Shown here: piece by piece, positions 1-64,000 of the stretch
Layout of the letters: every line of letters begins with the position of its first letter
How positions within the stretch are numbered: position 1 is the first letter of the stretch
Origin: Pseudomonadota bacterium
GTDB lineage: Bacteria > Pseudomonadota > Gammaproteobacteria > Steroidobacterales > Steroidobacteraceae
DNA: 64,000 bases
Reading direction: 5' to 3'
NCBI GenBank assembly: GCA_016704655.1
Contig: JADIZR010000007.1
Location: 1,348 to 65,347, forward strand
The notes under the pieces: model-generated
What the model was told of the DNA's origin: nothing
What the model saw: only the letters and a program-made list of their open reading frames with translations
The model's database searches: none
Position numbers and translations under genes: made by a program

Positions 1-80
1 TAGGCGGCCACGAGCCTGCGGGCCGTCGCCTGCGCATCCGAGCGCTTGCCCGACTCGAGTTGGAACGACGTCAGCGCCAT
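1..80 (-). CDS. partial CDS (5' end only), unknown product
   Basis: ATG at 80-78 on the minus strand overlaps the TGA of the upstream cytochrome gene (ATGA). It reads MALTSFQLESGKRSDAQATARRLVAA and runs off the window. Confidence 0.3.
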   Translation of the reverse strand, partial: MALTSFQLESGKRSDAQATARRLVAA

Positions 81-2257
81 CAGCAGGTCGCGATCGTAAG
101 GCCAGCGCTGGTGGCTTGCTGCAGGCGGCGGATCGATTCCTCCGCCTGCCCCGTCGAATGCAGCGCCACCGCGTAAACGTATGTGTAGCGCGCAGTCGCC
201 GGATCGAGTTCGACCGCACGCCGCAGCGACGACAGCGCGAGTTCCGTCTGCCGCAGTCGCACACGCGCGAGACCCAGCGCGTGGTGCAGCGTGGCGCTCG
301 CAGGCACGTGTTGCAGTCCCTGTTGCAGCATGTCGGCGGCTTCCTGATCACGGCCCTGCACACGCAGCGCGTCTGCCGCATTGACGTAAGCCGGCACGAA
401 CTCCGGGTCGAGCCGGACTGCCGCAGCGAACTGCTCCTGGGCGTCGCCGGTCTCGCCCAATGTCGCCCGGACCCCCCCGAGCGCAACGCGGGACTCCGGC
501 CGATCCGCGTTGTACTGCAGGGTGGCGACGTACTCCTGCAACGCGGTATCCCAGTGTGTTTGCAGTTCTTGCGGCAGCCGGTCCTGGCCGCCCGCCAGCG
601 ACCGCGCCGCCTCGATGCGAACGGCGCGCGTGGCATCGCCGAGCAGCGGCCCAAGAACCGCGGCGCGCGCTTCGGCGGGCATCACGTCGGCCAGCTGCAC
701 CGTTGCCAGTCGCACCAGCGGACTGGCGTCCTGCGACATGCGCTGCGCGAAGTCGCGCGTGAACTGGCCGCTGCCGGCGAGTCGCGCGAGCGCAGAGGCA
801 CGCACGATGGCGGGTTGCGCCGTGTCGCCAGCGACACCAGCGAGCCGATCCAGTGCGGACGGTTCGCCACCTTCTGCTGCGTGAAAGACCGACGCGAACG
901 TCTGGTAGCCCGTGGCGTCGCGGCCGAGCCAGTCGTGCACCGCTTTGGCCGCCCACTTCACATCGTGGTCGGTGTGGCACGCATTGCAGGCATTCGGCAC
1001 GCCGAGCGCCACGCTTTCATCGGGTCGTGGCACACGCATGCTGTGATCGCGCCGCGAATCGACCACCATGTACGTGGTCTGCGGCATGTGGCAGTTGACG
1101 CACTGCGCGCCCGCGGTGCCCGGCTCGTGACGATGGTGCGCGGCCACGTCGTACTTCTGGGCATCGTGACACTGCGCACAGACTGCATTACCGGGGGCTC
1201 GCAGCTTCTGCGTGTGCGGATCGTGGCAGTCGCTGCAGGTGACGCCGGCCGCGTGCATGCGGCTCTGCAGCCACGAGCCCCAGATGAACACCTCGTCCTG
1301 CTGCTGGCCATCGACGTGGTACAGCGCGGGCGTCAGCAGTGTAGGCAGGTAGTGATCGAGGAACGGACGCCCAGGCTCGTACCCTTCGGCGATCTGCGCA
1401 CGACGCGCATGACATTGGGCACAAACCTCGATTTCGCGCTCGGTCTGGCGCGGCTTGCTGCGCACGGGCTTTCCAGCCTCGTCGCGGACCCATGCCACGC
1501 CACGCCGCTCGTCGAGCTGCACGGTCAGCCCCTTGCCCGGCTCGTTGCCTTTGCGCTGGGCCCACTGCAGGTGTGCCGAGCCGGGCCCGTGACACGCTTC
1601 GCAACCCACCGCGATTTCGGCGTAAGTCGTCTTGAACGAATCTGCCGTGGCGTCGTAGCCCTTGCTCACCTGGGTCGAGTGGCAGTCGGCGCACATGAAG
1701 TTCCAGTTCTGCGACCGACGCGTCCAGTGGAGTTCGTCCGTGTGGTCGATCTGCTCGTCGGGATACTGGCGGAACCAGCGCTGGCCACCGTGTTCGCGCG
1801 GCCGCGCATCCCAGGTCACGGCGGCGGCCTGCAGGCGCCCGCCGGGCAGTTCGACCAGGTACTGCTGCAGAGGCGCGATGCCGAACGTGTACTTGACCTC
1901 GAAGTCCGCGAGCTGGCCGTCGGGTCCGTCCGTACGGATGAAATACTTGTCGTCGCGACGGAAGAAGCTGGTCTGGACGCCCTGGAAGCTGTAGGTCGCG
2001 TCGTTGAAGTTTCCCAGCACGGCCTGCTCGGTGGCGTGCTGCATGGCGACGGCGTGCTGCGAGGACTGCCAGGCTTTCGATTCGGCCGCGTGACATTGCG
2101 CGCAGGACTGCGAGCCGACGTAGGCAGCCGCGGCGGCGACTGTCTCGCTTACTGCCGTCGCCGCGGGCACGCCTGGCTGGCGCCCGGCGAGGAAATGCCA
2201 GGCAGCCAGGGCGAGCATCGCAATGCCCGCCAGCACGCTGATCCGCAACACGGTCAT
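80..2257 (-). CDS. octahaem c-type cytochrome with C-terminal TPR domain
   Basis: ORF 80..2362 (-). Likely start is at MTVLRISVLAGIAMLALAAW (membrane anchor or signal). Eight CXXCH motifs (CAQCH, CADCH, CEACH, CAQCH, CSDCH, CAQCH, CVNCH, CNACH) are followed by ~250 aa of TPR-like repeats. Confidence 0.85.
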   Translation of the reverse strand: MTVLRISVLAGIAMLALAAWHFLAGRQPGVPAATAVSETVAAAAAYVGSQSCAQCHAAESKAWQSSQHAVAMQHATEQAVLGNFNDATYSFQGVQTSFFRRDDKYFIRTDGPDGQLADFEVKYTFGIAPLQQYLVELPGGRLQAAAVTWDARPREHGGQRWFRQYPDEQIDHTDELHWTRRSQNWNFMCADCHSTQVSKGYDATADSFKTTYAEIAVGCEACHGPGSAHLQWAQRKGNEPGKGLTVQLDERRGVAWVRDEAGKPVRSKPRQTEREIEVCAQCHARRAQIAEGYEPGRPFLDHYLPTLLTPALYHVDGQQQDEVFIWGSWLQSRMHAAGVTCSDCHDPHTQKLRAPGNAVCAQCHDAQKYDVAAHHRHEPGTAGAQCVNCHMPQTTYMVVDSRRDHSMRVPRPDESVALGVPNACNACHTDHDVKWAAKAVHDWLGRDATGYQTFASVFHAAEGGEPSALDRLAGVAGDTAQPAIVRASALARLAGSGQFTRDFAQRMSQDASPLVRLATVQLADVMPAEARAAVLGPLLGDATRAVRIEAARSLAGGQDRLPQELQTHWDTALQEYVATLQYNADRPESRVALGGVRATLGETGDAQEQFAAAVRLDPEFVPAYVNAADALRVQGRDQEAADMLQQGLQHVPASATLHHALGLARVRLRQTELALSSLRRAVELDPATARYTYVYAVALHSTGQAEESIRRLQQATSAGLTIATC

Positions 2258-2288
2258 CCCGCTCGATCCATTTGCAAAGACTTCGGGC

Positions 2289-4359
2289 TCAGGGTGCTGG
2301 CGGGGCCGGGACGAACGCTTTCGTTCCAGGCATGATCTCGAAATACTGATCGAACTCGCCAAGGCTCCCCATCAGTTGCTTCAGCACGTCCGCATTGCCG
2401 GCCAGGCTGGCCCGGCCGGCGGCGGCCTGGGAGGCGAATGTCGCTTTGCGCATCATGATCGGCTCGAGGTCCGCGCGGTTGATCGTGATGGTGAGGTCCG
2501 CGTCCTGCGCCTGGTACCCCTGGATGTTCGTCAGCGTCGCATGGCTGAGTTCGAGCACATGCTGTTCACCGTTGTCGGGCGTCACGAGGTTGATCCTGAA
2601 GGCCAGCCCGTCCGCCTTGCGGCTGTCGAGCAGGATACCCAGGTAGTCGAGCCACAGTTCCGTCGTCATGGCGCGCACGGTGTCCGGCGAAGCCGACTGC
2701 GGCAGCAGGCCGCTCGGGATGCCCGACCGCAGTTCATGCGCAGCGGCGAGGAAGCTGTTGCGCAGGCTCGAGCTTTCCTTCTGGTAGCCCACCTGTTCGA
2801 AAGCGTCGGCGAGCAGGTTCCTGGCGGCCTGGTTTGGCGGGCTGCGCGAACACGAGCTTGTTCAGCAGCTCGATCGCCAGCCGATACTCGCCGGCCGCGT
2901 ACAGTTCGCGGGATCGCGCGACGATCTTGTCGGCACCTCCCATCATTTCGACGTACAGCGGCGCGGAATCCCGCGGCGAGGTCGGCACGAGCGTGGCCGG
3001 ATTGCCGTCCCAGTAACCGAGGTAGCGATTGATGACCGCACGGCTGTTGTGTTCTTCCGACCCGTGGTAACTGCGCGCTGCCCAATCCTGCTGCAGGCTG
3101 GCGGGCAGGCGGTAAACATTCTGGATCTCGTTGATCGTCACGCCCTGGTTCGCGAAGTGCAGCACGTCGTTGTTCAGGTTCGCGTACGCGTCGCGCTGTG
3201 TGCGCATGACTTCCTGGATGCGGGCGTTGCCCCAGCGGGGCCAGGTGTGCGCTGCAAACATCACCTCGGCCTGCGGGCCGAAGCGGTACAGGGCCGCGTT
3301 GATGTATTTCGACCATTGCAGCGCATCGCGGACGAGCGCTCCGCGCAGCGTGTAGATGTTGTGGATCGTGGCCGTGATGTTCTCCGCGGCCCAGAACGCC
3401 TTGAACTGCGGGAACCAGGTATTCATTTCGGCCGGCGCTTCGGTGCCCGGCGTGTTCTGGAACACCATCGTCACGCCATCGACGACGATTTCCTCTATGT
3501 CTTTGGCTACGAGCCGCGTAGGTGCGATCAGGCCCGTGGTACCCGAGGAGGCCCGCTTGCCGATGGCCTGGTCGACATGGCCGAACGGACTGGACGGCAG
3601 CAGCATGCCGTACTGGTACATCGCACGACGGATCATCGCGTTGCCGGCGTAGACATTCTCCGAGATGGCCGCCTCCATGAAGCCGACGGGCGCGATGACC
3701 TGCACCTTGCCCGCCTTGACGTCGGCCTCTTCGATCACGCCGCGCACACCGCCGAAATGGTCGATGTGCGAGTGCGAGTAAACGACTGCCACGACGGGAC
3801 GGGCGCCAAGTTGCTCATTGGCAAATGCGAGCGCCGCGGCGGCAGTTTCCTGCGAGACGAGCGGATCGAAGACGATCCAGCCGGAATCGCCCTTGACGAG
3901 GGTGATGTTGGAGAGGTCGAAGCCGCGCACCTGCCAGATTCGGCCGGGCACGACTTCAAAGAGTCCGTACTGCGCATTGAGCACGGCCTGCCGCTGCAGC
4001 GACGGGTGGATGCTGTCGAAGTCCTCCTTTGTGTCGAGGAACGCGTAGCGGCCGAAATTCCAGGCTGGTGTGCCTCGCGCGGTCTTGATTTCGGTGTACG
4101 TGGGCGCCGCGACGAACCCTCGCTTCGACTCCTCGAAGTCCCGCTTGTCCTCGAACGGCAGCGACGATCGCGCCATGCGCTGCAACGCCACCGTCGCCTG
4201 CGAGGGCGGCTGTGCCTGCGGGTGAACGTGTGCGCTGGGCACAGGATTTCCCACCGCCCCAGTGTCACGGGCTCCCGCATTCAGTGGAGCGCACGCGCCC
4301 CAGACTGTGAGTACCAGCAAAGTCTTGAGACTGTCGAATCCAGCCATGCCACTCTCCAC
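2289..4359 (-). pseudogene. MBL-fold alkyl/aryl-sulfatase (SdsA1/Bds1 type) interrupted by a 1-nt frameshift
   Basis: ORF 2734..4359 has a signal peptide and the MBL motif HSHIDHFGG, and ends ...LNKLVFAQPAKP. The reading continues in another frame as [28 protein letters not shown]... (ORF 2289..2792, SCP2-like C-terminal domain). Dropping one base of the TTT run at 2834-2836 restores a single ~690-aa ORF. Confidence 0.8.
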
Positions 4360-4407
4360 TGCAGCGTTCTCCGCGGGCGACGCGCCGCGCGGCGTCCGGT
4401 CACTGTG

Positions 4408-4614
4408 TCAATAAATCCACTGCAGGCGCGTCAGCAAGGTCCTGGTGTTGCCGGTGACGCCGAAGCGGTCGAGGTCGATGTTGCCGTAGCCGATGCTCGC
4501 CTTCCAGCGTTTGTTGGCCCACCAGTTCACACCGGTCCACCAGCCATCCATGGTGCCACCGCGACCAGTGCCTGACGCATCGAAGGCTCCCCTCGTTGCG
4601 CGTTCTCGGCCTTG
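4408..4614 (-). pseudogene. C-terminal remnant of an outer-membrane porin (OprO/P-like)
   Basis: Open frame without a usable start: ...FDASGTGRGGTMDGWWTGVNWWANKRWKASIGYGNIDLDRFGVTGNTRTLLTRLQWIY*. The aromatic-rich beta-strand pattern and terminal aromatic residue are typical of porin C-termini. Only ~69 codons fit between the two sulfatase genes. Confidence 0.35.
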
Positions 4615-4721
4615 TCAGAAAGAAGCCACGGCGCACCGCCCGGGAATCCGCCTGCGGGGGTGGGAATGCAGGCGGCTCCCGCGCGGGCGCCGTGGAATTT
4701 CTGGTCCTGGCGGCGATTGGC

Positions 4722-6272
4722 CTACTGTTTCGAGCCCTGCGTCACCGCCTCCATCACGCGGTCGAGGTTGAAGCTACCCGGCTTCTGCCGCGGTGGAAAC
4801 TCCCTGAAGCTCTGCAGCCACTGGCCGACGTACGCACCGGCCGGCGCGATGGCGAACATGCGCTCCATGTACCAGCGCTGGTACCCCATCGCGTTCTCTT
4901 CCTCGGCGCGCTCGAACGGGTCCATGCGCAGATTCGTAAGCTTCGGCGCCCGCAGCTCGACGAACGGTTCCTGCCAGACCTTGAGACCCTCGGCCTGCTG
5001 CTCGAGGAAGGTCACCTTCAGGTCCTCGTATCGCAGCGCCGCGACGCTGCCGTCGTCGGTCCAGTAAATGAACTCCTTGCGCGGCCACTCCGCCTGGCCC
5101 CTGAGCGCCGGCCCCAGATCGTAACCGTCGAGATGGACCTTGTAGGTCGTCGCACCGATCTTGCGACCCTTGAGCAGGTCGGCCGTGACGTCGGTGTCGC
5201 CCGCTGCGGCCAGGAACGTCGTCAGCATGTCTTCATGGGCACCGATCTCGTTGATCACAGTGCCCGGCTTGATGACGCCAGGCCACTTGATCATGGTCGG
5301 CACACGGTAGCCGCCTTCCCACTGCGTGTTCTTCTCGCCGCGGAACATGGTCGTACCACCGTCAGGCCAGGTGAAGGTCTCGGCGCCGTTGTCGGTCGAG
5401 TACATGACGATGGTGTTTTGCTCGAGCCCCAGTTCCCTGAGCTTGGCGAGCACCTGCCCGACGTGGCCGTCGTGCTCGACCATGCCGTCGGCATAGATGC
5501 CAAGACCGGTCTTGCCCGCGGCCTCCGCGTGCAGGTGGGTGAAAATGTGCATGCGCGTGGAGTTCCACCACAGGAAGAACGGCTTGCGCGACTGCGCTGC
5601 ACGTTCCATGAAGTCGAGCGCCTTTGCCGTCACTTCGCGGTCGATCGTCTCCATGCGCTTTCTGGTCAGCGGACCGGTGTCGGTGATCCGGCCGTCGGCA
5701 AAACTGTGGATGACGCCACGCGGCCCGAACTTCTTCTTGAACTCGGGGTTCTTCGGGTAGTCGACGTTCTCGGGTTCTTCTTCGGCGTTGAGATGGTAGA
5801 GGTTGCCGAAGAACTCATCGAAACCGTGTGCGGTCGGCAACATCGAGTCGCGGTCGCCGAAGTGATTCTTGCCGAACTGCCCGGTGACGTAACCCTGCGC
5901 CCTGAGCAGCGTGGCGATGGTCGGGTCGGCCGCCATCATGCCTTCCGGCGCGCCCGGTAGGCCCACCTTGGTGAGACCGGTGCGGATCGGCGACTGGCCC
6001 GTGATGAATGCCGCGCGACCGGCGGTGCAGCTCTGCTGGCCGTACCAGTCGGTGAACAGCGCGCCTTCGCTGGCGATGCTGTCGATGTTGGGTGTCTTGT
6101 AACCCATCATGCCGCGGTTGTACGCGCTGATGTTGAAGCCGCCGATGTCGTCACCCCAGATGACGAGGATGTTGGGCTTCTGCGTCTGCGTCTGCGCCTG
6201 GGCGGTTCCGCCCAGCACGCCCAGCACCGCGAACAGCGCGGCGCCGAAAACTCCTGCGAATTTCTTTTGCAT
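4722..6272 (-). CDS. arylsulfatase (type I, formylglycine-dependent family)
   Basis: ORF 4722..6386. Likely start is MQKKFAGVFGAALFAVLGVLGGTAQA (signal peptide). N-terminal NILVIWGDDIGG and the active-site region SCTAGRAAFITGQ are present. Stop is TAG. Confidence 0.85.
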   Translation of the reverse strand: MQKKFAGVFGAALFAVLGVLGGTAQAQTQTQKPNILVIWGDDIGGFNISAYNRGMMGYKTPNIDSIASEGALFTDWYGQQSCTAGRAAFITGQSPIRTGLTKVGLPGAPEGMMAADPTIATLLRAQGYVTGQFGKNHFGDRDSMLPTAHGFDEFFGNLYHLNAEEEPENVDYPKNPEFKKKFGPRGVIHSFADGRITDTGPLTRKRMETIDREVTAKALDFMERAAQSRKPFFLWWNSTRMHIFTHLHAEAAGKTGLGIYADGMVEHDGHVGQVLAKLRELGLEQNTIVMYSTDNGAETFTWPDGGTTMFRGEKNTQWEGGYRVPTMIKWPGVIKPGTVINEIGAHEDMLTTFLAAAGDTDVTADLLKGRKIGATTYKVHLDGYDLGPALRGQAEWPRKEFIYWTDDGSVAALRYEDLKVTFLEQQAEGLKVWQEPFVELRAPKLTNLRMDPFERAEEENAMGYQRWYMERMFAIAPAGAYVGQWLQSFREFPPRQKPGSFNLDRVMEAVTQGSKQ

Positions 6273-6395
6273 GTTGTCTGGGTCCCCACCCATCAAAGTA
6301 ACTTCTGTAATAGCCGGGTACAGTATCCCGAGGCCTCGCCGGCAAGGCCGGGGCGTAACTTGGCTCAAACGGAGCCATGTGTCCAATGCATGTTT

Positions 6396-6412
6396 GATAT
6401 CGATGCTATATC
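6396..6412. promoter_or_regulatory. candidate LysR-type box in the divergent sulfatase/LysR intergenic region
   Basis: GATAT-N7-ATATC inverted repeat (fits T-N11-A logic) in an AT-rich patch just upstream of the LysR start at 6421. Confidence 0.25.
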
Positions 6413-6420
6413 CTTAACGC

Positions 6421-7464
6421 ATGGCTCTCGAGCTCCAGCAATTGCGCCAGGTGGTCGCGCTGGCCGAACACCGCAGTTTCGTGCGCGCGTCGGCCGCGCT
6501 GCACATCAGCCAGCCCGCACTCTCACGCAGCATCCAGAACCTGGAGCGCCGGTTCGGCAGCAGCCTGTTCCAGCGCTCGACGACCGGCGTCGTGCCCACC
6601 GATCTCGGCCGGTTGTACATCGAGCGAGCGCGCGACCTGCTGCGCATGGCCGACGAACTCGAGAGTGAGGCGATCGGTCATGCGGCGATGCGCACCGGGC
6701 GGGTGGACGTCGGCGGCGGCCCGTACCCGACGGACTCGTTCCTGGGACCGGCGGTGGCGCGCTTCGTCGAGCAGTTTCCACAAGTCAGCGTACAACTGAA
6801 TTCGGGCGACTGGGACGACCTCGTCCACCAGTTGCGCAGCCGGACACTGGATTTTTTCGTGGCGGAAACCAGTCTGCTGGCGCGCGAGCCGGACCTCGAC
6901 GTGGTGCCGATGCCCGTGCGGCACCCCGTGTACTTCTTTGCGCGCGCCGGCCATCCCCTGACGACGAGCGGTGCGACGATTCGGGCAGCCGACGTGATGA
7001 CCTGGCCCTTCGTCACTCCTTCGCGAATCCCGCCCCGAGTGCTCGATCCCATGCTGGCTGCGCACCGCGAAGGATCGTCGCGACTGCCATCGGCACGGCC
7101 TTTTCCCGCGATCGCTTGCAATGGTCTCGCACCGGTGAAGCGCATCGTCGCGGCTTCGGATGTCGTGTCGGCTTCGATCCTGCCCTGCATCGCGGAGGAC
7201 CTCGACAGCGGACGCTTCAAGTTGCTCGCCACGGAGCCGTGGATGCACCTGCAGTACGGCCTCGTCAGTCTGCGCGGTCGGCCATGGACCCAGACAGCCG
7301 ATACAATGCGTGAGTTCGTGTTCGATGCCGAGCGCGACGCGACGCAGCTCGAGCGCAGGTTGCTGGAGAATCATGCCCCGCAGAGACGCGCCAGGAGCGC
7401 TCGAGCGAAGAGAGCCGTTCGCTCCAGGCACGTGGCGGGGCAGGCCCGGATCGGACGCGGCTGA
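6421..7464 (+). CDS. LysR family transcriptional regulator
   Basis: N-terminal HTH LRQVVALAEHRSFVRASAALHISQPALSRSIQNLERRFG. The gene is divergent from the arylsulfatase gene. Confidence 0.85.
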   Translation: MALELQQLRQVVALAEHRSFVRASAALHISQPALSRSIQNLERRFGSSLFQRSTTGVVPTDLGRLYIERARDLLRMADELESEAIGHAAMRTGRVDVGGGPYPTDSFLGPAVARFVEQFPQVSVQLNSGDWDDLVHQLRSRTLDFFVAETSLLAREPDLDVVPMPVRHPVYFFARAGHPLTTSGATIRAADVMTWPFVTPSRIPPRVLDPMLAAHREGSSRLPSARPFPAIACNGLAPVKRIVAASDVVSASILPCIAEDLDSGRFKLLATEPWMHLQYGLVSLRGRPWTQTADTMREFVFDAERDATQLERRLLENHAPQRRARSARAKRAVRSRHVAGQARIGRG

Positions 7465-7483
7465 GCCAGTCACTGGAGCAAAC

Positions 7484-7915
7484 ATGTCCTGCCTGAAGCC
7501 CTTCCCTCGTGGCCTGCTGAGCCTGGTGCTGTTGCTTGCCGGATGCACTGCGACGCCAGTCGTGCCCGCATCCGGCACTGGCACGGCCACCAGCAAGGTG
7601 ACTGGTTCCGTAACGTACCGTGAGCGCATCGCGCTGCCGCCGTCGGCAGTAGTCACCGTGAAGCTGGTCGATGTTTCACTGGCTGATGCACCTGCCGTGC
7701 TGATCGCCGAACAGGTCATCGCCACGGCGGGACGACAGGTCTCGTTCGAATTCGCACTCGCGTACGACGCGTCGCGTATCCAGCCCTCCCATACCTACGC
7801 CGTGCAGGTGCGCATCGAGGATGGCGGCAAACTGTTATTCATCAGCGACACAGTGAACCGCGTCATCACGCGGGACGCGCCCACCCAGCTGGACATTGTC
7901 GTGCGACGGATCTGA
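7484..7915 (+). CDS. YbaY-like lipoprotein
   Basis: MSCLKPFPRGLLSLVLLLAGC lipobox. The body (VTGSVTYRERIALPPSAVVTVKLVDVSLADAP...) resembles YbaY family proteins. Confidence 0.6.
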   Translation: MSCLKPFPRGLLSLVLLLAGCTATPVVPASGTGTATSKVTGSVTYRERIALPPSAVVTVKLVDVSLADAPAVLIAEQVIATAGRQVSFEFALAYDASRIQPSHTYAVQVRIEDGGKLLFISDTVNRVITRDAPTQLDIVVRRI

Positions 7916-7974
7916 GACTGCGGACTGACGACGTCGCAGGCGCGACAGCGGCTGATCGCGAGAGCAGCGTCCGT

Positions 7975-8883
7975 TCAGCCGAAGTGGTTCAACGCCGCGA
8001 GCGCGACCTCATCACCCCACTCCTGCACGAAGTGCCCGGCCTCGGCCAATTCGAGCGGCGGTGCGCAATTCCGGATGAGCCGACGCAGCGCGTGCATCGC
8101 CGGCGGTGGAATCACGGTGTCCTGCATGCCGATGGCCATGAACGCCTGACCCTGCCACTGGTCGCGCCACCAGCGTGCTGCTGCGCGCGACGTTTCCGCG
8201 CCGTCCGCGTCCGGGTGATCGCACACGAGATTCGGAAAGCGGCGGGCGCCCGCCTTGAACCGCTGGTCCGGGAATGGCGCGTCGTAGGCGGCCGCCTCGT
8301 CGTCCGTGAGGTGCCCGCAGACGCGCTGCATCAGCGCGCCGACGCGCAGATCCGGGTTCGCGTTGACCCACGCGCGCCAGGCGTCAAAGCCTGCACCCAG
8401 TGACTGCGTGCCAGTTGCCAGCGCCGTATTCATGACCAGCAGACGCGTGAAACGCTGCGGGTCGTCCATCGGCAATGTCAGGCCGAGGATGCCACCCCAG
8501 TCCTGGCAGGCGAGCGTGATGTTGCCCAGGTCGAGCGCCCGCACGAACGCCTGCAGCGAATCGCGGTGCCGCGTAAATGTGTACCAGGCGTCGTCAACGG
8601 GTTTGTCCGAGCGCCCGAAGCCGAAAAAGTCGGGCGCAACCACACGCGCGCCGGAGCCGAGCAACACGGGAATCATCCGCCGGTACAGGTAACTCCACGT
8701 GGGTTGCCCGTGCAGGCACAGGAACACATGGCCGGCGTCGCGCGGGCCTTCGTCGAGGTAATGCATGCGCAGGCCTTCGAAGCCCGGCAGGTTTTCGGCG
8801 TAGTGTGGAGCGAACGAGCAACCCGGCAAGTCGTCGAATCGTTCGTCAGGCGTGCGCATGAATTCCGGTGTCGAAGCTGCCAT
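7975..8883 (-). CDS. haloalkane dehalogenase-type alpha/beta hydrolase
   Basis: HGQPTWSYLYRRMIP and the nucleophile elbow CQDWGG. Start chosen at MAASTPEFMRTPDERFDDLPG. Confidence 0.8.
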   Translation of the reverse strand: MAASTPEFMRTPDERFDDLPGCSFAPHYAENLPGFEGLRMHYLDEGPRDAGHVFLCLHGQPTWSYLYRRMIPVLLGSGARVVAPDFFGFGRSDKPVDDAWYTFTRHRDSLQAFVRALDLGNITLACQDWGGILGLTLPMDDPQRFTRLLVMNTALATGTQSLGAGFDAWRAWVNANPDLRVGALMQRVCGHLTDDEAAAYDAPFPDQRFKAGARRFPNLVCDHPDADGAETSRAAARWWRDQWQGQAFMAIGMQDTVIPPPAMHALRRLIRNCAPPLELAEAGHFVQEWGDEVALAALNHFG

Positions 8884-8937
8884 CGTGGTGTCCTCTCGAT
8901 TCGGTTGGCGATCAGCCGCGCGGGCGCTCACCCGGAT

Positions 8938-9558
8938 TCAGCGCCTCTCGGTCAGGAGATTCAACCGCAGCGCCTCGTCGACGGTGAGGTCGCGAATCCG
9001 GTCGTGCGGAATGGTGTCCATGATGTTCGCGACTTCGGCGTGCACTCCCATCTCGGCCAGGTACTCGACCACCTGCGTCCTGACGACATGCCGGAAAGCG
9101 TCTTCGTCGCGGACAGGCACGCGATTCTCCGCCCGGTGCAACCCGACTGCGGATCCCGCCTCCACCGAACGCCGAACACCACCGGCGAGGACGAAAGGAC
9201 ACGCGCTGTGACACGTCCCCGCCGTTGCCCGGGCCGCGTCCATCGTGCGGGTTCCAACGCGCGTGTCGAATGCGTGTTCGCGCAGCACACGCCCGAGCTG
9301 CATCGCGGTCACGAGACTGCCACCGGGCGAGTTCAGGTAAACGACGGCGCGGGTAATGCGCTCGGTGAGGATCAGTCTCACGACGCGCGACGTCGCTCCT
9401 GGATCGACCGGACCGTCGAGGTAAATCAGCCACTGCCCGTCGCCCTGCAGCCTGCCGGGATAGTCCGGCGCGACAGCCACGACCTGCAAGGCCGCGGGCA
9501 TGTCGGGCGCTGTGGGAGCTGCGATCAGCCCGAGCAAAGTCAGTAACGGCATGCTCAT
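8938..9558 (-). CDS. periplasmic ClpP/crotonase-fold protein (COG3904-like)
   Basis: Signal-like MSMPLLTLLGLIAAP, then VYLNSPGGSLVTAMQLGRVLRE, which resembles the ClpP/SppA Ser region. The function call is weak. Confidence 0.45.
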   Translation of the reverse strand: MSMPLLTLLGLIAAPTAPDMPAALQVVAVAPDYPGRLQGDGQWLIYLDGPVDPGATSRVVRLILTERITRAVVYLNSPGGSLVTAMQLGRVLREHAFDTRVGTRTMDAARATAGTCHSACPFVLAGGVRRSVEAGSAVGLHRAENRVPVRDEDAFRHVVRTQVVEYLAEMGVHAEVANIMDTIPHDRIRDLTVDEALRLNLLTERR

Positions 9559-9578
9559 CTCGGAGTTGGCGTGTCGCG

Positions 9579-10589
9579 CTAGAACCCCGCGACGCGCTCG
9601 AACACCCAGTAGCTTGCGAGTCCGCCGATCGCATACGGAGGCACGCGCCACAGCCATGCCGGGCTGCTCAGTCGCATCGAAGCCGCTGCTCGCGTGCCGG
9701 CCGCCAGCAGCAGGAGCACGATAGCGATAAAGATCAGCTGCCCGATCTCCACCCCGACGTTGAAGAACAGCAGCGCCAGCGGGATCGAGTTCTGCGGCAG
9801 GCCGGCCTCGGCCAGCGCGCTCGCGAATCCCAGCCCATGCAGCAACCCGAACGCGAACGACACGATCCAGGGATAGCGCTGGGTGAGCCCGGGCCGGCCC
9901 TGCCGACCATGCACGATCTCGGCCGCGACGAAGACGATACTGAGCGCGATGAGCGCCTCCACCGGTGGACCCGGGACGTGCAGCACGCCGAGCGAGGCCA
10001 GCGCGAGCGTGATGCTGTGTGCGACCGTGAAAGCCGTGATGGTGACGATCAGTCGGCGCGTGCCGTCGACGATCAGCAGCAGCGCGAGCACGAACAGCAG
10101 GTGATCGAAGCCGAGCAGGATGTGGCCGATACCGAGCACGGTGTAGGTCTTGACCACTTCGAGGCGCCCAGGACTCGAGGTCACCGTGAAACGCGGATCG
10201 ACCGGCAACACGCGACCCAGCTGCTCGGTACCGTCGGCGCGCTCCACTCGCACCAGCACGTCTACGCGGCTGCCCGGCAGCTGCGGGAATTCAACCGCCC
10301 GGCCGGCCATGCCACCCTCCACCCGGATGCGCCAACGCAGTACCGCGGCATTGCCCGCATAGCTGCTGGTGCGCTCCGTCAGGTCCTGGGTGCCCGGCGG
10401 AAAGACTGGCTGCAACCGCAGCGTCGTAGTCGCATCGAGTGCCGGGACCCGCCAGAGCACGTCGTACGTCGTGGCATCGAGCTGCTTCAGCTGCAGGTAG
10501 GCCGGTCGAAAATCGTCGGCCATCGCCGGCGTCACGAACGCGACGAACAGCGCGAGCACGCTTACCAGCCGCAGCAAGCGCGCGCTCAA
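9579..10589 (-). CDS. HupE/UreJ family membrane protein
   Basis: C-terminal half has HILLGFDHLLFVLALLL and several TM helices. A TTG start at 10589 overlaps the stop of the upstream PPIase gene and gives the signal peptide LSARLLRLVSVLALFVAFVTPAMA. The 408-aa ORF N-terminus is Arg-rich and implausible. Confidence 0.65.
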   Translation of the reverse strand: MSARLLRLVSVLALFVAFVTPAMADDFRPAYLQLKQLDATTYDVLWRVPALDATTTLRLQPVFPPGTQDLTERTSSYAGNAAVLRWRIRVEGGMAGRAVEFPQLPGSRVDVLVRVERADGTEQLGRVLPVDPRFTVTSSPGRLEVVKTYTVLGIGHILLGFDHLLFVLALLLIVDGTRRLIVTITAFTVAHSITLALASLGVLHVPGPPVEALIALSIVFVAAEIVHGRQGRPGLTQRYPWIVSFAFGLLHGLGFASALAEAGLPQNSIPLALLFFNVGVEIGQLIFIAIVLLLLAAGTRAAASMRLSSPAWLWRVPPYAIGGLASYWVFERVAGF

Positions 10590-11443
10590 GGTGACGGCAC
10601 CGGCGGCAGCGCTGCCTGGATCTCGACCTGGTACTGCTGGCGCAGCTTCGTGAGCGCGGTCGCGTGCGCTTGCTTGCGCCGTTCGCTTTCCCATTCGCGA
10701 GCCACGACGTCGCGCACGTCGGCGAGTGCGGGCGACCGCGCCGCCTGGATGTCGTTGACGCGGACAAGATGCACGCCGAACCCGGACACGACGGGTCCGG
10801 TCCACTCGCTCACGGGAGACTTTGCAAGCTGCCCGGCGAACTCCTCGCCGAAATCGCGGGTGACGAGATCGAGCGGCATGGCGTCCTGGCGGGACGGCAG
10901 CAGGGTGGCCTGGCCCAGCGTCGCGGGATCTGCGCCACGCGCAAGGGACGCGCGTGCCTGTTCGAGCCGGTCCTGCGTGTCTGCGTCGGAACCGAAGTAG
11001 ATCTGGTCGAAGCTCACGACCGCCGGCTGGCGGAACGCGGCAGGATTCGCATCGAGATAGGACTGCAGGTCGGCGTCGGTGGCAGGATTCTGCGCGATCG
11101 ATTCCTCGAACAGCACGTCGAGCTTCTGGCGGACGCGGCGCTTGACCACGGCATCGTCCCGGTCGAGGCCAAGCGCAACGCCTTCACGGTACAGGATCTC
11201 GTCGCGCACGTAGGAATCGACCAGCCCGTTGAGTTCGACCGGGCTCGGCGGCCGGTTCCAGGTGCCCTGGAACTGGGTGGCCAGCAGGTCGACTTCGGCC
11301 TGGGACACGACGATGCGGCGCTTGCCGTCGTCGTCCGGCGCCACACGCCCGTAGTAAGCGAACACAGCCAGGCCGAGCAGCAGGAAATGCAGCAGCGGCT
11401 CACGCAGAATTCGACGGACTTGCAATATCGCTCCCCGAGGCAC
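10586..11443 (-). CDS. PpiC-type peptidyl-prolyl cis-trans isomerase, membrane anchored
   Basis: N-terminal TM LLHFLLLGLAVFAYY. C-terminal parvulin-like segment SEWTGPVVSGFGVHLVRVNDIQAAR. Confidence 0.7.
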   Translation of the reverse strand: MPRGAILQVRRILREPLLHFLLLGLAVFAYYGRVAPDDDGKRRIVVSQAEVDLLATQFQGTWNRPPSPVELNGLVDSYVRDEILYREGVALGLDRDDAVVKRRVRQKLDVLFEESIAQNPATDADLQSYLDANPAAFRQPAVVSFDQIYFGSDADTQDRLEQARASLARGADPATLGQATLLPSRQDAMPLDLVTRDFGEEFAGQLAKSPVSEWTGPVVSGFGVHLVRVNDIQAARSPALADVRDVVAREWESERRKQAHATALTKLRQQYQVEIQAALPPVPSP

Positions 11444-11638
11444 GGACGGTTCGGAATGCAGGTCCGGGGATCAGTCCCCGAACTGGGCGGCCGCAGAGTC
11501 TACCGAAGTGCGCTGGCCGCGCCACGGCCAGTTGCCGATGGTTGCCGGCTCGTGCGGTTTGTCGGGTGCCTGGGCCGAGGTCCATGGGAAGTTTCGGCGG
11601 TAAGATTGCGCCTGATGCGAATAGGCAGGAGATTCACG

Positions 11639-12346
11639 ATGACCCGAACCCGCTGGTTCACAACTGCCCTTACGGTTTGTCTGGTCACGTTCGGCGCTGT
11701 CGCCAGCGCGGAGGATGCACGGGACAACTGGGACGGCCTCGTCCAGATCAAACCCAGGCGCATGGACCTCGTCTACGTCCTGCCGGGCGCGGACTTCCGG
11801 CCCTACACGAAAGTCATGCTGGACAGGACCGAAGTCGCCTTCCGCAAGGACTGGCAGAAAAACATGAACGACACCCGTTCAGTGTCGCGCAAGATCGACG
11901 ACGACGAAGCGGCGAAGATCATGGCTGCTGCCTCCTCCAACTTCACCGACGTCTGGACGAAGGCGCTGGAAAAAGCCGGCTACCAGGTGGTCACAACGCC
12001 TGGTCCCGACGTGCTCCGCCTGTCGACCGCGATCGTCAACCTCTACATCAACGCGCCCGACACGATGGAAGCGGGCCGGGTGCAGACGTACGCCGCCGAG
12101 GCCGGCGAAGCGACGCTGAACCTCGAAGTGCGCGATTCGCGGACGAACGCCTTGCTCGGGCGCGTGGTCGATCGCCGGGAAACGCGCTCGCAGGTTGCCC
12201 TGCAGCCGGCGAGCCGCGTCACCAACCAGGCGGACTTCCGCTCGCTGTTCTCGCAGTGGGCCTCGATCGCCGGCAAGGGTCTCGACGAACTCAAGGCGCT
12301 CTCACCCGTGCCGGACACGCTGACCCCCGGGCAGAAGCTCAAGTGA
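11639..12346 (+). CDS. DUF3313-like secreted protein
   Basis: ATG at 11639 preceded by AGGCAGGAG. Signal peptide MTRTRWFTTALTVCLVTFGAVASA. Only the C-terminal 235 aa of ORF 10664..12346 look protein-like. Confidence 0.55.
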   Translation: MTRTRWFTTALTVCLVTFGAVASAEDARDNWDGLVQIKPRRMDLVYVLPGADFRPYTKVMLDRTEVAFRKDWQKNMNDTRSVSRKIDDDEAAKIMAAASSNFTDVWTKALEKAGYQVVTTPGPDVLRLSTAIVNLYINAPDTMEAGRVQTYAAEAGEATLNLEVRDSRTNALLGRVVDRRETRSQVALQPASRVTNQADFRSLFSQWASIAGKGLDELKALSPVPDTLTPGQKLK

Positions 12347-12383
12347 ACTCGCGACCTTACGGCACTCCCGGGTCAATCACCGC

Positions 12384-12789
12384 GTGACGGCTTTCGAGTT
12401 CCTGCTGGCCCAGTACGCGATTGTCGCGGGCCTCGGCGTGTCGCTGCTCGTGACCAGCGTGGGTCAGTTGATCTAGGCGCGCGACCGCGTGCGTCTCTAC
12501 TGGGTGCACGGTTGCTGGATCGCGCTGACATTCGTCGGCCACGTCGTCAGCTGGTTCACGATCTGGCGCTTTCATGAGCACGCGCCGTGGCCTGTGCTGC
12601 AGGCATTGCTGCTGCTCTCAGTGCCGATACTGCTGTACCTGATCAGTCACCTGGCCGTACCGGATCTCGAGGACGATCGCAGCCACGACATGCGCGACTA
12701 CTACTTCCGCCATGCGCGCAGCGCAGGCGGTGCTGCTGTGCGCCGCGATTGCAGTCGCTGCGACTTACCTGTCGCAACCCATCGGCTGA
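12384..12789 (+). pseudogene. small membrane protein gene with an in-frame TAG and a probable frameshift
   Basis: The GTG 12384 frame reads VTAFEFLLAQYAIVAGLGVSLLVTSVGQLI, then TAG at 12474-12476, then ARDRVRLYWVHGCWIALTFVGHVVSWFTIWRF...DMRDYYFRHA. After ~12715 the hydrophobic continuation RAAQAVLLCAAIAVAATYLSQPIG* lies in the +1 frame. Confidence 0.3.
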
Positions 12790-12801
12790 ACCGGCCGCCG
12801 C

Positions 12802-13779
12802 TCAGACGGGCTTCGCGCCCGAACCTCGCCCGCCCCGAAGCTCGTACTCCTGCGTGCCGCGGTGATAAATGTGATCCGTGTCGAGCGCGGCCGTCTTCGC
12901 GTACTGGAACGCAGGCGCGAGCGACTCATAGATCGGCTCGAACCCGCGCTGCTCCGTCAGGTGGAACAGCTCGCGGAACGACTCGATCACGAAGTAGGTC
13001 GCCTGCAGGTCCGAGATCGTGTAGTCGGTGCGCATGACGCGATCGACGTTGAGGTGGATCCGATTCGGTGACCGCCCTTCGATCGAGAACACCGTTTCCG
13101 TCGGGCCCGAGAGAATTCCAGCGCCGTAGATCCGCAGCTGCTCGTCCTCGAGGATCAGGCCGAACTCCACCGTGTACCAGTAGAGCGCGCTCAGTGCCTT
13201 GAGACGGTTGTACTTGAGCGCCTTCCAGCCGGCGCGGCCATACGCCTGCATGTAGCTCGCGAAAATCGGGTCGGTCAGCAGCGGCACGTGCCCGAACACG
13301 TCGTGGAAGACATCGGGCTCCTGAATGTAATCGAACTGCGCGCGCGAGCGGATGAAGTTGCCGGCCGGGAAGCGTCGGTTAGCGAGGTGGTAATAGAACA
13401 CGTGGTCGGGGATCAGCATCGGCACCGGCACGACGGACCAGCCGGTGAGACTGCGCAGTTCCTCGCTCATCTCGCTGAAGTCCGGCACGCCGCCGCGGCC
13501 GAGATTGAGGCGTTCGAGTCCGCGCATGAATTCGCGGCAGGCGTGACCTGGCATGAGCCCGATCTGACGCTGGTAGAGTTCGTCCCAGATCCGGTGCTCT
13601 TCCAGGCCGTACTTGCGCTGCGCGGGCTCGAGCCAGTCGTCGCCCAGTCCGGAAGGTTTCTTGAGCGGCGCGACGAAGACGGACGCCGGCATGTCGGGGA
13701 TGCACGAATAGTCGAACGACGCGGGCACGGTGGGCTTCTCCATGGCCCCATGGTCGCGCATGGGATGCGATATTTCCAT
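12802..13779 (-). CDS. phhA: phenylalanine 4-hydroxylase
   Basis: Aromatic amino acid hydroxylase core FIRSRAQFDYIQEPDVFHDVFGHVPLLTDPIFA...YWYTVEFGLI. Confidence 0.85.
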   Translation of the reverse strand: MEISHPMRDHGAMEKPTVPASFDYSCIPDMPASVFVAPLKKPSGLGDDWLEPAQRKYGLEEHRIWDELYQRQIGLMPGHACREFMRGLERLNLGRGGVPDFSEMSEELRSLTGWSVVPVPMLIPDHVFYYHLANRRFPAGNFIRSRAQFDYIQEPDVFHDVFGHVPLLTDPIFASYMQAYGRAGWKALKYNRLKALSALYWYTVEFGLILEDEQLRIYGAGILSGPTETVFSIEGRSPNRIHLNVDRVMRTDYTISDLQATYFVIESFRELFHLTEQRGFEPIYESLAPAFQYAKTAALDTDHIYHRGTQEYELRGGRGSGAKPV

Positions 13780-13812
13780 CGGACAGCTCCGTCGATACGC
13801 CGGAGCGCCGTT

Positions 13813-15363
13813 CTAGAGCTGGGAATCCAACCGCAGCACCTTCGCCAGCCAGGCCTGGAATTTCTGTCCGCCTGAGGCTTCGGGCGAATCGTCGTATGTG
13901 TGTTTACCGTCGCTCCAGCGCAGCTTGCCATGCTCGAGCGTGACGGCCCACGCGCGCTCACCCGACGATTCCTGGTCGAAAATCGCCTCGAGCTGAGTCG
14001 CAACCGTCGGTTCTTCGATGAACACGCCCTGCTCGCAGTTGAGCGACGTGGAGCGCGGATCGAGGTTGTAGCTGCCCACGAAGAGTCTCGAGGAATCTGC
14101 CGCCAGGGCTTTCGTGTGCAGGCTCGCGCCGGACGAGCCGAACATGCTCCGCTGTGCCTGCACGCCAGGCAGGGGCTTCAGCTCCCAGATCTGCACTCCG
14201 CCCTTGAGCAATGCCGGTCGCGATTTCGAGTACCCGCCGTACACCATCGCCACGTCGTTGGCTGCGAGCGAATTGGTGAGCACTCGCACCTCCGTGCCTG
14301 CGCCGACCTGGCTCACGAAAAAGATGCTGCCCTGTTTTCCGGGTACGAAGTACGGCGAGATGATGGAGATGCGCTGCTTCGCGTCCTCGAGCATGGGCCC
14401 GATCATGGCCAGGACCTGTGACTCCACCGGCCCGCCGCCAGCGTCGAACGCTTTGGCAGGATCGTCGGCAACGAAAAGATAGCTCGACGTCCAGTGCATC
14501 GGCCAGTCGCCCGCCACCAGGCGCTGAATCGCGTCGCTGTTGCGCAGTTCGACCGCAAAGGGATGATCGTGCGCAACGGCCGCGCGTGACGCAGCAGACT
14601 TTCGCAGCGCATCGAGGGCTGCGGTCGTGACGTCGTCGGGCGCCAGCAGCGCCATGGGATAGGAGGCCTGGGAATTCCAGTAACGATCGAACGACGCGGA
14701 GGCGTCGCGCACGACCGGTCCCACCATCGCGAAGTCGAGGTCGACGAAGTTGACCCCCTTGCTCGCACCAAAGTATTCGTTGCCCAGGTTGCGGCCGCCG
14801 ACGATGGCGATGCGGTTGTCGGCGATCCACGACTTGTTGTGCATGCGCCGGTTGATGCGACTGAAGCTGCCCAGGGCTTCGAAGGCGAACTGCAGGGCTC
14901 CGGTGCGCGACCCGAACGGGTTGAACATGCGCACTTCGATGTTCGGGTGCGCGGCGAGCGCCGCGAACTTGTAGTTCTTGCCGCGAGCGTCCATGTCATC
15001 GACCAGCAAGCGCACCTTTACGCCGCGATCGGCAGCCTCGATCGCGCGATAGGCGAGGAAAGCACCCGTTGCGTCGTCTTTCCAGATGTAGGTCTGCACG
15101 TCGAGGCTGCGGCCGGCCACCAGCGCCGTATGCGCGCGAATCGCAAACGCCTCGGGCCCCTCGCGAACGAGCCGAAAGCCGGACCGGCCAGGATGCGCGG
15201 CCTCGGCCTGACCAATGAGGTCGTCGAGGACGGTGCCCTGTGCGAGTGCCACGGCATTCTGGGCCGGCAGCTCGGATCGCGGCGCGAGCGACGAGCAGCC
15301 CGCCAGCAGCAGAACGAGCAGACCGGACAGCAGACGGGCGTGGAAGGGCGTGGGCATTCGCAA
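13813..15363 (-). CDS. phospholipase D / cardiolipin synthase-family lipoprotein
   Basis: Lipobox LLLAGCSS. Two HKD motifs: RMHNKSWIADNRIAIVGGRNLGNEYF and SLHTKALAADSSRLFVGSYNLDPRS. Confidence 0.85.
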   Translation of the reverse strand: MRMPTPFHARLLSGLLVLLLAGCSSLAPRSELPAQNAVALAQGTVLDDLIGQAEAAHPGRSGFRLVREGPEAFAIRAHTALVAGRSLDVQTYIWKDDATGAFLAYRAIEAADRGVKVRLLVDDMDARGKNYKFAALAAHPNIEVRMFNPFGSRTGALQFAFEALGSFSRINRRMHNKSWIADNRIAIVGGRNLGNEYFGASKGVNFVDLDFAMVGPVVRDASASFDRYWNSQASYPMALLAPDDVTTAALDALRKSAASRAAVAHDHPFAVELRNSDAIQRLVAGDWPMHWTSSYLFVADDPAKAFDAGGGPVESQVLAMIGPMLEDAKQRISIISPYFVPGKQGSIFFVSQVGAGTEVRVLTNSLAANDVAMVYGGYSKSRPALLKGGVQIWELKPLPGVQAQRSMFGSSGASLHTKALAADSSRLFVGSYNLDPRSTSLNCEQGVFIEEPTVATQLEAIFDQESSGERAWAVTLEHGKLRWSDGKHTYDDSPEASGGQKFQAWLAKVLRLDSQL

Positions 15364-15568
15364 ATTCTTGGCAGCGGCTGGACGTCAGCGAAGATACACG
15401 GCTTCGAGTACCGTGAGCGACAGGCCCGTTGCATCGAATGCAATTGACGTCCCGCTCACCTGATACGAGCCGGCACATCGTCCGCAACCGGCAGTGGTCA
15501 CGCCGAGGCATGCCCAACGGGCAATGGCTCGCGCCGAGTACCTTCCTGCCATGGATCCTCCTCGTGAT

Positions 15569-15790
15569 CTATTTCGCTGGCGCGTAGACCGTCATCAATT
15601 CGAGTATCTGGAAGTCGCCGTCTGAATTGCCGAAGGCCATGATCGGCCGCTTGCCGATGAACTTGTGGATCCCGACCGGCTTGCCTTCGCGGACCGCGTA
15701 CTACGTCCTGATGCTCGAACCGATGACGCGCGCGGGTGGCCAAAGGATATCTGCACCTGCAACTCCTTGATTGTCTTGAGGCGCAGCTGG
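15569..15790 (-). pseudogene. remnant of a HAD-family hydrolase gene
   Basis: Minus-strand frame reads ...DILWPPARVIGSSIRT(TAG)YAVREGKPVGIHKFIGKRPIMAFGNSDGDFQILELMTVYAPAK*. This includes HAD motif IV (GNSDGD) but has an in-frame stop, no N-terminal domain and a premature end. Confidence 0.4.
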
Positions 15791-15989
15791 TGCCGGTGAG
15801 CGGCAGCTAGCCACAGCTTGCCGGGCGATTCAAATCAAACCTCCGCCTGACATCGATGCGCCGTGCGTATCGACCCAGGAGCCGGCAAGTCCCGAATTGC
15901 ACGAACGAGTCCGCTCGTTCATCGTTGCCTTACCCGGACTCACCGGCGGCTGACCGCAGCACCGAAACTCACTGCAGGGACATACCTGG

Positions 15990-17000
15990 ATGATGACGAC
16001 TGGCACACCGTTGCTGTGGACCCTGTTCGTGGCCTTCGTACTGGTCGCGCTGGTCGTGGACTTCTTCGCGATGGAGAAGCAGGGCGCCCACAAGGTCACG
16101 ATGAAGGAAGCAGCCGTCTGGTCGCTGATCTGGGTCGCGGTCTCGTTCGTCTTCGTTGCCGGGCTCTGGTGGTACCTCGGCGGACCCGACGGCAATCCAG
16201 TCGCCGACGCCAAGGCGCTCGAGTTCGTGACCGGCTACCTGGTCGAAAAGGCGCTTGCGGTCGACAACATCTTCGTGTTCCTGCTCGTGTTCACGTACTT
16301 TGCCGTACCGGCCGCCTACCAGAAGCGCGTGCTGATGTTCGGCATCATGGGCGCGCTCGTGCTGCGTGCCATCATGATCCTGATCGGCGCCTGGCTGATC
16401 GCGCAGTTCCATTGGATTCTCTACCTCTTCGGCGCCTTCCTCGTCTTCACCGGCATTAAGATGTGGGTCGCCACGGGGCACGAGCCCGACCTCGAGGCGA
16501 ATCCGGCGCTCAAATGGATTCGCCGGCACATGCAGATCTCGCCAACCTACGACGGCGAGAAATTCTTCACCATACAGAACGGCGTAAAGCTGGCCACGCC
16601 GCTGTTCGTGGTCATCCTGCTGATCGCCATCGTGGACATCGTCTTCGCCGTCGACTCGATCCCGGCCATTTTTGCCATCACGATGGACCCGTTCATCGTG
16701 CTGACGTCGAACGTCTTCGCGATCCTCGGCCTGCGCGCGATGTATTTCATGCTGGCGGAGATGCATGAGCGCTTCCACCTGCTCTCGTACGGCCTGGCGA
16801 TCGTGCTCGTCTTCATCGGCACGAAGATGCTGCTGCTGGACATCTACAAGATCCCGGTGTCCTGGTCGCTCGGATTCACCGTCGTCGTGCTGGTGCTGAC
16901 GATGTTCCTGTCGCTGAAAATCCCGCCGAAAAAGGTCGGAGCGCAAAGCGCCTACCCCTTCGCGGCGAAGCGGGACGAGGAGCAGGAGCCGCGCGACTAG
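15990..17000 (+). CDS. TerC/Alx family integral membrane protein
   Basis: EFVTGYLVEKALAVDNIFVFLLVF and a second DSIPAIFAIT repeat; multi-TM. Confidence 0.85.
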   Translation: MMTTGTPLLWTLFVAFVLVALVVDFFAMEKQGAHKVTMKEAAVWSLIWVAVSFVFVAGLWWYLGGPDGNPVADAKALEFVTGYLVEKALAVDNIFVFLLVFTYFAVPAAYQKRVLMFGIMGALVLRAIMILIGAWLIAQFHWILYLFGAFLVFTGIKMWVATGHEPDLEANPALKWIRRHMQISPTYDGEKFFTIQNGVKLATPLFVVILLIAIVDIVFAVDSIPAIFAITMDPFIVLTSNVFAILGLRAMYFMLAEMHERFHLLSYGLAIVLVFIGTKMLLLDIYKIPVSWSLGFTVVVLVLTMFLSLKIPPKKVGAQSAYPFAAKRDEEQEPRD

Positions 17001-17028
17001 TCGCTACGCACGGGGCGCCAGGCCGCGG

Positions 17029-18954
17029 CTAGGGCGTATACCAGATGGGTGAACTCCAGGCGCGTTCCTGGGTGGTCGTCGGCACCTTCGGATCCATCTT
17101 CACCTTGAAGTACGCCGCATCGTATGCCGTCCAGCGCGGCGTTGGAATCTCCAGCACTCGCGCATAGTAGAAGGCGCGCGCTGCGGGATCGAACTCCGGA
17201 TCTTTCCACACGGCGATCAACTCGGGCGTGCCGATCGTGTTGGTCCAGGAAGCCGTGGCGACGTCAACGGTGCTGCCGACCGGGGTCAGCCTGCCCTGCG
17301 CATCGACCTTGCGCTGCTCGGGGTTGCTCCACGCAACGTCAAAGATCTTTTCGTGCGTCTTGCCGGCCTTGTCTACCCAGCCCTTGATGACCTGCACGCG
17401 ATCGAGGTTGCCGCCGTAAGGATCGCGGGCCGCGGCGACGAGGAACGTCGGCGCCTTGCCAGCGGCGGCCTTTTGCAGGTCGCCACCCATCGGCACGCCT
17501 TTCCTGTATCCAGCAATGGCAGGGGCGCGCGTGGTGGTGTCGGCCGCGACGAAATCGTAGCCGCCGAAAAAGCGTAACCACATGCGCGAACCTGTGGTCG
17601 CGTATGTCTCCTTGCGCTTCATTGCGTCCCAGATCGCTTCGCGCGTGTTCTCGGTGGCCCAGACCGCCGTGTAACCGGCGGCGGTCAGCTCCCACCCCTT
17701 GACGACCCGGTCGCCGAACTTCATCGCGTTCTCGTCGGCGCGCTCGGCACTGGGCTCGCTGGAGGCGAACTTGCCGTAGAAGTTGTCCTCTTCCGCGGCG
17801 ACCAGCGCGTTGTGCGTGTCCGTCCCCGCGGCCATGCCGTACTTGAACGCGTTGGCGCCGAGTTGCTGGTCGAGCAGCAGCCCGTTCTTCAGGGCCTCGC
17901 GCAGGTATTCATGCGCGATCATGCCGGGCTTTTTCGGCACGAGGGTCAGGTTGCCGCGATCCCAGAGTTCGTAGCCTGCGGTGAATTCGTCGGTCGGCGA
18001 CAGGCTGGGGTGCGCCTCGCTCTGGCCCTTGTATTGGATAGCCTCGAACAACGGCTCCCACTTCGCGCGCTGCTCGGCCCACTCCCTGGTGATCGGGCCG
18101 CCCTTGAAGGTCTGCAGCTCGAACATGCGGCCGTTCGACAGGTTGCCGTTGTGCGGAATCGCGAGCAGCCGGCCACCCGTCTGCTTCTCCCAGTTCGCCA
18201 TCCAGGCCCAGAGATCTTCCGGATTCTCGGAAACGAACGTCGTCATCGGCAGGACCTGATCCGCCTTCGCCTTGCCGTCGCGGTAGATGACGTTGCGATG
18301 CAGGTTATCGCCGCCCCCGGCGTTCGACGTCCATTCGTAACCGATCAGCGCCGTGAAGCGGCCCGGCTCGTTGTACTTCTCCGCGAAGTCGTTGTTGCGC
18401 TCCCACGTCGTCTTCGCAAACCGCGGGTCCATGATGAGTTGCGGCAGCTTCTTCTGCGTCTGGGCGGCGATGAGTTCCAGCATCGCGGCCTGCGCATCCG
18501 CCCCGCCCTTCGCCATCAGATCGTGCCAGCGCTTGAGCGTCGGGTCCGTCATCATTTCCGCGTTACCGTCGCGGATCATCGCGATCGTGCCCATGCCGTC
18601 GGAATGGTCGGTGACCGCGATCCAGTCGAGCGGACGCGACAGGCGCACCGGTTGGCCGCTGGTGGAAACGACTTCCTCGCCACGCGCGAAACGCAGCGCT
18701 TCCTCGGGGCCGAGCGTGGTTCCGCCCATTCCGGCATCGCCCGACCAGCTCGTGTGCACGTGCTGGTCGCCGAACAGCGGACGCTCGGGGTAACGCCGTC
18801 CGGCGTAAGGCGAATATCCGGCGACCTTGTGAAACGTCGCGGGGTCGGCCGCCGGTGGGTAGGCATCCGAACCCACGACAACCTTCTCCTGAGCACCAGC
18901 CGGGATCGCGAGCCCAATGGCTGCAGCAAGGACGACGAGCCGGCTTATTTTCAC
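17029..18954 (-). CDS. DUF3604 domain protein (PHP-like metal-dependent hydrolase fold), secreted
   Basis: GTG start at 18954 preceded by AAGGGGA. Signal VKISRLVVLAAAIGLAIPAGAQE. N-terminal FGDQHVHTSWSGDAG motif. Confidence 0.7.
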   Translation of the reverse strand: MKISRLVVLAAAIGLAIPAGAQEKVVVGSDAYPPAADPATFHKVAGYSPYAGRRYPERPLFGDQHVHTSWSGDAGMGGTTLGPEEALRFARGEEVVSTSGQPVRLSRPLDWIAVTDHSDGMGTIAMIRDGNAEMMTDPTLKRWHDLMAKGGADAQAAMLELIAAQTQKKLPQLIMDPRFAKTTWERNNDFAEKYNEPGRFTALIGYEWTSNAGGGDNLHRNVIYRDGKAKADQVLPMTTFVSENPEDLWAWMANWEKQTGGRLLAIPHNGNLSNGRMFELQTFKGGPITREWAEQRAKWEPLFEAIQYKGQSEAHPSLSPTDEFTAGYELWDRGNLTLVPKKPGMIAHEYLREALKNGLLLDQQLGANAFKYGMAAGTDTHNALVAAEEDNFYGKFASSEPSAERADENAMKFGDRVVKGWELTAAGYTAVWATENTREAIWDAMKRKETYATTGSRMWLRFFGGYDFVAADTTTRAPAIAGYRKGVPMGGDLQKAAAGKAPTFLVAAARDPYGGNLDRVQVIKGWVDKAGKTHEKIFDVAWSNPEQRKVDAQGRLTPVGSTVDVATASWTNTIGTPELIAVWKDPEFDPAARAFYYARVLEIPTPRWTAYDAAYFKVKMDPKVPTTTQERAWSSPIWYTP

Positions 18955-19167
18955 GCTGTTCCCCTTCACATTTCTGATTGATGTCCAGGGTCCGGACGGG
19001 ACCGCGGCAATCCCAATAGTTTCAGCCAGAACCTCAGTATGCAAGCTCGTACGGTCGAGTCACCCGCGTGGCGTGGCCCCGGACGCAACGATTGACGGAC
19101 GGCCGCCTTCTCTTGAAACTGCTGCGCGGGGGCCGGGACGACTCAGACCAACTTTTGGGAGCATTCA

Positions 19168-19986
19168 ATGGACATGGCAGCAGTCGAGACTTTCCTCCGC
19201 ACCACGGTGGCGGACCTCGCCGTCAAGGTGGCCGCGGCCATTGTCTTCTGGTTCGTCGGTCGCTGGCTGATCAGCCGGGTCATTCACCTGGTGCAGGCCA
19301 CGATGCACCGCAACCAGATCGACCCGACGCTGACGCGTTACCTCGGCTCGATCATCACCGTCGCGCTGAACATCGCCCTGGTCCTCGGGATCCTCGGATA
19401 CTTCGCCATTCAGACGACCTCCATCGCTGCGATGCTGGCCGGCGCGGGTCTCGCGATCGGCGCGGCCTGGAGCGGCATGCTCGGCAACTTTGCCGCTGGC
19501 GCGTTCATGCTAGTACTGCGGCCGTTCAAGGTGGGTGACTTCGTCAGCATCGCCGGCGTCACGGGCACCGTGCACGAGCTCGGCCTTTTCGGCACCACGA
19601 TCGTCACACCCGACAACGTCCTCACGCTGATCGGCAACGGCAAGATCTTCAGCGACACGATCCAGAACTTCTCGTCGCTGCCGCACCGTCGCGTCGAGCG
19701 CACGGCACAACTGGCCGGTGGCGTGGATCACAACGACGCGATCGCGCGCTTTCAGGCGGCCGTTGCGCAGATCCCGAACGTCCTCGCGCAACCCGCGCCG
19801 GAAGTGAGCCTGCTCGACATCAACCTGCTCGGCACGGTCATCGCGGTGCGCCCGTACTGTCACACCGACCATTACTGGCAGGTCTACTTCGACACCAACC
19901 AGGCGATGATGCGCGTCGCTAAGGAAGCCGGCTGGCCCGCGCCGACGCCCGCCAACCTCACGCGGATGATCCAGGTACAGGCGTAG
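19168..19986 (+). CDS. small-conductance mechanosensitive channel (MscS family)
   Basis: Three TM helices, then LRPFKVGDFVSIAGVTGTVHELGLFGTTIVTPDNVLTLIGNGKIFSDTIQNFS. Confidence 0.85.
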   Translation: MDMAAVETFLRTTVADLAVKVAAAIVFWFVGRWLISRVIHLVQATMHRNQIDPTLTRYLGSIITVALNIALVLGILGYFAIQTTSIAAMLAGAGLAIGAAWSGMLGNFAAGAFMLVLRPFKVGDFVSIAGVTGTVHELGLFGTTIVTPDNVLTLIGNGKIFSDTIQNFSSLPHRRVERTAQLAGGVDHNDAIARFQAAVAQIPNVLAQPAPEVSLLDINLLGTVIAVRPYCHTDHYWQVYFDTNQAMMRVAKEAGWPAPTPANLTRMIQVQA

Positions 19987-20000
19987 CCGATTTGGAAACG

Positions 20001-20028
20001 GGAGACGCGCACTTACCGGCGCGTCTCC
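20001..20028 (+). terminator. stem-loop downstream of the MscS gene
   Basis: Perfect 10-bp stem GGAGACGCGC / GCGCGTCTCC with an 8-nt loop, 15 nt after the stop. No clear U-tract. Confidence 0.4.
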
Positions 20029-20128
20029 TCACCACCGGGAGCGACGGCTCCAGGCCTCCCGGGCCTTAAGGCGCCGATAAGCTTCGCCGCCTAGCCTTCT
20101 CATCGATCCCCATTCAGGAGATGGATCG

Positions 20129-20536
20129 ATGTTCAGAAAGGCACTCCTTGCAGCCACGGTGCTGCTCGCGGCCCCCGCCCTCACCGACACGCCGGAGTCG
20201 CTGATGCGGGGTTATGCCGAGCAGGCACGCACCACGTCGGCATCCTATGCCGGGCCGTCCCCCGCGGCGGGTCGTCGACTGTTTCACCAGCAGCCGCGCG
20301 ACTGGAGTTGCGCAACCTGCCACACGGATCAGCCCACCGCTACGGGACGCCACGCCATCACCGGCAAGGCGATCGGCCCGCTTTCACCCGTCGCAAATCC
20401 CGAGCGGCTTCGCGATGCCGCCAAGGTCGAGAAATGGTTCAAGCGCAATTGCAGCGATACGCTCGGTCGTCCGTGTACGCCTGCAGAAAAGGCCGACTTG
20501 ATCGCGTTCCTCCTGGGCGCAAGGGAAGGAGCCTGA
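20129..20536 (+). CDS. DUF1924-type monohaem periplasmic protein
   Basis: Signal peptide, a single CATCH motif, and KWFKRNCSDTLGRPCTPAEKADLIAFLL. Confidence 0.7.
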   Translation: MFRKALLAATVLLAAPALTDTPESLMRGYAEQARTTSASYAGPSPAAGRRLFHQQPRDWSCATCHTDQPTATGRHAITGKAIGPLSPVANPERLRDAAKVEKWFKRNCSDTLGRPCTPAEKADLIAFLLGAREGA

Positions 20537-20538
20537 CA

Positions 20539-21018
20539 ATGCGCACACGTTCGGGCATTCGTCGCATCGATCGGATCGTCTGGTCACTCGCAACCGTGTT
20601 TCTCGCCCATGCCGCCGTGGCGGCAGTTCCACCCGCCCAAGCCGCCAAACCCACCGCCTACGCGGAGGAGTGCGGCGCATGCCACACCGCCTATCCAACA
20701 CGACTGCTGCGGCCAGCGGATTGGGCCGTCGTGCTTGCATCGCTCGACCGTCACTTCGGTGTCGATGCATCGCTCGATAGCACGACACGTGCGGCAGTGG
20801 CGACGCAGCTGGGCGTGGATCCCGCCGTCTCCAGCGCGGCCACCGCTAAGGCAGCGCCGCGGATCACGCAGCAAGGCTGGTTCCGCGAGGAGCACGATGA
20901 AGTATCAGCGCAACAGTTTCGTTCTCCAGCCGTACGCAGCGCTGCCAACTGCAATGCGTGTCATGCCGGTGCCGACCGTGACCAGTTCGACGAGCATTCT
21001 GTCCGCATTCCGAGGTAA
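20539..21018 (+). CDS. dihaem cytochrome c
   Basis: ATG at 20539, 2 nt after the previous stop. Two CXXCH motifs (CGACH, CNACH). Typical partner of DUF1924 and cytochrome b. Confidence 0.75.
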   Translation: MRTRSGIRRIDRIVWSLATVFLAHAAVAAVPPAQAAKPTAYAEECGACHTAYPTRLLRPADWAVVLASLDRHFGVDASLDSTTRAAVATQLGVDPAVSSAATAKAAPRITQQGWFREEHDEVSAQQFRSPAVRSAANCNACHAGADRDQFDEHSVRIPR

Positions 21019-21023
21019 CGCCG

Positions 21024-21714
21024 ATGACCAGCAACACCAAGGTCTGGGACCTGCCAACCCGCATCTTTCATTGGGCGCTTGCCGCCTCGTTTGCCGGTGC
21101 CTACGTCCTCTCCGAATCGGAGCGGCTGCGCAACGTACACGTTGCGCTCGGCTACACCGTTCTCGGGCTGCTCGCGTTCCGTCTCGTGTGGGGCTTCATC
21201 GGCCCGCGGTATGCGCGATTCAGCTCGTTCGTCCACAGCCCCGTCGCGGCGTTCCGCTACCTGCGCGACGAGGTGCGAGGCTGTGCTCCGCGCTACGTCG
21301 GTCATAACCCTGCGGGCAGCTGGGCTGTCTTCGGGCTGCTCATTCTCGGCGTGGCCACCGGCGTAACCGGCTACCTCAACTTCAACGAGCAGGGCGGCGA
21401 GTCGATGGAGGACCTGCACGAGGTCTTCGCCAGCGCCTGGCTCGTGCTCGTTGGCCTGCACATTCTTGGCGTCGCCTTCAGCAGCTTGATGCAGCGCGAA
21501 AACCTCGTGCACTCGATGATCACCGGCTTCAAGCGTGGCGTTGCCGAAGGCACCGAGCCACGCAATGCCCGTGGCCTCGGGCTGGCGATGGTCGCTGCGA
21601 TTCTCGGCTTCTGGGGCTGGACCGCTACCTCCGGAGGCGTGGCGCCGGGTGCCGGACCCGGGACAGGGCGAACAATCCGAACTGGCGACAGAAAGCGAAA
21701 CCGACGACGATTGA
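21024..21714 (+). CDS. cytochrome b561-family membrane protein (PF01292-like), probable frameshift in the 3' tail
   Basis: VWDLPTRIFHWALAASF...HNPAGSWAVFGLL...LHEVFASAWLVLVGLHILGV. The annotated ORF runs to 21974 as an Arg-rich tail overlapping the response regulator by ~250 nt. In the +1 frame it ends ...GQGEQSELATESETDDD* at 21712-21714, 3 nt before the regulator ATG. Confidence 0.7.
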
Positions 21715-21717
21715 GAC

Positions 21718-22380
21718 ATGCGAATCCTGCTGGTCGAAGACGATGCATTGCTCGGCGACGCACTACAGGTCGGCCTGCGCGAGCATGGCTTCGCGGTCGA
21801 GTGGATCAGAGACGGCGCGGCAGGAGAAGCTGCGCTGGCCTCCGACGAATTCACGGCAATCGTGCTCGACCTGGGGTTGCCGCGCATGTCCGGACTCGAA
21901 CTGCTGCAGCGTGTGCGAAATCGCGGAGATCACACGCCCGTGATCATCCTCACTGCGCGAGAAGCCGTCGATGATCGCGTGCGCGGCCTCGATCTCGGCG
22001 CCGACGACTACGTCGTGAAGCCTGTCGCACTCAAGGAGCTCGCGGCCCGACTGCGAGCCGTTGCTCGTCGCGCGCAGGGCATTGCGAGTGGATCGATCAT
22101 CGTGGGCAGCCTGTCGCTGGACCTCGCCTCGCGTGCCGTAACGTTCGAAGGCAATCCAGTCGAACTGCAGCCGCGCGAGTTCGCGCTGTTGCAGGAACTG
22201 GTGTTGCGTGCGGGCCGGGTCGTCACACGCACTCAGCTGGAGACCCAGCTGTACGAATGGGACCGCAGCATCGACAGCAATGCAATCGAGGTTCACGTCC
22301 ATCATCTGCGGCGCAAGCTCGCACCCACGCTCATCCGGACAGTGCGTGGCGTTGGCTACATGATCCCGCGCGAAGACTGA
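21718..22380 (+). CDS. OmpR/PhoB-family response regulator
   Basis: MRILLVEDD...DLGLPRMSGLELL receiver domain plus a winged-helix C-terminus. Confidence 0.9.
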   Translation: MRILLVEDDALLGDALQVGLREHGFAVEWIRDGAAGEAALASDEFTAIVLDLGLPRMSGLELLQRVRNRGDHTPVIILTAREAVDDRVRGLDLGADDYVVKPVALKELAARLRAVARRAQGIASGSIIVGSLSLDLASRAVTFEGNPVELQPREFALLQELVLRAGRVVTRTQLETQLYEWDRSIDSNAIEVHVHHLRRKLAPTLIRTVRGVGYMIPRED

Positions 22381-22383
22381 AAC

Positions 22384-23737
22384 GTGCGAACTCACTCGAT
22401 CCGCCGGCATATGCTCACGCTGCTGCTACTCACGCTCACCGGCACGTGGCTGGCGTCTGCGGCCCTGACTTACCGCGAAGCGCATCGGGGCATCGATGCC
22501 TTGCTCGACGCACATCTGGCCCAGGCCGCGCGGATGCTGGTGGCGCAGGCGGGCCACGAACTCGAGGAACTCGACTTCGATGAGAATTCGACGCCCGCCG
22601 GACTTCCGCACCAAGGTTGCCTTCCAGGTGCGCGAGGCGGATGGGACGCTCATTCTTCGCTCAGCCAACGCCCCGACGACGCCGTTCGCCGGGCCGGTCA
22701 GCGGTTTCAGCGAAGCTGTGTTCGGTGACATTTTCTGGCGCGTGTATTCGGCAACCGAAGCCGCGCAGGGCGTGGTCGTGCACGTGGCGGAAGACCACGC
22801 AACGCGCGAACGGATCGCGCGACGCGTCGCCCTGAGCGCACTCGTCCCACAGCTCGTCGCACTGCCCCTGCTCGGGCTCGCGATCTGGTGGGTCGTTGGT
22901 CGTTCGCTGCGTCCGTTACGGCGGCTGGCGGAGCAACTCGCCCACCGCAGCCCCGACGATGTTCGGCCGCTGGCCGCGGGACCGATGCCCGTCGAGTTGA
23001 CGAGTCTCGCCGAACGGCTCGAGGAACTCCTGTCGCGGGTTCGTGACTCGCTCGATTCAGAACGACGGTTTACCTCGCATGCTGCCCATGAATTGCGTAC
23101 GCCGGTCTCTGCAATGCGCGCGCAGGCGGAGGTGGCGTTGGCAACCATTGACCCTGACGTCCGCGACGCGGCACTGCGTCATGGCATCGAGGCCTGCGAT
23201 CGAATGACACGGCTCGTGACGCAGCTGATGCAGCTTGCCCGTGTGGACGAAGCCGGTCACCTTGCAAGTGCGACTTCGTGCGAACTGCGTGCGATTGCGG
23301 AACGTGTGCTGGCGGACAGCGCGCCGGCAGCAATGCAGGATGGAAATTCGGTAGCGCTGGAGGCGTCGGATCCCGGGCGCGTTCTTGGCGACGGCGCATT
23401 GCTCGAGGCGCTGGTGCGTAACCTGGTCGACAACGCACTTCAACATGGCGGACCACACGGCGAGGTACGGGTGGGGCTGGTGCAGCATGACCGCCAGATC
23501 CGGCTCACCGTCGAGGACACGGGACCCGGTGTGACACCGGAAACACTCGAACGACTTGGCCGACGTTTTTACCGCGCGGCTGAAGCGACGGCCACGGGCA
23601 GCGGACTGGGGCTATCGATCGTCAAGCGGATCACGGAGTTGCACGGCGGCTGCGTGAGCTTTCGCAATGGCGATGCCGACCGTGGGCTGCGGGTCGAGGT
23701 CACGATCCCAATGCAGGGCTGCGAGCGTTCGAATTAG
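22384..23737 (+). pseudogene. sensor histidine kinase (QseC/PmrB-like) split by a 1-nt frameshift
   Basis: The N-terminal TM and sensor part (ORF 22384..22728, ...AQAGHELEELDFDE) continues in the +1 frame as FRTKVAFQVREADGTLILRSANAP... It includes the H-box FTSHAAHELRTPV and an HATPase domain (ORF 22496..23737). The frame change lies within ~22585-22606. Confidence 0.8.
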
Positions 23738-25755
23738 CTCGATCGGATGCGTGCCGCAACGGCGTCAAAGCCGCGCGCGGCTGCCGCATCGGCTGCGGCA
23801 ATCCCGTCACGGTTGCGCAGTGTCTTCTTCGCACCCGCCTGCAGCAACAGGTCGACCACGTCGCCCGCGCCTGCCTGACTCGCCAGGATCAGCGCGGTAT
23901 CGCCGAACGTGTTCTGCGCATCCAGCCCAACTCGCAATGCGACCAGCCTGCGCACGATCACGGCGTGGTTGCCGCGAGCCGCGAGCATCAGAAGTGTGTC
24001 GCCCGAGCGGCTGAGTGCCTGCACCTCGGCGCCTGCACGCAGCAGCTTGTCGAATGCCGCGTCGTTGCCGCGCGCCGCCGCGCAGGCGATGGGCGTAACG
24101 CCGTCGGCGGCCGCCGCATTCACATTGGCTCCGGCACCCAGCAGCAGCGCAAGGACCGCGGCGTCATCGCGGCACGCAGCGTGCCAAAGCGCGGTGTACC
24201 CGGTGGCATCTGTCGTTTCAGGACTCGCACCCGATCGCAGCAACAGCGACACCATGGCCGCATCGCCTCGCTGCGTCGCGAGGACCAACGACGCGTCATC
24301 GCCCTTGCCCGTGTCGGCTCTGGCTCCGTGCGCCAGCAACACCTGCACGATGCCTGCATTACCCCGGCGAACCGCGGTAGTGAAAGGCGCGCCGTCGCTG
24401 GCGCCATGCTCGTTCGGATTGGCACCGCGCTCGAGCAGCATCCGCACGATGTCCTTGCGTCCGTGACTGACGGCCACGCCCAGCGGTGTGTGGCCCGCGC
24501 GATCCGGGCGCGTCGGCGACGCGCCTGCTGCGAGCAGCACACCGACGCTGGCGGACGAAGACGCGGCGATGGCGACCTGCAGTGCTGGCTGGCCAGCGGC
24601 CGTCGTAGCCTCCGGGTCGCCGCCCCGGCCGAGCACCGATTTCAGCATGGCCGGATCGGTGCGACTTGCTGCGAGCGCCACGTCCGGCCAACCGGCATAG
24701 GCATCGCCTGCCGCAGCGCGAAGAATTGGGCCAGCCGACCTTGGGCCGGGTCCGGCGCCCGTAGTGCGCCTGCGCGCCGGTTGTGCGCCGTGCTGGACCA
24801 GGAAGCCGGTGACCGCGTCCTGTCTTGATTGCACCGAGTAATCCACGGCGCTCCAGCCGCCCGCATTACGCAACTTTGGGTCAAGGCCCGCGGCCACCAG
24901 GCGCTCGGACTGTGTGACGCGGCCACGGCGCGCCGCGTAGAGCAGAGCCGAGTTCCCGAGCGCATCCACCGCGGCAATGTCGGGTTTCGACAGCATCAGC
25001 ACTTCCAGGGCGTCCGCGCGCTCGGCCGTCGCGGCCAGCATCAAGGGTGTGATTCCCTGCGCGTCGATCGCATCGACTCGGGCGTCGTGTGCAACCAGCC
25101 AGCGCACCGATTCTGCAGCGCCCGACTCGGCTGCGTGATGCAGCACCGAACGACGGAATGCGTCGCTGGCATCTTCCGGCAGTAGCGGCCAGAGCGCGGC
25201 CAGCGTGTCGACGTCACCGCGGCGCACAGCTGCGATGGTCATCGACAAGGTCACTGCGGGTTCGGTTGCAAGGACGCGAGGATCCACTTGCAGTGGCAAC
25301 TGGCCTGCCTGCAGCAGGCGCGCCGCATCGGCGTGCCCAGCCGCCGCGGCCGTGTCGAGCCAGGTCCGTGCCGCTGATTCGTTTGCAGGCGAGTCGTACG
25401 CCGCAAGCGCTGCCAGTGCATACGCCGCGCGTGGCTCGCCCTTGGCTGCCGCGGCCTCGAAGAGAGTCCGCGCACGTTGCGAGTCCTCGCCGACGCCGAG
25501 ACCGGCCAGGTACAGGGTGCCCAACAGGTATTGCGCGCGTGAATCGCCGGCCAGCGGATCGGTCGCGAGCCGCCCGGCTGCATCCGCGAATTGCTTCAGA
25601 CGCAGCGCGCTCTTGGCCGGCTCGAGCAGGTCCGGCGCCGCGAACTTTGATGGAGTTGCGGCAACTGCCTGCACTGCGCCCAACGCACCGAACGAACACA
25701 GGAGCAGGGTGGCCAGCGCGGCGGCGCGAGCAGCTGAAGGGTCATGCCGTCCCAT
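23734..25755 (-). CDS. secreted Sel1-repeat plus ankyrin-repeat protein
   Basis: Signal peptide MGRHDPSAARAAALATLLLCSFGALGAVQAVAA. Sel1-like repeats (AQYLLGTLYLAGLGVGEDSQRARTLFEAAA) are followed by ~12 ankyrin repeats (G.T.L..AA..G....V..LL..GA). Confidence 0.8.
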   Translation of the reverse strand: MGRHDPSAARAAALATLLLCSFGALGAVQAVAATPSKFAAPDLLEPAKSALRLKQFADAAGRLATDPLAGDSRAQYLLGTLYLAGLGVGEDSQRARTLFEAAAAKGEPRAAYALAALAAYDSPANESAARTWLDTAAAAGHADAARLLQAGQLPLQVDPRVLATEPAVTLSMTIAAVRRGDVDTLAALWPLLPEDASDAFRRSVLHHAAESGAAESVRWLVAHDARVDAIDAQGITPLMLAATAERADALEVLMLSKPDIAAVDALGNSALLYAARRGRVTQSERLVAAGLDPKLRNAGGWSAVDYSVQSRQDAVTGFLVQHGAQPARRRTTGAGPGPRSAGPILRAAAGDAYAGWPDVALAASRTDPAMLKSVLGRGGDPEATTAAGQPALQVAIAASSSASVGVLLAAGASPTRPDRAGHTPLGVAVSHGRKDIVRMLLERGANPNEHGASDGAPFTTAVRRGNAGIVQVLLAHGARADTGKGDDASLVLATQRGDAAMVSLLLRSGASPETTDATGYTALWHAACRDDAAVLALLLGAGANVNAAAADGVTPIACAAARGNDAAFDKLLRAGAEVQALSRSGDTLLMLAARGNHAVIVRRLVALRVGLDAQNTFGDTALILASQAGAGDVVDLLLQAGAKKTLRNRDGIAAADAAAARGFDAVAARIRSS

Positions 25756-27051
25756 ATTTCGTCTCCACGTGAATCCCGACTCGCCGCAGGAAGTCGGAGG
25801 GCAGGATGCCGCCGGCGCTGACGATCACCGCGTCGTTCGGCAGAATCAGGTGACCGTCCTGGCTGCGCAGCAGAACCCGCTCCTGCTCGATGCGCTCGAC
25901 CTTTGACTGCAGCAGCAGTTGCAACTGTCCGGCGCGTTCGGCAGCGGCGATCCGGTCGCGGTTGCGGGGCTTGGCACGCGTGAACGCGTCGCCACGATAG
26001 GAGAGTGTGACCTGGCCGCCCGCTTCCGCGACGCTGGCAGCCGCCTCCAGGGCGCTGTCACCGCCACCCACGACCAGGACGCGCTGTCCGCGGTACTGCT
26101 CCGGGTCGATCAACCGGTAGACGACTTTGGGCAAGTCCTCGCCTGTCACGTCGAGCTTGCGTGGCGTGCCGCGCCGGCCGATCGCCAGCAGTACTTTCGC
26201 TGCCCGGTATTCCGCGAGTGAGGTCCGAACGATGAAGCCTTGCGCACCATCGCGATCGACGCTCTCGACGCGCTCACGATACCGCATGCTGCCGGCCACC
26301 CCGGTCTTGCGTTCGATATCCTGCCAGAACGCAAGCAGGTCTTCCTTGGAGGTCTGGCGAAAGCTGACCTTGCCCACCAATGGAATTTCTGCCGGTTGCG
26401 TCATCACGAGCTTGGCCCGCGGATACTGGAAGACGCTGCCGCCAAGACTCTCCTGTTCGATCGTCACGAATTGCATCTTGTGCGACTTCGCGGCAAGGCT
26501 GGCCGAAAACCCTGCGGGACCCGCACCCACGATCACGAGATCCAGTTGCCCTGGGATGGCTGTGCGCAGCTTGCGATGGATCGCGTCGACCGCCTGCCTG
26601 CCCTGCGCCAGCGCGTTGCGAATGAGGCCCATTCCCCCCAGTTCCCCCGCAACAAAGAGCCCCGGCACGGTCGACTCGAACTCCGGGCTCAGCAATGGAA
26701 TCTCCACGCCACGGCGTTCCGTGCCGAAAACAAGCGTGATCGCGTCCGCAGGACACGCGGCACGGCACGCACCGTGCCCGATGCAATCCGTCGGACTCAC
26801 CAGGTGCGCCTTGCCGTCGATCAGCCCAAGCACATGGTGTTCCGGTTGTTCCGGACAGGCTTTCACGCACGATCCGCACCCGATGCAACGGACGGGATCG
26901 ATCACGGGATGCAGGGAAGCGGGTCGATCAAGCCCGCGGCGACCGACTGCTCCCGCACGGTGCGGCTCGCATCCTCGTGTCGTCTACGCCGGACGAGGTA
27001 CCAGCCCCATATCAGTAAGAGTGGCAGCAGGTAGACGGCGAGCAACGACAT
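25742..27051 (-). CDS. membrane-anchored 2x[4Fe-4S] ferredoxin-domain / FAD-NAD(P)-binding oxidoreductase; N-terminal anchor is in another frame
   Basis: ORF 25742..26905 has CIGCGSCVKACPE and CIGHGACRAACP clusters, then VIVGAGPAGFSASLAAK and a thioredoxin-reductase-like fold. The ATG 27051 frame upstream encodes MSLLAVYLLPLLLIWGWYLVRRRRHE...AAGLIDP and shifts by -1 near GGG 26921-26923 into ASLHPVIDPVRCIGCG. Alternatively the gene simply starts at GTG 26905. Confidence 0.7.
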
Positions 27052-27256
27052 CGATGTTGAGCCTGCAATCGTCGAGGGTAGTCGCGGTCGACGCATGCGG
27101 CAAACATAGCGCCTGGAGCAAGCCTCGCATCCCGCTCGCCCGCACGGTGTCGACTGCGTCACGATTACATCAACTAATCGTTCGGGTCGGTGTCCCTCAA
27201 CCTCCCGCCTCGCTATGTTCTCGTCTCCGGTCGACTCCGACTGGCGGGAGACGACG

Positions 27257-27898
27257 ATGCAGACGAGAAATGCCGCGCTGATCGCGCTGGCGGGTTTTGC
27301 ACTGGGAGTGTTCGTCGGCAAGGGACCGACCGTATTCGAAACTGACAGCACGACCGACACGCTCGAGCCCGTTACCGGGATGGCTTCGGTGCCGGTCGGC
27401 CATCCGCGCCTTGCAGAACGCGGTCTCGGCGATGTCGTGATGACGACATTACAGATGCGCGCCGCGCCTGCTGCCAATGCGTCGGCGATGGTGCCAGGCG
27501 CTGCTGCGCGTGCCAGATCGACGGACCTGATCGCGCAGGCCGACGACCTCCGGCGCCAACGAAGATCCGGCGAAGCCGTCGAGGCCTACCGTCGCGCTGC
27601 GGCCTCGGGCCGCATGAACGCGGATTCCTGGGCTGACTACGCCGATGCACTGGCTTCGGCCGGATCGAGCCTCAAGGGAGCGCCCGCGGATGCGCTGGCG
27701 CAGGCGCTCGCGCTCGACCCGCGGCATCCCAAGGCTTTATGGCTCAAAGCCAGCCTCGAGCACGAGGAACACCACTACCGCGACGCCGTCAGCACGTGGC
27801 GCAACCTGCTGGCCGTGGTGCCAGCCAATTCGTCCGACGCCCGCATCATCGAAGCGAACATCGCCGAAGCGTCGCGACTTGCCGCCGGCCAGGGCTGA
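27257..27898 (+). CDS. membrane-anchored TPR protein resembling the C-terminal (apocytochrome chaperone) part of CcmI/CycH/NrfG
   Basis: TM anchor MQTRNAALIALAGFALGVFVG. C-terminal region is ALALDPRHPKALWLKASLEHEEHHYRDAVSTWRNLLAVVPANSSDARIIEANIAEA. Confidence 0.55.
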   Translation: MQTRNAALIALAGFALGVFVGKGPTVFETDSTTDTLEPVTGMASVPVGHPRLAERGLGDVVMTTLQMRAAPAANASAMVPGAAARARSTDLIAQADDLRRQRRSGEAVEAYRRAAASGRMNADSWADYADALASAGSSLKGAPADALAQALALDPRHPKALWLKASLEHEEHHYRDAVSTWRNLLAVVPANSSDARIIEANIAEASRLAAGQG

Positions 27899-27900
27899 CA

Positions 27901-28872
27901 ATGACTGCACAACGCCTTCTCCGGGAACGGTATGACGATGTCGTCGACGAAAGCGCGCCGCGCATCACGACGCCTGCAACCGTTGACACCTCCCGCAAGA
28001 AAGTTGCCGCTCCAGGCGCGGCAGCCGCCAAGGGAGCGGCGAACCGCAGCCGGTTGCTCACGCCAGCCAGCATCTACTTCATGGCCGTCCTCGCAGCGAT
28101 CGCCTTCGGCATCAACCTGCCGACGTCCGCTTACCTCTCCCCGCAGTCCGGTCTCGGCTATGCGCTCGGAATCGCCGGCGGCAGCGCGATGTTGCTGCTG
28201 CTCCTCTATCCGGTCCGCAAGCGAATGCCGAATGCACGCTACCTCGGGTCCACGCGCGCCTGGTTCAGGCTGCACATGACGCTCGGCATCTTCGGGCCCG
28301 CGCTCATCCTGTTTCATTCGAACTTCAGCCTTGGCGCGACCAACAGCAACGTCGCGCTGGTCTGCATGCTCATCGTTTCCGGCAGCGGACTCTTCGGCCG
28401 GTACTTCTACGGTCACATCCACCAGGAACTGAATGGACGCGAAGCCACGCTCGACGAACTGCGGGAGTTCTCGAGCCGGCTGCAACTGACGTCGTCGGTG
28501 TCCTTCCTGCCTGCGCTGGCGCGGCACATCGACGCGGAACAGACCGTCATCGAGCGCCGCTTTGCGGCGACCGCGCTGCTGCTGCAACCGCTGCTGGGTG
28601 CAGCTTGGGCAATCGGCGCAAGACGTCGACTGCGGCGTGCAGTCCGTGAAGCCATTGCTGCGGGAGCCGACCGTCGTCACGACCCGACCCGCGAATCGCT
28701 GCAACTGATCGCGTATCGCTACATCGACGATCGCATCAGCGCGGCGCGGCGCGTGCTCGAGTTTCGTGCTTTCCAGAAGCTCTTCTCGCTGTGGCACGCC
28801 TTGCACCTGCCGCTCTTCGTCATGCTCATCATCGCCGGGACCGTCCATGTGGTCGCGGTACACATCTACTGA
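27901..28872 (+). CDS. polytopic membrane protein with two His-x13-His pairs (putative dihaem b-type cytochrome)
   Basis: ATG 27901 lies 2 nt after the previous TGA. About 5-6 TM helices. One helix carries RLHMTLGIFGPALILFHSNF (His and His+14). The last helix carries WHALHLPLFVMLIIAGTVHVVAVHIY (His and His+14). Confidence 0.6.
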   Translation: MTAQRLLRERYDDVVDESAPRITTPATVDTSRKKVAAPGAAAAKGAANRSRLLTPASIYFMAVLAAIAFGINLPTSAYLSPQSGLGYALGIAGGSAMLLLLLYPVRKRMPNARYLGSTRAWFRLHMTLGIFGPALILFHSNFSLGATNSNVALVCMLIVSGSGLFGRYFYGHIHQELNGREATLDELREFSSRLQLTSSVSFLPALARHIDAEQTVIERRFAATALLLQPLLGAAWAIGARRRLRRAVREAIAAGADRRHDPTRESLQLIAYRYIDDRISAARRVLEFRAFQKLFSLWHALHLPLFVMLIIAGTVHVVAVHIY

Positions 28873-28890
28873 CTGGACGGAGTCGCCCGC

Positions 28891-30456
28891 ATGCCCCGCT
28901 GGCACAGCGCCTGCCGACTCCTGTTCGCGATCCTGGGCCTGACGATGTCACCGTTGAGCGCCCGAGCGGCGAACCTCGAGACGTTGCTGATGCCCGGGCC
29001 GGTCATCGCGGGTCACGCGAAATACGAACAGGAGTGCTCGCGCTGCCACGATCGCGCGGATCGTTCGCGGCAGGCGGTCCTCTGCCGCACTTGTCATGAG
29101 CCCGTTGCCGCCGATATTGCGCAACACAAAGGATTCCATGGTCGATTGCGCGGAGCAGAGGCCGCCCAGTGCGGCGCCTGCCACACCGAGCACAAGGGCC
29201 GGCCGGCCGACATCGTCAAGCTCCAGCCGGCTTCGTTCCCGCATGCCCAGACGGACTTTCCGCTGCAGGGAGCACACGCGACAGTAGCGTGCACGGCTTG
29301 CCACCAGGAAGGCCGCAAACATCGCGAAGCGGCGTCCGCGTGCGTCGAGTGTCACAAGCAGGACGACCTGCACGAGGGCAAGCTTGGCCGCGATTGCTCC
29401 AGCTGCCACGACGCCGGAGGCTGGTCACGCGTGCGGTTTGATCACGCAAAGACCCGGTTCGCGTTGACCGGCAAACATGTGCAGGCGACCTGTGCGTCCT
29501 GCCACCTGGGCAACCGGTACAAGGACACCCCAACCCAGTGCGCTGCCTGCCACGCGCCTGATGACGTCCACGGTGGCGCGCGCGGGGCCGGCTGCGCCGA
29601 CTGTCACCAGACGACCGGTTGGACCGGCACCAGGTACGACCACCTGAAGACCAGCGGATTTGCGCTCACGGGCGCGCACTCCTCGCTCGATTGCAGGACG
29701 TGTCACAAGACGTCGAATTTCAAGGACCCGTTGCCGAGGGACTGCGCGGGTTGCCACCGCAGCGACGATCCGCACGCCACCCGCTTCGGTGCAGGCTGCG
29801 AGAAGTGCCATGCCGCAAGCGGCTGGACGCCTTCGAGTTTCGATCACACCCGCGATGGCAAGTTCGAGCTGCGCGGAGCGCACGAGAAGCTGAACTGCCA
29901 TGTCTGCCACACCGGGGTAATCGCCAGCCAGAAGCTCGGCACGGAGTGTGCCGGATGCCACCGGGCGGATGACGTGCATGCGGGCAACCTGGACACCGAC
30001 TGCGCGCAGTGTCACGGCGTGGAGACGTGGCGCGGGCATCTGCAGTTCGATCACGACTTTTCGACGTACCCGCTCGTGGGGCTCCACGTCGCGGTTCCCT
30101 GCTTTGCGTGTCATCGCTCAACGTCGTTCAAGGACGCACGGCAGACGTGTGTCGACTGCCACGAGGCGGACGATCGTCACAAGGGCTCACTCGGCCGGGA
30201 CTGCGAAACATGCCATTCGGTCAACGGCTGGAACCTGTGGCAGTTCGATCACGGCAAATCCACCAAGTTCGCCCTGACGGGTGCGCACTCGAAGGTGGCC
30301 TGCGCAGGCTGTCACAAGCAGCCCGCACACCTGGCGAAGCTGTCGCAGGACTGCGCGGCGTGCCATGCCGAGGACGACGTGCACCTCGGTCAGTACGGTC
30401 GGCAATGCCAGCGCTGCCACGTGACCACGACTTTCAAGGCTGCGCGGCTGCAGTGA
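28891..30456 (+). CDS. 21-haem periplasmic c-type cytochrome built from seven c7-like triheme modules
   Basis: Signal peptide plus 21 CXXCH motifs. The recurring module is FDH..T.F.L.G.H....C..CH - ~11 aa - C..CH..DD.H.G..G..C..CH. Confidence 0.9.
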   Translation: MPRWHSACRLLFAILGLTMSPLSARAANLETLLMPGPVIAGHAKYEQECSRCHDRADRSRQAVLCRTCHEPVAADIAQHKGFHGRLRGAEAAQCGACHTEHKGRPADIVKLQPASFPHAQTDFPLQGAHATVACTACHQEGRKHREAASACVECHKQDDLHEGKLGRDCSSCHDAGGWSRVRFDHAKTRFALTGKHVQATCASCHLGNRYKDTPTQCAACHAPDDVHGGARGAGCADCHQTTGWTGTRYDHLKTSGFALTGAHSSLDCRTCHKTSNFKDPLPRDCAGCHRSDDPHATRFGAGCEKCHAASGWTPSSFDHTRDGKFELRGAHEKLNCHVCHTGVIASQKLGTECAGCHRADDVHAGNLDTDCAQCHGVETWRGHLQFDHDFSTYPLVGLHVAVPCFACHRSTSFKDARQTCVDCHEADDRHKGSLGRDCETCHSVNGWNLWQFDHGKSTKFALTGAHSKVACAGCHKQPAHLAKLSQDCAACHAEDDVHLGQYGRQCQRCHVTTTFKAARLQ

Positions 30457-30469
30457 TGGGAAGGCAACC

Positions 30470-33400
30470 ATGAAGCTGCAATGGATCTGCCGTGCACTGC
30501 TGCCCTTGCTGCTGCTGGCTGCGGGCACCGTGTCAGCCCAGGTGACCGGGCGCAACTTTGACCACCTGACGACAGGATTCGAGCTTACTGGCGCGCATCG
30601 TCTGCAGGCCTGCGAGAGCTGCCACGTCGACGCCGTGTTCGCCGGCACCCCACGAGTGTGCGCGGCGTGCCATGCACAGAGGTCGCGCATCGGAGCGACA
30701 CCGAAGCCGTCGGCTCACGTGGCCTCCACGGACAACTGCGGCGCGTGCCACACCACCTCGGGCTGGATACCGGCAGGACGATTCGATCACCTGGAAGCGC
30801 GCGGTGATTGCGCAACCTGCCATGACGGGCTGCAGGCGCAGGGCAAGCCGGCGGGCCACCTCACGACCAGCCAGGAGTGCTCGAGTTGCCACAGCAATAC
30901 GGCCTGGAGTCCCGCGAAATACAACCACTCCGGCATCACCGGCGTGTGCGCCTCCTGCCACGACGGCGTCAGAGCAACGGGGAAGCGGGCCACTCATCCG
31001 CAGACGACGAGCAGCTGCGAGTCGTGCCACACGATCGCGGCCTGGGCCCCGATCAGCCGCATTGACCACACGCAGGTCAGCGGCTCCTGCGCGTCGTGCC
31101 ATGACGGCACGTCTGCGACGCGCAAGCACGCATTGCATGTACCGACTACCGCGACGTGCGACACCTGCCACGTGACAGTCGCGTGGCAGCCAGCCAGCTT
31201 CGCTCACGACGGTATCGTCGACGGCTGCGCCAGCTGCCATGACGGGGCGCGGGCCACCGGCACCGGACCGCGTCACATCAAGGCGACGAACACCTGCGTG
31301 GCCTGTCATTCGATGACGGCATGGCAGCCGGCAACGCGCGTGGACCACGCCAACGTGCTGGGCAGCTGCTCGACCTGCCACGACGGACTCGCGGCCAGCG
31401 GACAGCCGGCCAATCACATTCCCACGTCGGCGGAATGCGACAGCTGCCATGCGACCAACGCCTGGACTCCCGCCAGGTTCGATCACACCGGGATCGCCAC
31501 CAACTGCGCCTCCTGTCACGACGGCACCCGCGCCACAGGCAAGAGTCCGACCCACATCAATACCTCGACGACCTGCGAGTCATGTCACGTCATCGCGGCC
31601 TGGCAACCCGCGTCGCGTGTCGATCATGCCCAGGTGCTCGGCAGCTGCGTCTCCTGTCACGATGGCACCGTTGCAACCGGCAAGAACGCCACGCACATCC
31701 TGTCCGACAATGCCTGCGAGAGTTGCCACACGACCGTCCAGTGGCAGCCCGCCAACTTTTCACACACCGGGCTGACGGAAACCTGCTCAGCCTGCCACGA
31801 CGGTACTCGGGCCACCGGCAAGAGCACGACGCACATCATCTCGAGTACCTCCTGTGGCGCCTGTCACGCGACGTTCTCGTGGCGCCCGGTCACGCAGGTC
31901 GACCACACACAGGTGAGCGGCAGCTGCGCCTCGTGCCACAACGGCACGACGGCCACCGGCAAGAACGCGGGTCACATCGCCTCCAGCACGGCCTGCGCTG
32001 CCTGCCATGCCACGCTGGCATGGAAGCCCGTCACAAGCGTGGATCATGCGCAGGTCACCGGCGCGTGCTTCTCCTGCCACGATGGCACCCTGGCCACCGG
32101 CAAGCCGTCCGCTCACATTCCGAGCGACAACTCCTGCGACAACTGCCATTCGCCGCTGGCATGGCAGCCAGCGCGCTTCGACCACACGGGCATCACGGTC
32201 AACTGCGCCAACTGTCACGACGGCATCAAGTCTCAGGGCAAGCCGACGACGCACATAACCAGCAGCAGCACGTGCGAGTCCTGTCACGCCGTGGCGGCCT
32301 GGAAGCCGGCAACGAGCGTCGACCACACCCAGGTGACGGGAACCTGCGCCAGTTGCCACGACGGCGCCAGGGCGACCGGCAAGGGCGTTAACCACATCCC
32401 GACCAGCGGCGAATGCGGCACGTGCCACGCCACGATCGCGTGGCAGCCGGCAACGTTCTCGCACACTGGTATTACCAGCGGTTGTGCCAGCTGCCACGAC
32501 GGGATCAAGGCGCCGGGCAAAAACGCCACGCACCTGTTCACGTCATCGACCTGCGAAGCCTGCCACTCCGTGACGACCTGGAAGCCCGCGACCCGCGTCG
32601 ACCACGCGCAGGTGCAGGGTTCGTGTTCGAACTGCCACAACAACATCAAGGCGACGGGCAAACCGGCGACGCACGTCGTTACGACGTCCGAATGCAGCAT
32701 GTGCCACGGCACGCAGGCCTGGAAGCCAGCGACGGGCTTCACGCACGACGGCATCACGGCCGCATGCGCGACCTGCCACAACGGCGTGAACGCGACGGGC
32801 AAGAACACCAGTCACCTGCAGACGAGCAATACCTGCGAGTCCTGCCATACCCCCACTGGCTGGAAGCCGGCGGCGAAGGTGGACCACACACAGGTCATCG
32901 GCACCTGCTTCTCGTGCCACAACGGCACGCTTGCGACCGGCAAGAACTCGGGTCACATCGCAAGTGACAACGCGTGCGACAGCTGCCACCAGTCGACGGC
33001 GTGGAAGCCGACGATCCGGGTCGATCACGCGCACGTCACCGGAACGTGTTCCAGCTGCCACGATGGCGTGCAGGCGGCGGGCAAGCCCACCACGCACCTG
33101 CCGACGACAGCCGAGTGCGGCAGCTGTCATTCAACCCTGGCCTGGACACCGGCGAAGGTGGATCACACCAGCATCACGAACTGCAAGGGTTGCCACAACG
33201 GCTCCAGCGCGACGGGCCCGTCGACCAGCCACATGACCTTCCCGGTCAACAGCTTCGACTGCAACCAGTGCCACACCACGACGGCCTGGTCGCCGAACAC
33301 GTTCAAGCACCGCGTGGGTGGCGGCTACCCGGGCGATCATCGTGTGGCGCTGACCTGCAGGAGCTGTCACACGACCGGCACGGATGCCGCCACCTGGCGC

Positions 33401-33610
33401 ACGCCGGCCTACAAACCCGACTGCGCAGGTTGCCATTCCAGCAATTTCAAGCCCGATCCGCACACCAAGTACGGCAACGTGAAGTACACCGTCAGTGAAC
33501 TGCGTAACTGCTCGGGAGCGTGCCACACCTATACGGACTCCACGCTCACGAAGATCTTGAAGAGCCGCGCCGGTCCGGAACATCGCATCACGGACACGGA
33601 ACTTCACTGA
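30470..33610 (+). CDS. giant multihaem c-type cytochrome: 41 CXXCH plus one CX3CH
   Basis: Sec signal MKLQWICRALLPLLLLAAGTVSAQ. There are 41 CXXCH motifs at ~23-aa spacing plus a terminal CSGACH. Consensus repeat is C.SCHDG..ATGK...H..T...C..CH...AW.PA..VDH..V.G. Confidence 0.9.
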   Translation: MKLQWICRALLPLLLLAAGTVSAQVTGRNFDHLTTGFELTGAHRLQACESCHVDAVFAGTPRVCAACHAQRSRIGATPKPSAHVASTDNCGACHTTSGWIPAGRFDHLEARGDCATCHDGLQAQGKPAGHLTTSQECSSCHSNTAWSPAKYNHSGITGVCASCHDGVRATGKRATHPQTTSSCESCHTIAAWAPISRIDHTQVSGSCASCHDGTSATRKHALHVPTTATCDTCHVTVAWQPASFAHDGIVDGCASCHDGARATGTGPRHIKATNTCVACHSMTAWQPATRVDHANVLGSCSTCHDGLAASGQPANHIPTSAECDSCHATNAWTPARFDHTGIATNCASCHDGTRATGKSPTHINTSTTCESCHVIAAWQPASRVDHAQVLGSCVSCHDGTVATGKNATHILSDNACESCHTTVQWQPANFSHTGLTETCSACHDGTRATGKSTTHIISSTSCGACHATFSWRPVTQVDHTQVSGSCASCHNGTTATGKNAGHIASSTACAACHATLAWKPVTSVDHAQVTGACFSCHDGTLATGKPSAHIPSDNSCDNCHSPLAWQPARFDHTGITVNCANCHDGIKSQGKPTTHITSSSTCESCHAVAAWKPATSVDHTQVTGTCASCHDGARATGKGVNHIPTSGECGTCHATIAWQPATFSHTGITSGCASCHDGIKAPGKNATHLFTSSTCEACHSVTTWKPATRVDHAQVQGSCSNCHNNIKATGKPATHVVTTSECSMCHGTQAWKPATGFTHDGITAACATCHNGVNATGKNTSHLQTSNTCESCHTPTGWKPAAKVDHTQVIGTCFSCHNGTLATGKNSGHIASDNACDSCHQSTAWKPTIRVDHAHVTGTCSSCHDGVQAAGKPTTHLPTTAECGSCHSTLAWTPAKVDHTSITNCKGCHNGSSATGPSTSHMTFPVNSFDCNQCHTTTAWSPNTFKHRVGGGYPGDHRVALTCRSCHTTGTDAATWRTPAYKPDCAGCHSSNFKPDPHTKYGNVKYTVSELRNCSGACHTYTDSTLTKILKSRAGPEHRITDTELH
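30690..33240 (+). repeat. in-frame tandem repeats (~138-141 bp, ~18 copies) inside the 41-haem cytochrome gene
   Basis: Periodic TGC..TGCCACGACGGC / GCCTGGCAGCC / GTCGA(C/T)CAC blocks. Copies are clearly diverged at the nucleotide level. VDH..V.G.C and F.HTGI...C subtypes partly alternate, giving a ~280-bp super-repeat. Confidence 0.85.
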
Positions 33611-35986
33611 TGCGCCCAGGTATTCGACTGCTGCTCGCCGCCAGCGCCGTCCTGGCCAACCTGGCGGCCACTCCGCTCCGGGCACAGGGCCGGATCGTCG
33701 AAGACGTCGTGGCGAGCGAGCAACGCGGCTACGTGTCCGTTACGCTGCTCTTCAGCTGTTCGATGCGCTACCTGTCGCACACGCCGGCTACCGATGGCGA
33801 AGCATTGCAGGTCCGCTTCTCGGCGGGCCCGGATTGTGGCCGGACATCTGCCTCGGAACCGCAGCCGCTGCTGGCCGGCGCGGCGGGTTTCGTGCGCTCG
33901 GTCGACGTCGTGCGACCGTTCGGCTCGGAGGTCCAGGTCCGGATCGGCTGGTCGAAGCCCGAAACGTTCGTGCTGACGCCTTCGATCGACGGGCGCCTGT
34001 TGCGAGTCAGGCTGCTGCGCACCGAGACACCGCAGGTTACGGTGCAGGAAATGCCCCAGGGCACCTCCACGTACGCCGTAAACCTGGCCTCGTCGACCAC
34101 CCCTCACACCCGATGCACTCGCAGCCGCCGCAAAGGTCGCGGGCACGCGCACCTACGTTTCGGCGACCGTCGTCGACGAGCAGCGCTGGTACCGCCTGCG
34201 GGCCGGGCCTTTCGTCAACGAGGCGGCAGCCAGGCAGGCACTGGCCAATTCGCGCAGCGAATTCCCGAAAGCCTGGATCGCGATTTCGGATGACGACACG
34301 CTGAACGAGATCGGCACTCCTTCGGGCGTGGCGACCGTGCGGTCAACCGCCCCGCAGGTCAACGCCTCGATGACGCCGGATGAAATCAAGGGAACCCTGG
34401 CCCAGGCCAAAGTTGCGTTCCGCCACAAGGATTACGCCACGGCGATCCCGCTGCTGACGCAGATCACGCAGCAACCCGAGTTTCCGCAACGGGCCGAAGC
34501 GCAGGAAATGCTCGCTCTTGCGCGCGAACGCAGCGGCCAGGTCGCTCACGCCAAGGCCGAATACGAGGACTATCTGCAGCGGTATCCAACCGGCGACGGC
34601 CCCACGCGCGTGCGCAAGCGGCTGCAGGCCCTGGCCTGGGCCAGCCGCCCTGGTCGCAGTGGCGCGGCAGATAGCGACCATGACGAATCCCCGTGGCGAG
34701 TCTACGGCGGCTTTTCGCAGATTTATCGCCAGGACCAGAGTCACCTCGAGAGCGGTCTCGCCGTCAGCGACCAGACGACGCAGAACGCCTTGCTCAGCGA
34801 CGTGAGTCTCGTTGCGCGTCGCCACGGCGAACGCTTCGACTTCACCACACGCGCGAGCGCGGGTTACAGCTACGACATGCTTGCCGACGGGCCGGGAAGC
34901 CAATCTCGAGTGTCGATGTTGTTTGCCGAGTTCGCCGACCGCATTGCAGGCTGGTACGCCCGCCTCGGCCGCCAGGCCGGCGGCTCGGCCGGACTCATGG
35001 GAACGTTCGACGGGATGCAGGCGGGGTACCAGCTGTGGCCCCGGCTGCGCGTCAATGGCTTCTTCGGCTTCCCGGTGGATTCGACACGCGAAGGGCCGGA
35101 CAGCGAGCGCAGGTTCGTCGGCATCTCTGCTGACGTCGGCACGCTCGCGAACGCCTGGGATCTCTCGTTCTATGCCGTCGACCAGCAGTATTCCGGCGTG
35201 ACGGACCGGCAGGCCGTCGGCACCGAGGTGCGGTACTTCCGGCCCGGCATCACGCTGGTCGGACTCGCGGATTTCGACATCCACTACAGCACGCTCAATA
35301 CCGTGCTGCTGCTGGGCACGTTCGCGCTGCCTGCGCGCTGGACGCTGAACCTGAACCTCGATCACCGCAAGAGTCCAGGCCTGTCGACGCGCAATGCCAT
35401 GATTGGGCAGCCAGTGCGCCGGTTCGACGAACTGTTCGGCCTGTACACACCCCAGGAGATCGAGCAACTTGCGCTCGACCGCACGTCGGAGTCGACGATG
35501 TACTCGGCGGGCGTATCGCGACCCTTCGGCGAGCGATGGCAGTGGTCGCTCGATGCGTCGACCATGACTCTCGGCTCGACGCGCGAATCGGGCGGGGTGC
35601 CCGCCACGCCGTCGTCGGGAACGGACACCGCGGTCTCGACGCAGGCCATGGGCTACGGATTGTTCGGCCGCGGCGACGTCACGTCACTGGGCCTGCAGTA
35701 CCAGACGGGCGAGAGCGCGCAGATGCTTTCGCTCGGCGTCGGCGCCCAGCTGCCTGTCGGCGAGCGTTGGCGCGTCGGCCCCCGGCTGCGCCTGGATCAA
35801 CGCAAGCTCGAGAGCGACCGGTCGACATCGCTCGTGTATTCACCGGCGCTGCGGGCGGAGATGCGCGGCAAGCACCTGACGTTCGAGGTGGAGGGCGGGG
35901 CCGAGTTCGGATCGCGCGACCTCGGCACGAGCTCCGAGGACACGTCGCGTTACTATTTCAGCCTTGGCTATCGCTATGACTTCTAG
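33610..35986 (+). CDS. outer-membrane protein: signal peptide, N-domain, SPOR domain, TPR-like region and beta-barrel; a single ORF only after correcting a 1-nt frameshift at ~34100
   Basis: ATG 33610 overlaps the TGA of the cytochrome gene. Frame 1 reads MRPGIRLLLAASAVLANLAATPLRAQG...STYAVNLASSTT, then turns Arg-rich. From the C4 run at 34100-34103 the +1 frame reads PLTPDALAAAAKVAGTRTYVSATVVDEQRWYRLRAGPFVNEAAARQALANSRSEFPKAWIA (SPOR-like). It runs without a stop into ORF 34328..35986, which has a TPR-like segment and then amphipathic beta strands ending YYFSLGYRYDF. Confidence 0.65.
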
Positions 35987-36560
35987 CGGTCATTCCGGCG
36001 GCGATGGGACACAGGTCTGCAGGACCGTCTCGGTCGCGCTGGCAGCTGGAACATTGCTCGCTGCAATCCTCATGGCAGGCTGCGCCAGCGAGCAACCGGC
36101 CGGTCCGCGCGAATACCTCGACGAACGCACTGCTGCGACGATCACGGTGGCTGGCGAACCCATGGTCTTCGCCTGCGATCGCCCCGAACTGGGTGTGAAC
36201 GCGCGCGACTACGTCACACTGACCGCTGTGGACGTCAACACGTCCGGCAGGCATGCCACGCATCTCGTGGGTTACTCCTGGTCGACGCTGGACAAGCGCG
36301 CCATCAAGGAAAGCGACAGCGACTACGAAGTCATTGCCGATGATCGAACGCTGTCGCTGCAGCCGATGCCGGACGGATTCCGCGCGATCGGCGTCAACGA
36401 ACCACCGATTCCAGTCCCTTCACGCGGCGCCCTGCCGCTGACGGCGCCGATCACCCGGGATCAGCTGCTGTTTCTGCGGGACACCTCTGGCGCGCACATC
36501 GTGCGAACGCGCGACGGGGTCACGGAACGGTTCGAACTCTGGCGCGGCCCCGGCCACTGA
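35976..36560 (+). CDS. lipoprotein of unknown function
   Basis: ATG 35976 overlaps the end of the barrel gene. Lipobox AAILMAGCASE. No recognisable domain. Confidence 0.55.
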   Translation: MTSSGHSGGDGTQVCRTVSVALAAGTLLAAILMAGCASEQPAGPREYLDERTAATITVAGEPMVFACDRPELGVNARDYVTLTAVDVNTSGRHATHLVGYSWSTLDKRAIKESDSDYEVIADDRTLSLQPMPDGFRAIGVNEPPIPVPSRGALPLTAPITRDQLLFLRDTSGAHIVRTRDGVTERFELWRGPGH

Positions 36561-36575
36561 GCACAGTGCCAGACG

Positions 36576-36591
36576 CGCTGACCCGTCAGCG
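36576..36591 (+). terminator. weak stem-loop followed by a T-rich stretch at the end of the cytochrome operon
   Basis: CGCTGAC-CC-GTCAGCG followed by GCTCGTCGTTTCTTGC. Short stem and tiny loop. Confidence 0.3.
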
Positions 36592-36648
36592 GCTCGTCGT
36601 TTCTTGCTAATGTGGGCTACGACCGGTTTACCTGGCTGGACCAGAGCG

Positions 36649-37416
36649 ATGCTGATTGCCTACACCCGCGAGGTGAGCCCCGCGCTTGCCGATTGCGAGC
36701 TGACGCACCTCGAGCGTGAGCCGCTCGACGTCGCCGGCGCAATTGCCGAGCACGAACTATACGAGTCGAAGCTCGAACGCCTCGGCGCGAGGGTGCGGCG
36801 TTTGCCCTCGACTCCGCACCTGCCCGACGGCGTTTTCGTCGAAGACGCGGCCGTGGTGCTCGACAACGTGGCTGTCATCACTCGACCCGGTGCGCCTTCC
36901 AGGCAACCGGAAACGACGTCCGTGGAGGCTGCGCTCGCCACCCATCGACCCCTGGTTCACGTACGCGCTCCCGCAACCCTGGATGGCGGTGACGTACTGG
37001 TCGCCGGGCGCACGATCTACATTGGCCTGTCCACGCGTACGTCCCGCGAAGCAATCCAGCAACTGGCCGATCAACTCGCGCCCTTTGGCTATGATGTGAT
37101 CCCGTTGGCTTTCACGGGCTGCCTGCACCTGAAGTCCGCGGTGACATGCGTCGCCGACGACCTGATACTGCTGAACCCGGCCTGGGTCGAAGCAGATGCC
37201 TTCCCCGGTTATCGGGCGCTGACAACCGATCCCGCGGAACCGCACGCGGCCAACGCCCTGGCGCTGGGTGGTGCGGTGATCCATCCACTGCAGCACGAGC
37301 GTACGCGCGCGCGGCTCGAGGCCGCGGGACTGACCGTCGTGACCGTGCCGCAGGTGGAACTGGCCAAGGCCGAAGCGGGCGTCACCTGCTGCAGCCTGCT
37401 GGTCGAGGTTCCCTGA
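36649..37416 (+). CDS. dimethylarginine dimethylaminohydrolase-family (amidinotransferase fold) enzyme
   Basis: MLIAYTREVSPALADCELTH...PDGVFVEDAAVV...GGDVLVAGRTIYIGLSTRT, with C-terminal catalytic Cys region AGVTCCSLLV. Confidence 0.8.
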   Translation: MLIAYTREVSPALADCELTHLEREPLDVAGAIAEHELYESKLERLGARVRRLPSTPHLPDGVFVEDAAVVLDNVAVITRPGAPSRQPETTSVEAALATHRPLVHVRAPATLDGGDVLVAGRTIYIGLSTRTSREAIQQLADQLAPFGYDVIPLAFTGCLHLKSAVTCVADDLILLNPAWVEADAFPGYRALTTDPAEPHAANALALGGAVIHPLQHERTRARLEAAGLTVVTVPQVELAKAEAGVTCCSLLVEVP

Positions 37417-37564
37417 AGCAGGATTCCGCGGGATTTTGCGCGGCTGGCGATGTCCCATTGCCGCGGTGAGTTCATGTTGCAACGCCACGTGCGCGAAACC
37501 GTCCAGGCGGACTATTCTTGCTGCGTTGCGACCCCCGGTCGCATTCACTGGCCAGGGAGAACCA

Positions 37565-37990
37565 ATGTCGACTTACCAAGCGGGTTGCATGTGTGGCGCA
37601 GTCCAGCTCGAGATCACGGGCGAGCCGGCGGTGCAGGCCTTCTGTCACTGCAGTTCGTGCCGCGGCTGGTTGAGCGCGCCCATCCACGCGGCTGCGCTCT
37701 GGCCCGCGACGAGCGTAAAAGTCACGAAAGGCGCCGACAACCTCGGCCTCTACAAGAAGACGGAGAACAGTCACCGCCAGTTCTGCAGGACCTGCGGCGC
37801 CGCGGTCCTGGTCGATCATCCGGGCATGGGCATGGTCGACGTGCCAGCGGGCTCGGTGGCCGGGCTCAGCTACAAGCCTGCGGTGCACGTGCACTACGGC
37901 GAGAAAGTCATGGCCGTGAAAGACGGCCTGCCGAAGTTCAAGGACTTCCCGAAGGAATTCGGCGGCTCAGGCGACATGCTGCCCGAGTAG
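37565..37990 (+). CDS. GFA (glutathione-dependent formaldehyde-activating / CENP-V) family protein
   Basis: CMCGAVQLEITGEP...FCHCSSCR...FCRTCG zinc-binding Cys pattern. Confidence 0.8.
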   Translation: MSTYQAGCMCGAVQLEITGEPAVQAFCHCSSCRGWLSAPIHAAALWPATSVKVTKGADNLGLYKKTENSHRQFCRTCGAAVLVDHPGMGMVDVPAGSVAGLSYKPAVHVHYGEKVMAVKDGLPKFKDFPKEFGGSGDMLPE

Positions 37991-38083
37991 CACCGACGGC
38001 GACGGTTTCACCGCGTCGTCACCGATCGCGGGTTTGTTCCCGCCTGTGCAACTCCGGCTCGACCGGACTTGCTCTGCGGGTCT

Positions 38084-38107
38084 ATATTTCGATATATTTA
38101 GAAATAT
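38084..38107. promoter_or_regulatory. candidate ArsR operator in an AT-rich island
   Basis: ATATTTC-N10-GAATAT-like inverted repeat (ATATTTC...GAAATAT) in TCTATATTTCGATATATTTAGAAATATG. It overlaps the arsR start and contrasts sharply with the ~67% GC background. Confidence 0.35.
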
Positions 38108-38453
38108 GAATCAAAAGGATACCGTCATTGCGCTCGCCGCTCTCGCGCAGGAATCCAGGCTCGCGGTCTTCCGCCTGCTGGTACAGCGCGGACCGGACGG
38201 CTACCCGGCCGGTGAGATCAGTGAGCGGCTGGCAATCCCAGGCCCCACCCTGTCTTTCCATCTCAAGGAACTGGCGGCGGCGGGCCTGGTGGCGGCACGC
38301 AAGGACGGCCGGTTCATCTATTACAGCCCCAACTTCGAACGCATGCGCACGCTGGTGAGTTACCTGACCGACAACTGCTGCAGCCTCGCCGCCACGTGTG
38401 CACCGGAATGTGCAGCCCCTGTCGTCACCCGTCGCAAGAGCAAAGCCGCATGA
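38106..38453 (+). CDS. arsR: ArsR/SmtB family transcriptional repressor
   Basis: LAQESRLAVFRLLVQRGPDGYPAGEISERLAIPGPTLSFHLKELAAAGLV and a Cys-rich C-terminus (NCCSLAATCAPEC). Confidence 0.85.
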   Translation: MNQKDTVIALAALAQESRLAVFRLLVQRGPDGYPAGEISERLAIPGPTLSFHLKELAAAGLVAARKDGRFIYYSPNFERMRTLVSYLTDNCCSLAATCAPECAAPVVTRRKSKAA

Positions 38454-38535
38454 CGCAAGTTCGCACCACGGTTGCCGCTGCAGTTGGCAATAGCTCCACG
38501 CCAACTGATCTTCGCCACGTCCCCGCGGGGAAAAA

Positions 38536-39036
38536 ATGAACGAAAGCAACAAGGTTTACAACGTGCTGTTCCTTTGCACGGGCAACTCGGCACGCAGCAT
38601 CCTCGCCGAGGTCCTGCTGAACAGCCGCGGCGCCGGACGCTTCAGGGCATTCAGTGCCGGCAGCCATCCCGTTGGCCGGGTCAATCCGTACGCGGCGGCC
38701 TTCCTGCAGCAGGCCGGGCACGCGACGGACGGGTTGCGCAGCAAGTCATGGGACGAATTTGCGCAGCCGGGATCACCCGCGCTCGACTTCGTCTTCACGG
38801 TCTGCGACAGCGCAGCGGGCGAGGCCTGCCCGATCTGGCCGGGCCAGCCGATGACGGCGCATTGGGGCTTGCCCGATCCGGCCGCGGTGCAGGGCTCCGA
38901 CGCGGAAAAGGAGAAAGCCTTCCGTGATACGTACGTCACGCTCGACCGGCGCATCGGCTTGTTCACGAGTCTGCCGATCGCCGGACTCGATCAACTGTCC
39001 CTCTCGCGCAAGGTGGCCCGGATCGGAACGTCGTGA
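38536..39036 (+). CDS. arsC: arsenate reductase, LMW-PTPase (thioredoxin-coupled) type
   Basis: VLFLCTGNSARSILAE (CX5R-S P-loop) and downstream Cys residues. Confidence 0.9.
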   Translation: MNESNKVYNVLFLCTGNSARSILAEVLLNSRGAGRFRAFSAGSHPVGRVNPYAAAFLQQAGHATDGLRSKSWDEFAQPGSPALDFVFTVCDSAAGEACPIWPGQPMTAHWGLPDPAAVQGSDAEKEKAFRDTYVTLDRRIGLFTSLPIAGLDQLSLSRKVARIGTS

Positions 39037-39086
39037 TCGTGTCCGCGCCGCGCGGTAACGTCGAAAGGAGGACGGCCCCGGCACCC

Positions 39087-40118
39087 ATGAGTGTCTTCGA
39101 GCGATACCTGACGCTCTGGGTATTCATATGCATCGTCGTCGGCACTGCCGCGGGGCACTACTTCCCCGACCTCTTCCAGGCGCTCGGGCGGATGGAGCTG
39201 GCCAAGGTCAACCTGCCCGTAGGCGTGCTGATCTGGGTGATGATCATTCCGATGCTGGTGAAGGTGGACTTCGGCGCGCTCCGTGAAGTGCGCGGGCATG
39301 TCCGCGGCATCGGCGTGACGCTGTTCGTCAACTGGCTCGTCAAGCCGTTCTCCATGGCGTTGCTGGCGTGGATTTTCATCCGTCACCTGTTTGCACCCTG
39401 GTTGCCGGCAGAACAGATCGACAGTTACATCGCCGGGCTCATCCTGCTGGCCGCCGCCCCCTGCACGGCAATGGTGTTCGTCTGGAGCCGGCTGACGAAC
39501 GGCGATCCCATGTTCACGCTGACACAGGTCGCACTCAACGATTCGATCATGGTGATCGCCTTTGCTCCAATCGTGGGACTGCTGCTGGGCATCGCGGCGA
39601 TCACCGTACCGTGGGACACGCTGATCACCTCGGTGGTGCTCTACATCGTGATTCCGGTGATCCTGGCGCAGCTATGGCGCCGCTCGCTGCTGCGCAGGGG
39701 ACAAGCGACGTTCGATGCGGCCATGGCGAAGATCGGCCCGTGGTCCGTGGTGGCCCTGCTCGCGACACTGGTCCTGCTGTTTGCCTTCCAGGGCAAGGCG
39801 ATCCTGCAGCAGCCCCTGGTGATCGCCCTGCTCGCGGTGCCGATCCTGATCCAGGTGTTCTTCAACTCGTCGCTTGCGTACGTGCTGAACCGGGCGCTCG
39901 GTGAGAAGCACTCCATCGCCTGCCCTTCGGCACTGATCGGTGCATCGAACTTCTTCGAACTCGCCGTGGCGGCCGCCATCAGCCTGTTCGGCTTCGAGTC
40001 GGGTGCCGCGCTGGCCACCGTCGTCGGCGTGCTGATCGAAGTGCCGGTGATGCTGCTGGTCGTGAAGATCGTGAATTCCAGCAAGGACTGGTACGAACGG
40101 GGCAGTCCGGCCGCCTGA
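39087..40118 (+). CDS. acr3: ACR3 family arsenite efflux permease
   Basis: MSVFERYLTLWVFICIVVG...IPMLVKVDFGAL...AAPCTAMVFVWS. Confidence 0.9.
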   Translation: MSVFERYLTLWVFICIVVGTAAGHYFPDLFQALGRMELAKVNLPVGVLIWVMIIPMLVKVDFGALREVRGHVRGIGVTLFVNWLVKPFSMALLAWIFIRHLFAPWLPAEQIDSYIAGLILLAAAPCTAMVFVWSRLTNGDPMFTLTQVALNDSIMVIAFAPIVGLLLGIAAITVPWDTLITSVVLYIVIPVILAQLWRRSLLRRGQATFDAAMAKIGPWSVVALLATLVLLFAFQGKAILQQPLVIALLAVPILIQVFFNSSLAYVLNRALGEKHSIACPSALIGASNFFELAVAAAISLFGFESGAALATVVGVLIEVPVMLLVVKIVNSSKDWYERGSPAA

Positions 40119-40215
40119 GCGACGACCCTGCAACGACCTGGCGTGGCGCCGACACCACACGTGCGCACAGTACGCCATTGACGTACATGCGTCACTGACG
40201 TACCTTCCTGCGGCG

Positions 40216-40530
40216 ATGAGCCACGACGTCTTCATCAAGCTGCTGGAATCCGCGCGCGAACTGCGCCAGCAGCGCGTGCGCCGGCTGACCCGCCTGGCGC
40301 GGGTTGTCGGCGGGCGTCCCCGCCCCCGCAGCCAGACCGGGATCGACGTGCGCGCCATCCGCGCCGCGACTGGCCTGAGCCAGTCGAAGTTCGCAGAACT
40401 CCTGTCGATCGAAGTGTCGACGCTGCGGAACTGGGAACAGGGGCGGCGCGATCCCACCGGCCCCGCCCGCGCCTTGCTGCGCGCCATTTGCAACGATCCA
40501 GTCGCCGTCATGCGCGCCCTCACCGACTGA
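40216..40530 (+). CDS. XRE-family HTH protein (COG2944 / MqsA-like antitoxin type)
   Basis: IRAATGLSQSKFAELLSIEVSTLRNWEQGRRDPTGPARALLRAI. Confidence 0.7.
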   Translation: MSHDVFIKLLESARELRQQRVRRLTRLARVVGGRPRPRSQTGIDVRAIRAATGLSQSKFAELLSIEVSTLRNWEQGRRDPTGPARALLRAICNDPVAVMRALTD

Positions 40531-40544
40531 TCCAGGACGCACCC

Positions 40545-41708
40545 ATGAGCACGATCACGCGCACGAACGTCTCCGACCTGCGGGGTGCCGCACGGCTGGC
40601 TTTCGATGCCACGCTCGGCATCACCACGCTGGTGGAGAAGATGCACCACACCATCCAGCTCGTGCATCCGCCGCTCGGTGCGTCGCGGGCGGAATCGACA
40701 CGCGGCCTGACCGGCCTCATCTACCGCAGCATCCGCGGCACGACACGCATCATCGGCAAGGGGCTCGACGCAGGCCTCGCTCCCGTAGCGGCCCTGCTGC
40801 CTGAAGGCGAATCCTCGACGAGCAGAAACGCGTGGGTTTCGGCCATCAATGGCGTCTACGGCGATCACCTCGAGCGGACGGCCAACCCGCTGGCGATCGA
40901 CATGAGCTTCCTGCATGCAGGCGACTTCGTGGATCCCGAGCGACCCGGCGACGTCGTGCAGGACGCGTCCGGCAAAGTGCTGCTGGCAATCCACGGCCTG
41001 TGCCTCAACGAACAGCACTGGGCGCGCGACGGTCATCACCGCATCGCGAACGTGGCGGAGACAACCGGCCACACGATTGTCCAGCTGCGTTACAACAGCG
41101 GCCGCTCCATCGACACCAACGGCAGGAGCCTCGCAGCGATGCTGGAGGCGTTGCTCGAGCGCTGGCCAGTCCCCGTGACGCAGCTTGTGATCGTGGGCCA
41201 CAGCATGGGCGGCCTCGTGGCGAGAAGCGCCATTCATCACGGTACTGCCGCCGGGCATTCGTGGCGGGGCCTGCTGCGCAAGCTGTTTTCGCTGGGCACG
41301 CCTCACCACGGGGCACCGCTCGAACGCGGCGGTAGCCGTCTCGATTACCTCATGGAACTGAGTCCGTACGTGGCCCCGTTCACGAGCCTGGGCAAGGCCC
41401 GCAGCGCGGGGATCACCGGCTTGCGCTACGGCAGCATCACGGACTTCGAGCATGAATTTGTCCCTTTGCCGGACGACGTCGATTGTTATGCACTTGCCGC
41501 GACTCTCGGCAAGCGTCGAAGCGCGCTTGCAGAAAGACTGGTCGGTGACGGTCTGGTTCCGCTCAACAGTGCCCTCGGCAAGCACACCGACAGCGCGCGA
41601 ACCCTGGAGCTCCCGACGGAGCGGCAGTGGATCGGTTACGAGATGGGACACCTCGAGCTGCTCGGTCGCCCCGAAGTGTATTCGCAACTGGAAAAATGGC
41701 TGCGTTAG
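40545..41708 (+). CDS. alpha/beta hydrolase (lipase/PGAP1-like)
   Basis: Nucleophile elbow VIVGHSMGGLVARSA and GTPHHGAP. Confidence 0.7.
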   Translation: MSTITRTNVSDLRGAARLAFDATLGITTLVEKMHHTIQLVHPPLGASRAESTRGLTGLIYRSIRGTTRIIGKGLDAGLAPVAALLPEGESSTSRNAWVSAINGVYGDHLERTANPLAIDMSFLHAGDFVDPERPGDVVQDASGKVLLAIHGLCLNEQHWARDGHHRIANVAETTGHTIVQLRYNSGRSIDTNGRSLAAMLEALLERWPVPVTQLVIVGHSMGGLVARSAIHHGTAAGHSWRGLLRKLFSLGTPHHGAPLERGGSRLDYLMELSPYVAPFTSLGKARSAGITGLRYGSITDFEHEFVPLPDDVDCYALAATLGKRRSALAERLVGDGLVPLNSALGKHTDSARTLELPTERQWIGYEMGHLELLGRPEVYSQLEKWLR

Positions 41709-41729
41709 TGACTGACGGACGGACACCCC

Positions 41730-42731
41730 ATGATTCCCGAGACCATGCGCTACGTTGCCGCGACTGCCGCGGGCGGACCCGAAGTCCTGACGATCGGCAC
41801 GACCGCCGTGCCGCAACCCAGACCCGACGAAGTCCTGATCCGGGTGCAGGCCGCAGGCGTGAACCGTCCCGACGTGGCGCAGCGCAAAGGGCTGTACCCG
41901 GCGCCTCCCGGGGCGAGCCCGATCATCGGTCTCGAGGTGGCAGGCGAAGTCGTCGCGCTTGGGAGTGAGGCGCAGGGCTTCGCCATCGGCGAGCGTGTGT
42001 GCGCGCTTGCGAATGGCGGCGGATACGCCGAGTACTGCGCTGCGCCGATCGCGCAGTGCCTCCGCTGGCCAGTGGGCTACGACGCCGTCCGCGCCGCAGC
42101 CCTGCCCGAAACGTACTTCACCGTCTGGGCCAACCTGTTCATTCATGGACGTCTCGCACGCGGCGAGACGGTGCTGGTGCACGGCGGCAGCAGCGGGATC
42201 GGTGTCACGGCCATTCAACTCGCGCGCGAGTTCGGGGCGCGCGCCTACACCACCGCCGGCAACGACGAGAAATGCGCCGCGTGCGTGCGACTGGGCGCAG
42301 ACGCTGCGATTAATTACCGGACGGCAGACTTCGCCGAGCGCATCGCAGAGCTGACTGGCGGTCGTGGAGTCGACGTGGTCATCGACATCGTCGGGGCACC
42401 ATATTTCGAGCGCAACCTCAAGTGCCTGGCGCTGGACGGCCGACTGGTCGAAGTTGCAACCCAGGGGGGCACGCGCGTCGAAGGCCTCGACCTGTTCGAC
42501 ATCATGCGGCGTCGCCTGACCATCACCGGGTCAACGATGCGCCCGCGAACCACGGCCCAGAAAGCGGCGATTGCCAGGGACCTCCGCGAGCGCGTCTGGC
42601 CCGCGCTGGACGCCGGCCGCGCCGGCCCCGTCATTCACCAGGTCTATCCGCTCGAACAGGCGGCCGAGGCCCATCGTGTCATGGAATCGAGCGTCCACAT
42701 CGGCAAGCTGATGCTCGACCTCTCGCGCTAG
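41730..42731 (+). CDS. NAD(P)H:quinone oxidoreductase (zeta-crystallin/PIG3 MDR family)
   Basis: VLIRVQAAGVNRPDVAQRKGLYPAPPGASPIIGLEVAGEV and VLVHGGSSGIGVTAIQLA. Confidence 0.85.
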   Translation: MIPETMRYVAATAAGGPEVLTIGTTAVPQPRPDEVLIRVQAAGVNRPDVAQRKGLYPAPPGASPIIGLEVAGEVVALGSEAQGFAIGERVCALANGGGYAEYCAAPIAQCLRWPVGYDAVRAAALPETYFTVWANLFIHGRLARGETVLVHGGSSGIGVTAIQLAREFGARAYTTAGNDEKCAACVRLGADAAINYRTADFAERIAELTGGRGVDVVIDIVGAPYFERNLKCLALDGRLVEVATQGGTRVEGLDLFDIMRRRLTITGSTMRPRTTAQKAAIARDLRERVWPALDAGRAGPVIHQVYPLEQAAEAHRVMESSVHIGKLMLDLSR

Positions 42732-42805
42732 AACGGCGCACCCTGCCCGCCTGCTTTCGGCCTGGAATTCGCTGCCACCGTCACGCAGGTCGAAGACCTG
42801 ACCGC

Positions 42806-44587
42806 CTAGAGTACGTCCCACGGATAGCGACCCTTTTCCAGGATCGCACCCGCCAGCGCCTCGATCGACTGGTCCTCATTGTGGCTCAACCCGCGCACGT
42901 TGCGGACCATGCGACGACGCGCCTGGTGAGTGAATACCCTGGCGATGTCGGTCACCTGGGTTGCCGAAGCCGGGTCGCTCCTGATGATCGAATCCGCGCG
43001 TGAAATAACGCAGAGTCCGACGAACAGGTCGATCATTAGGTCCGCGATGCGCCGCTGCGAGTGCTGCTGCTCGGAAATGCCCCTGCCGTATTTCCGCAGC
43101 ACGCCTTCGGCTACGCGTGCGGTTGCACGGGAGTAGCTCTCGTAAATATCCACCAGTGGCCGCAATGCCGGTGCGACTGGCGTGCTGACCTTGACTGCGG
43201 CACCCAGGCCCGTGGCGCGGGCGAAGCGCCGCTCGGCATACCCGGAGAGCACGCCGAAACCCTTGATCGGATCGTTGAAGATCGAACTGACCGCTGACTG
43301 CAGTTCCTTCAGCGAAGCACCCACGTCCTACAGCGACGACAACGCGATGTAGAGCCGGAGAATTTCATTGGTGCCTTCGAAGATCGGCAGGATGCGGGCA
43401 TCGCGCACGTACTGCTCGTAGGGCAATTCGCGCATATAGCCGTTGCCGCCCGCAATCTGCAGGCTCTCGTAGGCCGTGCGCTGCATGGCCTCGCTGGCGA
43501 ACACCTTGGTGATCGCTGCCTCGACGGAGTAATCCTCGCAGCCGCTGTCGATGTAGTGTGCCACCATCCAGACCGCGCTCTCCGCGGCGAAGCACTCGAC
43601 CGTCATCTGCGCGATCTTTTCCCGCACGAGTCCGTATTCCGAGATGGATCGATCGAACTGCTTACGCTCCTGCGCCTGCGCCACGGATCGGCGGATGAGC
43701 GCCTTCATGCCGCCGACGGCGCCGCCGCCGAGGCCCGTGCGGCCGTTGTTCAGGATCCCCATCGCAACCTTGAAGCCCTTGCCGACCTCGCCGAGCACGT
43801 TCTCTGCCGGCACGCGCACGTCATTGAAGGCAACCGTGGTCGTGCAGGAGGCGCGAATTCCCATCTTGTCTTCGTGCGCACCGTGACTGACGCCGGGCCA
43901 GGCGGCTTCGACGATGAAGGCTGTGACCTTGCCTTCCGGTCCGTCGGTGCGGGCGAACACCGTGTAAAAATCCGCGATGCCACCGTTGGTGATCCAGAGC
44001 TTCTCGCCGTTCAGCGTGAAGCTGCCATCCGCATTGCGTTTCGCGGCGGTGCGAATGGCAGCAGCGTCGGAGCCGGCGCCGGATTCGGTCAGGCAGAAAG
44101 CGGCGATCATTTCGCCCGTGGCGAGCTTCGGCAGGTAGCGCGCCTTCTGCTCGGCCGTGCCGAACAGCAGCAAACCCTTCATGCCGATGGAACTGTGCGC
44201 ACCGATCGTGAGCGACACCGAACTGTCGTAGCTGCTGGTCTGGGCCAGCACGCGCGCATAGGCTGCGTTCGACAGGCCGAGACCGCCGAACTCCTCGGGG
44301 ATGATCAAGCCGAACAGGCCGAGCTCGCGCAGCGACTGGACGAACTCGTCGGGCTGGCGGGCCGCGCGATCCCAGCGCGCGAAATCGGCCTGCTTCCCTT
44401 CGAGAAACCGGTCGATGGACTCGACGATCATGCCGAGCACCTCGCGATCGCGGTCGTTGATCGCGGGGTACGGGAACAGGTTTTCTTCCAGGACGTTGCC
44501 GAACAGCAACTGCTTGGCGACGCTCTGGTCGGTCAGCGGGCCGGACGCCTTGGCGTCGGTGGAGACGGCTGATTCGATGGTGTTCAT
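42806..44587 (-). pseudogene. long-chain (VLCAD/ACAD9-like, ~594 aa) acyl-CoA dehydrogenase split by an in-frame TAG
   Basis: ORF 43328..44587 is the ACAD core and ends EGTNEILRLYIALSSL, then TAG at 43330-43328. The same frame continues DVGASLKELQSAV... (ORF 42806..43324). That part matches the extra C-terminal domain of VLCAD-type enzymes. Confidence 0.8.
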
Positions 44588-44702
44588 GACCGAAAAGTTA
44601 GCACTTCGACAGGGTGGTGGGTACTCGGTGAAATACGCGCGGCAGCCCGCCCGGGCGGCACCCCACCTCCTTACCGCAAAACGTCCGGCTACAGGTAGAC
44701 AG

Positions 44703-46538
44703 TCAGGCGGACGGCTTGGCTTGTTCCGCCTTGATCCACTCCTGCACCACGTCCTCGAGCACGGCGAGCGGCATCGAGCCGTTCATCAGGACCACTTCGT
44801 GGAACCCGCGCAGATCGAACTTTGGTCGGAGTTCCTTCTCGGCTTGATCGCGCATGCGCAGTATCGCCAGCTGACCGACTTTGTACGAGGTGGCCTGGCC
44901 CGGCCACACGACGTAGCGCTCGATCTCGCGCGTGACTTCGGCTTCGGTCATGCCCGTCTTCGCAACCATGTATTCGATCGCCTGCTCGCGCGACCAGTGC
45001 CTGGCGTGCATGCCCGTATCGACGACCAGGCGCACCGCACGGAACATTTCGGCCTGCAGCCGGCCGAGGTCCCCGAGTGGATCCGAGTCGTAGAATCCCA
45101 TATCAACCTTGGCGACACGCTCGGCATAGAGCGCCCACCCCTCGGCATAGGCACCGAACGGCAGCACCTTGCGCAACATCGGCACGCCCTTGATCAGTTG
45201 CTGCGCGGAGCGCTGGAAGTGATGACCCGGCGCGCCTTCGTGAATCATCAGCGTGGGCAGCTTCCACTTCGGGTTGTCGGCCGTGTCTTTCTGGTTGATG
45301 TAGAAGCGACCCGGGCGCGAGCCATCAAGCGCCGGCGGGTTGTAGTAGCCGCCCGGTGACGAATCCTGGGAATACTCCGGCACCCGCACGATCTCGAGCG
45401 GTTGCGGCGGGATGGTCAGGAAGAACTTCGGCGCTGCCGCCATGACACGATCGTTGATCTGGTGCAGGTACGCGATCGCTTCCGCGCGGCCCGCGTCGGT
45501 GTTCGGGAAGTTCTGCGCCGGAGCGGTGTTCAGCTGCTCGATGCGTTCGGCAAGCGTCGTTCCCTGGATGCCCTGGGCATCCAGGATCGCCACCATTTCG
45601 CGTTCGATGCGCTCCACCTCCGACAGGCCAAGCACGTGGATCTCGTCGGCCGACAGACTGGTGGTCGTGCTCGACTGGAGCGCGGCCGCGTAGATGCGGT
45701 CGCCGTCGGGGATGCGCCAGATGCCGGCGTCGTGGCTAGCCTGCGGCCGCATGTCCTCGAACAGCGCGATCATCGCCTGGTAGCCCGGAATCACTTCGCT
45801 GGCGACGAGTTCTTCGGCGCGCTTGACGTAGGCCTGGCGCTCGTCTGCCGTGAGGGACTCGATTTTCTCCAGCTTCGCCGGCAGCGTCGTGACCAGCGGA
45901 TTGTTCGCGGCGCTGTCGGCGATGAACGCGCGCATGCCGACCAGGGACTGGTCGATCACGAAATCCGGCGGGATCACGCCGGCCGCACGGTCGTCCTCGA
46001 CCCGTACCTTCGCCTCGCGCAGGACGCGTCCGAACTCGGCGAGGCGCGACAGGTACCGCTCGACGCTGCGCTCGTTCTTGATGACGTGGGCGTCGGTCAG
46101 GAATTGCGGAGTGTTGACCGTGACGCCGGAAATCTGGTTGACACGGTAACCGTTGTGCTCAAATTCGCCCCGGCGGATCAGGTCGTCGAGAAACCACGCC
46201 GTGGTCTTCCAGGTAATGAGTTCCTGGCCCGCGAGGCCGTCAGGACCGTACTTATCGAGACCGGCGCGCGCCTTCCGCAGCCGGACCAGCACTTCGTCTT
46301 CGTGCGCCTTGGTCTGGTCATCGAGCTTGCCGCTGTGGAAGTCGAATGGCGTGTTGTCGATGAAACCGAGCTGGGTGAGGATCTGCGGCGAGTCGGCGGT
46401 GAGCTGGAGGGTGATCTTGTTGACGTAGTTGTTCAGCCCGACGGGTGTGAACCAGAACCACATCGCTGCCACGGCCGGGCCGACAACGAGCAGGCCGCCG
46501 AGCCATGCCAACACTTTCCCGACTTGCCGCAACGTCAT
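44703..46538 (-). CDS. DUF885 family protein (metallopeptidase-like HEXXH)
   Basis: N-terminal TM or signal, and HEGAPGHHFQ. Confidence 0.8.
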   Translation of the reverse strand: MTLRQVGKVLAWLGGLLVVGPAVAAMWFWFTPVGLNNYVNKITLQLTADSPQILTQLGFIDNTPFDFHSGKLDDQTKAHEDEVLVRLRKARAGLDKYGPDGLAGQELITWKTTAWFLDDLIRRGEFEHNGYRVNQISGVTVNTPQFLTDAHVIKNERSVERYLSRLAEFGRVLREAKVRVEDDRAAGVIPPDFVIDQSLVGMRAFIADSAANNPLVTTLPAKLEKIESLTADERQAYVKRAEELVASEVIPGYQAMIALFEDMRPQASHDAGIWRIPDGDRIYAAALQSSTTTSLSADEIHVLGLSEVERIEREMVAILDAQGIQGTTLAERIEQLNTAPAQNFPNTDAGRAEAIAYLHQINDRVMAAAPKFFLTIPPQPLEIVRVPEYSQDSSPGGYYNPPALDGSRPGRFYINQKDTADNPKWKLPTLMIHEGAPGHHFQRSAQQLIKGVPMLRKVLPFGAYAEGWALYAERVAKVDMGFYDSDPLGDLGRLQAEMFRAVRLVVDTGMHARHWSREQAIEYMVAKTGMTEAEVTREIERYVVWPGQATSYKVGQLAILRMRDQAEKELRPKFDLRGFHEVVLMNGSMPLAVLEDVVQEWIKAEQAKPSA

Positions 46539-46596
46539 CCCGCGCGCTCCCAGTGACTGGCCGACAAGGCGGCACTATACCGAGGAAGCGACGCGT

Positions 46597-47994
46597 TCAG
46601 CGTGGCTTACGCAGCAGCTGATCGGCGATCGCCCGATACGCCGGGAGCGACGTTGGATCGAAGTGCATGTTGCCCGCCAGCGGATGGGACGCGAACCGCA
46701 CGATGACCATTTCCGCCTTCGGATCGATGTAGATCGCCTGCCCGTGGATGCCGCGAGCCATGAAGGCGCCGTGGTCGTCGTGCGAGATCCACCACTGCTT
46801 CCTGTAACTCCAGCCCGGCAAGGTCTTGTAACCCGCGGGCACGAATGCCTCGGGACTCCCGCCCCGGCGAATGTCTGCGACGACAGCTGCGGGCACGATC
46901 TGCTGCCCGTTATATTTGCCCTGCAGGCGAACCATTTCGCCGAACCGTGCGAGGTCGCGCAACCGGCAATTGAAGCCTCCGGACGCAACCGCTGCGCCCG
47001 ACGGGTCAAGCGCGATGAACGCATCGGCTTCCGCGCCCAGCCGGCTCCAGATGCGCTCCTGCAAAACGACCTCGGGCCGCTTGCCGGTCACTCGAGCGAT
47101 CAGCCAGCCGAGCACTTCCGTGTTCGGCGAACGGTAATTGAACGCCTCGCCGTGATTGCCCTTGCGCGCGATCGTCGGCAGGAATTGCATGATCGACGAC
47201 GGGCCCACGTACCCCGCCGGGCGCGGAAACACGCCCGCAGCGCGCGCGAACGACAGGAACGAATCTGAACCGCCGACGTAGTTCTCGGAAAAATCCAGCG
47301 CGGTCGTCATGTCGAGGACCTGGCCCACCGTCGCATCGCCGAAGCCACTGGCCGCGAGCTCGGGCAGGTAGCGCGACACCGGCGCCGCCGCATCGAGCTT
47401 GCCTTCGGCCACCAGCATCGCTGCCAGCGTGCCGATGACGGACTTCGTGACCGAAAAAGCGATATGCGGCTGCTCGGCGGTGAGCGCGCCGAAATACCGC
47501 TCGTAGACGATGCGCCCGCGATGCAGCACGACGATGCCATCGGTGTAATTGGCCGCCAGCGAATCCGCCCAGTTGAGCGCCGTGGATCCGCCGAGAGGCA
47601 TGAAGGTGACCGCATCGAGGTCATCGCGTTCCGCGCGGGCCAGCGGAGCCACGGGACCCGTTCCCCGCAATACTTCCGCCGATGGCATGACCTCGCGCCA
47701 GTGCGAGAAGCTCCAGCGCCATTGCGGAAAACGGTAGTGGCTGCCGTCGTCGTACCGGACCTGCTTGTCGGGCGGCGGCGGATATCCCGCCATCCAGCCG
47801 AGCTTAACCGGATCGGTGTCGGCAGCGCTTGCGAATGCCGGCGGCGCGTCAGCCGCCTGGGCCACAACGATGTTAGTCAGGACGACGAGCAAGGCGGCCA
47901 GGAATACGCAGCCACGGGACGCAGGCACATTCGGCCGCGAAAGGGCACGATTGGTTAGATTCACGACTTCCCCCTGCCGGTATTCGAAAGCCAA
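46597..47994 (-). CDS. serine hydrolase of the beta-lactamase / 6-aminohexanoate-dimer hydrolase family
   Basis: S-x-x-K motif FSVTKSVIGTLAAML; secreted. Confidence 0.8.
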   Translation of the reverse strand: MAFEYRQGEVVNLTNRALSRPNVPASRGCVFLAALLVVLTNIVVAQAADAPPAFASAADTDPVKLGWMAGYPPPPDKQVRYDDGSHYRFPQWRWSFSHWREVMPSAEVLRGTGPVAPLARAERDDLDAVTFMPLGGSTALNWADSLAANYTDGIVVLHRGRIVYERYFGALTAEQPHIAFSVTKSVIGTLAAMLVAEGKLDAAAPVSRYLPELAASGFGDATVGQVLDMTTALDFSENYVGGSDSFLSFARAAGVFPRPAGYVGPSSIMQFLPTIARKGNHGEAFNYRSPNTEVLGWLIARVTGKRPEVVLQERIWSRLGAEADAFIALDPSGAAVASGGFNCRLRDLARFGEMVRLQGKYNGQQIVPAAVVADIRRGGSPEAFVPAGYKTLPGWSYRKQWWISHDDHGAFMARGIHGQAIYIDPKAEMVIVRFASHPLAGNMHFDPTSLPAYRAIADQLLRKPR

Positions 47995-48130
47995 GCATAC
48001 CCGGCGGCGCGCCCGGATTACGCGCCTTGACTAACTGCGCCAAAGCCGTATTTTCGACGGGTCTCGCTCGCTGCAAGGCACACCGTGCATTCCTTCGGCG
48101 CCTGGACATTCCCCGGCGCCACCGCCAACG

Positions 48131-49345
48131 GTGACGCACATGTCCACGCACGGAATTCGATTCTTCACGCGCGCCCTCCTCCACGCCGCTTTCCTCGGAG
48201 TGATCCTTACCATGGGAACCGCCGCTGCTGAACCGCGAGCCCGCGACCTCGGCATTCCGTTCCCGGGCACTCCCGGGCCACTCAATGCGATCACCGACGT
48301 CGCGGGCGTCGAGGTCGGCTACACGACGCTGATTGCGGGTGACGGCAAGCTCGAGGTCGGCAAGGGACCGGTGCGCACTGGCGTGACCGCGGTGCTGCCA
48401 CGCGGCCGCAAGGACCTGAGCGGAGTCTTCGGCGGCTACGCCGTCGGCAATGGCAACGGCGAGATGACGGGTACGATCTGGATCGAAGAGTCCGGCATCG
48501 TCGGCACTCCGATCCTGATCACGAACACACACAGCGTCGGCGTCGTGCGCGATTCGGTGATCGCATGGATGCTGCAGCACGGCGGCACGGAGCAGCTGTG
48601 GGGCCTGCCCGTGGTGGCGGAGACCTGGGACGGCTACCTCAACGACCTCAATGGCTTCCACGTGCAGCGTGAGCACGTCTTTACCGCACTCGACGGCGCG
48701 CGCGCAGGCGCCATCGCCGAAGGCAATGTCGGCGGCGGCACGGGCATGCACACGTTCGAATTCAAGGGCGGCACGGGCACGTCGTCACGTCGCGTCCGGG
48801 TGCATGGCATTGCCGACTACACGGTCGGCGTCCTGGTGCAGTCGAACTTCGGCCGTCGTTCGCAGCTGCAGGTGGCCGGCATCCCGATCGGCCGCGACTG
48901 GCCCGAAGACGCGCCGTTCACGAAGGAGAGCGGTCCCGTCAACGAACTCGGTTCGATCATCGTCGTCGTCGCCACCGACGCACCGCTGCTGCCGACGCAG
49001 CTCAAGCGCATCGCGCGGCGCGCTGCGATGGGAATCGCGCGCACCGGCGGCACGGCAGGCAACGGCTCGGGTGACATCTTCCTCGCGTTCTCGACGGCGA
49101 ATTCGGCCGCAGCCACCGCGACGGAAAGCCTGCAGCAGGCTGCCTTCGTTCCGAACGACCGGCTCGACGGCCTGTTCGAAGCCACCGTGCTGGCCACGGA
49201 GGAGGCCATCGTCAACGCCCTGGTGGCGGCACGGACGATGACGGGCATCGACGGCAATCGTCTCGTGGCGATCGATCACGCGCGACTGCAGGAGATGCTG
49301 CGGCGCCACGACCGCCTCGACACGGAAAAAGAGCCCGCGCGCTGA
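48131..49345 (+). CDS. peptidase S58 (DmpA/BapA aminopeptidase) family protein
   Basis: NAITDVAGVEVGYTT...GNVGGGTGMHTFEFKGGTGTSSR self-processing site region; signal peptide. Confidence 0.8.
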   Translation: MTHMSTHGIRFFTRALLHAAFLGVILTMGTAAAEPRARDLGIPFPGTPGPLNAITDVAGVEVGYTTLIAGDGKLEVGKGPVRTGVTAVLPRGRKDLSGVFGGYAVGNGNGEMTGTIWIEESGIVGTPILITNTHSVGVVRDSVIAWMLQHGGTEQLWGLPVVAETWDGYLNDLNGFHVQREHVFTALDGARAGAIAEGNVGGGTGMHTFEFKGGTGTSSRRVRVHGIADYTVGVLVQSNFGRRSQLQVAGIPIGRDWPEDAPFTKESGPVNELGSIIVVVATDAPLLPTQLKRIARRAAMGIARTGGTAGNGSGDIFLAFSTANSAAATATESLQQAAFVPNDRLDGLFEATVLATEEAIVNALVAARTMTGIDGNRLVAIDHARLQEMLRRHDRLDTEKEPAR

Positions 49346-49509
49346 CGCGCGGGCCGGGCTGCTCGCTGCGCTGGCCTGAACCCTGCAGACTGCGCATTGC
49401 ACTGCGTCAAGCCATGCCGACCCACCTGGGGTAGAATGTGCGACCGCGCGCCGCCTTTTGCTGTCGCGTCCGCACTGTCTCCCTACGGACCGATGAGGCG
49501 CCCCACGAC

Positions 49510-50580
49510 ATGCAAGCCAGCACGCCAGCGAACACCTGGAACCGCAAAGCCCTGCTGTGTTCCTTCGAGACTTCCAGGACCCAGATCCTGCTGCCGGCCC
49601 TGGTGCTGCTGCTCGATATCGCGCTTTTCAGCGCAGGAACCGCGATCGTCCTGCTGGCCGATAGCCTGCTGCTGAAATTGCTCGGCACGCTGGTCGTGAC
49701 GTTGGCAATCGTCCGGCTTTTTCTCGTCGGCCACGATGCCTGCCATGGCAGCTTCTTCTCGAGCGCGGGACTCAACGCCATCTGCGGACGGATTGCGTTC
49801 CTGCCGTCGTTGACCGCGTTCAGCCTGTGGGAGATGGGACACAACACGGCGCATCACGGCTTCAATAACCTCAAGGGCCGCGACCAGGTCTGGGCGCCCT
49901 ACTCCAAGGCCGAATTCGATGCGCTGCCGGGTTATCGCCGGGCACTCGAGCGGTGGTATCGGTCAGGCCTCGGTTGGGGCGCGTATTACCTGTATGAGAT
50001 GTGGTGGAAGAAGCTGTTCTTCGCCAGCAAGAAGGAAGTCGGCTCGAGCCGTCGCAAGTACAAGCTCGACAGCCTGCTCGTGACGGCGTTCACCGCCGCA
50101 TGGGTCGGCGGCGTCGTGTACGCCGCAGCCGCAACGGAGCAGTCGGTCGCGCTGCTGATCACGCTGGCCGTCGTCGCACCGTTCCTGCTGTGGAACGGCG
50201 TGATCGGCTTCGTGGTGTACCTGCACCACACGAACCCGGGCATCGCCTGGTTCCAGAACCGCCAGGAATGGCAGCGCTGCCGTGCCTACCTCACATCCAC
50301 CGCCTGCGTGCGCTTCCCGTGGGGCATGGACCGCCTGATGCACAACATCATGGAACACAACGCGCATCACCTGAACCCGGGAATTCCGATGTTCTCGCTG
50401 CGTGAAGCCCAGCAGGTGCTGCGCGACAAGTTCCCGGATCTTTGCGATTACCGCATCACCCGGCGCACGTACATGGACGTCGTGCAGCGCTGCAAGTTGT
50501 ACGATTTCGCCAATCACCAGTGGCTGGACTTCGACGGCAGGGTGACCGCGCGCGTGACGCTGGCGAACGCGGCCGCCTGA
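49510..50580 (+). CDS. membrane fatty-acid desaturase family protein
   Basis: Three His boxes: HDACHG, HNTAHHGF, HNAHHLNP. Start chosen at MQASTPANTW. Confidence 0.8.
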   Translation: MQASTPANTWNRKALLCSFETSRTQILLPALVLLLDIALFSAGTAIVLLADSLLLKLLGTLVVTLAIVRLFLVGHDACHGSFFSSAGLNAICGRIAFLPSLTAFSLWEMGHNTAHHGFNNLKGRDQVWAPYSKAEFDALPGYRRALERWYRSGLGWGAYYLYEMWWKKLFFASKKEVGSSRRKYKLDSLLVTAFTAAWVGGVVYAAAATEQSVALLITLAVVAPFLLWNGVIGFVVYLHHTNPGIAWFQNRQEWQRCRAYLTSTACVRFPWGMDRLMHNIMEHNAHHLNPGIPMFSLREAQQVLRDKFPDLCDYRITRRTYMDVVQRCKLYDFANHQWLDFDGRVTARVTLANAAA

Positions 50581-50637
50581 GGCTGCTTCCGGCCGGGCCA
50601 CAGAGCACCGGCCGTCAATTACAAGAAGGGATTCCCC

Positions 50638-51699
50638 ATGCTCAATGCACGCACGGTCCAGGGCAGCCATGGGGACGTCTTCACGTACCTGCACGGCGAA
50701 CTGGACGCGGCTGCCACCCACTGCCACATGCCTTGCGATGCTGGTCCGAACAGCCTCGTCTTCGTCAGCGACCAGGCACAGCTCGCCAACGCGCGCGAAC
50801 GCGGAGCCGCCATTCTCGTCGTGCAGCGCGACATCGCCGATCAGCTGGACGCAACGGATGCCGCCTTCGGCTGCTCCTTTTCCGTCAAGACCGTGTCGAT
50901 GGGAATGGCGGTACTGCTCAAGTATTTCGACCGCAAACGCGAGCGCTTCACCCAGTGGGGCGAACGTCATCCCACGGCCATCGTCCATGCGTCAGCCTCG
51001 ATCGGCAGGGGCGTGCTCCTTGGACCGTACTGCGTCATCGGCGCCAACGCCATCATCGGTGACGGCTGCTGCATCGGGTCGCACGTCGTCGTCGAGAACG
51101 ACGCGCGCCTTGGCCCCAACACCTTGCTGCATCCGCACGTCTTCGTCGGCGCCGGTTGCGAGCTCGGGCGGGACTGCGAAGTGCATCCGCACACCAGCAT
51201 CGGCAGCGACGGCTTCGGCTATGCGGTGGGCTCGAGCCGGCGACCGCAGAAGCTTTCGCACCTGGGGAACGTGCGCATCGGTGACGAAGTCGAGATCGGC
51301 AGCAATTGCGCGATCGATCGCGCGACACTGTCGTCAACCTATGTCCGCTCCGGTGCCAAGCTCGACAACCTCTGCCACATCGCGCACAACTGCGACCTGG
51401 GCGAAGACGGGTTCTACACGGCCGGTTTCATGATGGCGGGGTCGACGACGATCGGACGACGTTTCATGACCGGCGGCAACAGCGTGGTCTCGGCGCACCT
51501 CAAGCTCGCGGACGACGTCGTGCTGGCAGGGCGCTCAACGGTGACCAGCGACGTGCCCGTGTCCGGACACTACGGCGGCTATCCGCTGCAGCCGTTAAAG
51601 GACTTCATGCGGACGCTCGCCGCGCTGGGCCAGCTCACCGAAATCCGCAGGAACCTCAACCGGGTGCTGAAGCATCTGCAGCTGCCGGAACGACCGTAA
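50638..51699 (+). CDS. LpxD-like UDP-3-O-acylglucosamine N-acyltransferase (left-handed beta-helix)
   Basis: [49 protein letters not shown] hexapeptide repeats and [10 protein letters not shown]. It is not in the usual bamA-skp-lpxD-fabZ-lpxA context. Confidence 0.7.
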
Positions 51700-51706
51700 C
51701 CCGTCC

Positions 51707-53140
51707 ATGGCGTCGACACCCCCGATAGCCGCTCCAATGAATAGTGAGTACTCCGACGCCCTGGTCGTCTTCGGCATCACGGGCGACCTTGCTTTCAAGA
51801 AAATCCTGCCCGCGCTCGAGAATCTCGAAAAGCGCAGGCGGTTGCCGGAGATCGTGGTCGGCGTCGCGCGCGGCGGAGTCACGCGGCAGGCATTGATCGT
51901 CCGGCTGCGGGAAAGCCTGGCGCAGTACGGCGACGATACCGACCCGGAGGCGCTGCGGCGACTCGAAGCCAGGCTGCAGCTCATTGATGGCGACTACCGT
52001 GACGACACCACCTTCGCGGCGTTACGCGCAGCGCTGGGCGGCGCCAGGCGTCCCTGCCACTACCTGGCCATTCCGCCAAGCCTGTTCGCCGCGGTCGCCG
52101 CCAAGCTCGGCAGTTCGGGCTGCGCAGCGAACGCCCGTGTCGTCGTCGAGAAGCCGCTGGGACGCGACCTGTCGAGCGCGCAGACGATCAACCGGGCGCT
52201 GCAACAGGTCGTCGATGAGAATTCCATCTTTCGCATCGATCATTTTCTCGGCAAGGAGGCCGTGCAGAACCTGCTGTATTTCCGTTTCGCCAACTCCATC
52301 ATCGAGCCGCTCTGGAACCGCACGCACGTCGAGCACGTGCAGATCACCATGGCCGAGAACTTCGGCGTCGAGGGCCGTGGCCGGCTGTACGAGGAACTCG
52401 GCGCGGTGCGGGACGTCGTGCAGAACCACCTGCTGCAGGTGCTGGCGATCCTGGCGATGGAACCGCCCGTCGGCACCAGCCCCGAGGCGATGCGCGACGA
52501 AAAAATGAAGGTGTTGCGCGCCATCCGGCATCCTGAACGCCGCGACATCGTGCGCGGCCAATACGAGGGGTATCGCGGGGAGGACGGGGTAAGTCCGAAC
52601 TCGGACGCCGAAACGTACGCAGCACTGCGCTTCGAGATCGACTCGTGGCGCTGGGCCGACGTGCCGTTCTTCATCCGGACCGGGAAACGGATGCCGGTGA
52701 CAGCGACCGAGGTGATGGCGACATTTCGGCGTCCGCCGCAGCGACTGTTCGATGAAACCGTGCCGCCGCGCGCGAATTACCTGCGGTTCAGGCTCGGACC
52801 GGATCGCATTGCGATCGCGCTTGGCGTCCGCACCAAGGACGCCGGCGAAGCGATGGTTGGTGAAGAAACGGAACTCTATGCCTGCAATTCGCAGGCGGAC
52901 GAGATGACTCCGTACGAGCGACTGCTGGGTGACGCAATGCGTGGCGACGCGACGTTGTTTGCGCGCCAGGATTCGGTCGAGGTGGCCTGGGACATCGTGG
53001 ATCGACTGCTGGCCAGCGGTCCGCAGGCCACGCCGTATGCTGCGAACAGCTGGGGACCGGATGCCGCGGCACGCATGGTCGAACGGTTCGGCGGCTGGTA
53101 CGACCCGCCGTCGGTCCCGATCACGACGCCCTGCGGCTGA
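51707..53140 (+). CDS. zwf: glucose-6-phosphate dehydrogenase
   Basis: [19 protein letters not shown] and RIDHFLGKE. Confidence 0.9.
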
Positions 53141-53143
53141 CGG

Positions 53144-54058
53144 TCACTTCGTCTGCACCGCGTGCCCGCCGAAGGCCTGGCGCATGCGTGCCAGCAACCG
53201 GTTGGTGAAATCGCCTTTGCCCTGGCTCGCGAAGCGCTCCATCAGCGAGAGCGTCATGACGGGCGTCGGCACGCCGAGCTCGATCGACTCGATGGCCGTC
53301 CAGCGGCCTTCCCCGGAATCCGCGACCAACGGCACCGTCGACTCGAGCGTGGCGTCCCTGGCCAGAAACTCTGCCGTGAGGTCCAGCAGCCAGGACCGGA
53401 TCACCGTGCCGTGTCGCCAGGCTTCCGTGATCTGTGGCAGGTCGAGCGCAAACTCGCTCTTGGCGCGCATCAATGCGAGCCCTTCGGCGTAGGCCTGCAT
53501 CATTCCGTACTCGATGCCGTTGTGGACCATCTTGGTGAAGTGCCCCGCACCCGCCGGGCCGCAGTGCACCCAGCCGCGATCCGGTGCTGGCGCCAGCGCC
53601 TGCAGCACGGGTTCGATCGCGCGGACAGCCGCGCCGTCGCCACCCACCATGAGTCCGTAACCGTTCTCGAGGCCCCAGACGCCACCCGAGACGCCGGCGT
53701 CGACGAACAGCATGCCGTGTGCGCCGAGGTCCGACGCGTGCCGCTGGCTGTCCTTGTACATCGCGTTGGCACCGTCGACGACGACATCGCCCGGCGACAA
53801 CAGCGGCACGAGCCGTTGCAGGGTCTCGTCCGTTGGCGCTCCAGCAGGCAACATCAGCCAGACGATCCTGGGCGTGGGAAGGCTCGATACAAGGGCTTCC
53901 AGTGTGCCGGCGAGCTCGATGCGCGGCTCGTCGGTCAATCCCGTGCGGGCTTCGGGTGAACGATCCCACGCGACCACGGCGTGGCCGGCGCGGGCGAGGC
54001 GACGGCTCATGTTGCCGCCCATCCGACCCAGTCCAATCATTCCCAACGTGAGGTTCAT
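53144..54058 (-). CDS. gnd: 6-phosphogluconate dehydrogenase, short (YqeC/Gnd-like) form
   Basis: MNLTLGMIGLGRMGGNMSRRL Rossmann start, then GDVVVDGANA...VDAGVSGGVWG. Confidence 0.85.
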   Translation of the reverse strand: MNLTLGMIGLGRMGGNMSRRLARAGHAVVAWDRSPEARTGLTDEPRIELAGTLEALVSSLPTPRIVWLMLPAGAPTDETLQRLVPLLSPGDVVVDGANAMYKDSQRHASDLGAHGMLFVDAGVSGGVWGLENGYGLMVGGDGAAVRAIEPVLQALAPAPDRGWVHCGPAGAGHFTKMVHNGIEYGMMQAYAEGLALMRAKSEFALDLPQITEAWRHGTVIRSWLLDLTAEFLARDATLESTVPLVADSGEGRWTAIESIELGVPTPVMTLSLMERFASQGKGDFTNRLLARMRQAFGGHAVQTK

Positions 54059-54129
54059 CGCGTTCCGATCCATTACAGCCCGGCGGGGGCGATCGATGGT
54101 CGCGCGATGCCGGGACGCGCACAAGGGCG

Positions 54130-54600
54130 TGCCGGCCCCCCGGGGGGCCGGCGTACCCCCCCATCGTCGCGTACGCTCACTACATGGACGGCCGGCAGCC
54201 TGCTGCGGCGCCTGCCACTGAGCACCGGAAGCTTACCGGTCGGGGGGGGGGGAGGGCGCTATTGCACCGGACCGCTGTCCATGCCGACGTGCTCGAACGA
54301 GGGCGGAGTGGCGGTCCGCGCCGGGCCCGGGCGCCGCGCCGGGCCGGCTGCCGCCGCTCCCGAGCGCCCGGGCCGCCCGGGGGGGGCGGGGCGGGGGGGG
54401 GTCCGCGGTCCCCGCCCCCCCCCCCCCCCCGGGCCTGGCAGGCCGCTTTGCCCGCGCCCGCGCGCCCCCCGAAGCGCACCCCCCCCCCCCCGGGTCGTCC
54501 CTTTCCTTGTCGGCGGGCTGCTCGCGTTCTGTCCGTTGGCGGGTTGGGGCCGCGGGCCGCCCTCCGGTCGCGCCTCCCCCCGGGGCGCCGCCGCCCCGCC
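54130..54600. repeat. extremely GC-rich non-coding region dense in G/C homopolymers
   Basis: C6G6 palindrome at 54136-54147, C7 at 54156-54162 and G11 at 54242-54252. G8-C-G4-C-G9 at 54379-54401 is followed by C4-G-C16 at 54410-54430. C6 at 54465-54470, C13 at 54479-54491 and C6G4 at 54586-54595. Confidence 0.85.
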
Positions 54601-54720
54601 GCGCCCGCCGCCCGGCCCTACCCGCTCCGTCCGCCTTGAGGCACGCTCGCCGCAAAGCCCGGGACAGCCGGCAGCCAAGGGGCTAGTCTTGCTCCACGCA
54701 AGAAGAGCCGTGGACGGGCA

Positions 54721-56034
54721 ATGGATATCGATGCACTGACACTCGCGCGGCTGCAGTTCGCCTTCACGATCAGCTTCCACATCATCTTCCCGGCCATCTC
54801 GATCGGGCTGGCCAGCTATCTCGCCGTGCTTGAGGGCCTCTGGCTCTTCACCGGCCGCGTCGTCTTCCTCGACCTCTTCAATTACTGGAAGAAGATCTTC
54901 GCAGTGGCATTCGGCATGGGCGTCGTGTCGGGCATCGTCATGAGCTACCAGTTCGGCACCAACTGGAGCGTGTTCTCCGACAAGGCCGGTCCGGTGATCG
55001 GGCCGCTGATGGGCTACGAGGTACTGACCGCTTTCTTCCTGGAAGCGGGATTCCTCGGCGTCATGCTTTTCGGCCTGTCGCGCGTGGGGCCGCGACTGCA
55101 CTTCCTGGCGACGCTGATGGTCGCGCTCGGCACGTTCATTTCCGCGTTCTGGATTCTCTCGGTCAACAGCTGGATGCAGACGCCGGCCGGCTACGCGATC
55201 AACGAAGTCGGCCAGTTCGTTCCGGCGGACTGGGTCGCAGTCATCTTCAACCCATCCTTCCCCTACCGGCTCGTGCACATGCTCCTGGCCGCGTACCTCA
55301 GCACGGCGTTCATCGTCGGTGGCACGGGTGCGCTGCATCTGTTGCGCGATGCGACGCTGCCTGCCTCGCGCATCATGTTTTCGATGGCGATGTGGATGGC
55401 CGCAATCGTCGCGCCGCTGCAGATAGTCGCCGGCGACTTGCACGGGCTCAACACGCTGGAGCACCAGCCCGCCAAGGTTGCGGCAATGGAAGGTCACTTC
55501 GAAACGCACGCGGGCGCGCCGCTCATCCTGTTCGGCTGGCCGGACATGGAGCAGGAGCGGACACGGTACGCAGTCGAGGTGCCGAAGCTTGGCAGCCTGA
55601 TCCTCACCCACGACTGGAACGGCACCGTGCGCGGGCTCAAGGAATGGCCACGCGAGGATCGCCCGAACGCGACCATCGTGTTCTGGAGCTTCCGCGTGAT
55701 GGTCGGGGCCGGACTTGCGATGCTCGCGGTCGGTGCGTGGAGCCTGGCGCTGCGGGCGCGAAAACGCCTGTACGACCAGCCGTGGCTGCTGCGCGCGTCA
55801 GTCGCCTTGAGCCCCATCGGCATCGTTGCCGTGATTGCAGGCTGGATCACCACCGAGGTCGGCCGACAGCCCTACACCGTTTACGGGTTACTGCGAACCA
55901 CGGACAGCGCATCGTCGATCGATGCCGCGGCAGTGGGCGCTTCGCTCGCCGCATTTGCAATCGTGTACTTCGCGGTCTTCGGTGCCGGTGCGTTCTACAT
56001 GCTGCGCCTGATGGGCAAGGAGCCGCGCGCATGA
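54721..56034 (+). CDS. cydA: cytochrome bd-type ubiquinol oxidase subunit I (short, CIO-like)
   Basis: LARLQFAFTISFHIIFPAISIGLA...GVVSGIVMSYQFGTNWS. Confidence 0.9.
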   Translation: MDIDALTLARLQFAFTISFHIIFPAISIGLASYLAVLEGLWLFTGRVVFLDLFNYWKKIFAVAFGMGVVSGIVMSYQFGTNWSVFSDKAGPVIGPLMGYEVLTAFFLEAGFLGVMLFGLSRVGPRLHFLATLMVALGTFISAFWILSVNSWMQTPAGYAINEVGQFVPADWVAVIFNPSFPYRLVHMLLAAYLSTAFIVGGTGALHLLRDATLPASRIMFSMAMWMAAIVAPLQIVAGDLHGLNTLEHQPAKVAAMEGHFETHAGAPLILFGWPDMEQERTRYAVEVPKLGSLILTHDWNGTVRGLKEWPREDRPNATIVFWSFRVMVGAGLAMLAVGAWSLALRARKRLYDQPWLLRASVALSPIGIVAVIAGWITTEVGRQPYTVYGLLRTTDSASSIDAAAVGASLAAFAIVYFAVFGAGAFYMLRLMGKEPRA

Positions 56035-57041
56035 TGCACCTCGATCTCGCGCTGATCTGGGCAGGGCTGCTCGCCTTCGCGGTGCTCGCTTATGTCGTGC
56101 TCGACGGCTTCGACCTCGGCGTTGGCATCCTGTTTCCCTTCATGCCCGAGGAGATGCAGCGCGACGAGATGATGAACTCGGTTGCGCCGGTGTGGGACGG
56201 CAACGAGACATGGCTCGTGCTTGGAGGCGGCGGTCTGTTCGCCGTCTTTCCGCTGGCCTACGCGATCATCATGCCCGCGCTGTATGCGCCCGTGATCGCT
56301 CTGCTGCTTGGGCTCGTCTTCCGCGGCGTGGCTTTCGAATTTCGCTGGAAGACACAGCGCGGCAAGTTCCTGTGGGATGGCGCATTCACCGCTGGATCCA
56401 CGATGGCCGCGTTCGCCCAGGGAATCGCGCTCGGCGCGCTGGTGCAGGGAATTCCAGTGGCGGGCCGCGCTTATGACGGTGGCTGGTGGGATTGGCTCAC
56501 GCCTTTCAGCGTCCTCACCGGCGTATCGCTCGTGTTCGGCTATGCGCTGCTCGGCGCGACCTGGCTCATCTACAAGACGCAGGGTCACACCCAGCAGCGG
56601 GCGTATCGATTCGCCGCTGTTGCCGGCGGCGCGACGCTGGCCGCCATCGGGCTAGTCAGCCTGTGGACGCCCTTCCTCAGTGATGTGTTCATGCAGCGCT
56701 GGTTCTCGTGGCCGCGGATCCTGTTCGTGGCGCCGGTTCCGGCTCTTGTCGCTCTCGCTGCGTATGTCCTTTTCAACGGCCTGCGACGGCGGCAGGAACT
56801 GAGCCCCTTCCTCGCGTCGCTGGCGCTGTTCGTCCTGTGCTTCGTCGGACTGCTGATCAGCTTTTTCCCGTACCTGGTGCCGACGTCGGTCACACTGTGG
56901 GACGCGGCTGCGCCGCCATCGAGCCTCAAGTTCCTGCTCGCGGGCGCCGCCTTCCTGATCCCGATCATCCTCGTGTACACCGCGTACTCGTACTGGGTGT
57001 TCCGCGGCAAGATCGAACCGGGCGGCGGCGGTTACCACTGA
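56031..57041 (+). CDS. cydB: cytochrome bd-type ubiquinol oxidase subunit II
   Basis: ATGA overlap with cydA. Sequence LDGFDLGVGILFP...VAPVWDGNETWLVLGGG. Confidence 0.9.
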   Translation: MMHLDLALIWAGLLAFAVLAYVVLDGFDLGVGILFPFMPEEMQRDEMMNSVAPVWDGNETWLVLGGGGLFAVFPLAYAIIMPALYAPVIALLLGLVFRGVAFEFRWKTQRGKFLWDGAFTAGSTMAAFAQGIALGALVQGIPVAGRAYDGGWWDWLTPFSVLTGVSLVFGYALLGATWLIYKTQGHTQQRAYRFAAVAGGATLAAIGLVSLWTPFLSDVFMQRWFSWPRILFVAPVPALVALAAYVLFNGLRRRQELSPFLASLALFVLCFVGLLISFFPYLVPTSVTLWDAAAPPSSLKFLLAGAAFLIPIILVYTAYSYWVFRGKIEPGGGGYH

Positions 57042-57043
57042 CG

Positions 57044-57157
57044 ATGGCGCCCAAAGGCTGGCAGCGCCTGCTCTGGTTTGTCGTGATCTGGGCTGGCAGC
57101 GTCATGGCACTCGGCGCCGTAGCGTGGGCGATCCGGTTGGCCCTGGGTTTAAAATAG
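57044..57157 (+). CDS. 37-aa single-TM protein of the cyd operon (DUF2474-like)
   Basis: ATG lies 2 nt after the cydB stop. Sequence is MAPKGWQRLLWFVVIWAGSVMALGAVAWAIRLALGLK. Confidence 0.5.
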   Translation: MAPKGWQRLLWFVVIWAGSVMALGAVAWAIRLALGLK

Positions 57158-57179
57158 CGGCCTGACAAGGAGAACGACC

Positions 57180-58724
57180 ATGAACGGCGCCCAGTCCCTG
57201 CTGCAGACCCTGGTCAATTGCGAAGTCGAGGTCTGCTTCGGCAACCCCGGCACTTCGGAGATGCATTTCGTCGCCGCGCTCGACTCGGTGCCGCAGATGC
57301 GGTCCGTGCTGTGCCTGTTCGAAGGCGTGGTGACTGGCGCAGCCGACGGCTACGGGCGAGTCGCCGGCAAGCCGGCCGCGACGCTGCTGCACCTGGGGCC
57401 CGGCCTTGCCAATGGCCTCGCGAACCTGCACAACGCGCGTCGCGCCAGCACGCCGCTCGTGAACATCGTCGGCGATCACGCCACCTATCACCTGCAGTAC
57501 GACGCGCCATTGACGTCCGACATCGTCGGCTTTGCGCGCCCGGTGTCCTCCTGGATTCACGAATCGAAGAGTGCTGACGGCGTCGCGTCGGATGCGGCGC
57601 GGGCGGTCCAGGCTGCCCGCTCGGCGCCCGGTGGCGTGTCCACGCTGATTCTCCCGGCCGACACCGCCTGGAACGAAGCTCAGCGCGCCGAGCAGAAGCT
57701 GCCGGACCTGCTGCCCACACCCGTCAGTTCGGCTGCCGTCGATGCCGCAGCCAGGCTGCTGTCGAATGGCAGGAAAACCGCGCTGCTGTTACGCGGTGCG
57801 TCGCTCTACGGCGCGGGCCTCGAGGCCGCCGGTCGCGTGCAGGCAAAGACAGGCGCGCGATTGCTGTGCGACACGTTCGCGCCGCATGCCGAACTCGGCG
57901 CAGGTCGCGTTCCAGTCGAACGCATTCCCTACTTCGCGGAACAGATCGTCGACTTCCTGAAGGACTTCGAGCAGATCATCTTCGTCGGCGCCAAGCCGCC
58001 GGTGTCCTTCTTCGCGTATCCCGGCAAGCCGAGCTGGTGTGCGCCCGAAGGTTCGCACCTCTGTTACCTTGCTCACGCTCACCAGGACGGCGCCCAGGCC
58101 CTCGCTGCGCTGGCCGACTCGCTGGGTGCTCCTGCGCGCTCACCGGTGCGGATTCCGCTGCAATTGCCGGAACTGCCGAACGGCCCGTTGACCGCTCTCG
58201 GCGTGGCGCAGGTGATTGCCGCGATGACGCCCGACAACGTCATCTTTGCCGATGAATCAGCAACCGCATCGTTCGCGTTGCTCACGACGATGGCGCGGGC
58301 CCGGCCACACACGCACCTGCCCCTGACCGGCGGGTCGATCGGCCAGGGCCTGCCGCTCGCCGTTGGCGCGGCCATCGCTGCGCCGGACCGCAAGGTGATC
58401 TGTCCGCATGGCGACGGCGGCGCGGCCTATACGATGCAGGCGTTGTGGACGATGGCGCGCGAGAAGCTCGACGTCGTGATAGTGATCTACGCCAACCGCT
58501 CGTACGCGATCCTCAACATCGAACTCGGGCGCGTCGGTGCGATCGGCAGCGGTCCGGTCGCGATGTCGATGCTCGACCTGCACAACCCGGAAATGAACTG
58601 GACGAAGATCGCGGAAGGCCTCGGCGTCGAGGCCAGCCGTTCAACGACGTGCGAGGAGTTTGCGGCGCAGTACTCGTCGGCGCTCAAGCACCGTGGCCCA
58701 CGCCTGATAGAGGCGATGATCTGA
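57180..58724 (+). CDS. thiamine-diphosphate-dependent enzyme (acetolactate synthase large-subunit-like)
   Basis: FGNPGTSEMHF...GAADGYGR N-terminal PYR domain and GSIGQGLP...GDGGAAYT PP domain. Confidence 0.8.
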   Translation: MNGAQSLLQTLVNCEVEVCFGNPGTSEMHFVAALDSVPQMRSVLCLFEGVVTGAADGYGRVAGKPAATLLHLGPGLANGLANLHNARRASTPLVNIVGDHATYHLQYDAPLTSDIVGFARPVSSWIHESKSADGVASDAARAVQAARSAPGGVSTLILPADTAWNEAQRAEQKLPDLLPTPVSSAAVDAAARLLSNGRKTALLLRGASLYGAGLEAAGRVQAKTGARLLCDTFAPHAELGAGRVPVERIPYFAEQIVDFLKDFEQIIFVGAKPPVSFFAYPGKPSWCAPEGSHLCYLAHAHQDGAQALAALADSLGAPARSPVRIPLQLPELPNGPLTALGVAQVIAAMTPDNVIFADESATASFALLTTMARARPHTHLPLTGGSIGQGLPLAVGAAIAAPDRKVICPHGDGGAAYTMQALWTMAREKLDVVIVIYANRSYAILNIELGRVGAIGSGPVAMSMLDLHNPEMNWTKIAEGLGVEASRSTTCEEFAAQYSSALKHRGPRLIEAMI

Positions 58725-58736
58725 TACCGATACGCG

Positions 58737-59615
58737 TCAGGTCCGCCGCAGCATCAGGACGTTGCCGCCCACGGCGAGCGCCGCGCCCACGAACGTAAGA
58801 GCGTCCGGGCGGAACCCCTCGAAGGCCATCGACACCACGAGCGCAAGGAGGGGGGTCATGACGCCGATAGTGCCCGTGGGACCCGGGCCAATTCGCTCCT
58901 GCAGGGTGAGAAAGCAGGCAAACGTCAGCACCGACCCGGCCAGGGCGAGGTAGAACAGGGCCAGCCACCACGAGGCGATGGCCGGTGGAACAAAGCTCTG
59001 GCCCTGCAGCAATGCAAGCAACGCCGACACGGCGGCTCCGTAGAGCATGCCGAACCCGAGCGCCGGCCAGAACGGCAGGCCGCGAGCACGGTTGCGACTG
59101 GCCGTCAGGCTGCCGACCGTCGACAGCAAGACGGAGCCCACCGTGAACAGCGCACCGAGCAGAGCGTTCCGATCGCCAGTGGCCTTACCGAACTCAGGCC
59201 AGAAGATCAGCGCGACGCCGGCGATGCCGAGCCAGCCGCCAAGGATGAAGCGCGGCCGCAGGTTGACGCCGAAAAGCGCGCGAGCCCCGAGGCCTGCCAC
59301 CAGCGGGGAAGCCGAGTAGCCCACTGCGACCAGCCCCGACACGAGGTGTTGCTCCGCGTGGTAGACGCAGACGTACGACACGCCGTACATGAAGCCACCC
59401 TGCAACGCGAAAATCGCGTGCTGGGCTGGCGTGAAGCGCAGGTCCTCCTGTCGCAACACGCACAGGACCAGGATCACCGCTCCGGCCAGCGCGAAGCGCA
59501 TCGCCACCCCGACCTCGGGCGCGGTGTGCCCGATCTGGAACGTGATTGCGAACCAGGTCGTGCCCCAGGTGAGCACGCAGATCGCAAACAGCTGCCAGTT
59601 CTTGAGTCGGTGCAT
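58737..59615 (-). CDS. DMT/EamA family transporter
   Basis: Start at MHRLKNWQLFAICVLTWGTTWFAI; ten hydrophobic segments. The upstream 147 aa of ORF 58737..60056 are not protein-like. Confidence 0.8.
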   Translation of the reverse strand: MHRLKNWQLFAICVLTWGTTWFAITFQIGHTAPEVGVAMRFALAGAVILVLCVLRQEDLRFTPAQHAIFALQGGFMYGVSYVCVYHAEQHLVSGLVAVGYSASPLVAGLGARALFGVNLRPRFILGGWLGIAGVALIFWPEFGKATGDRNALLGALFTVGSVLLSTVGSLTASRNRARGLPFWPALGFGMLYGAAVSALLALLQGQSFVPPAIASWWLALFYLALAGSVLTFACFLTLQERIGPGPTGTIGVMTPLLALVVSMAFEGFRPDALTFVGAALAVGGNVLMLRRT

Positions 59616-59959
59616 CGTGCTGAATGCGCCGCATGAGACGCATCGGGATTGCTTGAATTCTAGCGGAATTTCGCCCGCCGCGCCGGGGGAAACGGCGACC
59701 GCGGCGACGCGGCTGGCAGCCGGTCCCCACGCCGCTCGGGTCCGGCCTGTGGGCGTCGTGCTCGATACCTTCCGCAACCCGCTAGCCTTGCGCTCACCCC
59801 GCAGGGGCCCGGGCGGACTTTTCTGACGAAACCAGAGACAGGAATGACAAGCCGCGGTCACGGCATCGCCGGTCGCTTGCTCGCTCGGTCCGCGACAGCC
59901 AGGTGACGCAGGTAGCTCGGGGGTTGGCGGGGCGGGCCGGCCCGAACCATGAACTGACG

Positions 59960-62275
59960 ATGTCACTTTTCTCACGCCTGTTTGGTAAGCCATCGCCCAC
60001 GGCAGAGCCGCCGGCGGACAGCGAGCGCGATACCCGAGTTGTATCGCCACCCCCACCTGACCCTTCCGTGCGCACCCGCGAAGAAGAAGCGAGTCTGTCG
60101 CAAGCCATCGCCGCCGGTGACACGGCCGCGATCGGCAAGTGGGTACTCGAGGGAAGCTCGACGCGAATCCGCCAGCTGGCGGCGCGAAGCGTCACGGATC
60201 CGGACCAGCTGCGGGAACTGATCCCCGCCACGCGCCACGGGAAAGACAAGAACGTCCATCGGATTCTCACCGCCCGGCGCGATGACCTGCTCGCCGAGAT
60301 TCGCAGTACCCAGCAGCTGCAGGCGGATCTGGACGAAGCTGCCGCGGCCATCGCCCGACACTGCGGGCGCCCGTACGATGCGTCGTTCCCGACGACTCTC
60401 GCACAGCTCGAGGCCCGGTGGCGTGCGCTCGAGCCCCAGGCGAAGCCGGACCTGCGCAACGAAGTAACCCAGCACCTGCAACGTGCGCACGAAGTCGTCG
60501 TACAGCACCGCCAGGCGCTCGAAGCGGAAGCCGCGAGACAGCGGGCCGCCGCGGTCGCCGCTGCCGAGGCGCAGCGTCAGCGGGAAATCGAAGCGCAGGC
60601 GGCAGCAGCGGCGGCAACCGAGCAGGCCCAGAGAAGCGATGCCGAACGCGAGGCCTTGCGCGAGGCCGAACAGGCGCAACGAGCCGCAGACGAAGCCAGG
60701 ACACACGAAATCCTGGGGCTGCTGCGACAGGCACGGGCGGCGCTCGATCACGGCGGGACGGCACGCGCTGCCCGGCTGCGCGCCTCGATCGCGGAAAAAC
60801 TGCCTGAGGCCCCTGCCCTGCCCGCGTGGTTTGCACGGCAGCTGCAACAGGTCGACTCGCAGCTTGCCGAGCTGCAGGACTGGAAGACCTTCAGGGTCGT
60901 GCCGAAGCGGGCCGAGCTGGTGCAGCAGATGCAGTCGCTGGTCGGCGCCGATCTGTCGCCCGAGGAACTCGCGCAGCAGATCCGTCGGTTGCGCGACGAA
61001 TGGCGGACTCTAAACCGGGGCACGGGCGAGGATCCCGCGGACGAGTTGCAGCAGTTCCAGCAGGCAGCAGACCGCGCCTACGAACCCTGTCGCGAGCACT
61101 TCGCCCGGCAAGCCGAGTTGCGCAAGGAAAACCAGGAACGGCGCGAAGCATTGATCGAACGGCTGACGACGTTTGCTGCGGAGCAGGCGGGCGAGCACCC
61201 GAACTGGCGCGCGATCAACCAGGCCATCGTCGAGTCGCGGCGCGAGTGGCGTCACTACGCGCCGGTGGACCAGGCGATCGTGAAGCCGCTGCAGGCGCGT
61301 TTTCATGCGCTGGTCGACGAGCTGCAGGCGCGCCTCGATGCCGAGTACGCGCGCAACGTGCAGACCAGGCGTGACCTGATCGCCCGTACAGCAGAGCTCC
61401 TCAACCTCGAGGACACGCGCAAAGCCATCGACGAAACCAGGAACCTGCAGCGAACCTGGAAATCCGTCGGCATCGTTCCGCGCAACCTGGACAACGCGCT
61501 CTGGGACGAATTCCGGCAGCAGTGCGACGCTGTCTTTCAGCGCAGCTCACAGGAAGCGGCGGCGTACGCGGTCACCCTCGAAACCAACCAGGCGCTGGCG
61601 ACCGGCGTGTGCGAAGAGCTGGAGCGGATTGCCGGGCTGACCGACGAGTCGTTGCTGTCCGCCGTGCCGCAACTGGACGAGCTGTGCGCAAAATTCGAGT
61701 CGCTGGACCTGCCGCGAGCGTCCGCGCGTGCCTTGCAGCAACGGTTTTCGCACGCGACCGACCTTTGTGCCGAAGCCGTGCACAGGACTCGCGGGACGGC
61801 AGCGCGCCGTGGCTGGACCGATGGATTTGCGGTCGCCGCCCGGATCCGCGAGTACGCCCTTGCAGCCGTACGGGGTCGGTCGCCCACCGAGTGCGAGGCA
61901 CTGCGGGAGTCCGCCACATCTGCGGTCGCCAACCTCGCCCATGCTCCCAAGGCAGTGCGCAGCATTCTCGAGCAACGGCTCGCAGCCGTCGCCGCCGGTA
62001 CAGTCAACCCGGACGTTGCCGCGAACGAGGCGGCGTTGCGGCTGCTGTGCATCCGCGCGGAGTTGATTTCGGGTGCACCCACCCCGCCGGAGGATCTGGA
62101 ATTGCGGCGTGAATACCAGATGCGACGCCTCGTCGAGTCGATGGGGCATGGTGAACGCGTCACGCCGGCTGCGCTCGACGATCTCGCGCTCGAATGGATC
62201 GCGATCGGGCCGGTCGAGCCGGCTGTCCACGACGCATTGCTGGCCCGCTTCGAGCGCTGTCGCACCGCCAGATGA
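59960..62275 (+). CDS. DUF349 repeat protein
   Basis: Start MSLFSRLFGK. Recurrent helical repeats with the signature ...LQRTWKSVGIVPRNLDNALWDEFRQQCDAVFQR. Confidence 0.75.
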   Translation: MSLFSRLFGKPSPTAEPPADSERDTRVVSPPPPDPSVRTREEEASLSQAIAAGDTAAIGKWVLEGSSTRIRQLAARSVTDPDQLRELIPATRHGKDKNVHRILTARRDDLLAEIRSTQQLQADLDEAAAAIARHCGRPYDASFPTTLAQLEARWRALEPQAKPDLRNEVTQHLQRAHEVVVQHRQALEAEAARQRAAAVAAAEAQRQREIEAQAAAAAATEQAQRSDAEREALREAEQAQRAADEARTHEILGLLRQARAALDHGGTARAARLRASIAEKLPEAPALPAWFARQLQQVDSQLAELQDWKTFRVVPKRAELVQQMQSLVGADLSPEELAQQIRRLRDEWRTLNRGTGEDPADELQQFQQAADRAYEPCREHFARQAELRKENQERREALIERLTTFAAEQAGEHPNWRAINQAIVESRREWRHYAPVDQAIVKPLQARFHALVDELQARLDAEYARNVQTRRDLIARTAELLNLEDTRKAIDETRNLQRTWKSVGIVPRNLDNALWDEFRQQCDAVFQRSSQEAAAYAVTLETNQALATGVCEELERIAGLTDESLLSAVPQLDELCAKFESLDLPRASARALQQRFSHATDLCAEAVHRTRGTAARRGWTDGFAVAARIREYALAAVRGRSPTECEALRESATSAVANLAHAPKAVRSILEQRLAAVAAGTVNPDVAANEAALRLLCIRAELISGAPTPPEDLELRREYQMRRLVESMGHGERVTPAALDDLALEWIAIGPVEPAVHDALLARFERCRTAR

Positions 62276-62973
62276 CCATCGACTACGAACCCATCACGCC
62301 GCCGGGCAGACTCGACGCACTGCAGGAACTGCGGCTGCCGGTCGACATGCTGCGATGGGCGCCGTCCTTGCTGACGATGAAGGCCCGACGCACCGTGCAT
62401 CCGCGCACTGCCATTCTGCTTCCCGGCTTCGGCGCGGGACCGCGGTCGATGCGCGTCATGGAATCGTTCCTGCGCCGTCGCGGCCATCGCGTCCGTGACT
62501 GGGGGCTGGGCGTGAACAACGGCGATGCCCGGAAATTCCGCGTGCAGCTGGAGAGCATCGTCGGGGAATCCATCGCTGCGTACGGCGAGCCCGTCGTTCT
62601 GGTCGGCTGGAGTCTGGGCGGCTACATCGCCCGCGAGTACGCGCGGGAGCATCCGGAAGGCGTGCGCAGGATCGTCACGCTCGGCAGCCCGGTGATCGGA
62701 GGCCCGCGCTATACGGCCACATCCGAGTGGTATCGGTCACGGGGTCACGACCTCGAAGAGATGGAGCGGGCCGTCAAGCGCCGTTACGCGACACCGTTGC
62801 GCGTGCCGGTCACCGCGATCTACTCGAAGCGCGACGGCATCGTGGCGTGGCAGGCCTGCATCGACAAATGGTCGCCAGACGTGCGCCACATCGAAGTCAG
62901 CGAGACGCATGTCGGCCTGGGCTTCTCGCCCCGCGTACTGGGGCTGGTCGCGGACGAGATCGCGCGGGACTGA
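62272..62973 (+). CDS. alpha/beta hydrolase (lipase-like)
   Basis: ATGA overlap with the DUF349 gene. Contains LLPGFGAGPRSM and the nucleophile elbow LVGWSLGGYIA. Confidence 0.7.
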   Translation: MTIDYEPITPPGRLDALQELRLPVDMLRWAPSLLTMKARRTVHPRTAILLPGFGAGPRSMRVMESFLRRRGHRVRDWGLGVNNGDARKFRVQLESIVGESIAAYGEPVVLVGWSLGGYIAREYAREHPEGVRRIVTLGSPVIGGPRYTATSEWYRSRGHDLEEMERAVKRRYATPLRVPVTAIYSKRDGIVAWQACIDKWSPDVRHIEVSETHVGLGFSPRVLGLVADEIARD

Positions 62974-63018
62974 ACTCGTCCCGCTCGCGCCGCCTGGCGC
63001 GAATGCTAGGATCACCGC

Positions 63019-64000
63019 ATGAACAGGACACCGAACGTACTGGTCATCATGTACGACCAGTTGACCCCGGCAGCACTCGGATGCTATGGCAGCCGCGTCA
63101 CGCAGTCTCCGCACATCGATCGCCTCGCCGCGGCAGGCGTGGTGTTCGACGCTGCATACACCAACAGCCCTCTGTGCACACCGGCGCGGTACTGCCTGAT
63201 GACGGGGCAGCTGCCTTCGTCCACCCGCGGCTACGACAATGCCGCCTATCTCGCCAGCACGATCCCGACGTTTGCGCACTACGCCCGCGCCGCGGGCTAT
63301 CGCACCGTGCTCTCCGGCAAGATGCATTTCGTCGGCCCCGACCAGCTGCATGGCTTCGAGGAACGTCGCACGACGGACATCTATCCGGCGGACTTCGGCT
63401 GGACGCCGGACTGGCGCAGGCCCGACCAGCGCATCGACTGGTGGTATCACAACATGGAGAGTGTCGTCGGCGCCGGCGTGGCTGAAGTCACGAACCAGCT
63501 GCTGTTCGACGACGAAGTCGGCTTCCACGCCGTGCGCGCACTGCACGATGCAGCCCGCGCCGATGATCGGCGTCCCTTCCTGCACGTCGCCAGTTTCACG
63601 CACCCGCACGATCCGTACGTGACGCGGCAGGAATACTGGGACCGCTATGAGGGCGTCGACATCCCGCTGCCCGAGGTGTCTGCGGCAGACGTGGTCACTG
63701 ACCCGCACACGCTGCGTCTGCGCACGGCGTGTGACATGGAACGCACGCCAATCAACGATGCCGACGTGCGTCGTGCGCGTCGAGCTTACCTCGGCAACGT
63801 CTCGTACGTCGACGACTGGACTGGCCGGCTGCTGCAGACGCTCGAGTCGCTCGGACTGGAGGACGATACGGTCGTCATCCTGCTCGCCGATCACGGCGAC
63901 ATGCTGGGCGAGCGGGGGCTCTGGTACAAAATGAACTTCTTCGAGGCGTCCGCGCGCATCCCGTTGATCGTGCACGCTCCCGCTCGCTTCCGCGCACGCC
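63019..64000 (+). CDS. betC: choline-sulfatase-type sulfatase, 3' end outside the window
   Basis: My own translation gives MNRTPNVLVIMYDQLTPAALGCYGSRVTQSPHIDRLAAAGVVFDAAYTNSPLCTPARYCLMTGQLPSSTRGYDNAAYL... and later DHGDMLGERGLWYKMNFFEASARIPLIVHAP. It is absent from the ORF track because it has no stop in the window. Confidence 0.8.
   Translation, partial: MNRTPNVLVIMYDQLTPAALGCYGSRVTQSPHIDRLAAAGVVFDAAYTNSPLCTPARYCLMTGQLPSSTRGYDNAAYLASTIPTFAHYARAAGYRTVLSGKMHFVGPDQLHGFEERRTTDIYPADFGWTPDWRRPDQRIDWWYHNMESVVGAGVAEVTNQLLFDDEVGFHAVRALHDAARADDRRPFLHVASFTHPHDPYVTRQEYWDRYEGVDIPLPEVSAADVVTDPHTLRLRTACDMERTPINDADVRRARRAYLGNVSYVDDWTGRLLQTLESLGLEDDTVVILLADHGDMLGERGLWYKMNFFEASARIPLIVHAPARFRAR

Follow-up and report, generated by a model that had tools for sequence, protein, structure and literature searches.

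The cytochrome gene considered here lies in a window of 64,000 nucleotides, the whole stretch of DNA analysed, from a Steroidobacteraceae bacterium of wastewater or activated sludge, and, judged from its sequence and gene order, it encodes the large multihaem cytochrome (MHC) of a PCC3 porin-cytochrome cluster, an ordinary mid-sized member of that family. The novelty implied in a preliminary description of this DNA is therefore lost, the large PCC3 cytochrome having been described in 2017, including its repeat register (PMC5566968). The same description had also named a common, characterised repeat array of known role as a finding that would count against it; the array is indeed common and described, whereas its role is so far a putative one, PCC3 being called "functionally unverified" in the literature, whatever the organism.

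Composition of the cluster and its assignment to PCC3

All four PCC3 components, namely the inner-membrane protein (IMP), a 21-haem MHC, the large MHC and an outer-membrane (OM) barrel, are present (Table 1), and their genes, starting at 27901, 28891, 30470 and 33610, follow the order of Slit_1446-1449 in Sideroxydans lithotrophicus ES-1: IMP, periplasmic MHC, extracellular MHC and porin (PMC11429942). Successive genes of the cluster are separated by 2, 18 and 13 nt, after which the stop codon of the large cytochrome shares 1 nt with the barrel start codon (TGATG); the scans for promoters and terminators stayed at chance level.

Table 1. Features of the PCC3-type cluster and its neighbours, in window positions
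Feature	Position	Strand	Remarks
Secreted ankyrin/Sel1-repeat protein, 673 aa, signal peptide	23734..25755	-	Ank repeats
TM-anchored Fe-S flavoprotein, 2x[4Fe-4S] and YpdA/TrxR-like FAD-NAD(P)H domain	25742..27051	-	436 aa where intact
Membrane-anchored CcmH/CycH/NrfG-like TPR protein, 213 aa	27257..27898	+	Pfam TPR_CcmH_CycH below gathering cutoff; weak NrfG match
Inner-membrane protein, 323 aa, two WX3HX13H and GSGLFG	27901..28872	+	Putative di-haem-b transmembrane electron carrier
21-haem cytochrome, 521 aa, seven three-haem repeats of ~67 aa, Sec signal peptide	28891..30456	+	PCC3 "periplasmic" MHC
Large multihaem cytochrome	30470..33610	+	1046 aa; 41 CXXCH and one CX3CH; PCC3 "extracellular" MHC
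Sec-type signal peptide of the large cytochrome, MKLQWICRALLPLLLLAAGTVSA followed by QV	30470..30538	+	Sequence inspection; cleavage site inferred, not tool-predicted
N-terminal cap, haems 1-3, irregular spacing 16, 26, 24	30539..30808	+	Conserved in homologues
Central array: 17 units of two haems and 45-47 aa each, haems 4-37	30809..33181	+	Motif register
C-terminal cap, haems 38-42 including CSGACH	33182..33607	+	Motif spacing and tblastn conservation
Outer-membrane protein: signal peptide, beta-sandwich, SPOR, TPR, ~22-strand beta-barrel	33610..35986	+	792 aa where intact
Small lipoprotein, ~194 aa, lipobox LMAG/C, start codon uncertain	35976..36560	+	Sequence inspection

The PCC3 IMP as published has about 300 aa, an SGXXG motif and five TM helices, two of which carry a WX3HX13H motif each (PMC5566968). 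In the protein of the window, the motifs WFRLH..H, GSGLFG and WHALH..H are invariant among 17 homologues of 50-98% identity, and in the hydropathy profile four TM segments stand out clearly, besides the first of the helices that bear His. The PCC3 periplasmic MHC carries about 21 haems (21, 24 or 27) in three-haem repeats of about 66 aa (PMC5566968); the gene immediately upstream of the large cytochrome, an operon context absent from the preliminary description, encodes 21 CXXCH motifs spaced seven times by 16-17, 18 and 32-33 aa, which fits the published 7x66-aa, 21-haem architecture. For the large PCC3 MHC many haems, up to 85, about 25-30 aa per haem, richness in T, S, A and G and a 23/24-aa register were reported (PMC5566968), and the protein of the window has 42 haem sites in all, one per 24.9 aa, with T+S+A+G at 43.7% and with haem motifs that recur every 23/24 aa between haems 3 and 37. 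The likeness to the clusters of He et al. 2017 (PMC5566968) and Hoover et al. 2023 (PMC9900912) thus embraces the components, their order, the IMP signature, the 7x~66-aa partner and, in the large MHC, the composition, the haem density and the 23/24-aa (47-aa) register.

The barrel could be characterised by means of an intact orthologue, P0241, of 792 aa and 100% identical over ORF E of the window, whose AlphaFold2 model (pLDDT 73) contains about 22 strands and was matched by Foldseek with probability 1.0 to OM barrels, with FimD/PapC ushers and Occ/MOMP porins among them. Relative to ES-1 and L. cholodnii SP-6, the assignment to PCC3 was made by published signature, architecture and order, while the comparison of sequences was made across classes, with Ferribacterium limneticum, whose cluster is homologous in every component (E values: IMP 2e-33, small MHC 4e-127, large MHC 6e-153, barrel 3e-56) and which also possesses the Fe-S flavoprotein. 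Ferribacterium is classified in the Rhodocyclales, the order of Dechloromonas sp. JJ. The latter strain was listed as a PCC3 carrier by He et al. 2017 (PMC5566968).

The cluster differs from the published PCC3 in its host, a wastewater member of the Steroidobacteraceae, PCC3 not being reported for this family in the literature searched; in the N-terminal beta-sandwich and the SPOR peptidoglycan-binding domain of the barrel; and in the unusual regularity of the large-MHC array. Beyond the four-gene definition, further neighbours are conserved alongside at related loci: the flavoprotein (60/60), the ankyrin protein (59/60), the CcmH-like TPR protein (55/60), which is probably a dedicated apocytochrome chaperone, and the small lipoprotein (53/60), for which the Pfam search returned no family match. 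A cytochrome bd oxidase gene is situated about 20 kb off in the same window.

The large cytochrome and its repeat array

Exact counting of the plus-strand frame bore out the 41 CXXCH motifs and the terminal CSGACH of the preliminary description, the latter being the CX3CH site at residue 1014, while composition-matched shuffles of the protein gave a mean of 0.5 CXXCH and a maximum of 5. Only 3 of the 85 Cys lie outside CXXCH motifs, as do 47 of the 88 His, and the protein contains 4 Met. No lipobox was seen on inspection of the signal region.

The 17 regular two-haem units occupy residues 114-904, each made of an A module (CxSCHDGxxATGKxxxH, 23 aa) and a B module in one of two largely alternating forms, of 24 aa with xxVDHxQVxGx or of 23 aa with F.HTGI, so that a 93-aa four-haem super-repeat is formed over much of the array. 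The two partly alternating subtypes noticed earlier are hence real, and the earlier estimate of about 18 units is right with the degenerate flanking modules included; the claim of exactly four His per unit stands for 15 of the 17 units, the other two having five. When 32 homologues are aligned, hardly any columns are invariant apart from the CXXCH residues and one extra His per module, and this pattern, together with the scarcity of Met, supports the predicted ligation of two bis-His haems per unit.

The units are on average 50% identical in protein (36-70%) and 60% identical in DNA (50-71%), no pair of the four-haem blocks exceeds 67% DNA identity, and the DNA-level search by Tandem Repeats Finder reported no tandem array because the repeat DNA is too diverged. 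The dN/dS of the large cytochrome versus its orthologues is 0.15-0.21, and ten independent assemblies of one Steroidobacteraceae species, from several projects and assemblers, each encode 1046 aa with 41 CXXCH at ~99% identity. These results support an old and maintained array, as had been proposed from its divergence. The comparison with the Paired_CXXCH_1 and c7 families, suggested in the same place, passed the Pfam thresholds for the whole protein (Cytochrome_C7, PF14522, 168.2 bits with a cutoff of 24.8; Paired_CXXCH_1, PF09699, 79.6 bits with a cutoff of 20.6) and for all four tested blocks of 93-94 aa (30.1-31.4 and 22.6-27.3 bits, respectively).

The array is bordered by conserved caps. 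The N-terminal cap has tblastn matches in 79 loci at a median identity of 66%, with the same haem spacing in 62-haem relatives; the C-terminal tail has a median identity of 75% across 51 loci, and nowhere is the protein better conserved than in the last 62 aa of this cap. The full-length AlphaFold2 model from a 32-sequence alignment (pLDDT 45, pTM 0.22) is unusable, and searching the PDB by sequence and by profile, with the whole protein and with a 17-unit profile, gave marginal matches only (HmcA 4.7e-05, others E>=0.025), so that none of the solved structures is recognisable by sequence as a relative.

Variation among related loci

More than 2,000 homologues were found for the large cytochrome and more than 2,000 for the inner-membrane protein, a relative of the latter being encoded in 262 of 318 candidate stretches from species-representative genomes. 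The best among the matches listed in the first homologue search for the large cytochrome had 45-50% identity, though orthologues of 83-99% exist; this is explained by the repetitive query and is not evidence of isolation. The survey covered 80 related loci, and the partner haem count was taken from 52 clean ones; L001 was left out of further analysis for its confusing gene calls, including a fused product of 1444 aa.

The partner cytochrome has 21 haems in 47 of the 52 clean loci. The large cytochrome, for which a check of haem numbers in homologues had been proposed in advance, varies from 22 to 62 haems between the conserved end caps, and one locus has 87 or more; the cap-to-cap lengths fall into discrete classes, with steps of +16 and +20 haems in the clearest cases. 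Such a pattern suits a partner that has to bridge a set distance and a distal element under no such constraint.

Relation to other multihaem systems

Several known families were tried and rejected for the large cytochrome: MtrA/DmsE (TIGR03508), with 158.6 bits versus a cutoff of 192.2 over 8 partial stretches; OmcA/MtrC (TIGR03507), with 66.5 bits versus 209.3, the protein here having 42 haems and no lipobox; and the Geobacter c7 triheme domain (TIGR04257), with 36.0 bits versus a cutoff of 40, the units here being of two haems with no conserved Met. The MtrCAB/MtoAB systems of Shewanella and Sideroxydans resemble the cluster in having a periplasmic haem wire in an OM barrel and an outer bis-His c-type cytochrome. 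However, the two cytochromes carry 10 and 10 haems there and 21 and 42 here, the putative outer cytochrome here is not a lipoprotein, the barrel has about 22 strands and SPOR/TPR domains with no specific match to MtrB, and the inner-membrane partner is a putative b-haem protein rather than CymA/NapC.

The Geobacter c7 polymers, such as the dodecahaem GSU1996, and the Paired_CXXCH_1 proteins are likewise one-polypeptide chains of tandem minimal haem modules; the GSU1996 type differs by three-haem c7 domains with a His-Met haem, in contrast to the two-haem, all-bis-His units of 46-47 aa predicted here, and by genomic context. As in the OmcS/OmcE/OmcZ filaments, a chain of stacked haems over tens of nanometres outside the cell would be obtained, but those filaments are non-covalent polymers of 4-8-haem subunits, whereas here the length is set within a single polypeptide and changes in evolution with the number of repeats; the sequence and profile searches gave no similarity to solved filament subunits better than E~0.06.

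Proposed role and direction of electron flow

The large cytochrome probably acts as the haem wire, most likely a distal one of bis-His haems, of a PCC3-type conduit for electrons across the cell envelope. Its export would be by Sec and its complement about 42 c-type haems, acquired possibly with the aid of the co-encoded CcmH-like TPR chaperone. With each 23/24-aa module wrapping one bis-His haem, the protein would be little more than a string of low-spin haems in close succession. One end cap may bind the SPOR-TPR barrel of 22 strands, the 21-haem partner or both, and the array would form an electron wire of some 30-40 nm, provided that it is linear and scales like MtrA; published models of the large PCC3 MHC are "long and mostly linear" (PMC9900912), in agreement with the rod of the preliminary description. 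The path would start from the membrane-anchored Fe-S flavoprotein and/or the quinone pool, enter the di-haem-b inner-membrane protein and lead through the 21-haem cytochrome of fixed length across the periplasm to the barrel and the 42-haem wire.

The direction is a matter of tentative preference. Outward flow, by which Fe(III), Mn(IV), humics or further acceptors outside the cell would be reduced, is given slightly less than an even chance, and the lean towards it comes from the cytoplasm-facing NAD(P)H-type flavoprotein that is universally linked to a ferric-reductase/NOX-like b-haem protein, a similar linkage having been noted in PMC13264449. The reverse direction, from Fe(II), Fe(II)-minerals or reduced solids to the quinone pool in support of lithotrophic or mixotrophic growth, is the original PCC3 hypothesis for iron oxidisers and is regarded as possible but unlikely in the present cluster. 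PCC3 was discovered among Fe(II) oxidisers and occurs widely in the Gallionellaceae (PMC5566968; PMC9900912), its inner-membrane gene is upregulated in iron-oxidising cells of Sideroxydans CL21 according to the literature, and the cytochrome bd oxidase gene of the window would suit such a lifestyle; however, most carriers are not known metal oxidisers (PMC5566968), most PCC carriers among karst MAGs have been judged in the literature to be heterotrophs exporting electrons, the 64-kb window showed neither carbon-fixation genes nor any of the Cyc2 type, and the flavoprotein, retained at all 60 loci, suits electron export more simply than uphill import.

An extracellular location of the large cytochrome is favoured by a narrow measure, with indirect support from its variable length. 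The published placement of the large PCC3 MHC outside the cell comes from predictions of localisation software only (PMC5566968), and the cyt-c_e subunit was not detected by proteomics in ES-1 (PMC11429942). The 42-haem protein might instead stay in the periplasm as an electron store (capacitor) or relay, with the 21-haem protein threading the barrel, an arrangement considered rather improbable. It would agree with the ordinary Sec signal lacking a lipobox, with the absence of type II secretion genes from the 64-kb window and with the capacitor role suggested for haem-rich PCC3 MHCs (PMC9900912), and storage would also tolerate a variable length; but the conservation of a cap at either end speaks for specific docking by these ends and against storage in bulk, and the codon overlap of the MHC and barrel genes, which adjoin in related loci, suggests a stoichiometric complex, the software predictions pointing outside as well. 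A catalytic role in place of that of a wire, such as that of a multihaem oxidoreductase of nitrite, hydroxylamine, sulfite or tetrathionate, is very improbable, for against weak sub-threshold matches to NrfH and HmcA models stand NCBIfam matches all far under their cutoffs, a motif count with no CXXCK or other open-coordination site, a conserved distal His of its own in every module, and a Pfam search that found no non-haem catalytic domain.

Integrity of the gene

The preliminary description had left room for a collapsed or expanded repeat array, and the frame might also be a non-functional relic; the consensus of the window is in fact imperfect, with six single-base indels against one conspecific assembly, yet none of them falls inside either cytochrome gene, the ten assemblies agree exactly in length and motif count, the dN/dS is low, and mis-assembly is unlikely for repeats so diverged in DNA, so that the artefact is effectively refuted. 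The barrel gene (at ~34101-34104, two bases missing) and the flavoprotein gene (at ~26921) are frameshifted in the window, probably by assembly errors; if the frameshifts were real, this copy of the cluster would be non-functional.

Implications

The large cytochrome is in itself no discovery, its kind being already described. The survey brings into focus the partner held at 21 haems while the length of the large MHC is free between the caps, and the NAD(P)H-type Fe-S flavoprotein, the secreted ankyrin protein and the CcmH-like chaperone that travel with the cluster. In a bolder reading, to which only a small probability is given, the module exceeds the published four genes and forms a split NOX/ferric-reductase-like export machine: NAD(P)H would be oxidised by the cytoplasm-facing flavoprotein, whose electrons would pass through the di-haem-b protein and along the 21-haem periplasmic "ruler" to the surface wire, and the length of the wire between its docking caps, with haem numbers running from 22 up to 87 or more, would be a heritable and selectable trait that changes in blocks of haems. 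If this were true, the quinone pool would be bypassed by PCC3, and heterotrophic Gammaproteobacteria of soils and wastewater would commonly possess a counterpart of polymerised cytochrome nanowires made from one polypeptide. PCC3 clusters are widespread, and the locus offers a clean, well-replicated example of them from abundant wastewater Steroidobacteraceae, which are not usually regarded as electroactive.

Identity of the large cytochrome and its gene cluster

The identity of the 42-haem cytochrome is settled by its genomic context, since the five tightly spaced forward-strand genes that form the cluster around it include the components by which the porin-cytochrome cluster PCC3 was defined (He et al. 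[quoted passage not shown] The published IMP is of about 300 aa with an SGXXG and two WX3HX13H motifs, and the window IMP carries exactly these motifs, which are invariant in 17 homologues. The periplasmic MHC has a median of 21 haems, and the 21-haem protein of the window has the published architecture of seven three-haem repeats of about 66 aa. The 'extracellular' MHC is described as T/S/A/G-rich and internally repetitive, with a low ratio of amino acids to haems, a median haem number of 34 and a maximum of 85; the supplement of the same work already shows a 23/24-aa register for a Riftia-symbiont protein and, for L. cholodnii, a 47-aa repeat. The gene order equals that of Slit_1446-1449 in S. 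lithotrophicus ES-1, and every window component has a homologue in the cluster of the cultured betaproteobacterium Ferribacterium limneticum, whose cytochromes have 24 and 60 haems. Judged by sequence, with ES-1 and SP-6 compared by their published description, the window cluster is thus assigned to PCC3 and the large protein to its 'extracellular'-type MHC.

Features of the window, with accessory-gene counts referring to 60 non-redundant loci
Feature	Position	Strand	Remarks
Second, unrelated multihaem cytochrome	83-2362	-	760 aa; Cytochrome_C554, c552-like and Paired_CXXCH_1 matches
DUF1924, dihaem cytochrome (DHC), cytochrome b561, response regulator, histidine kinase	20129-23737	+	Adjoins cluster
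Ankyrin/Sel1-repeat protein	23734-25755	-	Secreted, 673 aa; beside cluster in 59/60 loci
Flavoprotein (YpdA-like)	25742-27051	-	TM-anchored, 2x[4Fe-4S] + FAD/NAD(P)H; beside cluster in 60/60 loci
CcmH/CycH-like TPR protein	27257-27898	+	
Membrane protein (IMP)	27901-28872	+	323 aa
21-haem cytochrome	28891-30456	+	521 aa
Large multihaem cytochrome	30470-33610	+	ORF, 1046 aa
Barrel gene		+	Directly after 42-haem cytochrome; signal peptide, beta-sandwich, SPOR, TPR repeats, C-terminal beta-barrel
Cytochrome bd oxidase subunit I	54721-56031	+	About 20 kb downstream of cluster
Window indels	21656; 22590-22594; 26921; 34101-34104		By comparison with conspecific L003

The same IMP gene occurs twice, on separate contigs (loci L013 and L041, 96% and 87% identical to that of the window), in the Danish wastewater MAG AalE_18-Q3-R2-46_BAT3C.357. 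The genome would thus contain two PCC3 clusters, as has been reported for Sideroxydans; the cytochrome ORFs are fragmented in both loci, probably by long-read frameshifts.

Repeat anatomy and conservation

The exact count of haem sites in the large cytochrome, 41 CXXCH and one CX3CH (CSGACH, residue 1014), agrees with the preliminary description, which was accurate wherever it could be checked; composition-matched shuffles contain a mean of 0.5 CXXCH. From haem 3 to haem 37 the motifs are spaced by 23/24 residues, and a 23-aa A module (CxSCHDGxxATGKxxxH...) alternates with a B module, the 24-aa (..AWxPAxxVDHxQVxGx) and 23-aa (..F.HTGI..) forms of which largely alternate in turn, as had been noticed for the two unit subtypes. 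The proposed two-haem unit of about 46 aa is recovered as 17 units of 45-47 aa at residues 114-904, with a mean identity between units of 50% in protein and 60% in DNA; exactly four His, claimed for each of them, are present in 15 and not in the other two. Both of the Pfam families Cytochrome_C7 and Paired_CXXCH_1, a comparison with the latter and with the c7 families having been suggested beforehand, match above threshold, even with single four-haem blocks of 93-94 aa (4/4 tested), and none of the NCBIfam models matches the protein at cutoff. It has 24.9 aa per haem and a TSAG content of 44%. Of its 85 Cys, three lie outside the CXXCH motifs, as do 47 of its 88 His; Met occurs four times. When 32 homologues are aligned, little besides the CXXCH residues and one His per module is invariant, which supports a predicted bis-His ligation throughout. 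In haem count, repeat register and composition the protein stays inside the published ranges.

Both an assembly artefact and recent slippage can be rejected as the origin of the array. A homologue of the window IMP with 98% identity is found in Steroidobacteraceae MAGs. The 10 independent assemblies containing it, drawn from various wastewater metagenome projects as well as two NCBI MAGs, all share this operon, and in each the cytochrome has precisely 1046 aa with 41 CXXCH and is about 99% identical to that of the window; an artefact is thereby ruled out. Recent slippage is ruled out by the four-haem blocks, no pair of which exceeds 67% identity in DNA; Tandem Repeats Finder detects no DNA-level tandem array in the gene. 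Purifying selection is seen against five orthologues of the same length (83-88% identity), with a dN/dS of 0.15-0.21 and similar values for the neighbouring genes, so that the array, as first surmised, is old and maintained.

The comparison with the conspecific locus L003 (99.2% identity over 20,973 bp) reveals six indels of one base each, most of them in runs of G or C, a pattern suggesting consensus errors of the window assembly and not real pseudogenes. They break the genes of cytochrome b561, the histidine kinase, the Fe-S flavoprotein and the SPOR-TPR-barrel protein, and none falls within the two cytochrome genes.

Barrel protein and accessory genes

The cytochrome stop codon and the barrel start codon overlap at 33608-33612 (TGATG), which suggests that the two proteins are translationally coupled. 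In the window the barrel gene lacks two bases at about 34101-34104 by comparison with conspecific assemblies, and is read there as two ORFs; its intact orthologues are of 790-796 aa. The AlphaFold2 model of one of them, P0241 (pLDDT 73 overall and mostly about 75-90 in the barrel), shows a predicted barrel fold of about 22 strands for the PCC3 outer-membrane protein; in Foldseek it matches outer-membrane barrels, with FimD/PapC usher pores and 18-strand porins at the top, the match being generic and not MtrB-specific.

The CcmH-like TPR protein accompanies the cluster in 55/60 loci and a small lipoprotein in 53/60. The flavoprotein and ankyrin/Sel1 genes are transcribed divergently from it. 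[quoted passage not shown] The set from DUF1924 to the histidine kinase, which may be a dedicated redox-sensing regulator, also adjoins the cluster of F. limneticum (L092:16673-20884) and lies within 10 kb in only 8-10/60 gammaproteobacterial loci. TPR repeats are fused to the 760-aa cytochrome at its C terminus. Among the annotated ORFs of the window, neither type II secretion genes nor ccm genes were found.

Variation of haem number

With the single-copy membrane protein as anchor, haem numbers were surveyed, as had been proposed, in 80 loci from species-representative genomes, mostly MAGs of Steroidobacteraceae or unclassified Gammaproteobacteria. In 47 of the 52 cleanly readable loci the partner cytochrome carries 21 haems, whereas the large cytochrome varies from 22 to 62, with at least 87 in one open-ended ORF, so that 42 is mid-range. 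That open-ended ORF (L091:4909-13403; CAWCYX010000012.1, MAG MFD09671.bin.1.115), a 2831-aa frame open to the locus end and situated downstream of the 21-haem partner, exceeds the 85-haem maximum given by He et al. The end regions are conserved (median identity 66% for the N-terminal cap with haems 1-3, 75% for the C-terminal tail), and the cap-to-cap distance, from about 640 to 2,380 aa, clusters at ~1021, ~1396 and ~1488 aa, which corresponds to increments of 16 and 20 haems, each a multiple of the four-haem, 93-aa super-repeat. This length polymorphism is exemplified by two 62-haem loci of fairly close relatives (L018, L021; membrane protein 77-80% identical to that of the window), which have identical cap spacing to the window and one additional internal 20-haem block, itself diverged (DNA identity between blocks at most 74%).

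Proposed position and direction of electron transfer

From the established knowledge of multihaem cytochromes, the CXXCH sites would be loaded with haem by the Ccm system, the modules of about 24 aa with their conserved distal His would hold closely packed low-spin haems, and the chain would conduct electrons. Scaled from the ten-haem MtrA of about 100 Å (He et al., PMC5566968), 42 haems would extend over some 30-40 nm if linear; the published AlphaFold2 models of PCC3 cytochromes are described as long and mostly linear (Hoover et al. 2023, PMC9900912). The invariance of the 21-haem partner as against the freely varying large cytochrome provides an independent argument that the periplasm, as a fixed gap, would be spanned by the former and not by the large cytochrome, by which a surface or extracellular position of the large cytochrome is favoured, not proven. 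An inward conduit, i.e., electron uptake, is favoured by the literature on iron oxidisers. We nevertheless lean tentatively to export, because the cytoplasm-facing NAD(P)H-type flavoprotein beside a b-haem membrane protein whose HX13H pattern is like that of ferric reductases/NOX resembles a split NOX. The large cytochrome is a further representative of a known family, defined bioinformatically and with a putative role, to which the present data add some value in the Steroidobacteraceae and wastewater hosts, the SPOR-bearing barrel, the conserved accessory genes and the pattern of a fixed ruler versus a variable wire.

Follow-up and report, generated by a model that had tools for sequence, protein, structure and literature searches.

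What kind of gene lies at 33610..35986 on the + strand of the 64-kb window (the whole stretch of DNA that was analysed), where two reading frames in the assembly together seem to spell out a single envelope protein directly behind genes for multihaem cytochromes (MHCs)? The initial annotation had proposed a fusion of a SPOR domain, TPR and a beta-barrel that is readable only across a frameshift, which left both the integrity of the gene and the nature of its product to be explained. As a joint reading, to which we assign a probability of roughly 0.75, we propose that a single gene at this locus encodes the outer-membrane component of a PCC3-type cluster, that its product would be a barrel port or sheath anchored in the cell wall, and that its split into two frames is an error of the assembly or consensus.

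One gene across a frameshift

The reading frames themselves are laid out as the initial annotation had described them. In the sequence TGATG, the stop codon (TGA) of the 1046-aa cytochrome gene further upstream runs into the ATG at 33610, which opens a frame-1 ORF with a signal peptide and an N-terminal domain that reads MRPGIRLLLAASAVLANLAATPLRAQG...STYAVNLASSTTPHTRC and then passes into an Arg-rich tail ending with the stop at 34291-34293. The +1 frame had been claimed to be open from 34082, and indeed follows a stop at 34079-34081, remains open as far as the stop at 35984-35986, reads ...LTPDALAAAAKVAGTRTYVSATVVDEQRWYRLRAGPFVNEAAARQALANSRSEFPKAWIAI and runs on without interruption into the anticipated 552-aa ORF, which begins at 34328. 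Direct reading of the sequence at 34100-34103 gave CCCC, the C4 run that had been placed at the junction of the two frames.

To see how this region looks elsewhere, it had been suggested to compare orthologues, and a protein search found more than 100 homologues that are each encoded by a single ORF of 790-796 aa. Among them is an intact orthologue of 792 aa (P0001) that is 99% identical to the repaired window protein; a search with P0001 as query gave 1713 homologue clusters at 50% identity, and a genome scan based on alignment A3 recovered homologues from Alpha-, Gamma- and Deltaproteobacteria, Nitrospirota and Binatia. Alignments with orthologous DNA from two loci (L001 and L002) revealed that the window is 2 nt short, with CCCCT in place of CCCCCTT, and this 2-nt gap at 34100-34104 (+ strand) is the sole gap in the alignment with L001 over 2379 nt. 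More generally, relatives have CC(C/A/G)CCCTT at this site, which is in frame in all five independent relatives that were compared as DNA, i.e., L001, L002 and three JGI metagenome contigs (L083-L085) that each carry the 6-nt in-frame form. The latter were retrieved by a degenerate pattern scan of metagenome contigs; an exact-pattern scan of such contigs gave no match. Because of the more than 100 single-ORF homologues, the lone 2-nt gap relative to L001 and the five relatives in frame, the frame-1 ORF and the +1-frame ORF are one gene encoding one protein. The deficit is thus 2 nt and not the 1 nt that had been supposed, and the repaired protein has 792 aa.

The choice that the initial annotation had offered, a broken gene or an error of the assembly, resolves towards the latter given three further frameshifts that hit conserved genes elsewhere in the window, at ~2815, ~22585 and 26924. 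The first of these splits an alkyl sulfatase gene whose repair gives a full Alkyl_sulf_dimr match (to 139/139), the second splits a sensor kinase gene whose repair gives a full 2CSK_N match (3-139/140), and the third is a change from G4 to G3 relative to L002. We also considered the overlap of the ORFs at 9579-10805 and 10586-11443 as a frameshift but attribute it instead to an over-extended N-terminus. The three additional frameshifts make an error-prone assembly the most probable cause, and comparison at the level of sequence suggests that the split most likely arose in assembly or consensus calling and is not biology and that the organism itself most likely has an intact gene. The missing nucleotides fall into adjacent runs of C and T; such a 2-nt loss, which requires two adjacent under-calls, is not the most frequent type of single homopolymer error. 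Indel errors occur in the assembly at about 1 per 16 kb, and other genes that appear split there should not be read as pseudogenes.

It is unlikely that the frameshift is true and that we are looking at a strain with a recently inactivated PCC3 outer-membrane gene, i.e., a pseudogene. The sequence as given is frameshifted, and the indel is found within a patch of 11 substitutions in ~130 nt relative to the 99%-identical L001, which could be a genuine variant haplotype. However, the remainder of the gene is intact with no second lesion, the related DNA is in frame in 5/5 cases, and the three other frameshifts in unrelated conserved genes within 64 kb would need a generally decaying genome. A programmed +1 ribosomal frameshift yielding the full-length protein, for which the slippery-looking C run at the junction might speak, was rejected as practically inconceivable since in all relatives the protein is read in a single frame, with 2 additional nt precisely at this site, so that a conserved shift site is not possible.

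The surrounding cytochrome cluster

The location inside a multihaem operon that had been claimed for this gene is correct in that it is the last gene behind those for a 21-haem and a 41-haem cytochrome on the + strand. [quoted passage not shown] 2017, PMC5566968). Their IMPs are characterized by ~300 aa, SGXXG, two WX3HX13H motifs and five TM helices, and their MHCs by median haem numbers of 21 and 34 at a low amino acid/haem ratio (PMC5566968). The window has this order of four genes, all on the + strand, and the same order is found in L002. Its IMP (27901..28872, +; 323 aa) displays two WX3HX13H motifs (WFRLH..H at residue 121 and WHALH..H at 298), SGLFG at residue 162 and about five hydrophobic segments, an approximate helix count obtained by a simple hydropathy scan. 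Behind it follow the “periplasmic” MHC (28891..30456, +; 521 aa), which has 21 CxxCH motifs and 24.8 aa per haem, and the large “extracellular” MHC (30470..33610, +; 1046 aa), which has 41 CxxCH and 1 Cx3CH motifs, 25.5 aa per haem and an ordinary Sec signal peptide with no lipobox.

Two further genes adjoin this core. A TPR_CcmH/CycH-like protein of 227 aa (27215..27898, +), a candidate helper of cytochrome c maturation, is syntenic in close relatives and has a tblastn match in only 3 distant loci. The divergent gene at 25745..27012 on the - strand encodes a membrane-anchored 4Fe-4S plus Pyr_redox flavoprotein and is the one that is frameshifted at 26924. Such a flavoprotein gene adjoins the cluster in 36 of 41 loci, with divergent orientation in 34, and is not mentioned beside PCC3 clusters in the published PCC3 descriptions.

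Beyond the window, the homologue is immediately preceded by genes for an IMP, an MHC of 21 or 24 haems and a large MHC in 39 of 41 distant loci that come from several phyla, and MHC homologues with 21 or 24 haems are found in most of the related loci. The locus of an Amphritea MAG (L057) encodes MHCs with 21 and 63 haems, just as published for A. atlantica (PMC5566968). Its outer-membrane protein, which has a SPOR domain, is 31% identical to the window protein over 703 aa (E 9e-115), and the IMPs are 37% identical (E 5e-52). The cluster would therefore be of the PCC3 type by the published PCC3 criteria of gene order, IMP motifs and haem content and by homology to the Amphritea MAG locus. The initial annotation had regarded the architecture as one not known from the described porin-cytochrome systems, which is not supported for the cluster and would apply solely to the SPOR, TPR and AMIN-like modules (see below). 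The PCC3 system is already known, and these modules of its “porin” appear to be undescribed: The searchable literature makes no mention of a SPOR, TPR or N-terminal domain of the PCC3 outer-membrane protein, which was published simply under the name of porin.

The same data make it highly improbable that we are dealing with an unrelated envelope protein, Tol-Pal/YbgF-like or from polysaccharide export, that merely neighbours the cytochrome genes. The protein has weak matches to the NCBIfam TPR models of BamD and YbgF, and one paralogue has been named “tol-pal system YbgF family protein” by NCBI, but the start codon overlaps the cytochrome stop and the set of IMP, MHC and MHC precedes the homologues in 39/41 loci across several phyla.

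Modules of the outer-membrane protein

The repaired protein begins with a Sec-type signal peptide (MRPGIRLLLAASAVLANLAATPLRAQ; 33610..33687, +) that is apparent from the translation, coincides with an AF2 helix at residues 2-17 and has a putative cleavage site at its end. It is followed by a predicted beta-sandwich at residues ~28-137 (33691..34020, +), modelled by AF2 with strands between residues 30 and 136 at a pLDDT of 72-94. The four best Foldseek matches of this domain in the PDB are all AMIN-bearing chains, one of AmiC (4bin) and three of PilQ (4aqz, 4av2 and 3jc8), at marginal values (E 2.6e-3 to 8e-2, TM 0.37-0.40). Searches for AMIN (Pfam PF11741) gave no match at E up to 1 in the repaired protein and none at E up to 0.01 among 39 family members, and it is from marginal fold similarity without an HMM match that we call this domain AMIN-like.

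The SPOR domain at residues ~152-226 (34063..34285, +) is the module that is interrupted by the frameshift. An HMM search with Pfam PF05036, as had been recommended, gave 30.6 bits (E 4e-7) for the repaired window protein and 32.8 bits for P0001 at a gathering cut-off of 21, and the match covers residues 153-222 and thus spans the frame junction at ~residue 164. The segment that had been recognized as SPOR-like was therefore correctly identified but does not lie wholly in the +1 frame, given that its first strand (TYAVNLASS) is encoded in frame 1. In the AF2 model, the domain has the beta-alpha-beta-beta-alpha-beta topology of SPOR (E155-162, H168-178, E182-189, E192-202, H205-215 and E223-226), and the family profile matches the SPOR structure of DamX (2lfv) with E 4.8e-6. 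Invariant N, S and W residues of the family align with Q351, S354 and W385 of DamX, which we take to be functionally important residues of the glycan site; N takes the place of the Q of DamX and FtsN throughout the family.

The C-terminal part had been described as TPR plus beta-barrel, and both modules were recovered. Five helices at residues ~257-345 (34376..34642, +; AF2 pLDDT 77-91) form a TPR module that is matched below the cut-offs by Pfam TPR_16, TPR_19 and TPR_14 and weakly by BamD- and YbgF-like models of NCBIfam. Across 39 diverse family members, Pfam detects SPOR in 37 and TPR models match most. The SPOR and TPR domains are genuine and conserved in the family, and binding to peptidoglycan is predicted from the former. 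The C-terminal 430 residues (363-792; 34694..35983, +) are predicted to form a closed outer-membrane barrel, for which the proposed strand count gave 22 strands by DSSP on the AF2 model. This barrel includes a conserved loop of ~40 aa (residues 588-628) and ends with ...GYRYDF, of which G787 to F792 are invariant. Foldseek comparison of the full-length model with the PDB found only generic outer-membrane barrels (FimD usher, porins, FadL and BcsC) at TM <=0.3, with BcsC 9b8h at TM 0.20, and yielded no family assignment.

Proposed role and relation to known systems

The mature protein would consist of an AMIN-like beta-sandwich, SPOR, TPR and a 22-strand barrel, all of them periplasmic or in the membrane. 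By analogy to MtrB around MtrA, the barrel may be the outer-membrane sheath or port in which the 21-haem periplasmic cytochrome meets the 41-haem outer cytochrome, with the TPR module as a possible surface on which a cytochrome partner docks in the periplasm. Both the SPOR and the AMIN-like domain would fasten the barrel to peptidoglycan and in this way fix, and possibly target, a conduit that crosses the cell wall, a task that falls to the AMIN domains of PilQ in type IV pili. We infer from this arrangement of modules that the protein likely serves as a peptidoglycan-anchored sheath or port for a cytochrome wire.

Alternatively, the main task of the TPR-barrel protein could be to export the large cytochrome, as a translocon or assembly factor like Slam, BcsC or PgaA, and not to form a permanent sheath. 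We consider this possible but doubtful, and it can coexist with our main explanation. The 1046-aa cytochrome has a Sec signal peptide without a lipobox, which leaves its outward route unexplained, TPR-plus-barrel architectures recur in outer-membrane export systems, BcsC 9b8h is among the Foldseek matches, and TPR_Slam has a weak match in 2/39 family members. However, the window protein has no match to the family HMMs of BcsC, PgaA or Slam in Pfam and NCBIfam and hence no membership of these families at the HMM level, the Foldseek TM-scores are low and generic, and the barrels of Slam, BcsC and PgaA exporters, which presumably have 14 to 16 strands, differ from the 22 strands predicted here. 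A role in polysaccharide export was rejected due to the absence of family HMM matches and the cytochrome gene context.

A broader view of PCC3 conduits as cell-wall-integrated trans-envelope machines rather than simple porin-cytochrome pairs is a possibility that we put forward tentatively. Their periplasm-spanning 21-haem wire might already be put in place at division sites or poles via the AMIN-like and SPOR domains, two peptidoglycan-binding modules of septal type, with the TPR module as dock, much as the AMIN domains of PilQ act for type IV pili. On the cytoplasmic side, the conserved membrane-anchored flavoprotein and dihaem-b IMP might form a split NOX/FRE-like module that links NAD(P)H to the wire. 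The searchable PCC3 literature does not describe such a reading. PCC3 is among the most widespread predicted systems of extracellular electron transfer, and no PCC3 complex is known to have been characterized biochemically. Its “porin” nearly always comes with SPOR and TPR modules, in the present protein together with an AMIN-like domain, and the combination of SPOR, TPR and the barrel motif GRQ..GG.LG.FDG is a better search signature than the counting of haems.

Compared with PCC3 as published (PMC5566968), the window cluster is alike in gene order, IMP motifs, the 21 haems of the first MHC and the very many of the second, and the ~25 aa per haem. Its outer-membrane protein and IMP are both homologous to those of the Amphritea PCC3 locus, and the 22 strands of its barrel agree with the 22 predicted for the PCC3 porin of L. 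cholodnii, both values being predictions. Unlike in the PCC3 descriptions, the present host is a Steroidobacteraceae-like gammaproteobacterium and not a known iron oxidizer; the PCC3 clusters of Sideroxydans showed no induction by Fe(II).

The MtrCAB, MtoAB and PioAB systems similarly encode an outer-membrane barrel beside a periplasmic MHC and, for Mtr, an outer MHC, and their barrel is likewise presumed to insulate a haem chain across the outer membrane. By contrast, MtrB, which we take to have 26 strands against the 22 predicted here, is without a periplasmic SPOR, TPR and AMIN extension, and Mtr-type cytochromes carry 10 haems compared to 21 and 41 in the window. Membership in the MtrB/PioB family was rejected based on gene context and on Pfam and NCBIfam searches in which the MtrB/PioB models of Pfam and TIGRFAM had no match at E up to 1. 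BcsC, PgaA, PelB and Slam share a periplasmic TPR module N-terminal to an outer-membrane barrel but have no family HMM that matches the window protein and differ in strand number and in their gene neighbours, which are glycosyltransferases or surface lipoproteins there and cytochromes and an IMP here.

With the division proteins FtsN, DamX, DedD and RlpA, the window protein has in common the Pfam SPOR match, the same fold topology and, by alignment with DamX, the W, the S and an N in place of Q. These four act within the division machinery as inner-membrane or lipoprotein components, whereas SPOR is fused here to an integral outer-membrane barrel and belongs to a respiratory cluster. The AMIN domains of the PilQ secretin and AmiC (Carter et al. 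2017, PMC5285504) offer a parallel in that PilQ is also a channel protein of the outer membrane whose N-terminal modules bind peptidoglycan, but PilQ is a multimeric secretin while the present protein would be a monomeric barrel that combines its AMIN-like domain with SPOR and TPR.

Reading frames and the lesion of the target gene

The gene at 33610-35986 (+) had been read as a SPOR/TPR/beta-barrel fusion that is legible only across a frameshift, and these coordinates and readings proved correct when the ORFs were translated and the bases inspected. Its start codon, the ATG at 33610, overlaps the TGA stop codon of a 1046-aa cytochrome gene just upstream (TGATG), an arrangement that suggests co-translation with this large cytochrome. 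Frame 1 encodes a typical Sec signal peptide, runs through ...STYAVNLASSTTPHTRC and ends in an Arg-rich tail with a stop at 34291-34293. After a stop codon at 34079-34081 the +1 frame stays open to 35986, reads ...LTPDALAAAAKVAGTRTYVSATVVDEQRWYRLRAGPF... and continues into the 552-aa ORF listed from GTG 34328; the run CCCC occupies 34100-34103.

A search among 5.8 billion proteins gave 442 matches, and almost all of the best 120 of these were single ORFs of 790-796 aa (named ones as [quoted passage not shown]), which bears out the joined reading as one gene. The intact orthologue P0001 has 792 aa and is 99% identical to the target. When the window gene was aligned at the DNA level with the loci coding for P0001 (L001) and for another relative, P0010 (L002), exactly one gap appeared over 2379 nt, with the window reading ACCACCCC--TCACACCC and the relatives ACCAC(A/C)CCCTTCACACCC. 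The window is therefore 2 nt short (C5T2 to C4T1), and the 1-nt error proposed by the initial annotation has to be replaced, as no single nucleotide was gained or lost. All three JGI metagenome contigs matched by a degenerate pattern across the lesion site carry the 6-nt in-frame form; related DNA sequences are intact at this site in five of five cases.

The 64-kb window contains four confirmed frameshifts, including the target's own. Gene-by-gene comparison with 22 kb of L002 showed a frame-breaking change from G4 to G3 at 26924 in the conserved gene for a membrane-anchored 4Fe-4S and Pyr_redox_3 flavoprotein (25745-27012, -). An alkyl sulfatase gene (2289-4359, -) is split at ~2810-2830 into ORFs 2734-4359, with Lactamase_B and with Alkyl_sulf_dimr cut at profile position 102/139, and 2289-2792, with Alkyl_sulf_C; the junction reads "GCCAAACCAGG", the break is probably one extra A, and joining the frames by hand completes the Alkyl_sulf_dimr match to 139/139. 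A sensor histidine kinase gene (22390-23737, +; ORF 22496-23737) is frameshifted at ~22585, so that the TM helix and the initial 63 positions of 2CSK_N are out of frame with the remainder; hand-joining lengthens the 2CSK_N match, which had covered only 64-139 of 140 positions, to 3-139 (30.6 to 53.2 bits). The break at 26924 and that of the target are losses in base runs. A fifth frameshift probably lies near 21660-21690 in a cytochrome b561 gene, whose ORF (21024-21974, +) has an Arg-rich tail overlapping a response-regulator gene by ~250 nt and whose alternative frame closes with "...ESETDDD*" just ahead of the response-regulator ATG at 21718.

Four frameshifts in 64 kb point to an error-prone consensus rather than to four independent pseudogenes, and our guess at the source is a long-read or mixed-strain consensus. 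Outside two short patches the window gene equals L001; of 15-17 substitutions in all, 11 fall at gene positions 428-554 (window 34037-34163), where the 2-nt indel also lies, and six at 2270-2298 (window 35879-35907). Such a distribution points to local recombination or to a consensus that is a mosaic or drawn from mixed strains, and the clustering of substitutions and indel fits the mixed-strain case. Between the broken gene and the assembly error that had both been considered, the three further confirmed frameshifts and the five in-frame relatives favor the error, and we put the probability of an assembly artefact, judged from the sequences of the window and its relatives, at about 80%. The porin gene of L. 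ochracea in PCC3, the porin-cytochrome gene cluster of He et al. 2017, is likewise split through a homopolymer sequencing error (PMC5566968).

Modules of the repaired protein

Once frame 1 and the +1 frame are joined at the C run (~792 aa), the target reads as a secreted protein that combines SPOR with a TPR module and a barrel of 22 strands. The SPOR model PF05036 matches residues 153-222 with 30.6 bits (gathering cut-off 21), so that the domain is real but straddles the frame junction: its first strand, "YAVNLASS", is encoded in frame 1 and not, as first proposed, in the +1 frame with the rest. An AlphaFold2 model from a 43-sequence alignment (mean pLDDT 76, pTM 0.63) shows a beta-alpha-beta-beta-alpha-beta unit at 155-226. 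A profile of the family's SPOR segment matched the DamX SPOR structure 2lfv (E 4.8e-6) and, weakly, the SPOR domains of RlpA and FtsN. The family's invariant N-L-x-S stands opposite Q-L-S-S of DamX, and the invariant W of "W-Y-R-L-R" opposite a DamX W; we take the aligned DamX positions Q351, S354 and W385 to be residues needed for septal peptidoglycan binding in DamX and FtsN. SPOR domains recognize septal, denuded glycan.

TPR models match residues ~263-328 below their cut-offs, and five TPR-type helices are modeled at 257-345. At the other end, a signal helix is followed by a beta-sandwich at residues 30-136. When the N-terminal 164 residues were modeled separately (pLDDT 77) and searched against the PDB with Foldseek, the four best matches were E. 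coli AmiC (4bin) and PilQ (4aqz, 4av2 and 3jc8), all AMIN-containing, at marginal E-values of 2.6e-3 to 8e-2. Given these values, and since the AMIN HMM had no match in the repaired protein or in 39 diverse family members, we label this domain AMIN-like only.

The C-terminal barrel proposed at the outset is predicted to have 22 long strands (residues 363-791), and the whole model retrieved only outer-membrane barrels in Foldseek, with low TM-scores. The C-terminal ...GYRYDF is invariant in the family, and proteins that BAM inserts into the outer membrane typically end in an aromatic residue. The C-terminal 430 residues, which hold the barrel region, match no family in Pfam or NCBIfam. Between strands 13 and 14 lies a conserved, partly helical insertion of ~40 residues with low pLDDT (aa ~588-628, window 35375-35494) in which N596, A597, G600, Q601, F606, L609, A622, D624 and T626 are invariant or nearly so; this loop could fill the lumen or contact a cytochrome.

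PCC3 context and family spread

Upstream of the target on the same strand are genes for a TPR_CcmH/CycH-like protein (27215-27898, +), a 323-aa inner-membrane protein (IMP; 27901-28872, +) with two WX3HX13H motifs and SGLFG, a 521-aa cytochrome with 21 CxxCH and, directly adjacent, the 1046-aa cytochrome with 41 CxxCH and one Cx3CH, both cytochromes having ~25 residues per heme. Hallmarks of PCC3 are an IMP of ~300 aa with two WX3HX13H motifs and SGXXG, a periplasmic and an extracellular multiheme cytochrome (MHC; median 21 and 34 hemes, respectively) and a porin (He et al. 2017, PMC5566968); the IMP motifs, high heme counts and low residues-per-heme ratio in the window agree with these. An Amphritea sp. 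locus (L057) encodes cytochromes with 21 and 63 hemes, and these are also the counts for PCC3 of Amphritea atlantica (He et al. 2017, PMC5566968). The outer-membrane protein of this locus and P0001 share 31% identity along 703 residues that include the SPOR, TPR and barrel parts (E 9e-115), and its IMP is 37% identical to that of the window (E 5e-52). By these hallmarks and by gene order, with homology traced through the Amphritea locus, the window harbors a PCC3 cluster of a Steroidobacteraceae-like host.

A search with P0001 found 1713 representative clusters at 50% identity (E <= 1e-3; 918 with E <= 1e-30), and the barrel has no Pfam family despite this number. At least 538 relatives were confirmed in a scan of 185,579 species genomes, those listed including Alpha-, Gamma- and Deltaproteobacteria, Nitrospirota, Binatia and others. 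The target is strictly syntenic with the IMP and two MHCs: among 41 loci whose upstream sequence was long enough, 39 carry, in this order and directly ahead of the homologue, an IMP with two WX3HX13H motifs, a 21- or 24-heme MHC and at least one large MHC. Of 39 diverse representatives of the family, 37 have SPOR according to Pfam and most match TPR models; SPOR is present in homologues from Amphritea, Hyphococcus luteus (an isolate), Sedimenticolaceae and Thiodiazotropha and was not detected by Pfam in one from Desulfuromonadaceae. Matched query ranges in the P0001 search place the conserved core in the TPR and barrel region and the variability in the N-terminal region. The SPOR/TPR architecture is genuine and ancient, and nearly all of the family shares it.

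In NCBI these proteins already go by the names "SPOR domain-containing" or "tetratricopeptide repeat protein", and PCC3 papers including He et al. 2017 (PMC5566968) call the outer-membrane protein only porin or beta-barrel. Nothing in the literature searched joins "SPOR domain" with multiheme and porin, or PCC3 with SPOR, TPR or AMIN. The initial annotation's view of an architecture outside described porin-cytochrome systems thus fails for the cluster, because PCC3 is already known as a bioinformatic prediction, but survives for the periplasmic modules of its outer-membrane component, which appear unremarked.

The flavoprotein gene beside the cluster is not mentioned in He et al. 2017 (PMC5566968); its product and the FRD-like diheme IMP could together make up a split, NOX/FRE-like entry point to the conduit that is linked to NAD(P)H. 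Adjoining it is the gene for a 673-aa secreted repeat protein (23734-25755, -), ankyrin- or Sel1-like by eye, with tblastn homologues beside PCC3 clusters in 20 of the fetched loci. Directly downstream of the target, a 162-aa small lipoprotein (36072-36560, +; lipobox-like LMAGC) is 89% identical in L002, had no match in any distant PCC3 locus and probably does not belong to the core system. By ORF translation, a 760-aa protein (80-2362, -) with ~8 CxxCH and a TPR-rich C-terminal half is another multiheme cytochrome, positionally unrelated to the cluster. Finally, ~3.6 kb of extra genes in L002 (14400-18090; HTH_5 regulator, ArsP permease, thioredoxin and DsbD_2) are missing from the window at ~38004-38106, an indel in an arsenic-resistance region.

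A possible wall-anchored conduit

We propose that the barrel may be the outer-membrane passage for the heme chain, analogous to MtrB for MtrA. Judging from other 22-strand barrels, such a barrel is probably wide enough for a heme-packed polypeptide. The TPR module would dock one of the two cytochromes, and the SPOR and AMIN-like domains would fasten the barrel to peptidoglycan. According to published proposals a 21-24-heme wire reaches across the entire periplasm; it must then traverse the cell wall, and a wall-binding outer-membrane partner would keep the outer and inner parts of the conduit in register. AMIN domains of PilQ bring the type IV pilus machinery to places where the cell will later divide, so the machinery becomes part of the new pole with no need for dedicated hydrolases (PMC5285504). 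Together with septal-glycan recognition by SPOR, this predicts a septal or polar placement of PCC3 conduits, and the domain architecture hints at how a widespread, uncharacterized electron conduit is anchored and installed.

The TPR-barrel might instead mainly export the large cytochrome, which has a plain Sec signal peptide without a lipobox, a function that could coexist with that of a conduit; however, the target fits none of the BcsC, PgaA or Slam-type exporters by any tested criterion, and these identities were rejected. Membership in the MtrB/PioB family was likewise rejected (no HMM match; 22 strands versus 26). The closest counterparts of the cluster are other PCC3 systems: Slit_1446-1449 of S. 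lithotrophicus ES-1 has the same gene order as the window cluster, and the PCC3 porin of L. cholodnii, with 22 predicted transmembrane regions (He et al. 2017 supplement, PMC5566968), equals the target in strand number.

Follow-up and report, generated by a model that had tools for sequence, protein, structure and literature searches.

Long G and C tracts between gnd and cydAB: a very probable assembly artefact at the site of a Na+/H+ exchanger gene

What is the dense array of long G and C runs that separates a gnd-like gene from cydA in a 64,000-nucleotide stretch of DNA (the window) taken from a metagenome-assembled genome (MAG)? The original prediction described a hyper-GC intergenic region in the promoter region of cydAB, and considered that it could be an artefact of sequencing or assembly, a hypermutable switch governing cyd expression, or a structured-DNA element. 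The tracts themselves are not in doubt as deposited letters: all of those listed with the prediction exist at their places, and the flanking genes are as it described them, a gnd-like gene on the minus strand and cydA on the plus strand, in agreement with Pfam. The main tracts are as follows.

54135-54146, C6G6 palindrome
54153-54159, C7
54242-54252, G11
54379-54401, G8-C-G4-C-G9
54410-54430, C4-G-C16
54479-54491, C13

The window's own genome (G000) comprises 3.95 Mb in 22 contigs, with 66% G+C. Between 54200 and 54600 the G+C content, taken in 200-nt windows, is 0.82-0.905, versus approximately 0.66-0.70 in the flanks and 0.66 in the genome. The description as hyper-GC thus holds, with the extent of the abnormal stretch corrected to approximately 54140-54642. 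Runs of at least eight G or C occur at 0.0075 per 500 nt in G000 outside hyper-GC islands (defined here as at least 85% G+C over at least 150 nt), while five fall within 250 nt at this locus. The tract density is therefore far beyond chance.

Orthologous loci were located via cydA in genomes of the same genus and in public contigs. A search of the JGI metagenomes with a conserved 39-mer returned one related contig, Ga0316621_10004170, which was used as an independent reference; a 30-mer taken from the cydA leader had no exact match in the same metagenomes, and look-ups for proteins identical to those of cydA, the gnd-like gene and cydB brought up no other contig from this strain. In G001 and G012, the gnd-like gene and cydA are separated by a plus-strand gene of approximately 440 aa, which ends with '...HGISVTPLMNLYVRRKARDSRRPRG*' just upstream of cydA. 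Its product is identified as a Na+/H+ exchanger (Pfam PF00999, 6e-32). The JGI contig has the same gene order with an intact exchanger ORF of 449 aa, and the distance from the gnd start to the cydA start is 1571 nt there versus 662 nt in G000. The exchanger stretch measures approximately 1.43 kb in relatives versus 0.5 kb in G000. From these comparisons the true locus of the clade consists of a gnd-like gene (minus), an exchanger gene of approximately 440 aa (plus) and cydAB. The stretch is consequently misdescribed as an intergenic promoter region, since relatives carry the exchanger gene at that place. Read against these loci, the G000 sequence resolves into the following features.

53147..54058, minus strand, gnd-like 6-phosphogluconate dehydrogenase gene, 304 aa, intact (Pfam NAD_binding_2 7.4e-41, 6PGD 5.4e-22)
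54059..54139, no strand assigned, conserved genuine leader by the gnd start, near-invariant across relatives; the last reliable sequence before the island
54140..54161, no strand assigned, C6G6 palindrome and C7 (comparison with Ga0316621_10004170 and G001)
54162..54317, plus strand, recognisable 5' piece of the Na+/H+ exchanger gene with many 1-nt and larger deletions, including G11 (alignments to the JGI contig and G001)
54318..54642, no strand assigned, homopolymer junk, G-rich and then C-rich (G8CG4CG9, C4GC16, C13), standing for approximately 1.1 kb of exchanger body (global alignment to G001)
54643..54686, plus strand, genuine last codons (approximately 40 nt) of the exchanger gene with a TAG stop at 54684-54686, aligning to '...RRKARDSRRPRG*' of G001 and the JGI contig
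54687..54720, plus strand, short cydA leader, conserved in G001, G004, JADJOO01, G062 and the JGI contig
54721..56034, plus strand, cydA, cytochrome bd oxidase subunit I, 437 aa, intact (Pfam Cyt_bd_oxida_I 4.2e-165)
56031..57041, plus strand, cydB, subunit II, 336 aa, intact (Pfam Cyt_bd_oxida_II 1.2e-100)

The gnd-like gene of G000 aligns to its relatives with few indels, and the leader by its start is near-invariant in G000, JADJOO01, G001 and G004 up to '...GCACAAGGGCG'. In all relatives, BLAST homology ends at 54129-54139 and restarts at 54643-54650. Within the interval, the C6G6 palindrome and C7 (approximately 27 nt) replace approximately 150 nt of relatives that hold the exchanger promoter, start codon and first codons. 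By BLAST, positions 54318-54642 have homology to none of the relatives. A global alignment to G001 recovers faint collinearity with its exchanger gene from 54317 to approximately 54400, where A and T are missing or swapped for an adjacent G or C, and nothing aligns beyond. The G000 stretch is thus an ordinary gene in degraded and compressed form: both ends survive, approximately 180 nt at its start can be recognised although crowded with deletions, and its interior has collapsed into G and C homopolymers.

This placement bears directly on the proposal that cydAB transcription is controlled through tract length, either by a phase-variable contingency switch or by a G-quadruplex, i-motif or hairpin element. 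The tracts, 230-580 nt upstream of cydA, have lengths of 11-16 nt at which slippage is feasible, G-runs could form a G-quadruplex, and the central G and C halves pair. However, homopolymer tracts are absent from the orthologous locus in G001, G004, G012, JADJOO01 and the JGI contig, so they are not conserved in position, and they fall inside the body of a gene that is coding in relatives rather than in a promoter spacer; the conserved sequence 5' of cydA starts only at 54643. The predicted G:C hairpin does fold (-35.2 kcal/mol), but it is no more stable than expected from composition (z = -1.15 against dinucleotide shuffles, 28 of 200 of which were equal or better), and it is conserved in no relative. 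An Rfam search of the stretch gave no match above threshold, its sole hit being sub-threshold and attributable to chance. Islands of a similar kind also lie inside genes unrelated to cyd (see below). We therefore regard either form of cydAB control as extremely improbable.

The recognisable piece of the exchanger gene carries a more specific signature. When positions 54162-54317 are aligned to the JGI contig, 147 positions match and 9 are substituted, and 18 indel events, nearly all of them deletions in G000, account for a further 29 nt; the pattern against G001 is the same. In the same comparison, 1280 nt of cydA contain 97 substitutions and 0 indels. The substitutions in 54162-54317, few in number and not transition-dominated, are at the level of ordinary divergence between these genomes, which the indel load exceeds. 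Because 18 indels accompany 9 substitutions next to a cydA with no indels at all, the piece bears an error signature and not that of pseudogene decay. Hypermutation of a deaminase type, from A to G or T to C, was considered as well and rejected, since indels outnumber the few substitutions, whose spectrum is not dominated by transitions.

A decayed but real pseudogene deserves consideration nonetheless, as the remnant of an exchanger gene that is being lost could have drifted, or been hypermutated, to extreme G+C. The exchanger is dispensable and decaying in the genus. The G004 copy is partly deleted and contains an in-frame stop, and in JADJOO010000016 (G046; isolate Fred_18-Q3-R57-64_BAT3C.617) the near-whole gene is cleanly deleted, such that only 46 nt separate the equivalents of window positions 54139 and 54650. 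In JADJOO01 and G062, the near-complete clean deletion joins '...GAGCACCGG' to 'AAAGCAC...'. Intact, partly deleted and fully deleted alleles are thus all found within the genus, and the gene between gnd and cydA is undergoing loss in parts of it. Against a pseudogene in G000 stand the excess of indel events over substitutions, a substitution divergence no higher than that of the neighbouring intact genes, and a substitution spectrum unlike that of deaminase hypermutation. Moreover, similar junk overwrites conserved genes elsewhere in G000, with runs of 145-175 nt included. Genuine decay is accordingly a very unlikely source of the stretch.

Comparison of the gnd-cydA spacer among related genomes, which had been proposed along with the original prediction, gave a tract-free locus in the five relatives named above and one exception. 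G062, which at cydA is nearer to G000 than any other relative (95% nt identity), carries a different G-rich block of approximately 115 nt at the same site, on a deletion allele of the JADJOO type. Because both G000 and G062 show extra G/C-rich sequence starting at the palindrome, the GC palindrome by the gnd leader (C4G4 in JADJOO01, C6G6 in G000) could be an unstable, expansion-prone site, in which case the tract array would be partly real hypervariable DNA that was exaggerated by the assembly pipeline. We consider this improbable to a similar degree; the block in G062 is the sole finding that gives such instability any room, and G062 is itself a poly-G assembly. Among the cydA genes used to locate these loci, that of G003 (G003:C1:304836-306144) is broken over several frames with an internal TGA, which suggests that consensus errors of long-read assembly affect this sister MAG as well.

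The stretch is one of an assembly-wide class. G000 contains 32 hyper-GC islands totalling 17.5 kb, 31 of them besides the window's own, and none lies at a contig end. Their homopolymers include C175, G160, G145 and G97, and the longest islands reach 3.9 kb. Nine islands besides the window's own were compared with relatives; where genes are overwritten, the flanking DNA is approximately 90-95% identical. The island at C7:275591-275897 falls within a gene for a HycI-type hydrogenase maturation protease. Both G062, whose flanking DNA shares 95% nt identity, and G003 carry this gene whole, while in G000 C-rich junk separates the ~70 nt retained at its start from the ~45 nt retained at its end. At C2:161169-165113 (93% G+C, C175), G046 has 4.2 kb of normal composition with one ORF of 1266 aa, and at C2:196479-196831 (G160), G062 has a gene-bearing stretch of 1.28 kb. 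The island at C9:163-167k (G145 at C9:164026-165137) corresponds to a 5.2-kb insert with transposase-like ORFs in G062 and to 32-126 nt in four other relatives. At C4:170k and C17:59k the islands are purely inserted sequence, as in close relatives their flanks adjoin directly or with 2-4 nt between them. For C1:87k, the two flanks were found on one contig in none of the relatives searched. Neither homopolymers of 100-175 nt nor junk that replaces all but the ends of conserved genes can credibly be genome content.

One of the insertion-type islands differs in composition. G000:C4:170063-170400 contains G11, then A17, then approximately 250 nt of low-GC, C/A-rich sequence; it does not resemble the rest of the genome and is absent from G046 and G062, where nothing separates the flanks. 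A chimeric read, a small insert or adapter-like junk may account for it.

We conclude that 54140-54642 is, with high probability, an assembly artefact that overwrote the Na+/H+ exchanger gene, or a remnant of it, rather than a real feature of the genome. This reading, one of those offered at the outset, is favoured because the stretch is collinear with the exchanger gene yet compressed and riddled with indels, because 31 further islands recur in the assembly, some of them over conserved genes, and because orthologous loci elsewhere are free of tracts.

The genus does contain real G-rich repeats. An intergenic family with the structure [GGGGYTA]n-GTCGGA, a core of approximately 60-130 nt and TCCGAC-[TARCCCC]n forms inverted arrays of telomere-like TTAGGGG heptamers; examples are found outside the window at G000:C12:131140-131315 and G000:C6:185307-185392, as well as at one locus of G012. 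These elements look like MITEs capable of forming G-quadruplexes. Matches to three heptamers, allowing at most one mismatch, number 163 in G012, 139 in G001, 61 in G003, 27 in G000 and 0 in G008, and a control search with the reversed pattern returned 0.

A real GC-rich repeat or mobile element, for example one of these inverted arrays, might then have inserted into the exchanger gene and subsequently been garbled by the assembler. Such arrays are real and abundant in the genus, the island at C17:59083-59288 (G97) sits where G012 has a heptamer element, and the island studied here resembles heptamer elements in having G-rich sequence to the left and C-rich sequence to the right. However, the faint collinearity with the exchanger gene runs through the G-rich half to approximately 54400, and neither heptamer periodicity nor the GTCGGA/TCCGAC ends are visible in the stretch. 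The G-left/C-right layout is also not general: of the 12 islands with both G and C runs, 5 have G on the left and 7 have C on the left. Even if an element had inserted, the homopolymers themselves would still be artefacts. An insertion of this kind at the exchanger gene is thus very improbable. As a general cause of the islands, a garbled heptamer array was rejected, as it fits the C17 island and fits neither the one studied here nor the gene-overwriting islands.

The distribution of long G runs across the genus points in the same direction as the artefact reading. Runs of G25 occur in 8 of the 61 genus genomes searched (G000 and at least 7 of the 60 others), G046 among them, and are absent from G001, G003, G004 and G012. 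G046 and G062, both poly-G assemblies, have no junk at the insertion-type islands C4:170k and C9:163-167k. The poly-G anomaly tracks assemblies, not phylogeny. Two-colour Illumina poly-G read tails, a candidate suggested by the G-left/C-right layout at this locus, were rejected: the layout is not consistent among islands, the recognisable exchanger piece shows deletions rather than G substitutions, and the sequencing pipeline that could be identified used HiSeq X. HiSeq X instruments employ four-colour chemistry.

That pipeline was identified through the JADJOO010000016 MAG, which, judged by its isolate name, is one of the activated-sludge MAGs published by Singleton et al. 2021. Nanopore reads for those MAGs were base-called with Guppy 2.2.3 in flip-flop mode and assembled with CANU using corMinCoverage=0 and corOutCoverage=all, and the assembly was then polished by Racon run with --include-unpolished, by medaka in two rounds and lastly by Racon again, this time with HiSeq X reads (PMC8012365). 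Such CANU and Racon settings retain stretches that rest on one uncorrected read. The low contig number of G000 and its identical island type suggest a similar pipeline origin for this genome. A literature search for a poly-G/C polishing or base-calling artefact of exactly this form found nothing specific.

These settings point to a possible route to the artefact. The stretch may have rested on very few or badly base-called long reads of the Nanopore type, on reads from co-existing strains in which the exchanger gene was present, partly deleted or fully deleted, or on both. Consensus building and polishing would then have left the stretch uncorrected, or would have voted misaligned reads toward the commonest bases, which in a genome of 66-70% G+C would be G and C, producing homopolymers that repeated polishing rounds would reinforce. 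The G-rich block of G062 is read here as a recurrence of this artefact at a place where a large indel distinguishes co-existing strains.

In biological terms the stretch at 54140-54642 brings no novelty and gives cytochrome bd expression no new switch. It serves to flag the quality of G000 and related public MAGs. G000 is a species representative in public taxonomy, yet approximately 17.5 kb of junk is scattered through it in 32 places. This junk erases real genes, the Na+/H+ exchanger gene at this locus and the genes for a hydrogenase maturation protease and a 1266-aa protein elsewhere. Surveys of gene content, pseudogenes, repeats or G-quadruplexes that include such MAGs will take the islands as false signals. 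A simple screen is sufficient to detect them, looking either for G/C runs of at least 20 or for a G+C content of 85% or above in 100-nt windows.

Three known systems invite comparison. Contingency loci, in which homopolymer tracts mediate phase variation, are familiar from Neisseria, Haemophilus and Campylobacter, and resemble the present locus in having G or C tracts of 8-16 nt upstream of a gene. They consist of one tract, in a promoter spacer or 5' coding region, that is conserved in position and variable in length, whereas here many tracts lie inside a garbled gene, and the five relatives named above lack them. Two-colour Illumina poly-G artefacts also produce spurious G runs, which are read as C runs on the other strand, but the islands described here show deletions and compression and no consistent G-left/C-right layout. 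Consensus and indel errors in Nanopore metagenomes are usually scattered 1-nt homopolymer indels, whereas here whole stretches of 150-4000 nt become G/C homopolymers. The likeness lies in the local excess of deletions relative to orthologues and in the concentration of errors where community strains differ in gene content, and it extends to the origin of the data, as a genus-mate with similar islands comes from a Guppy flip-flop, CANU, Racon and medaka pipeline that keeps uncorrected, unpolished sequence.
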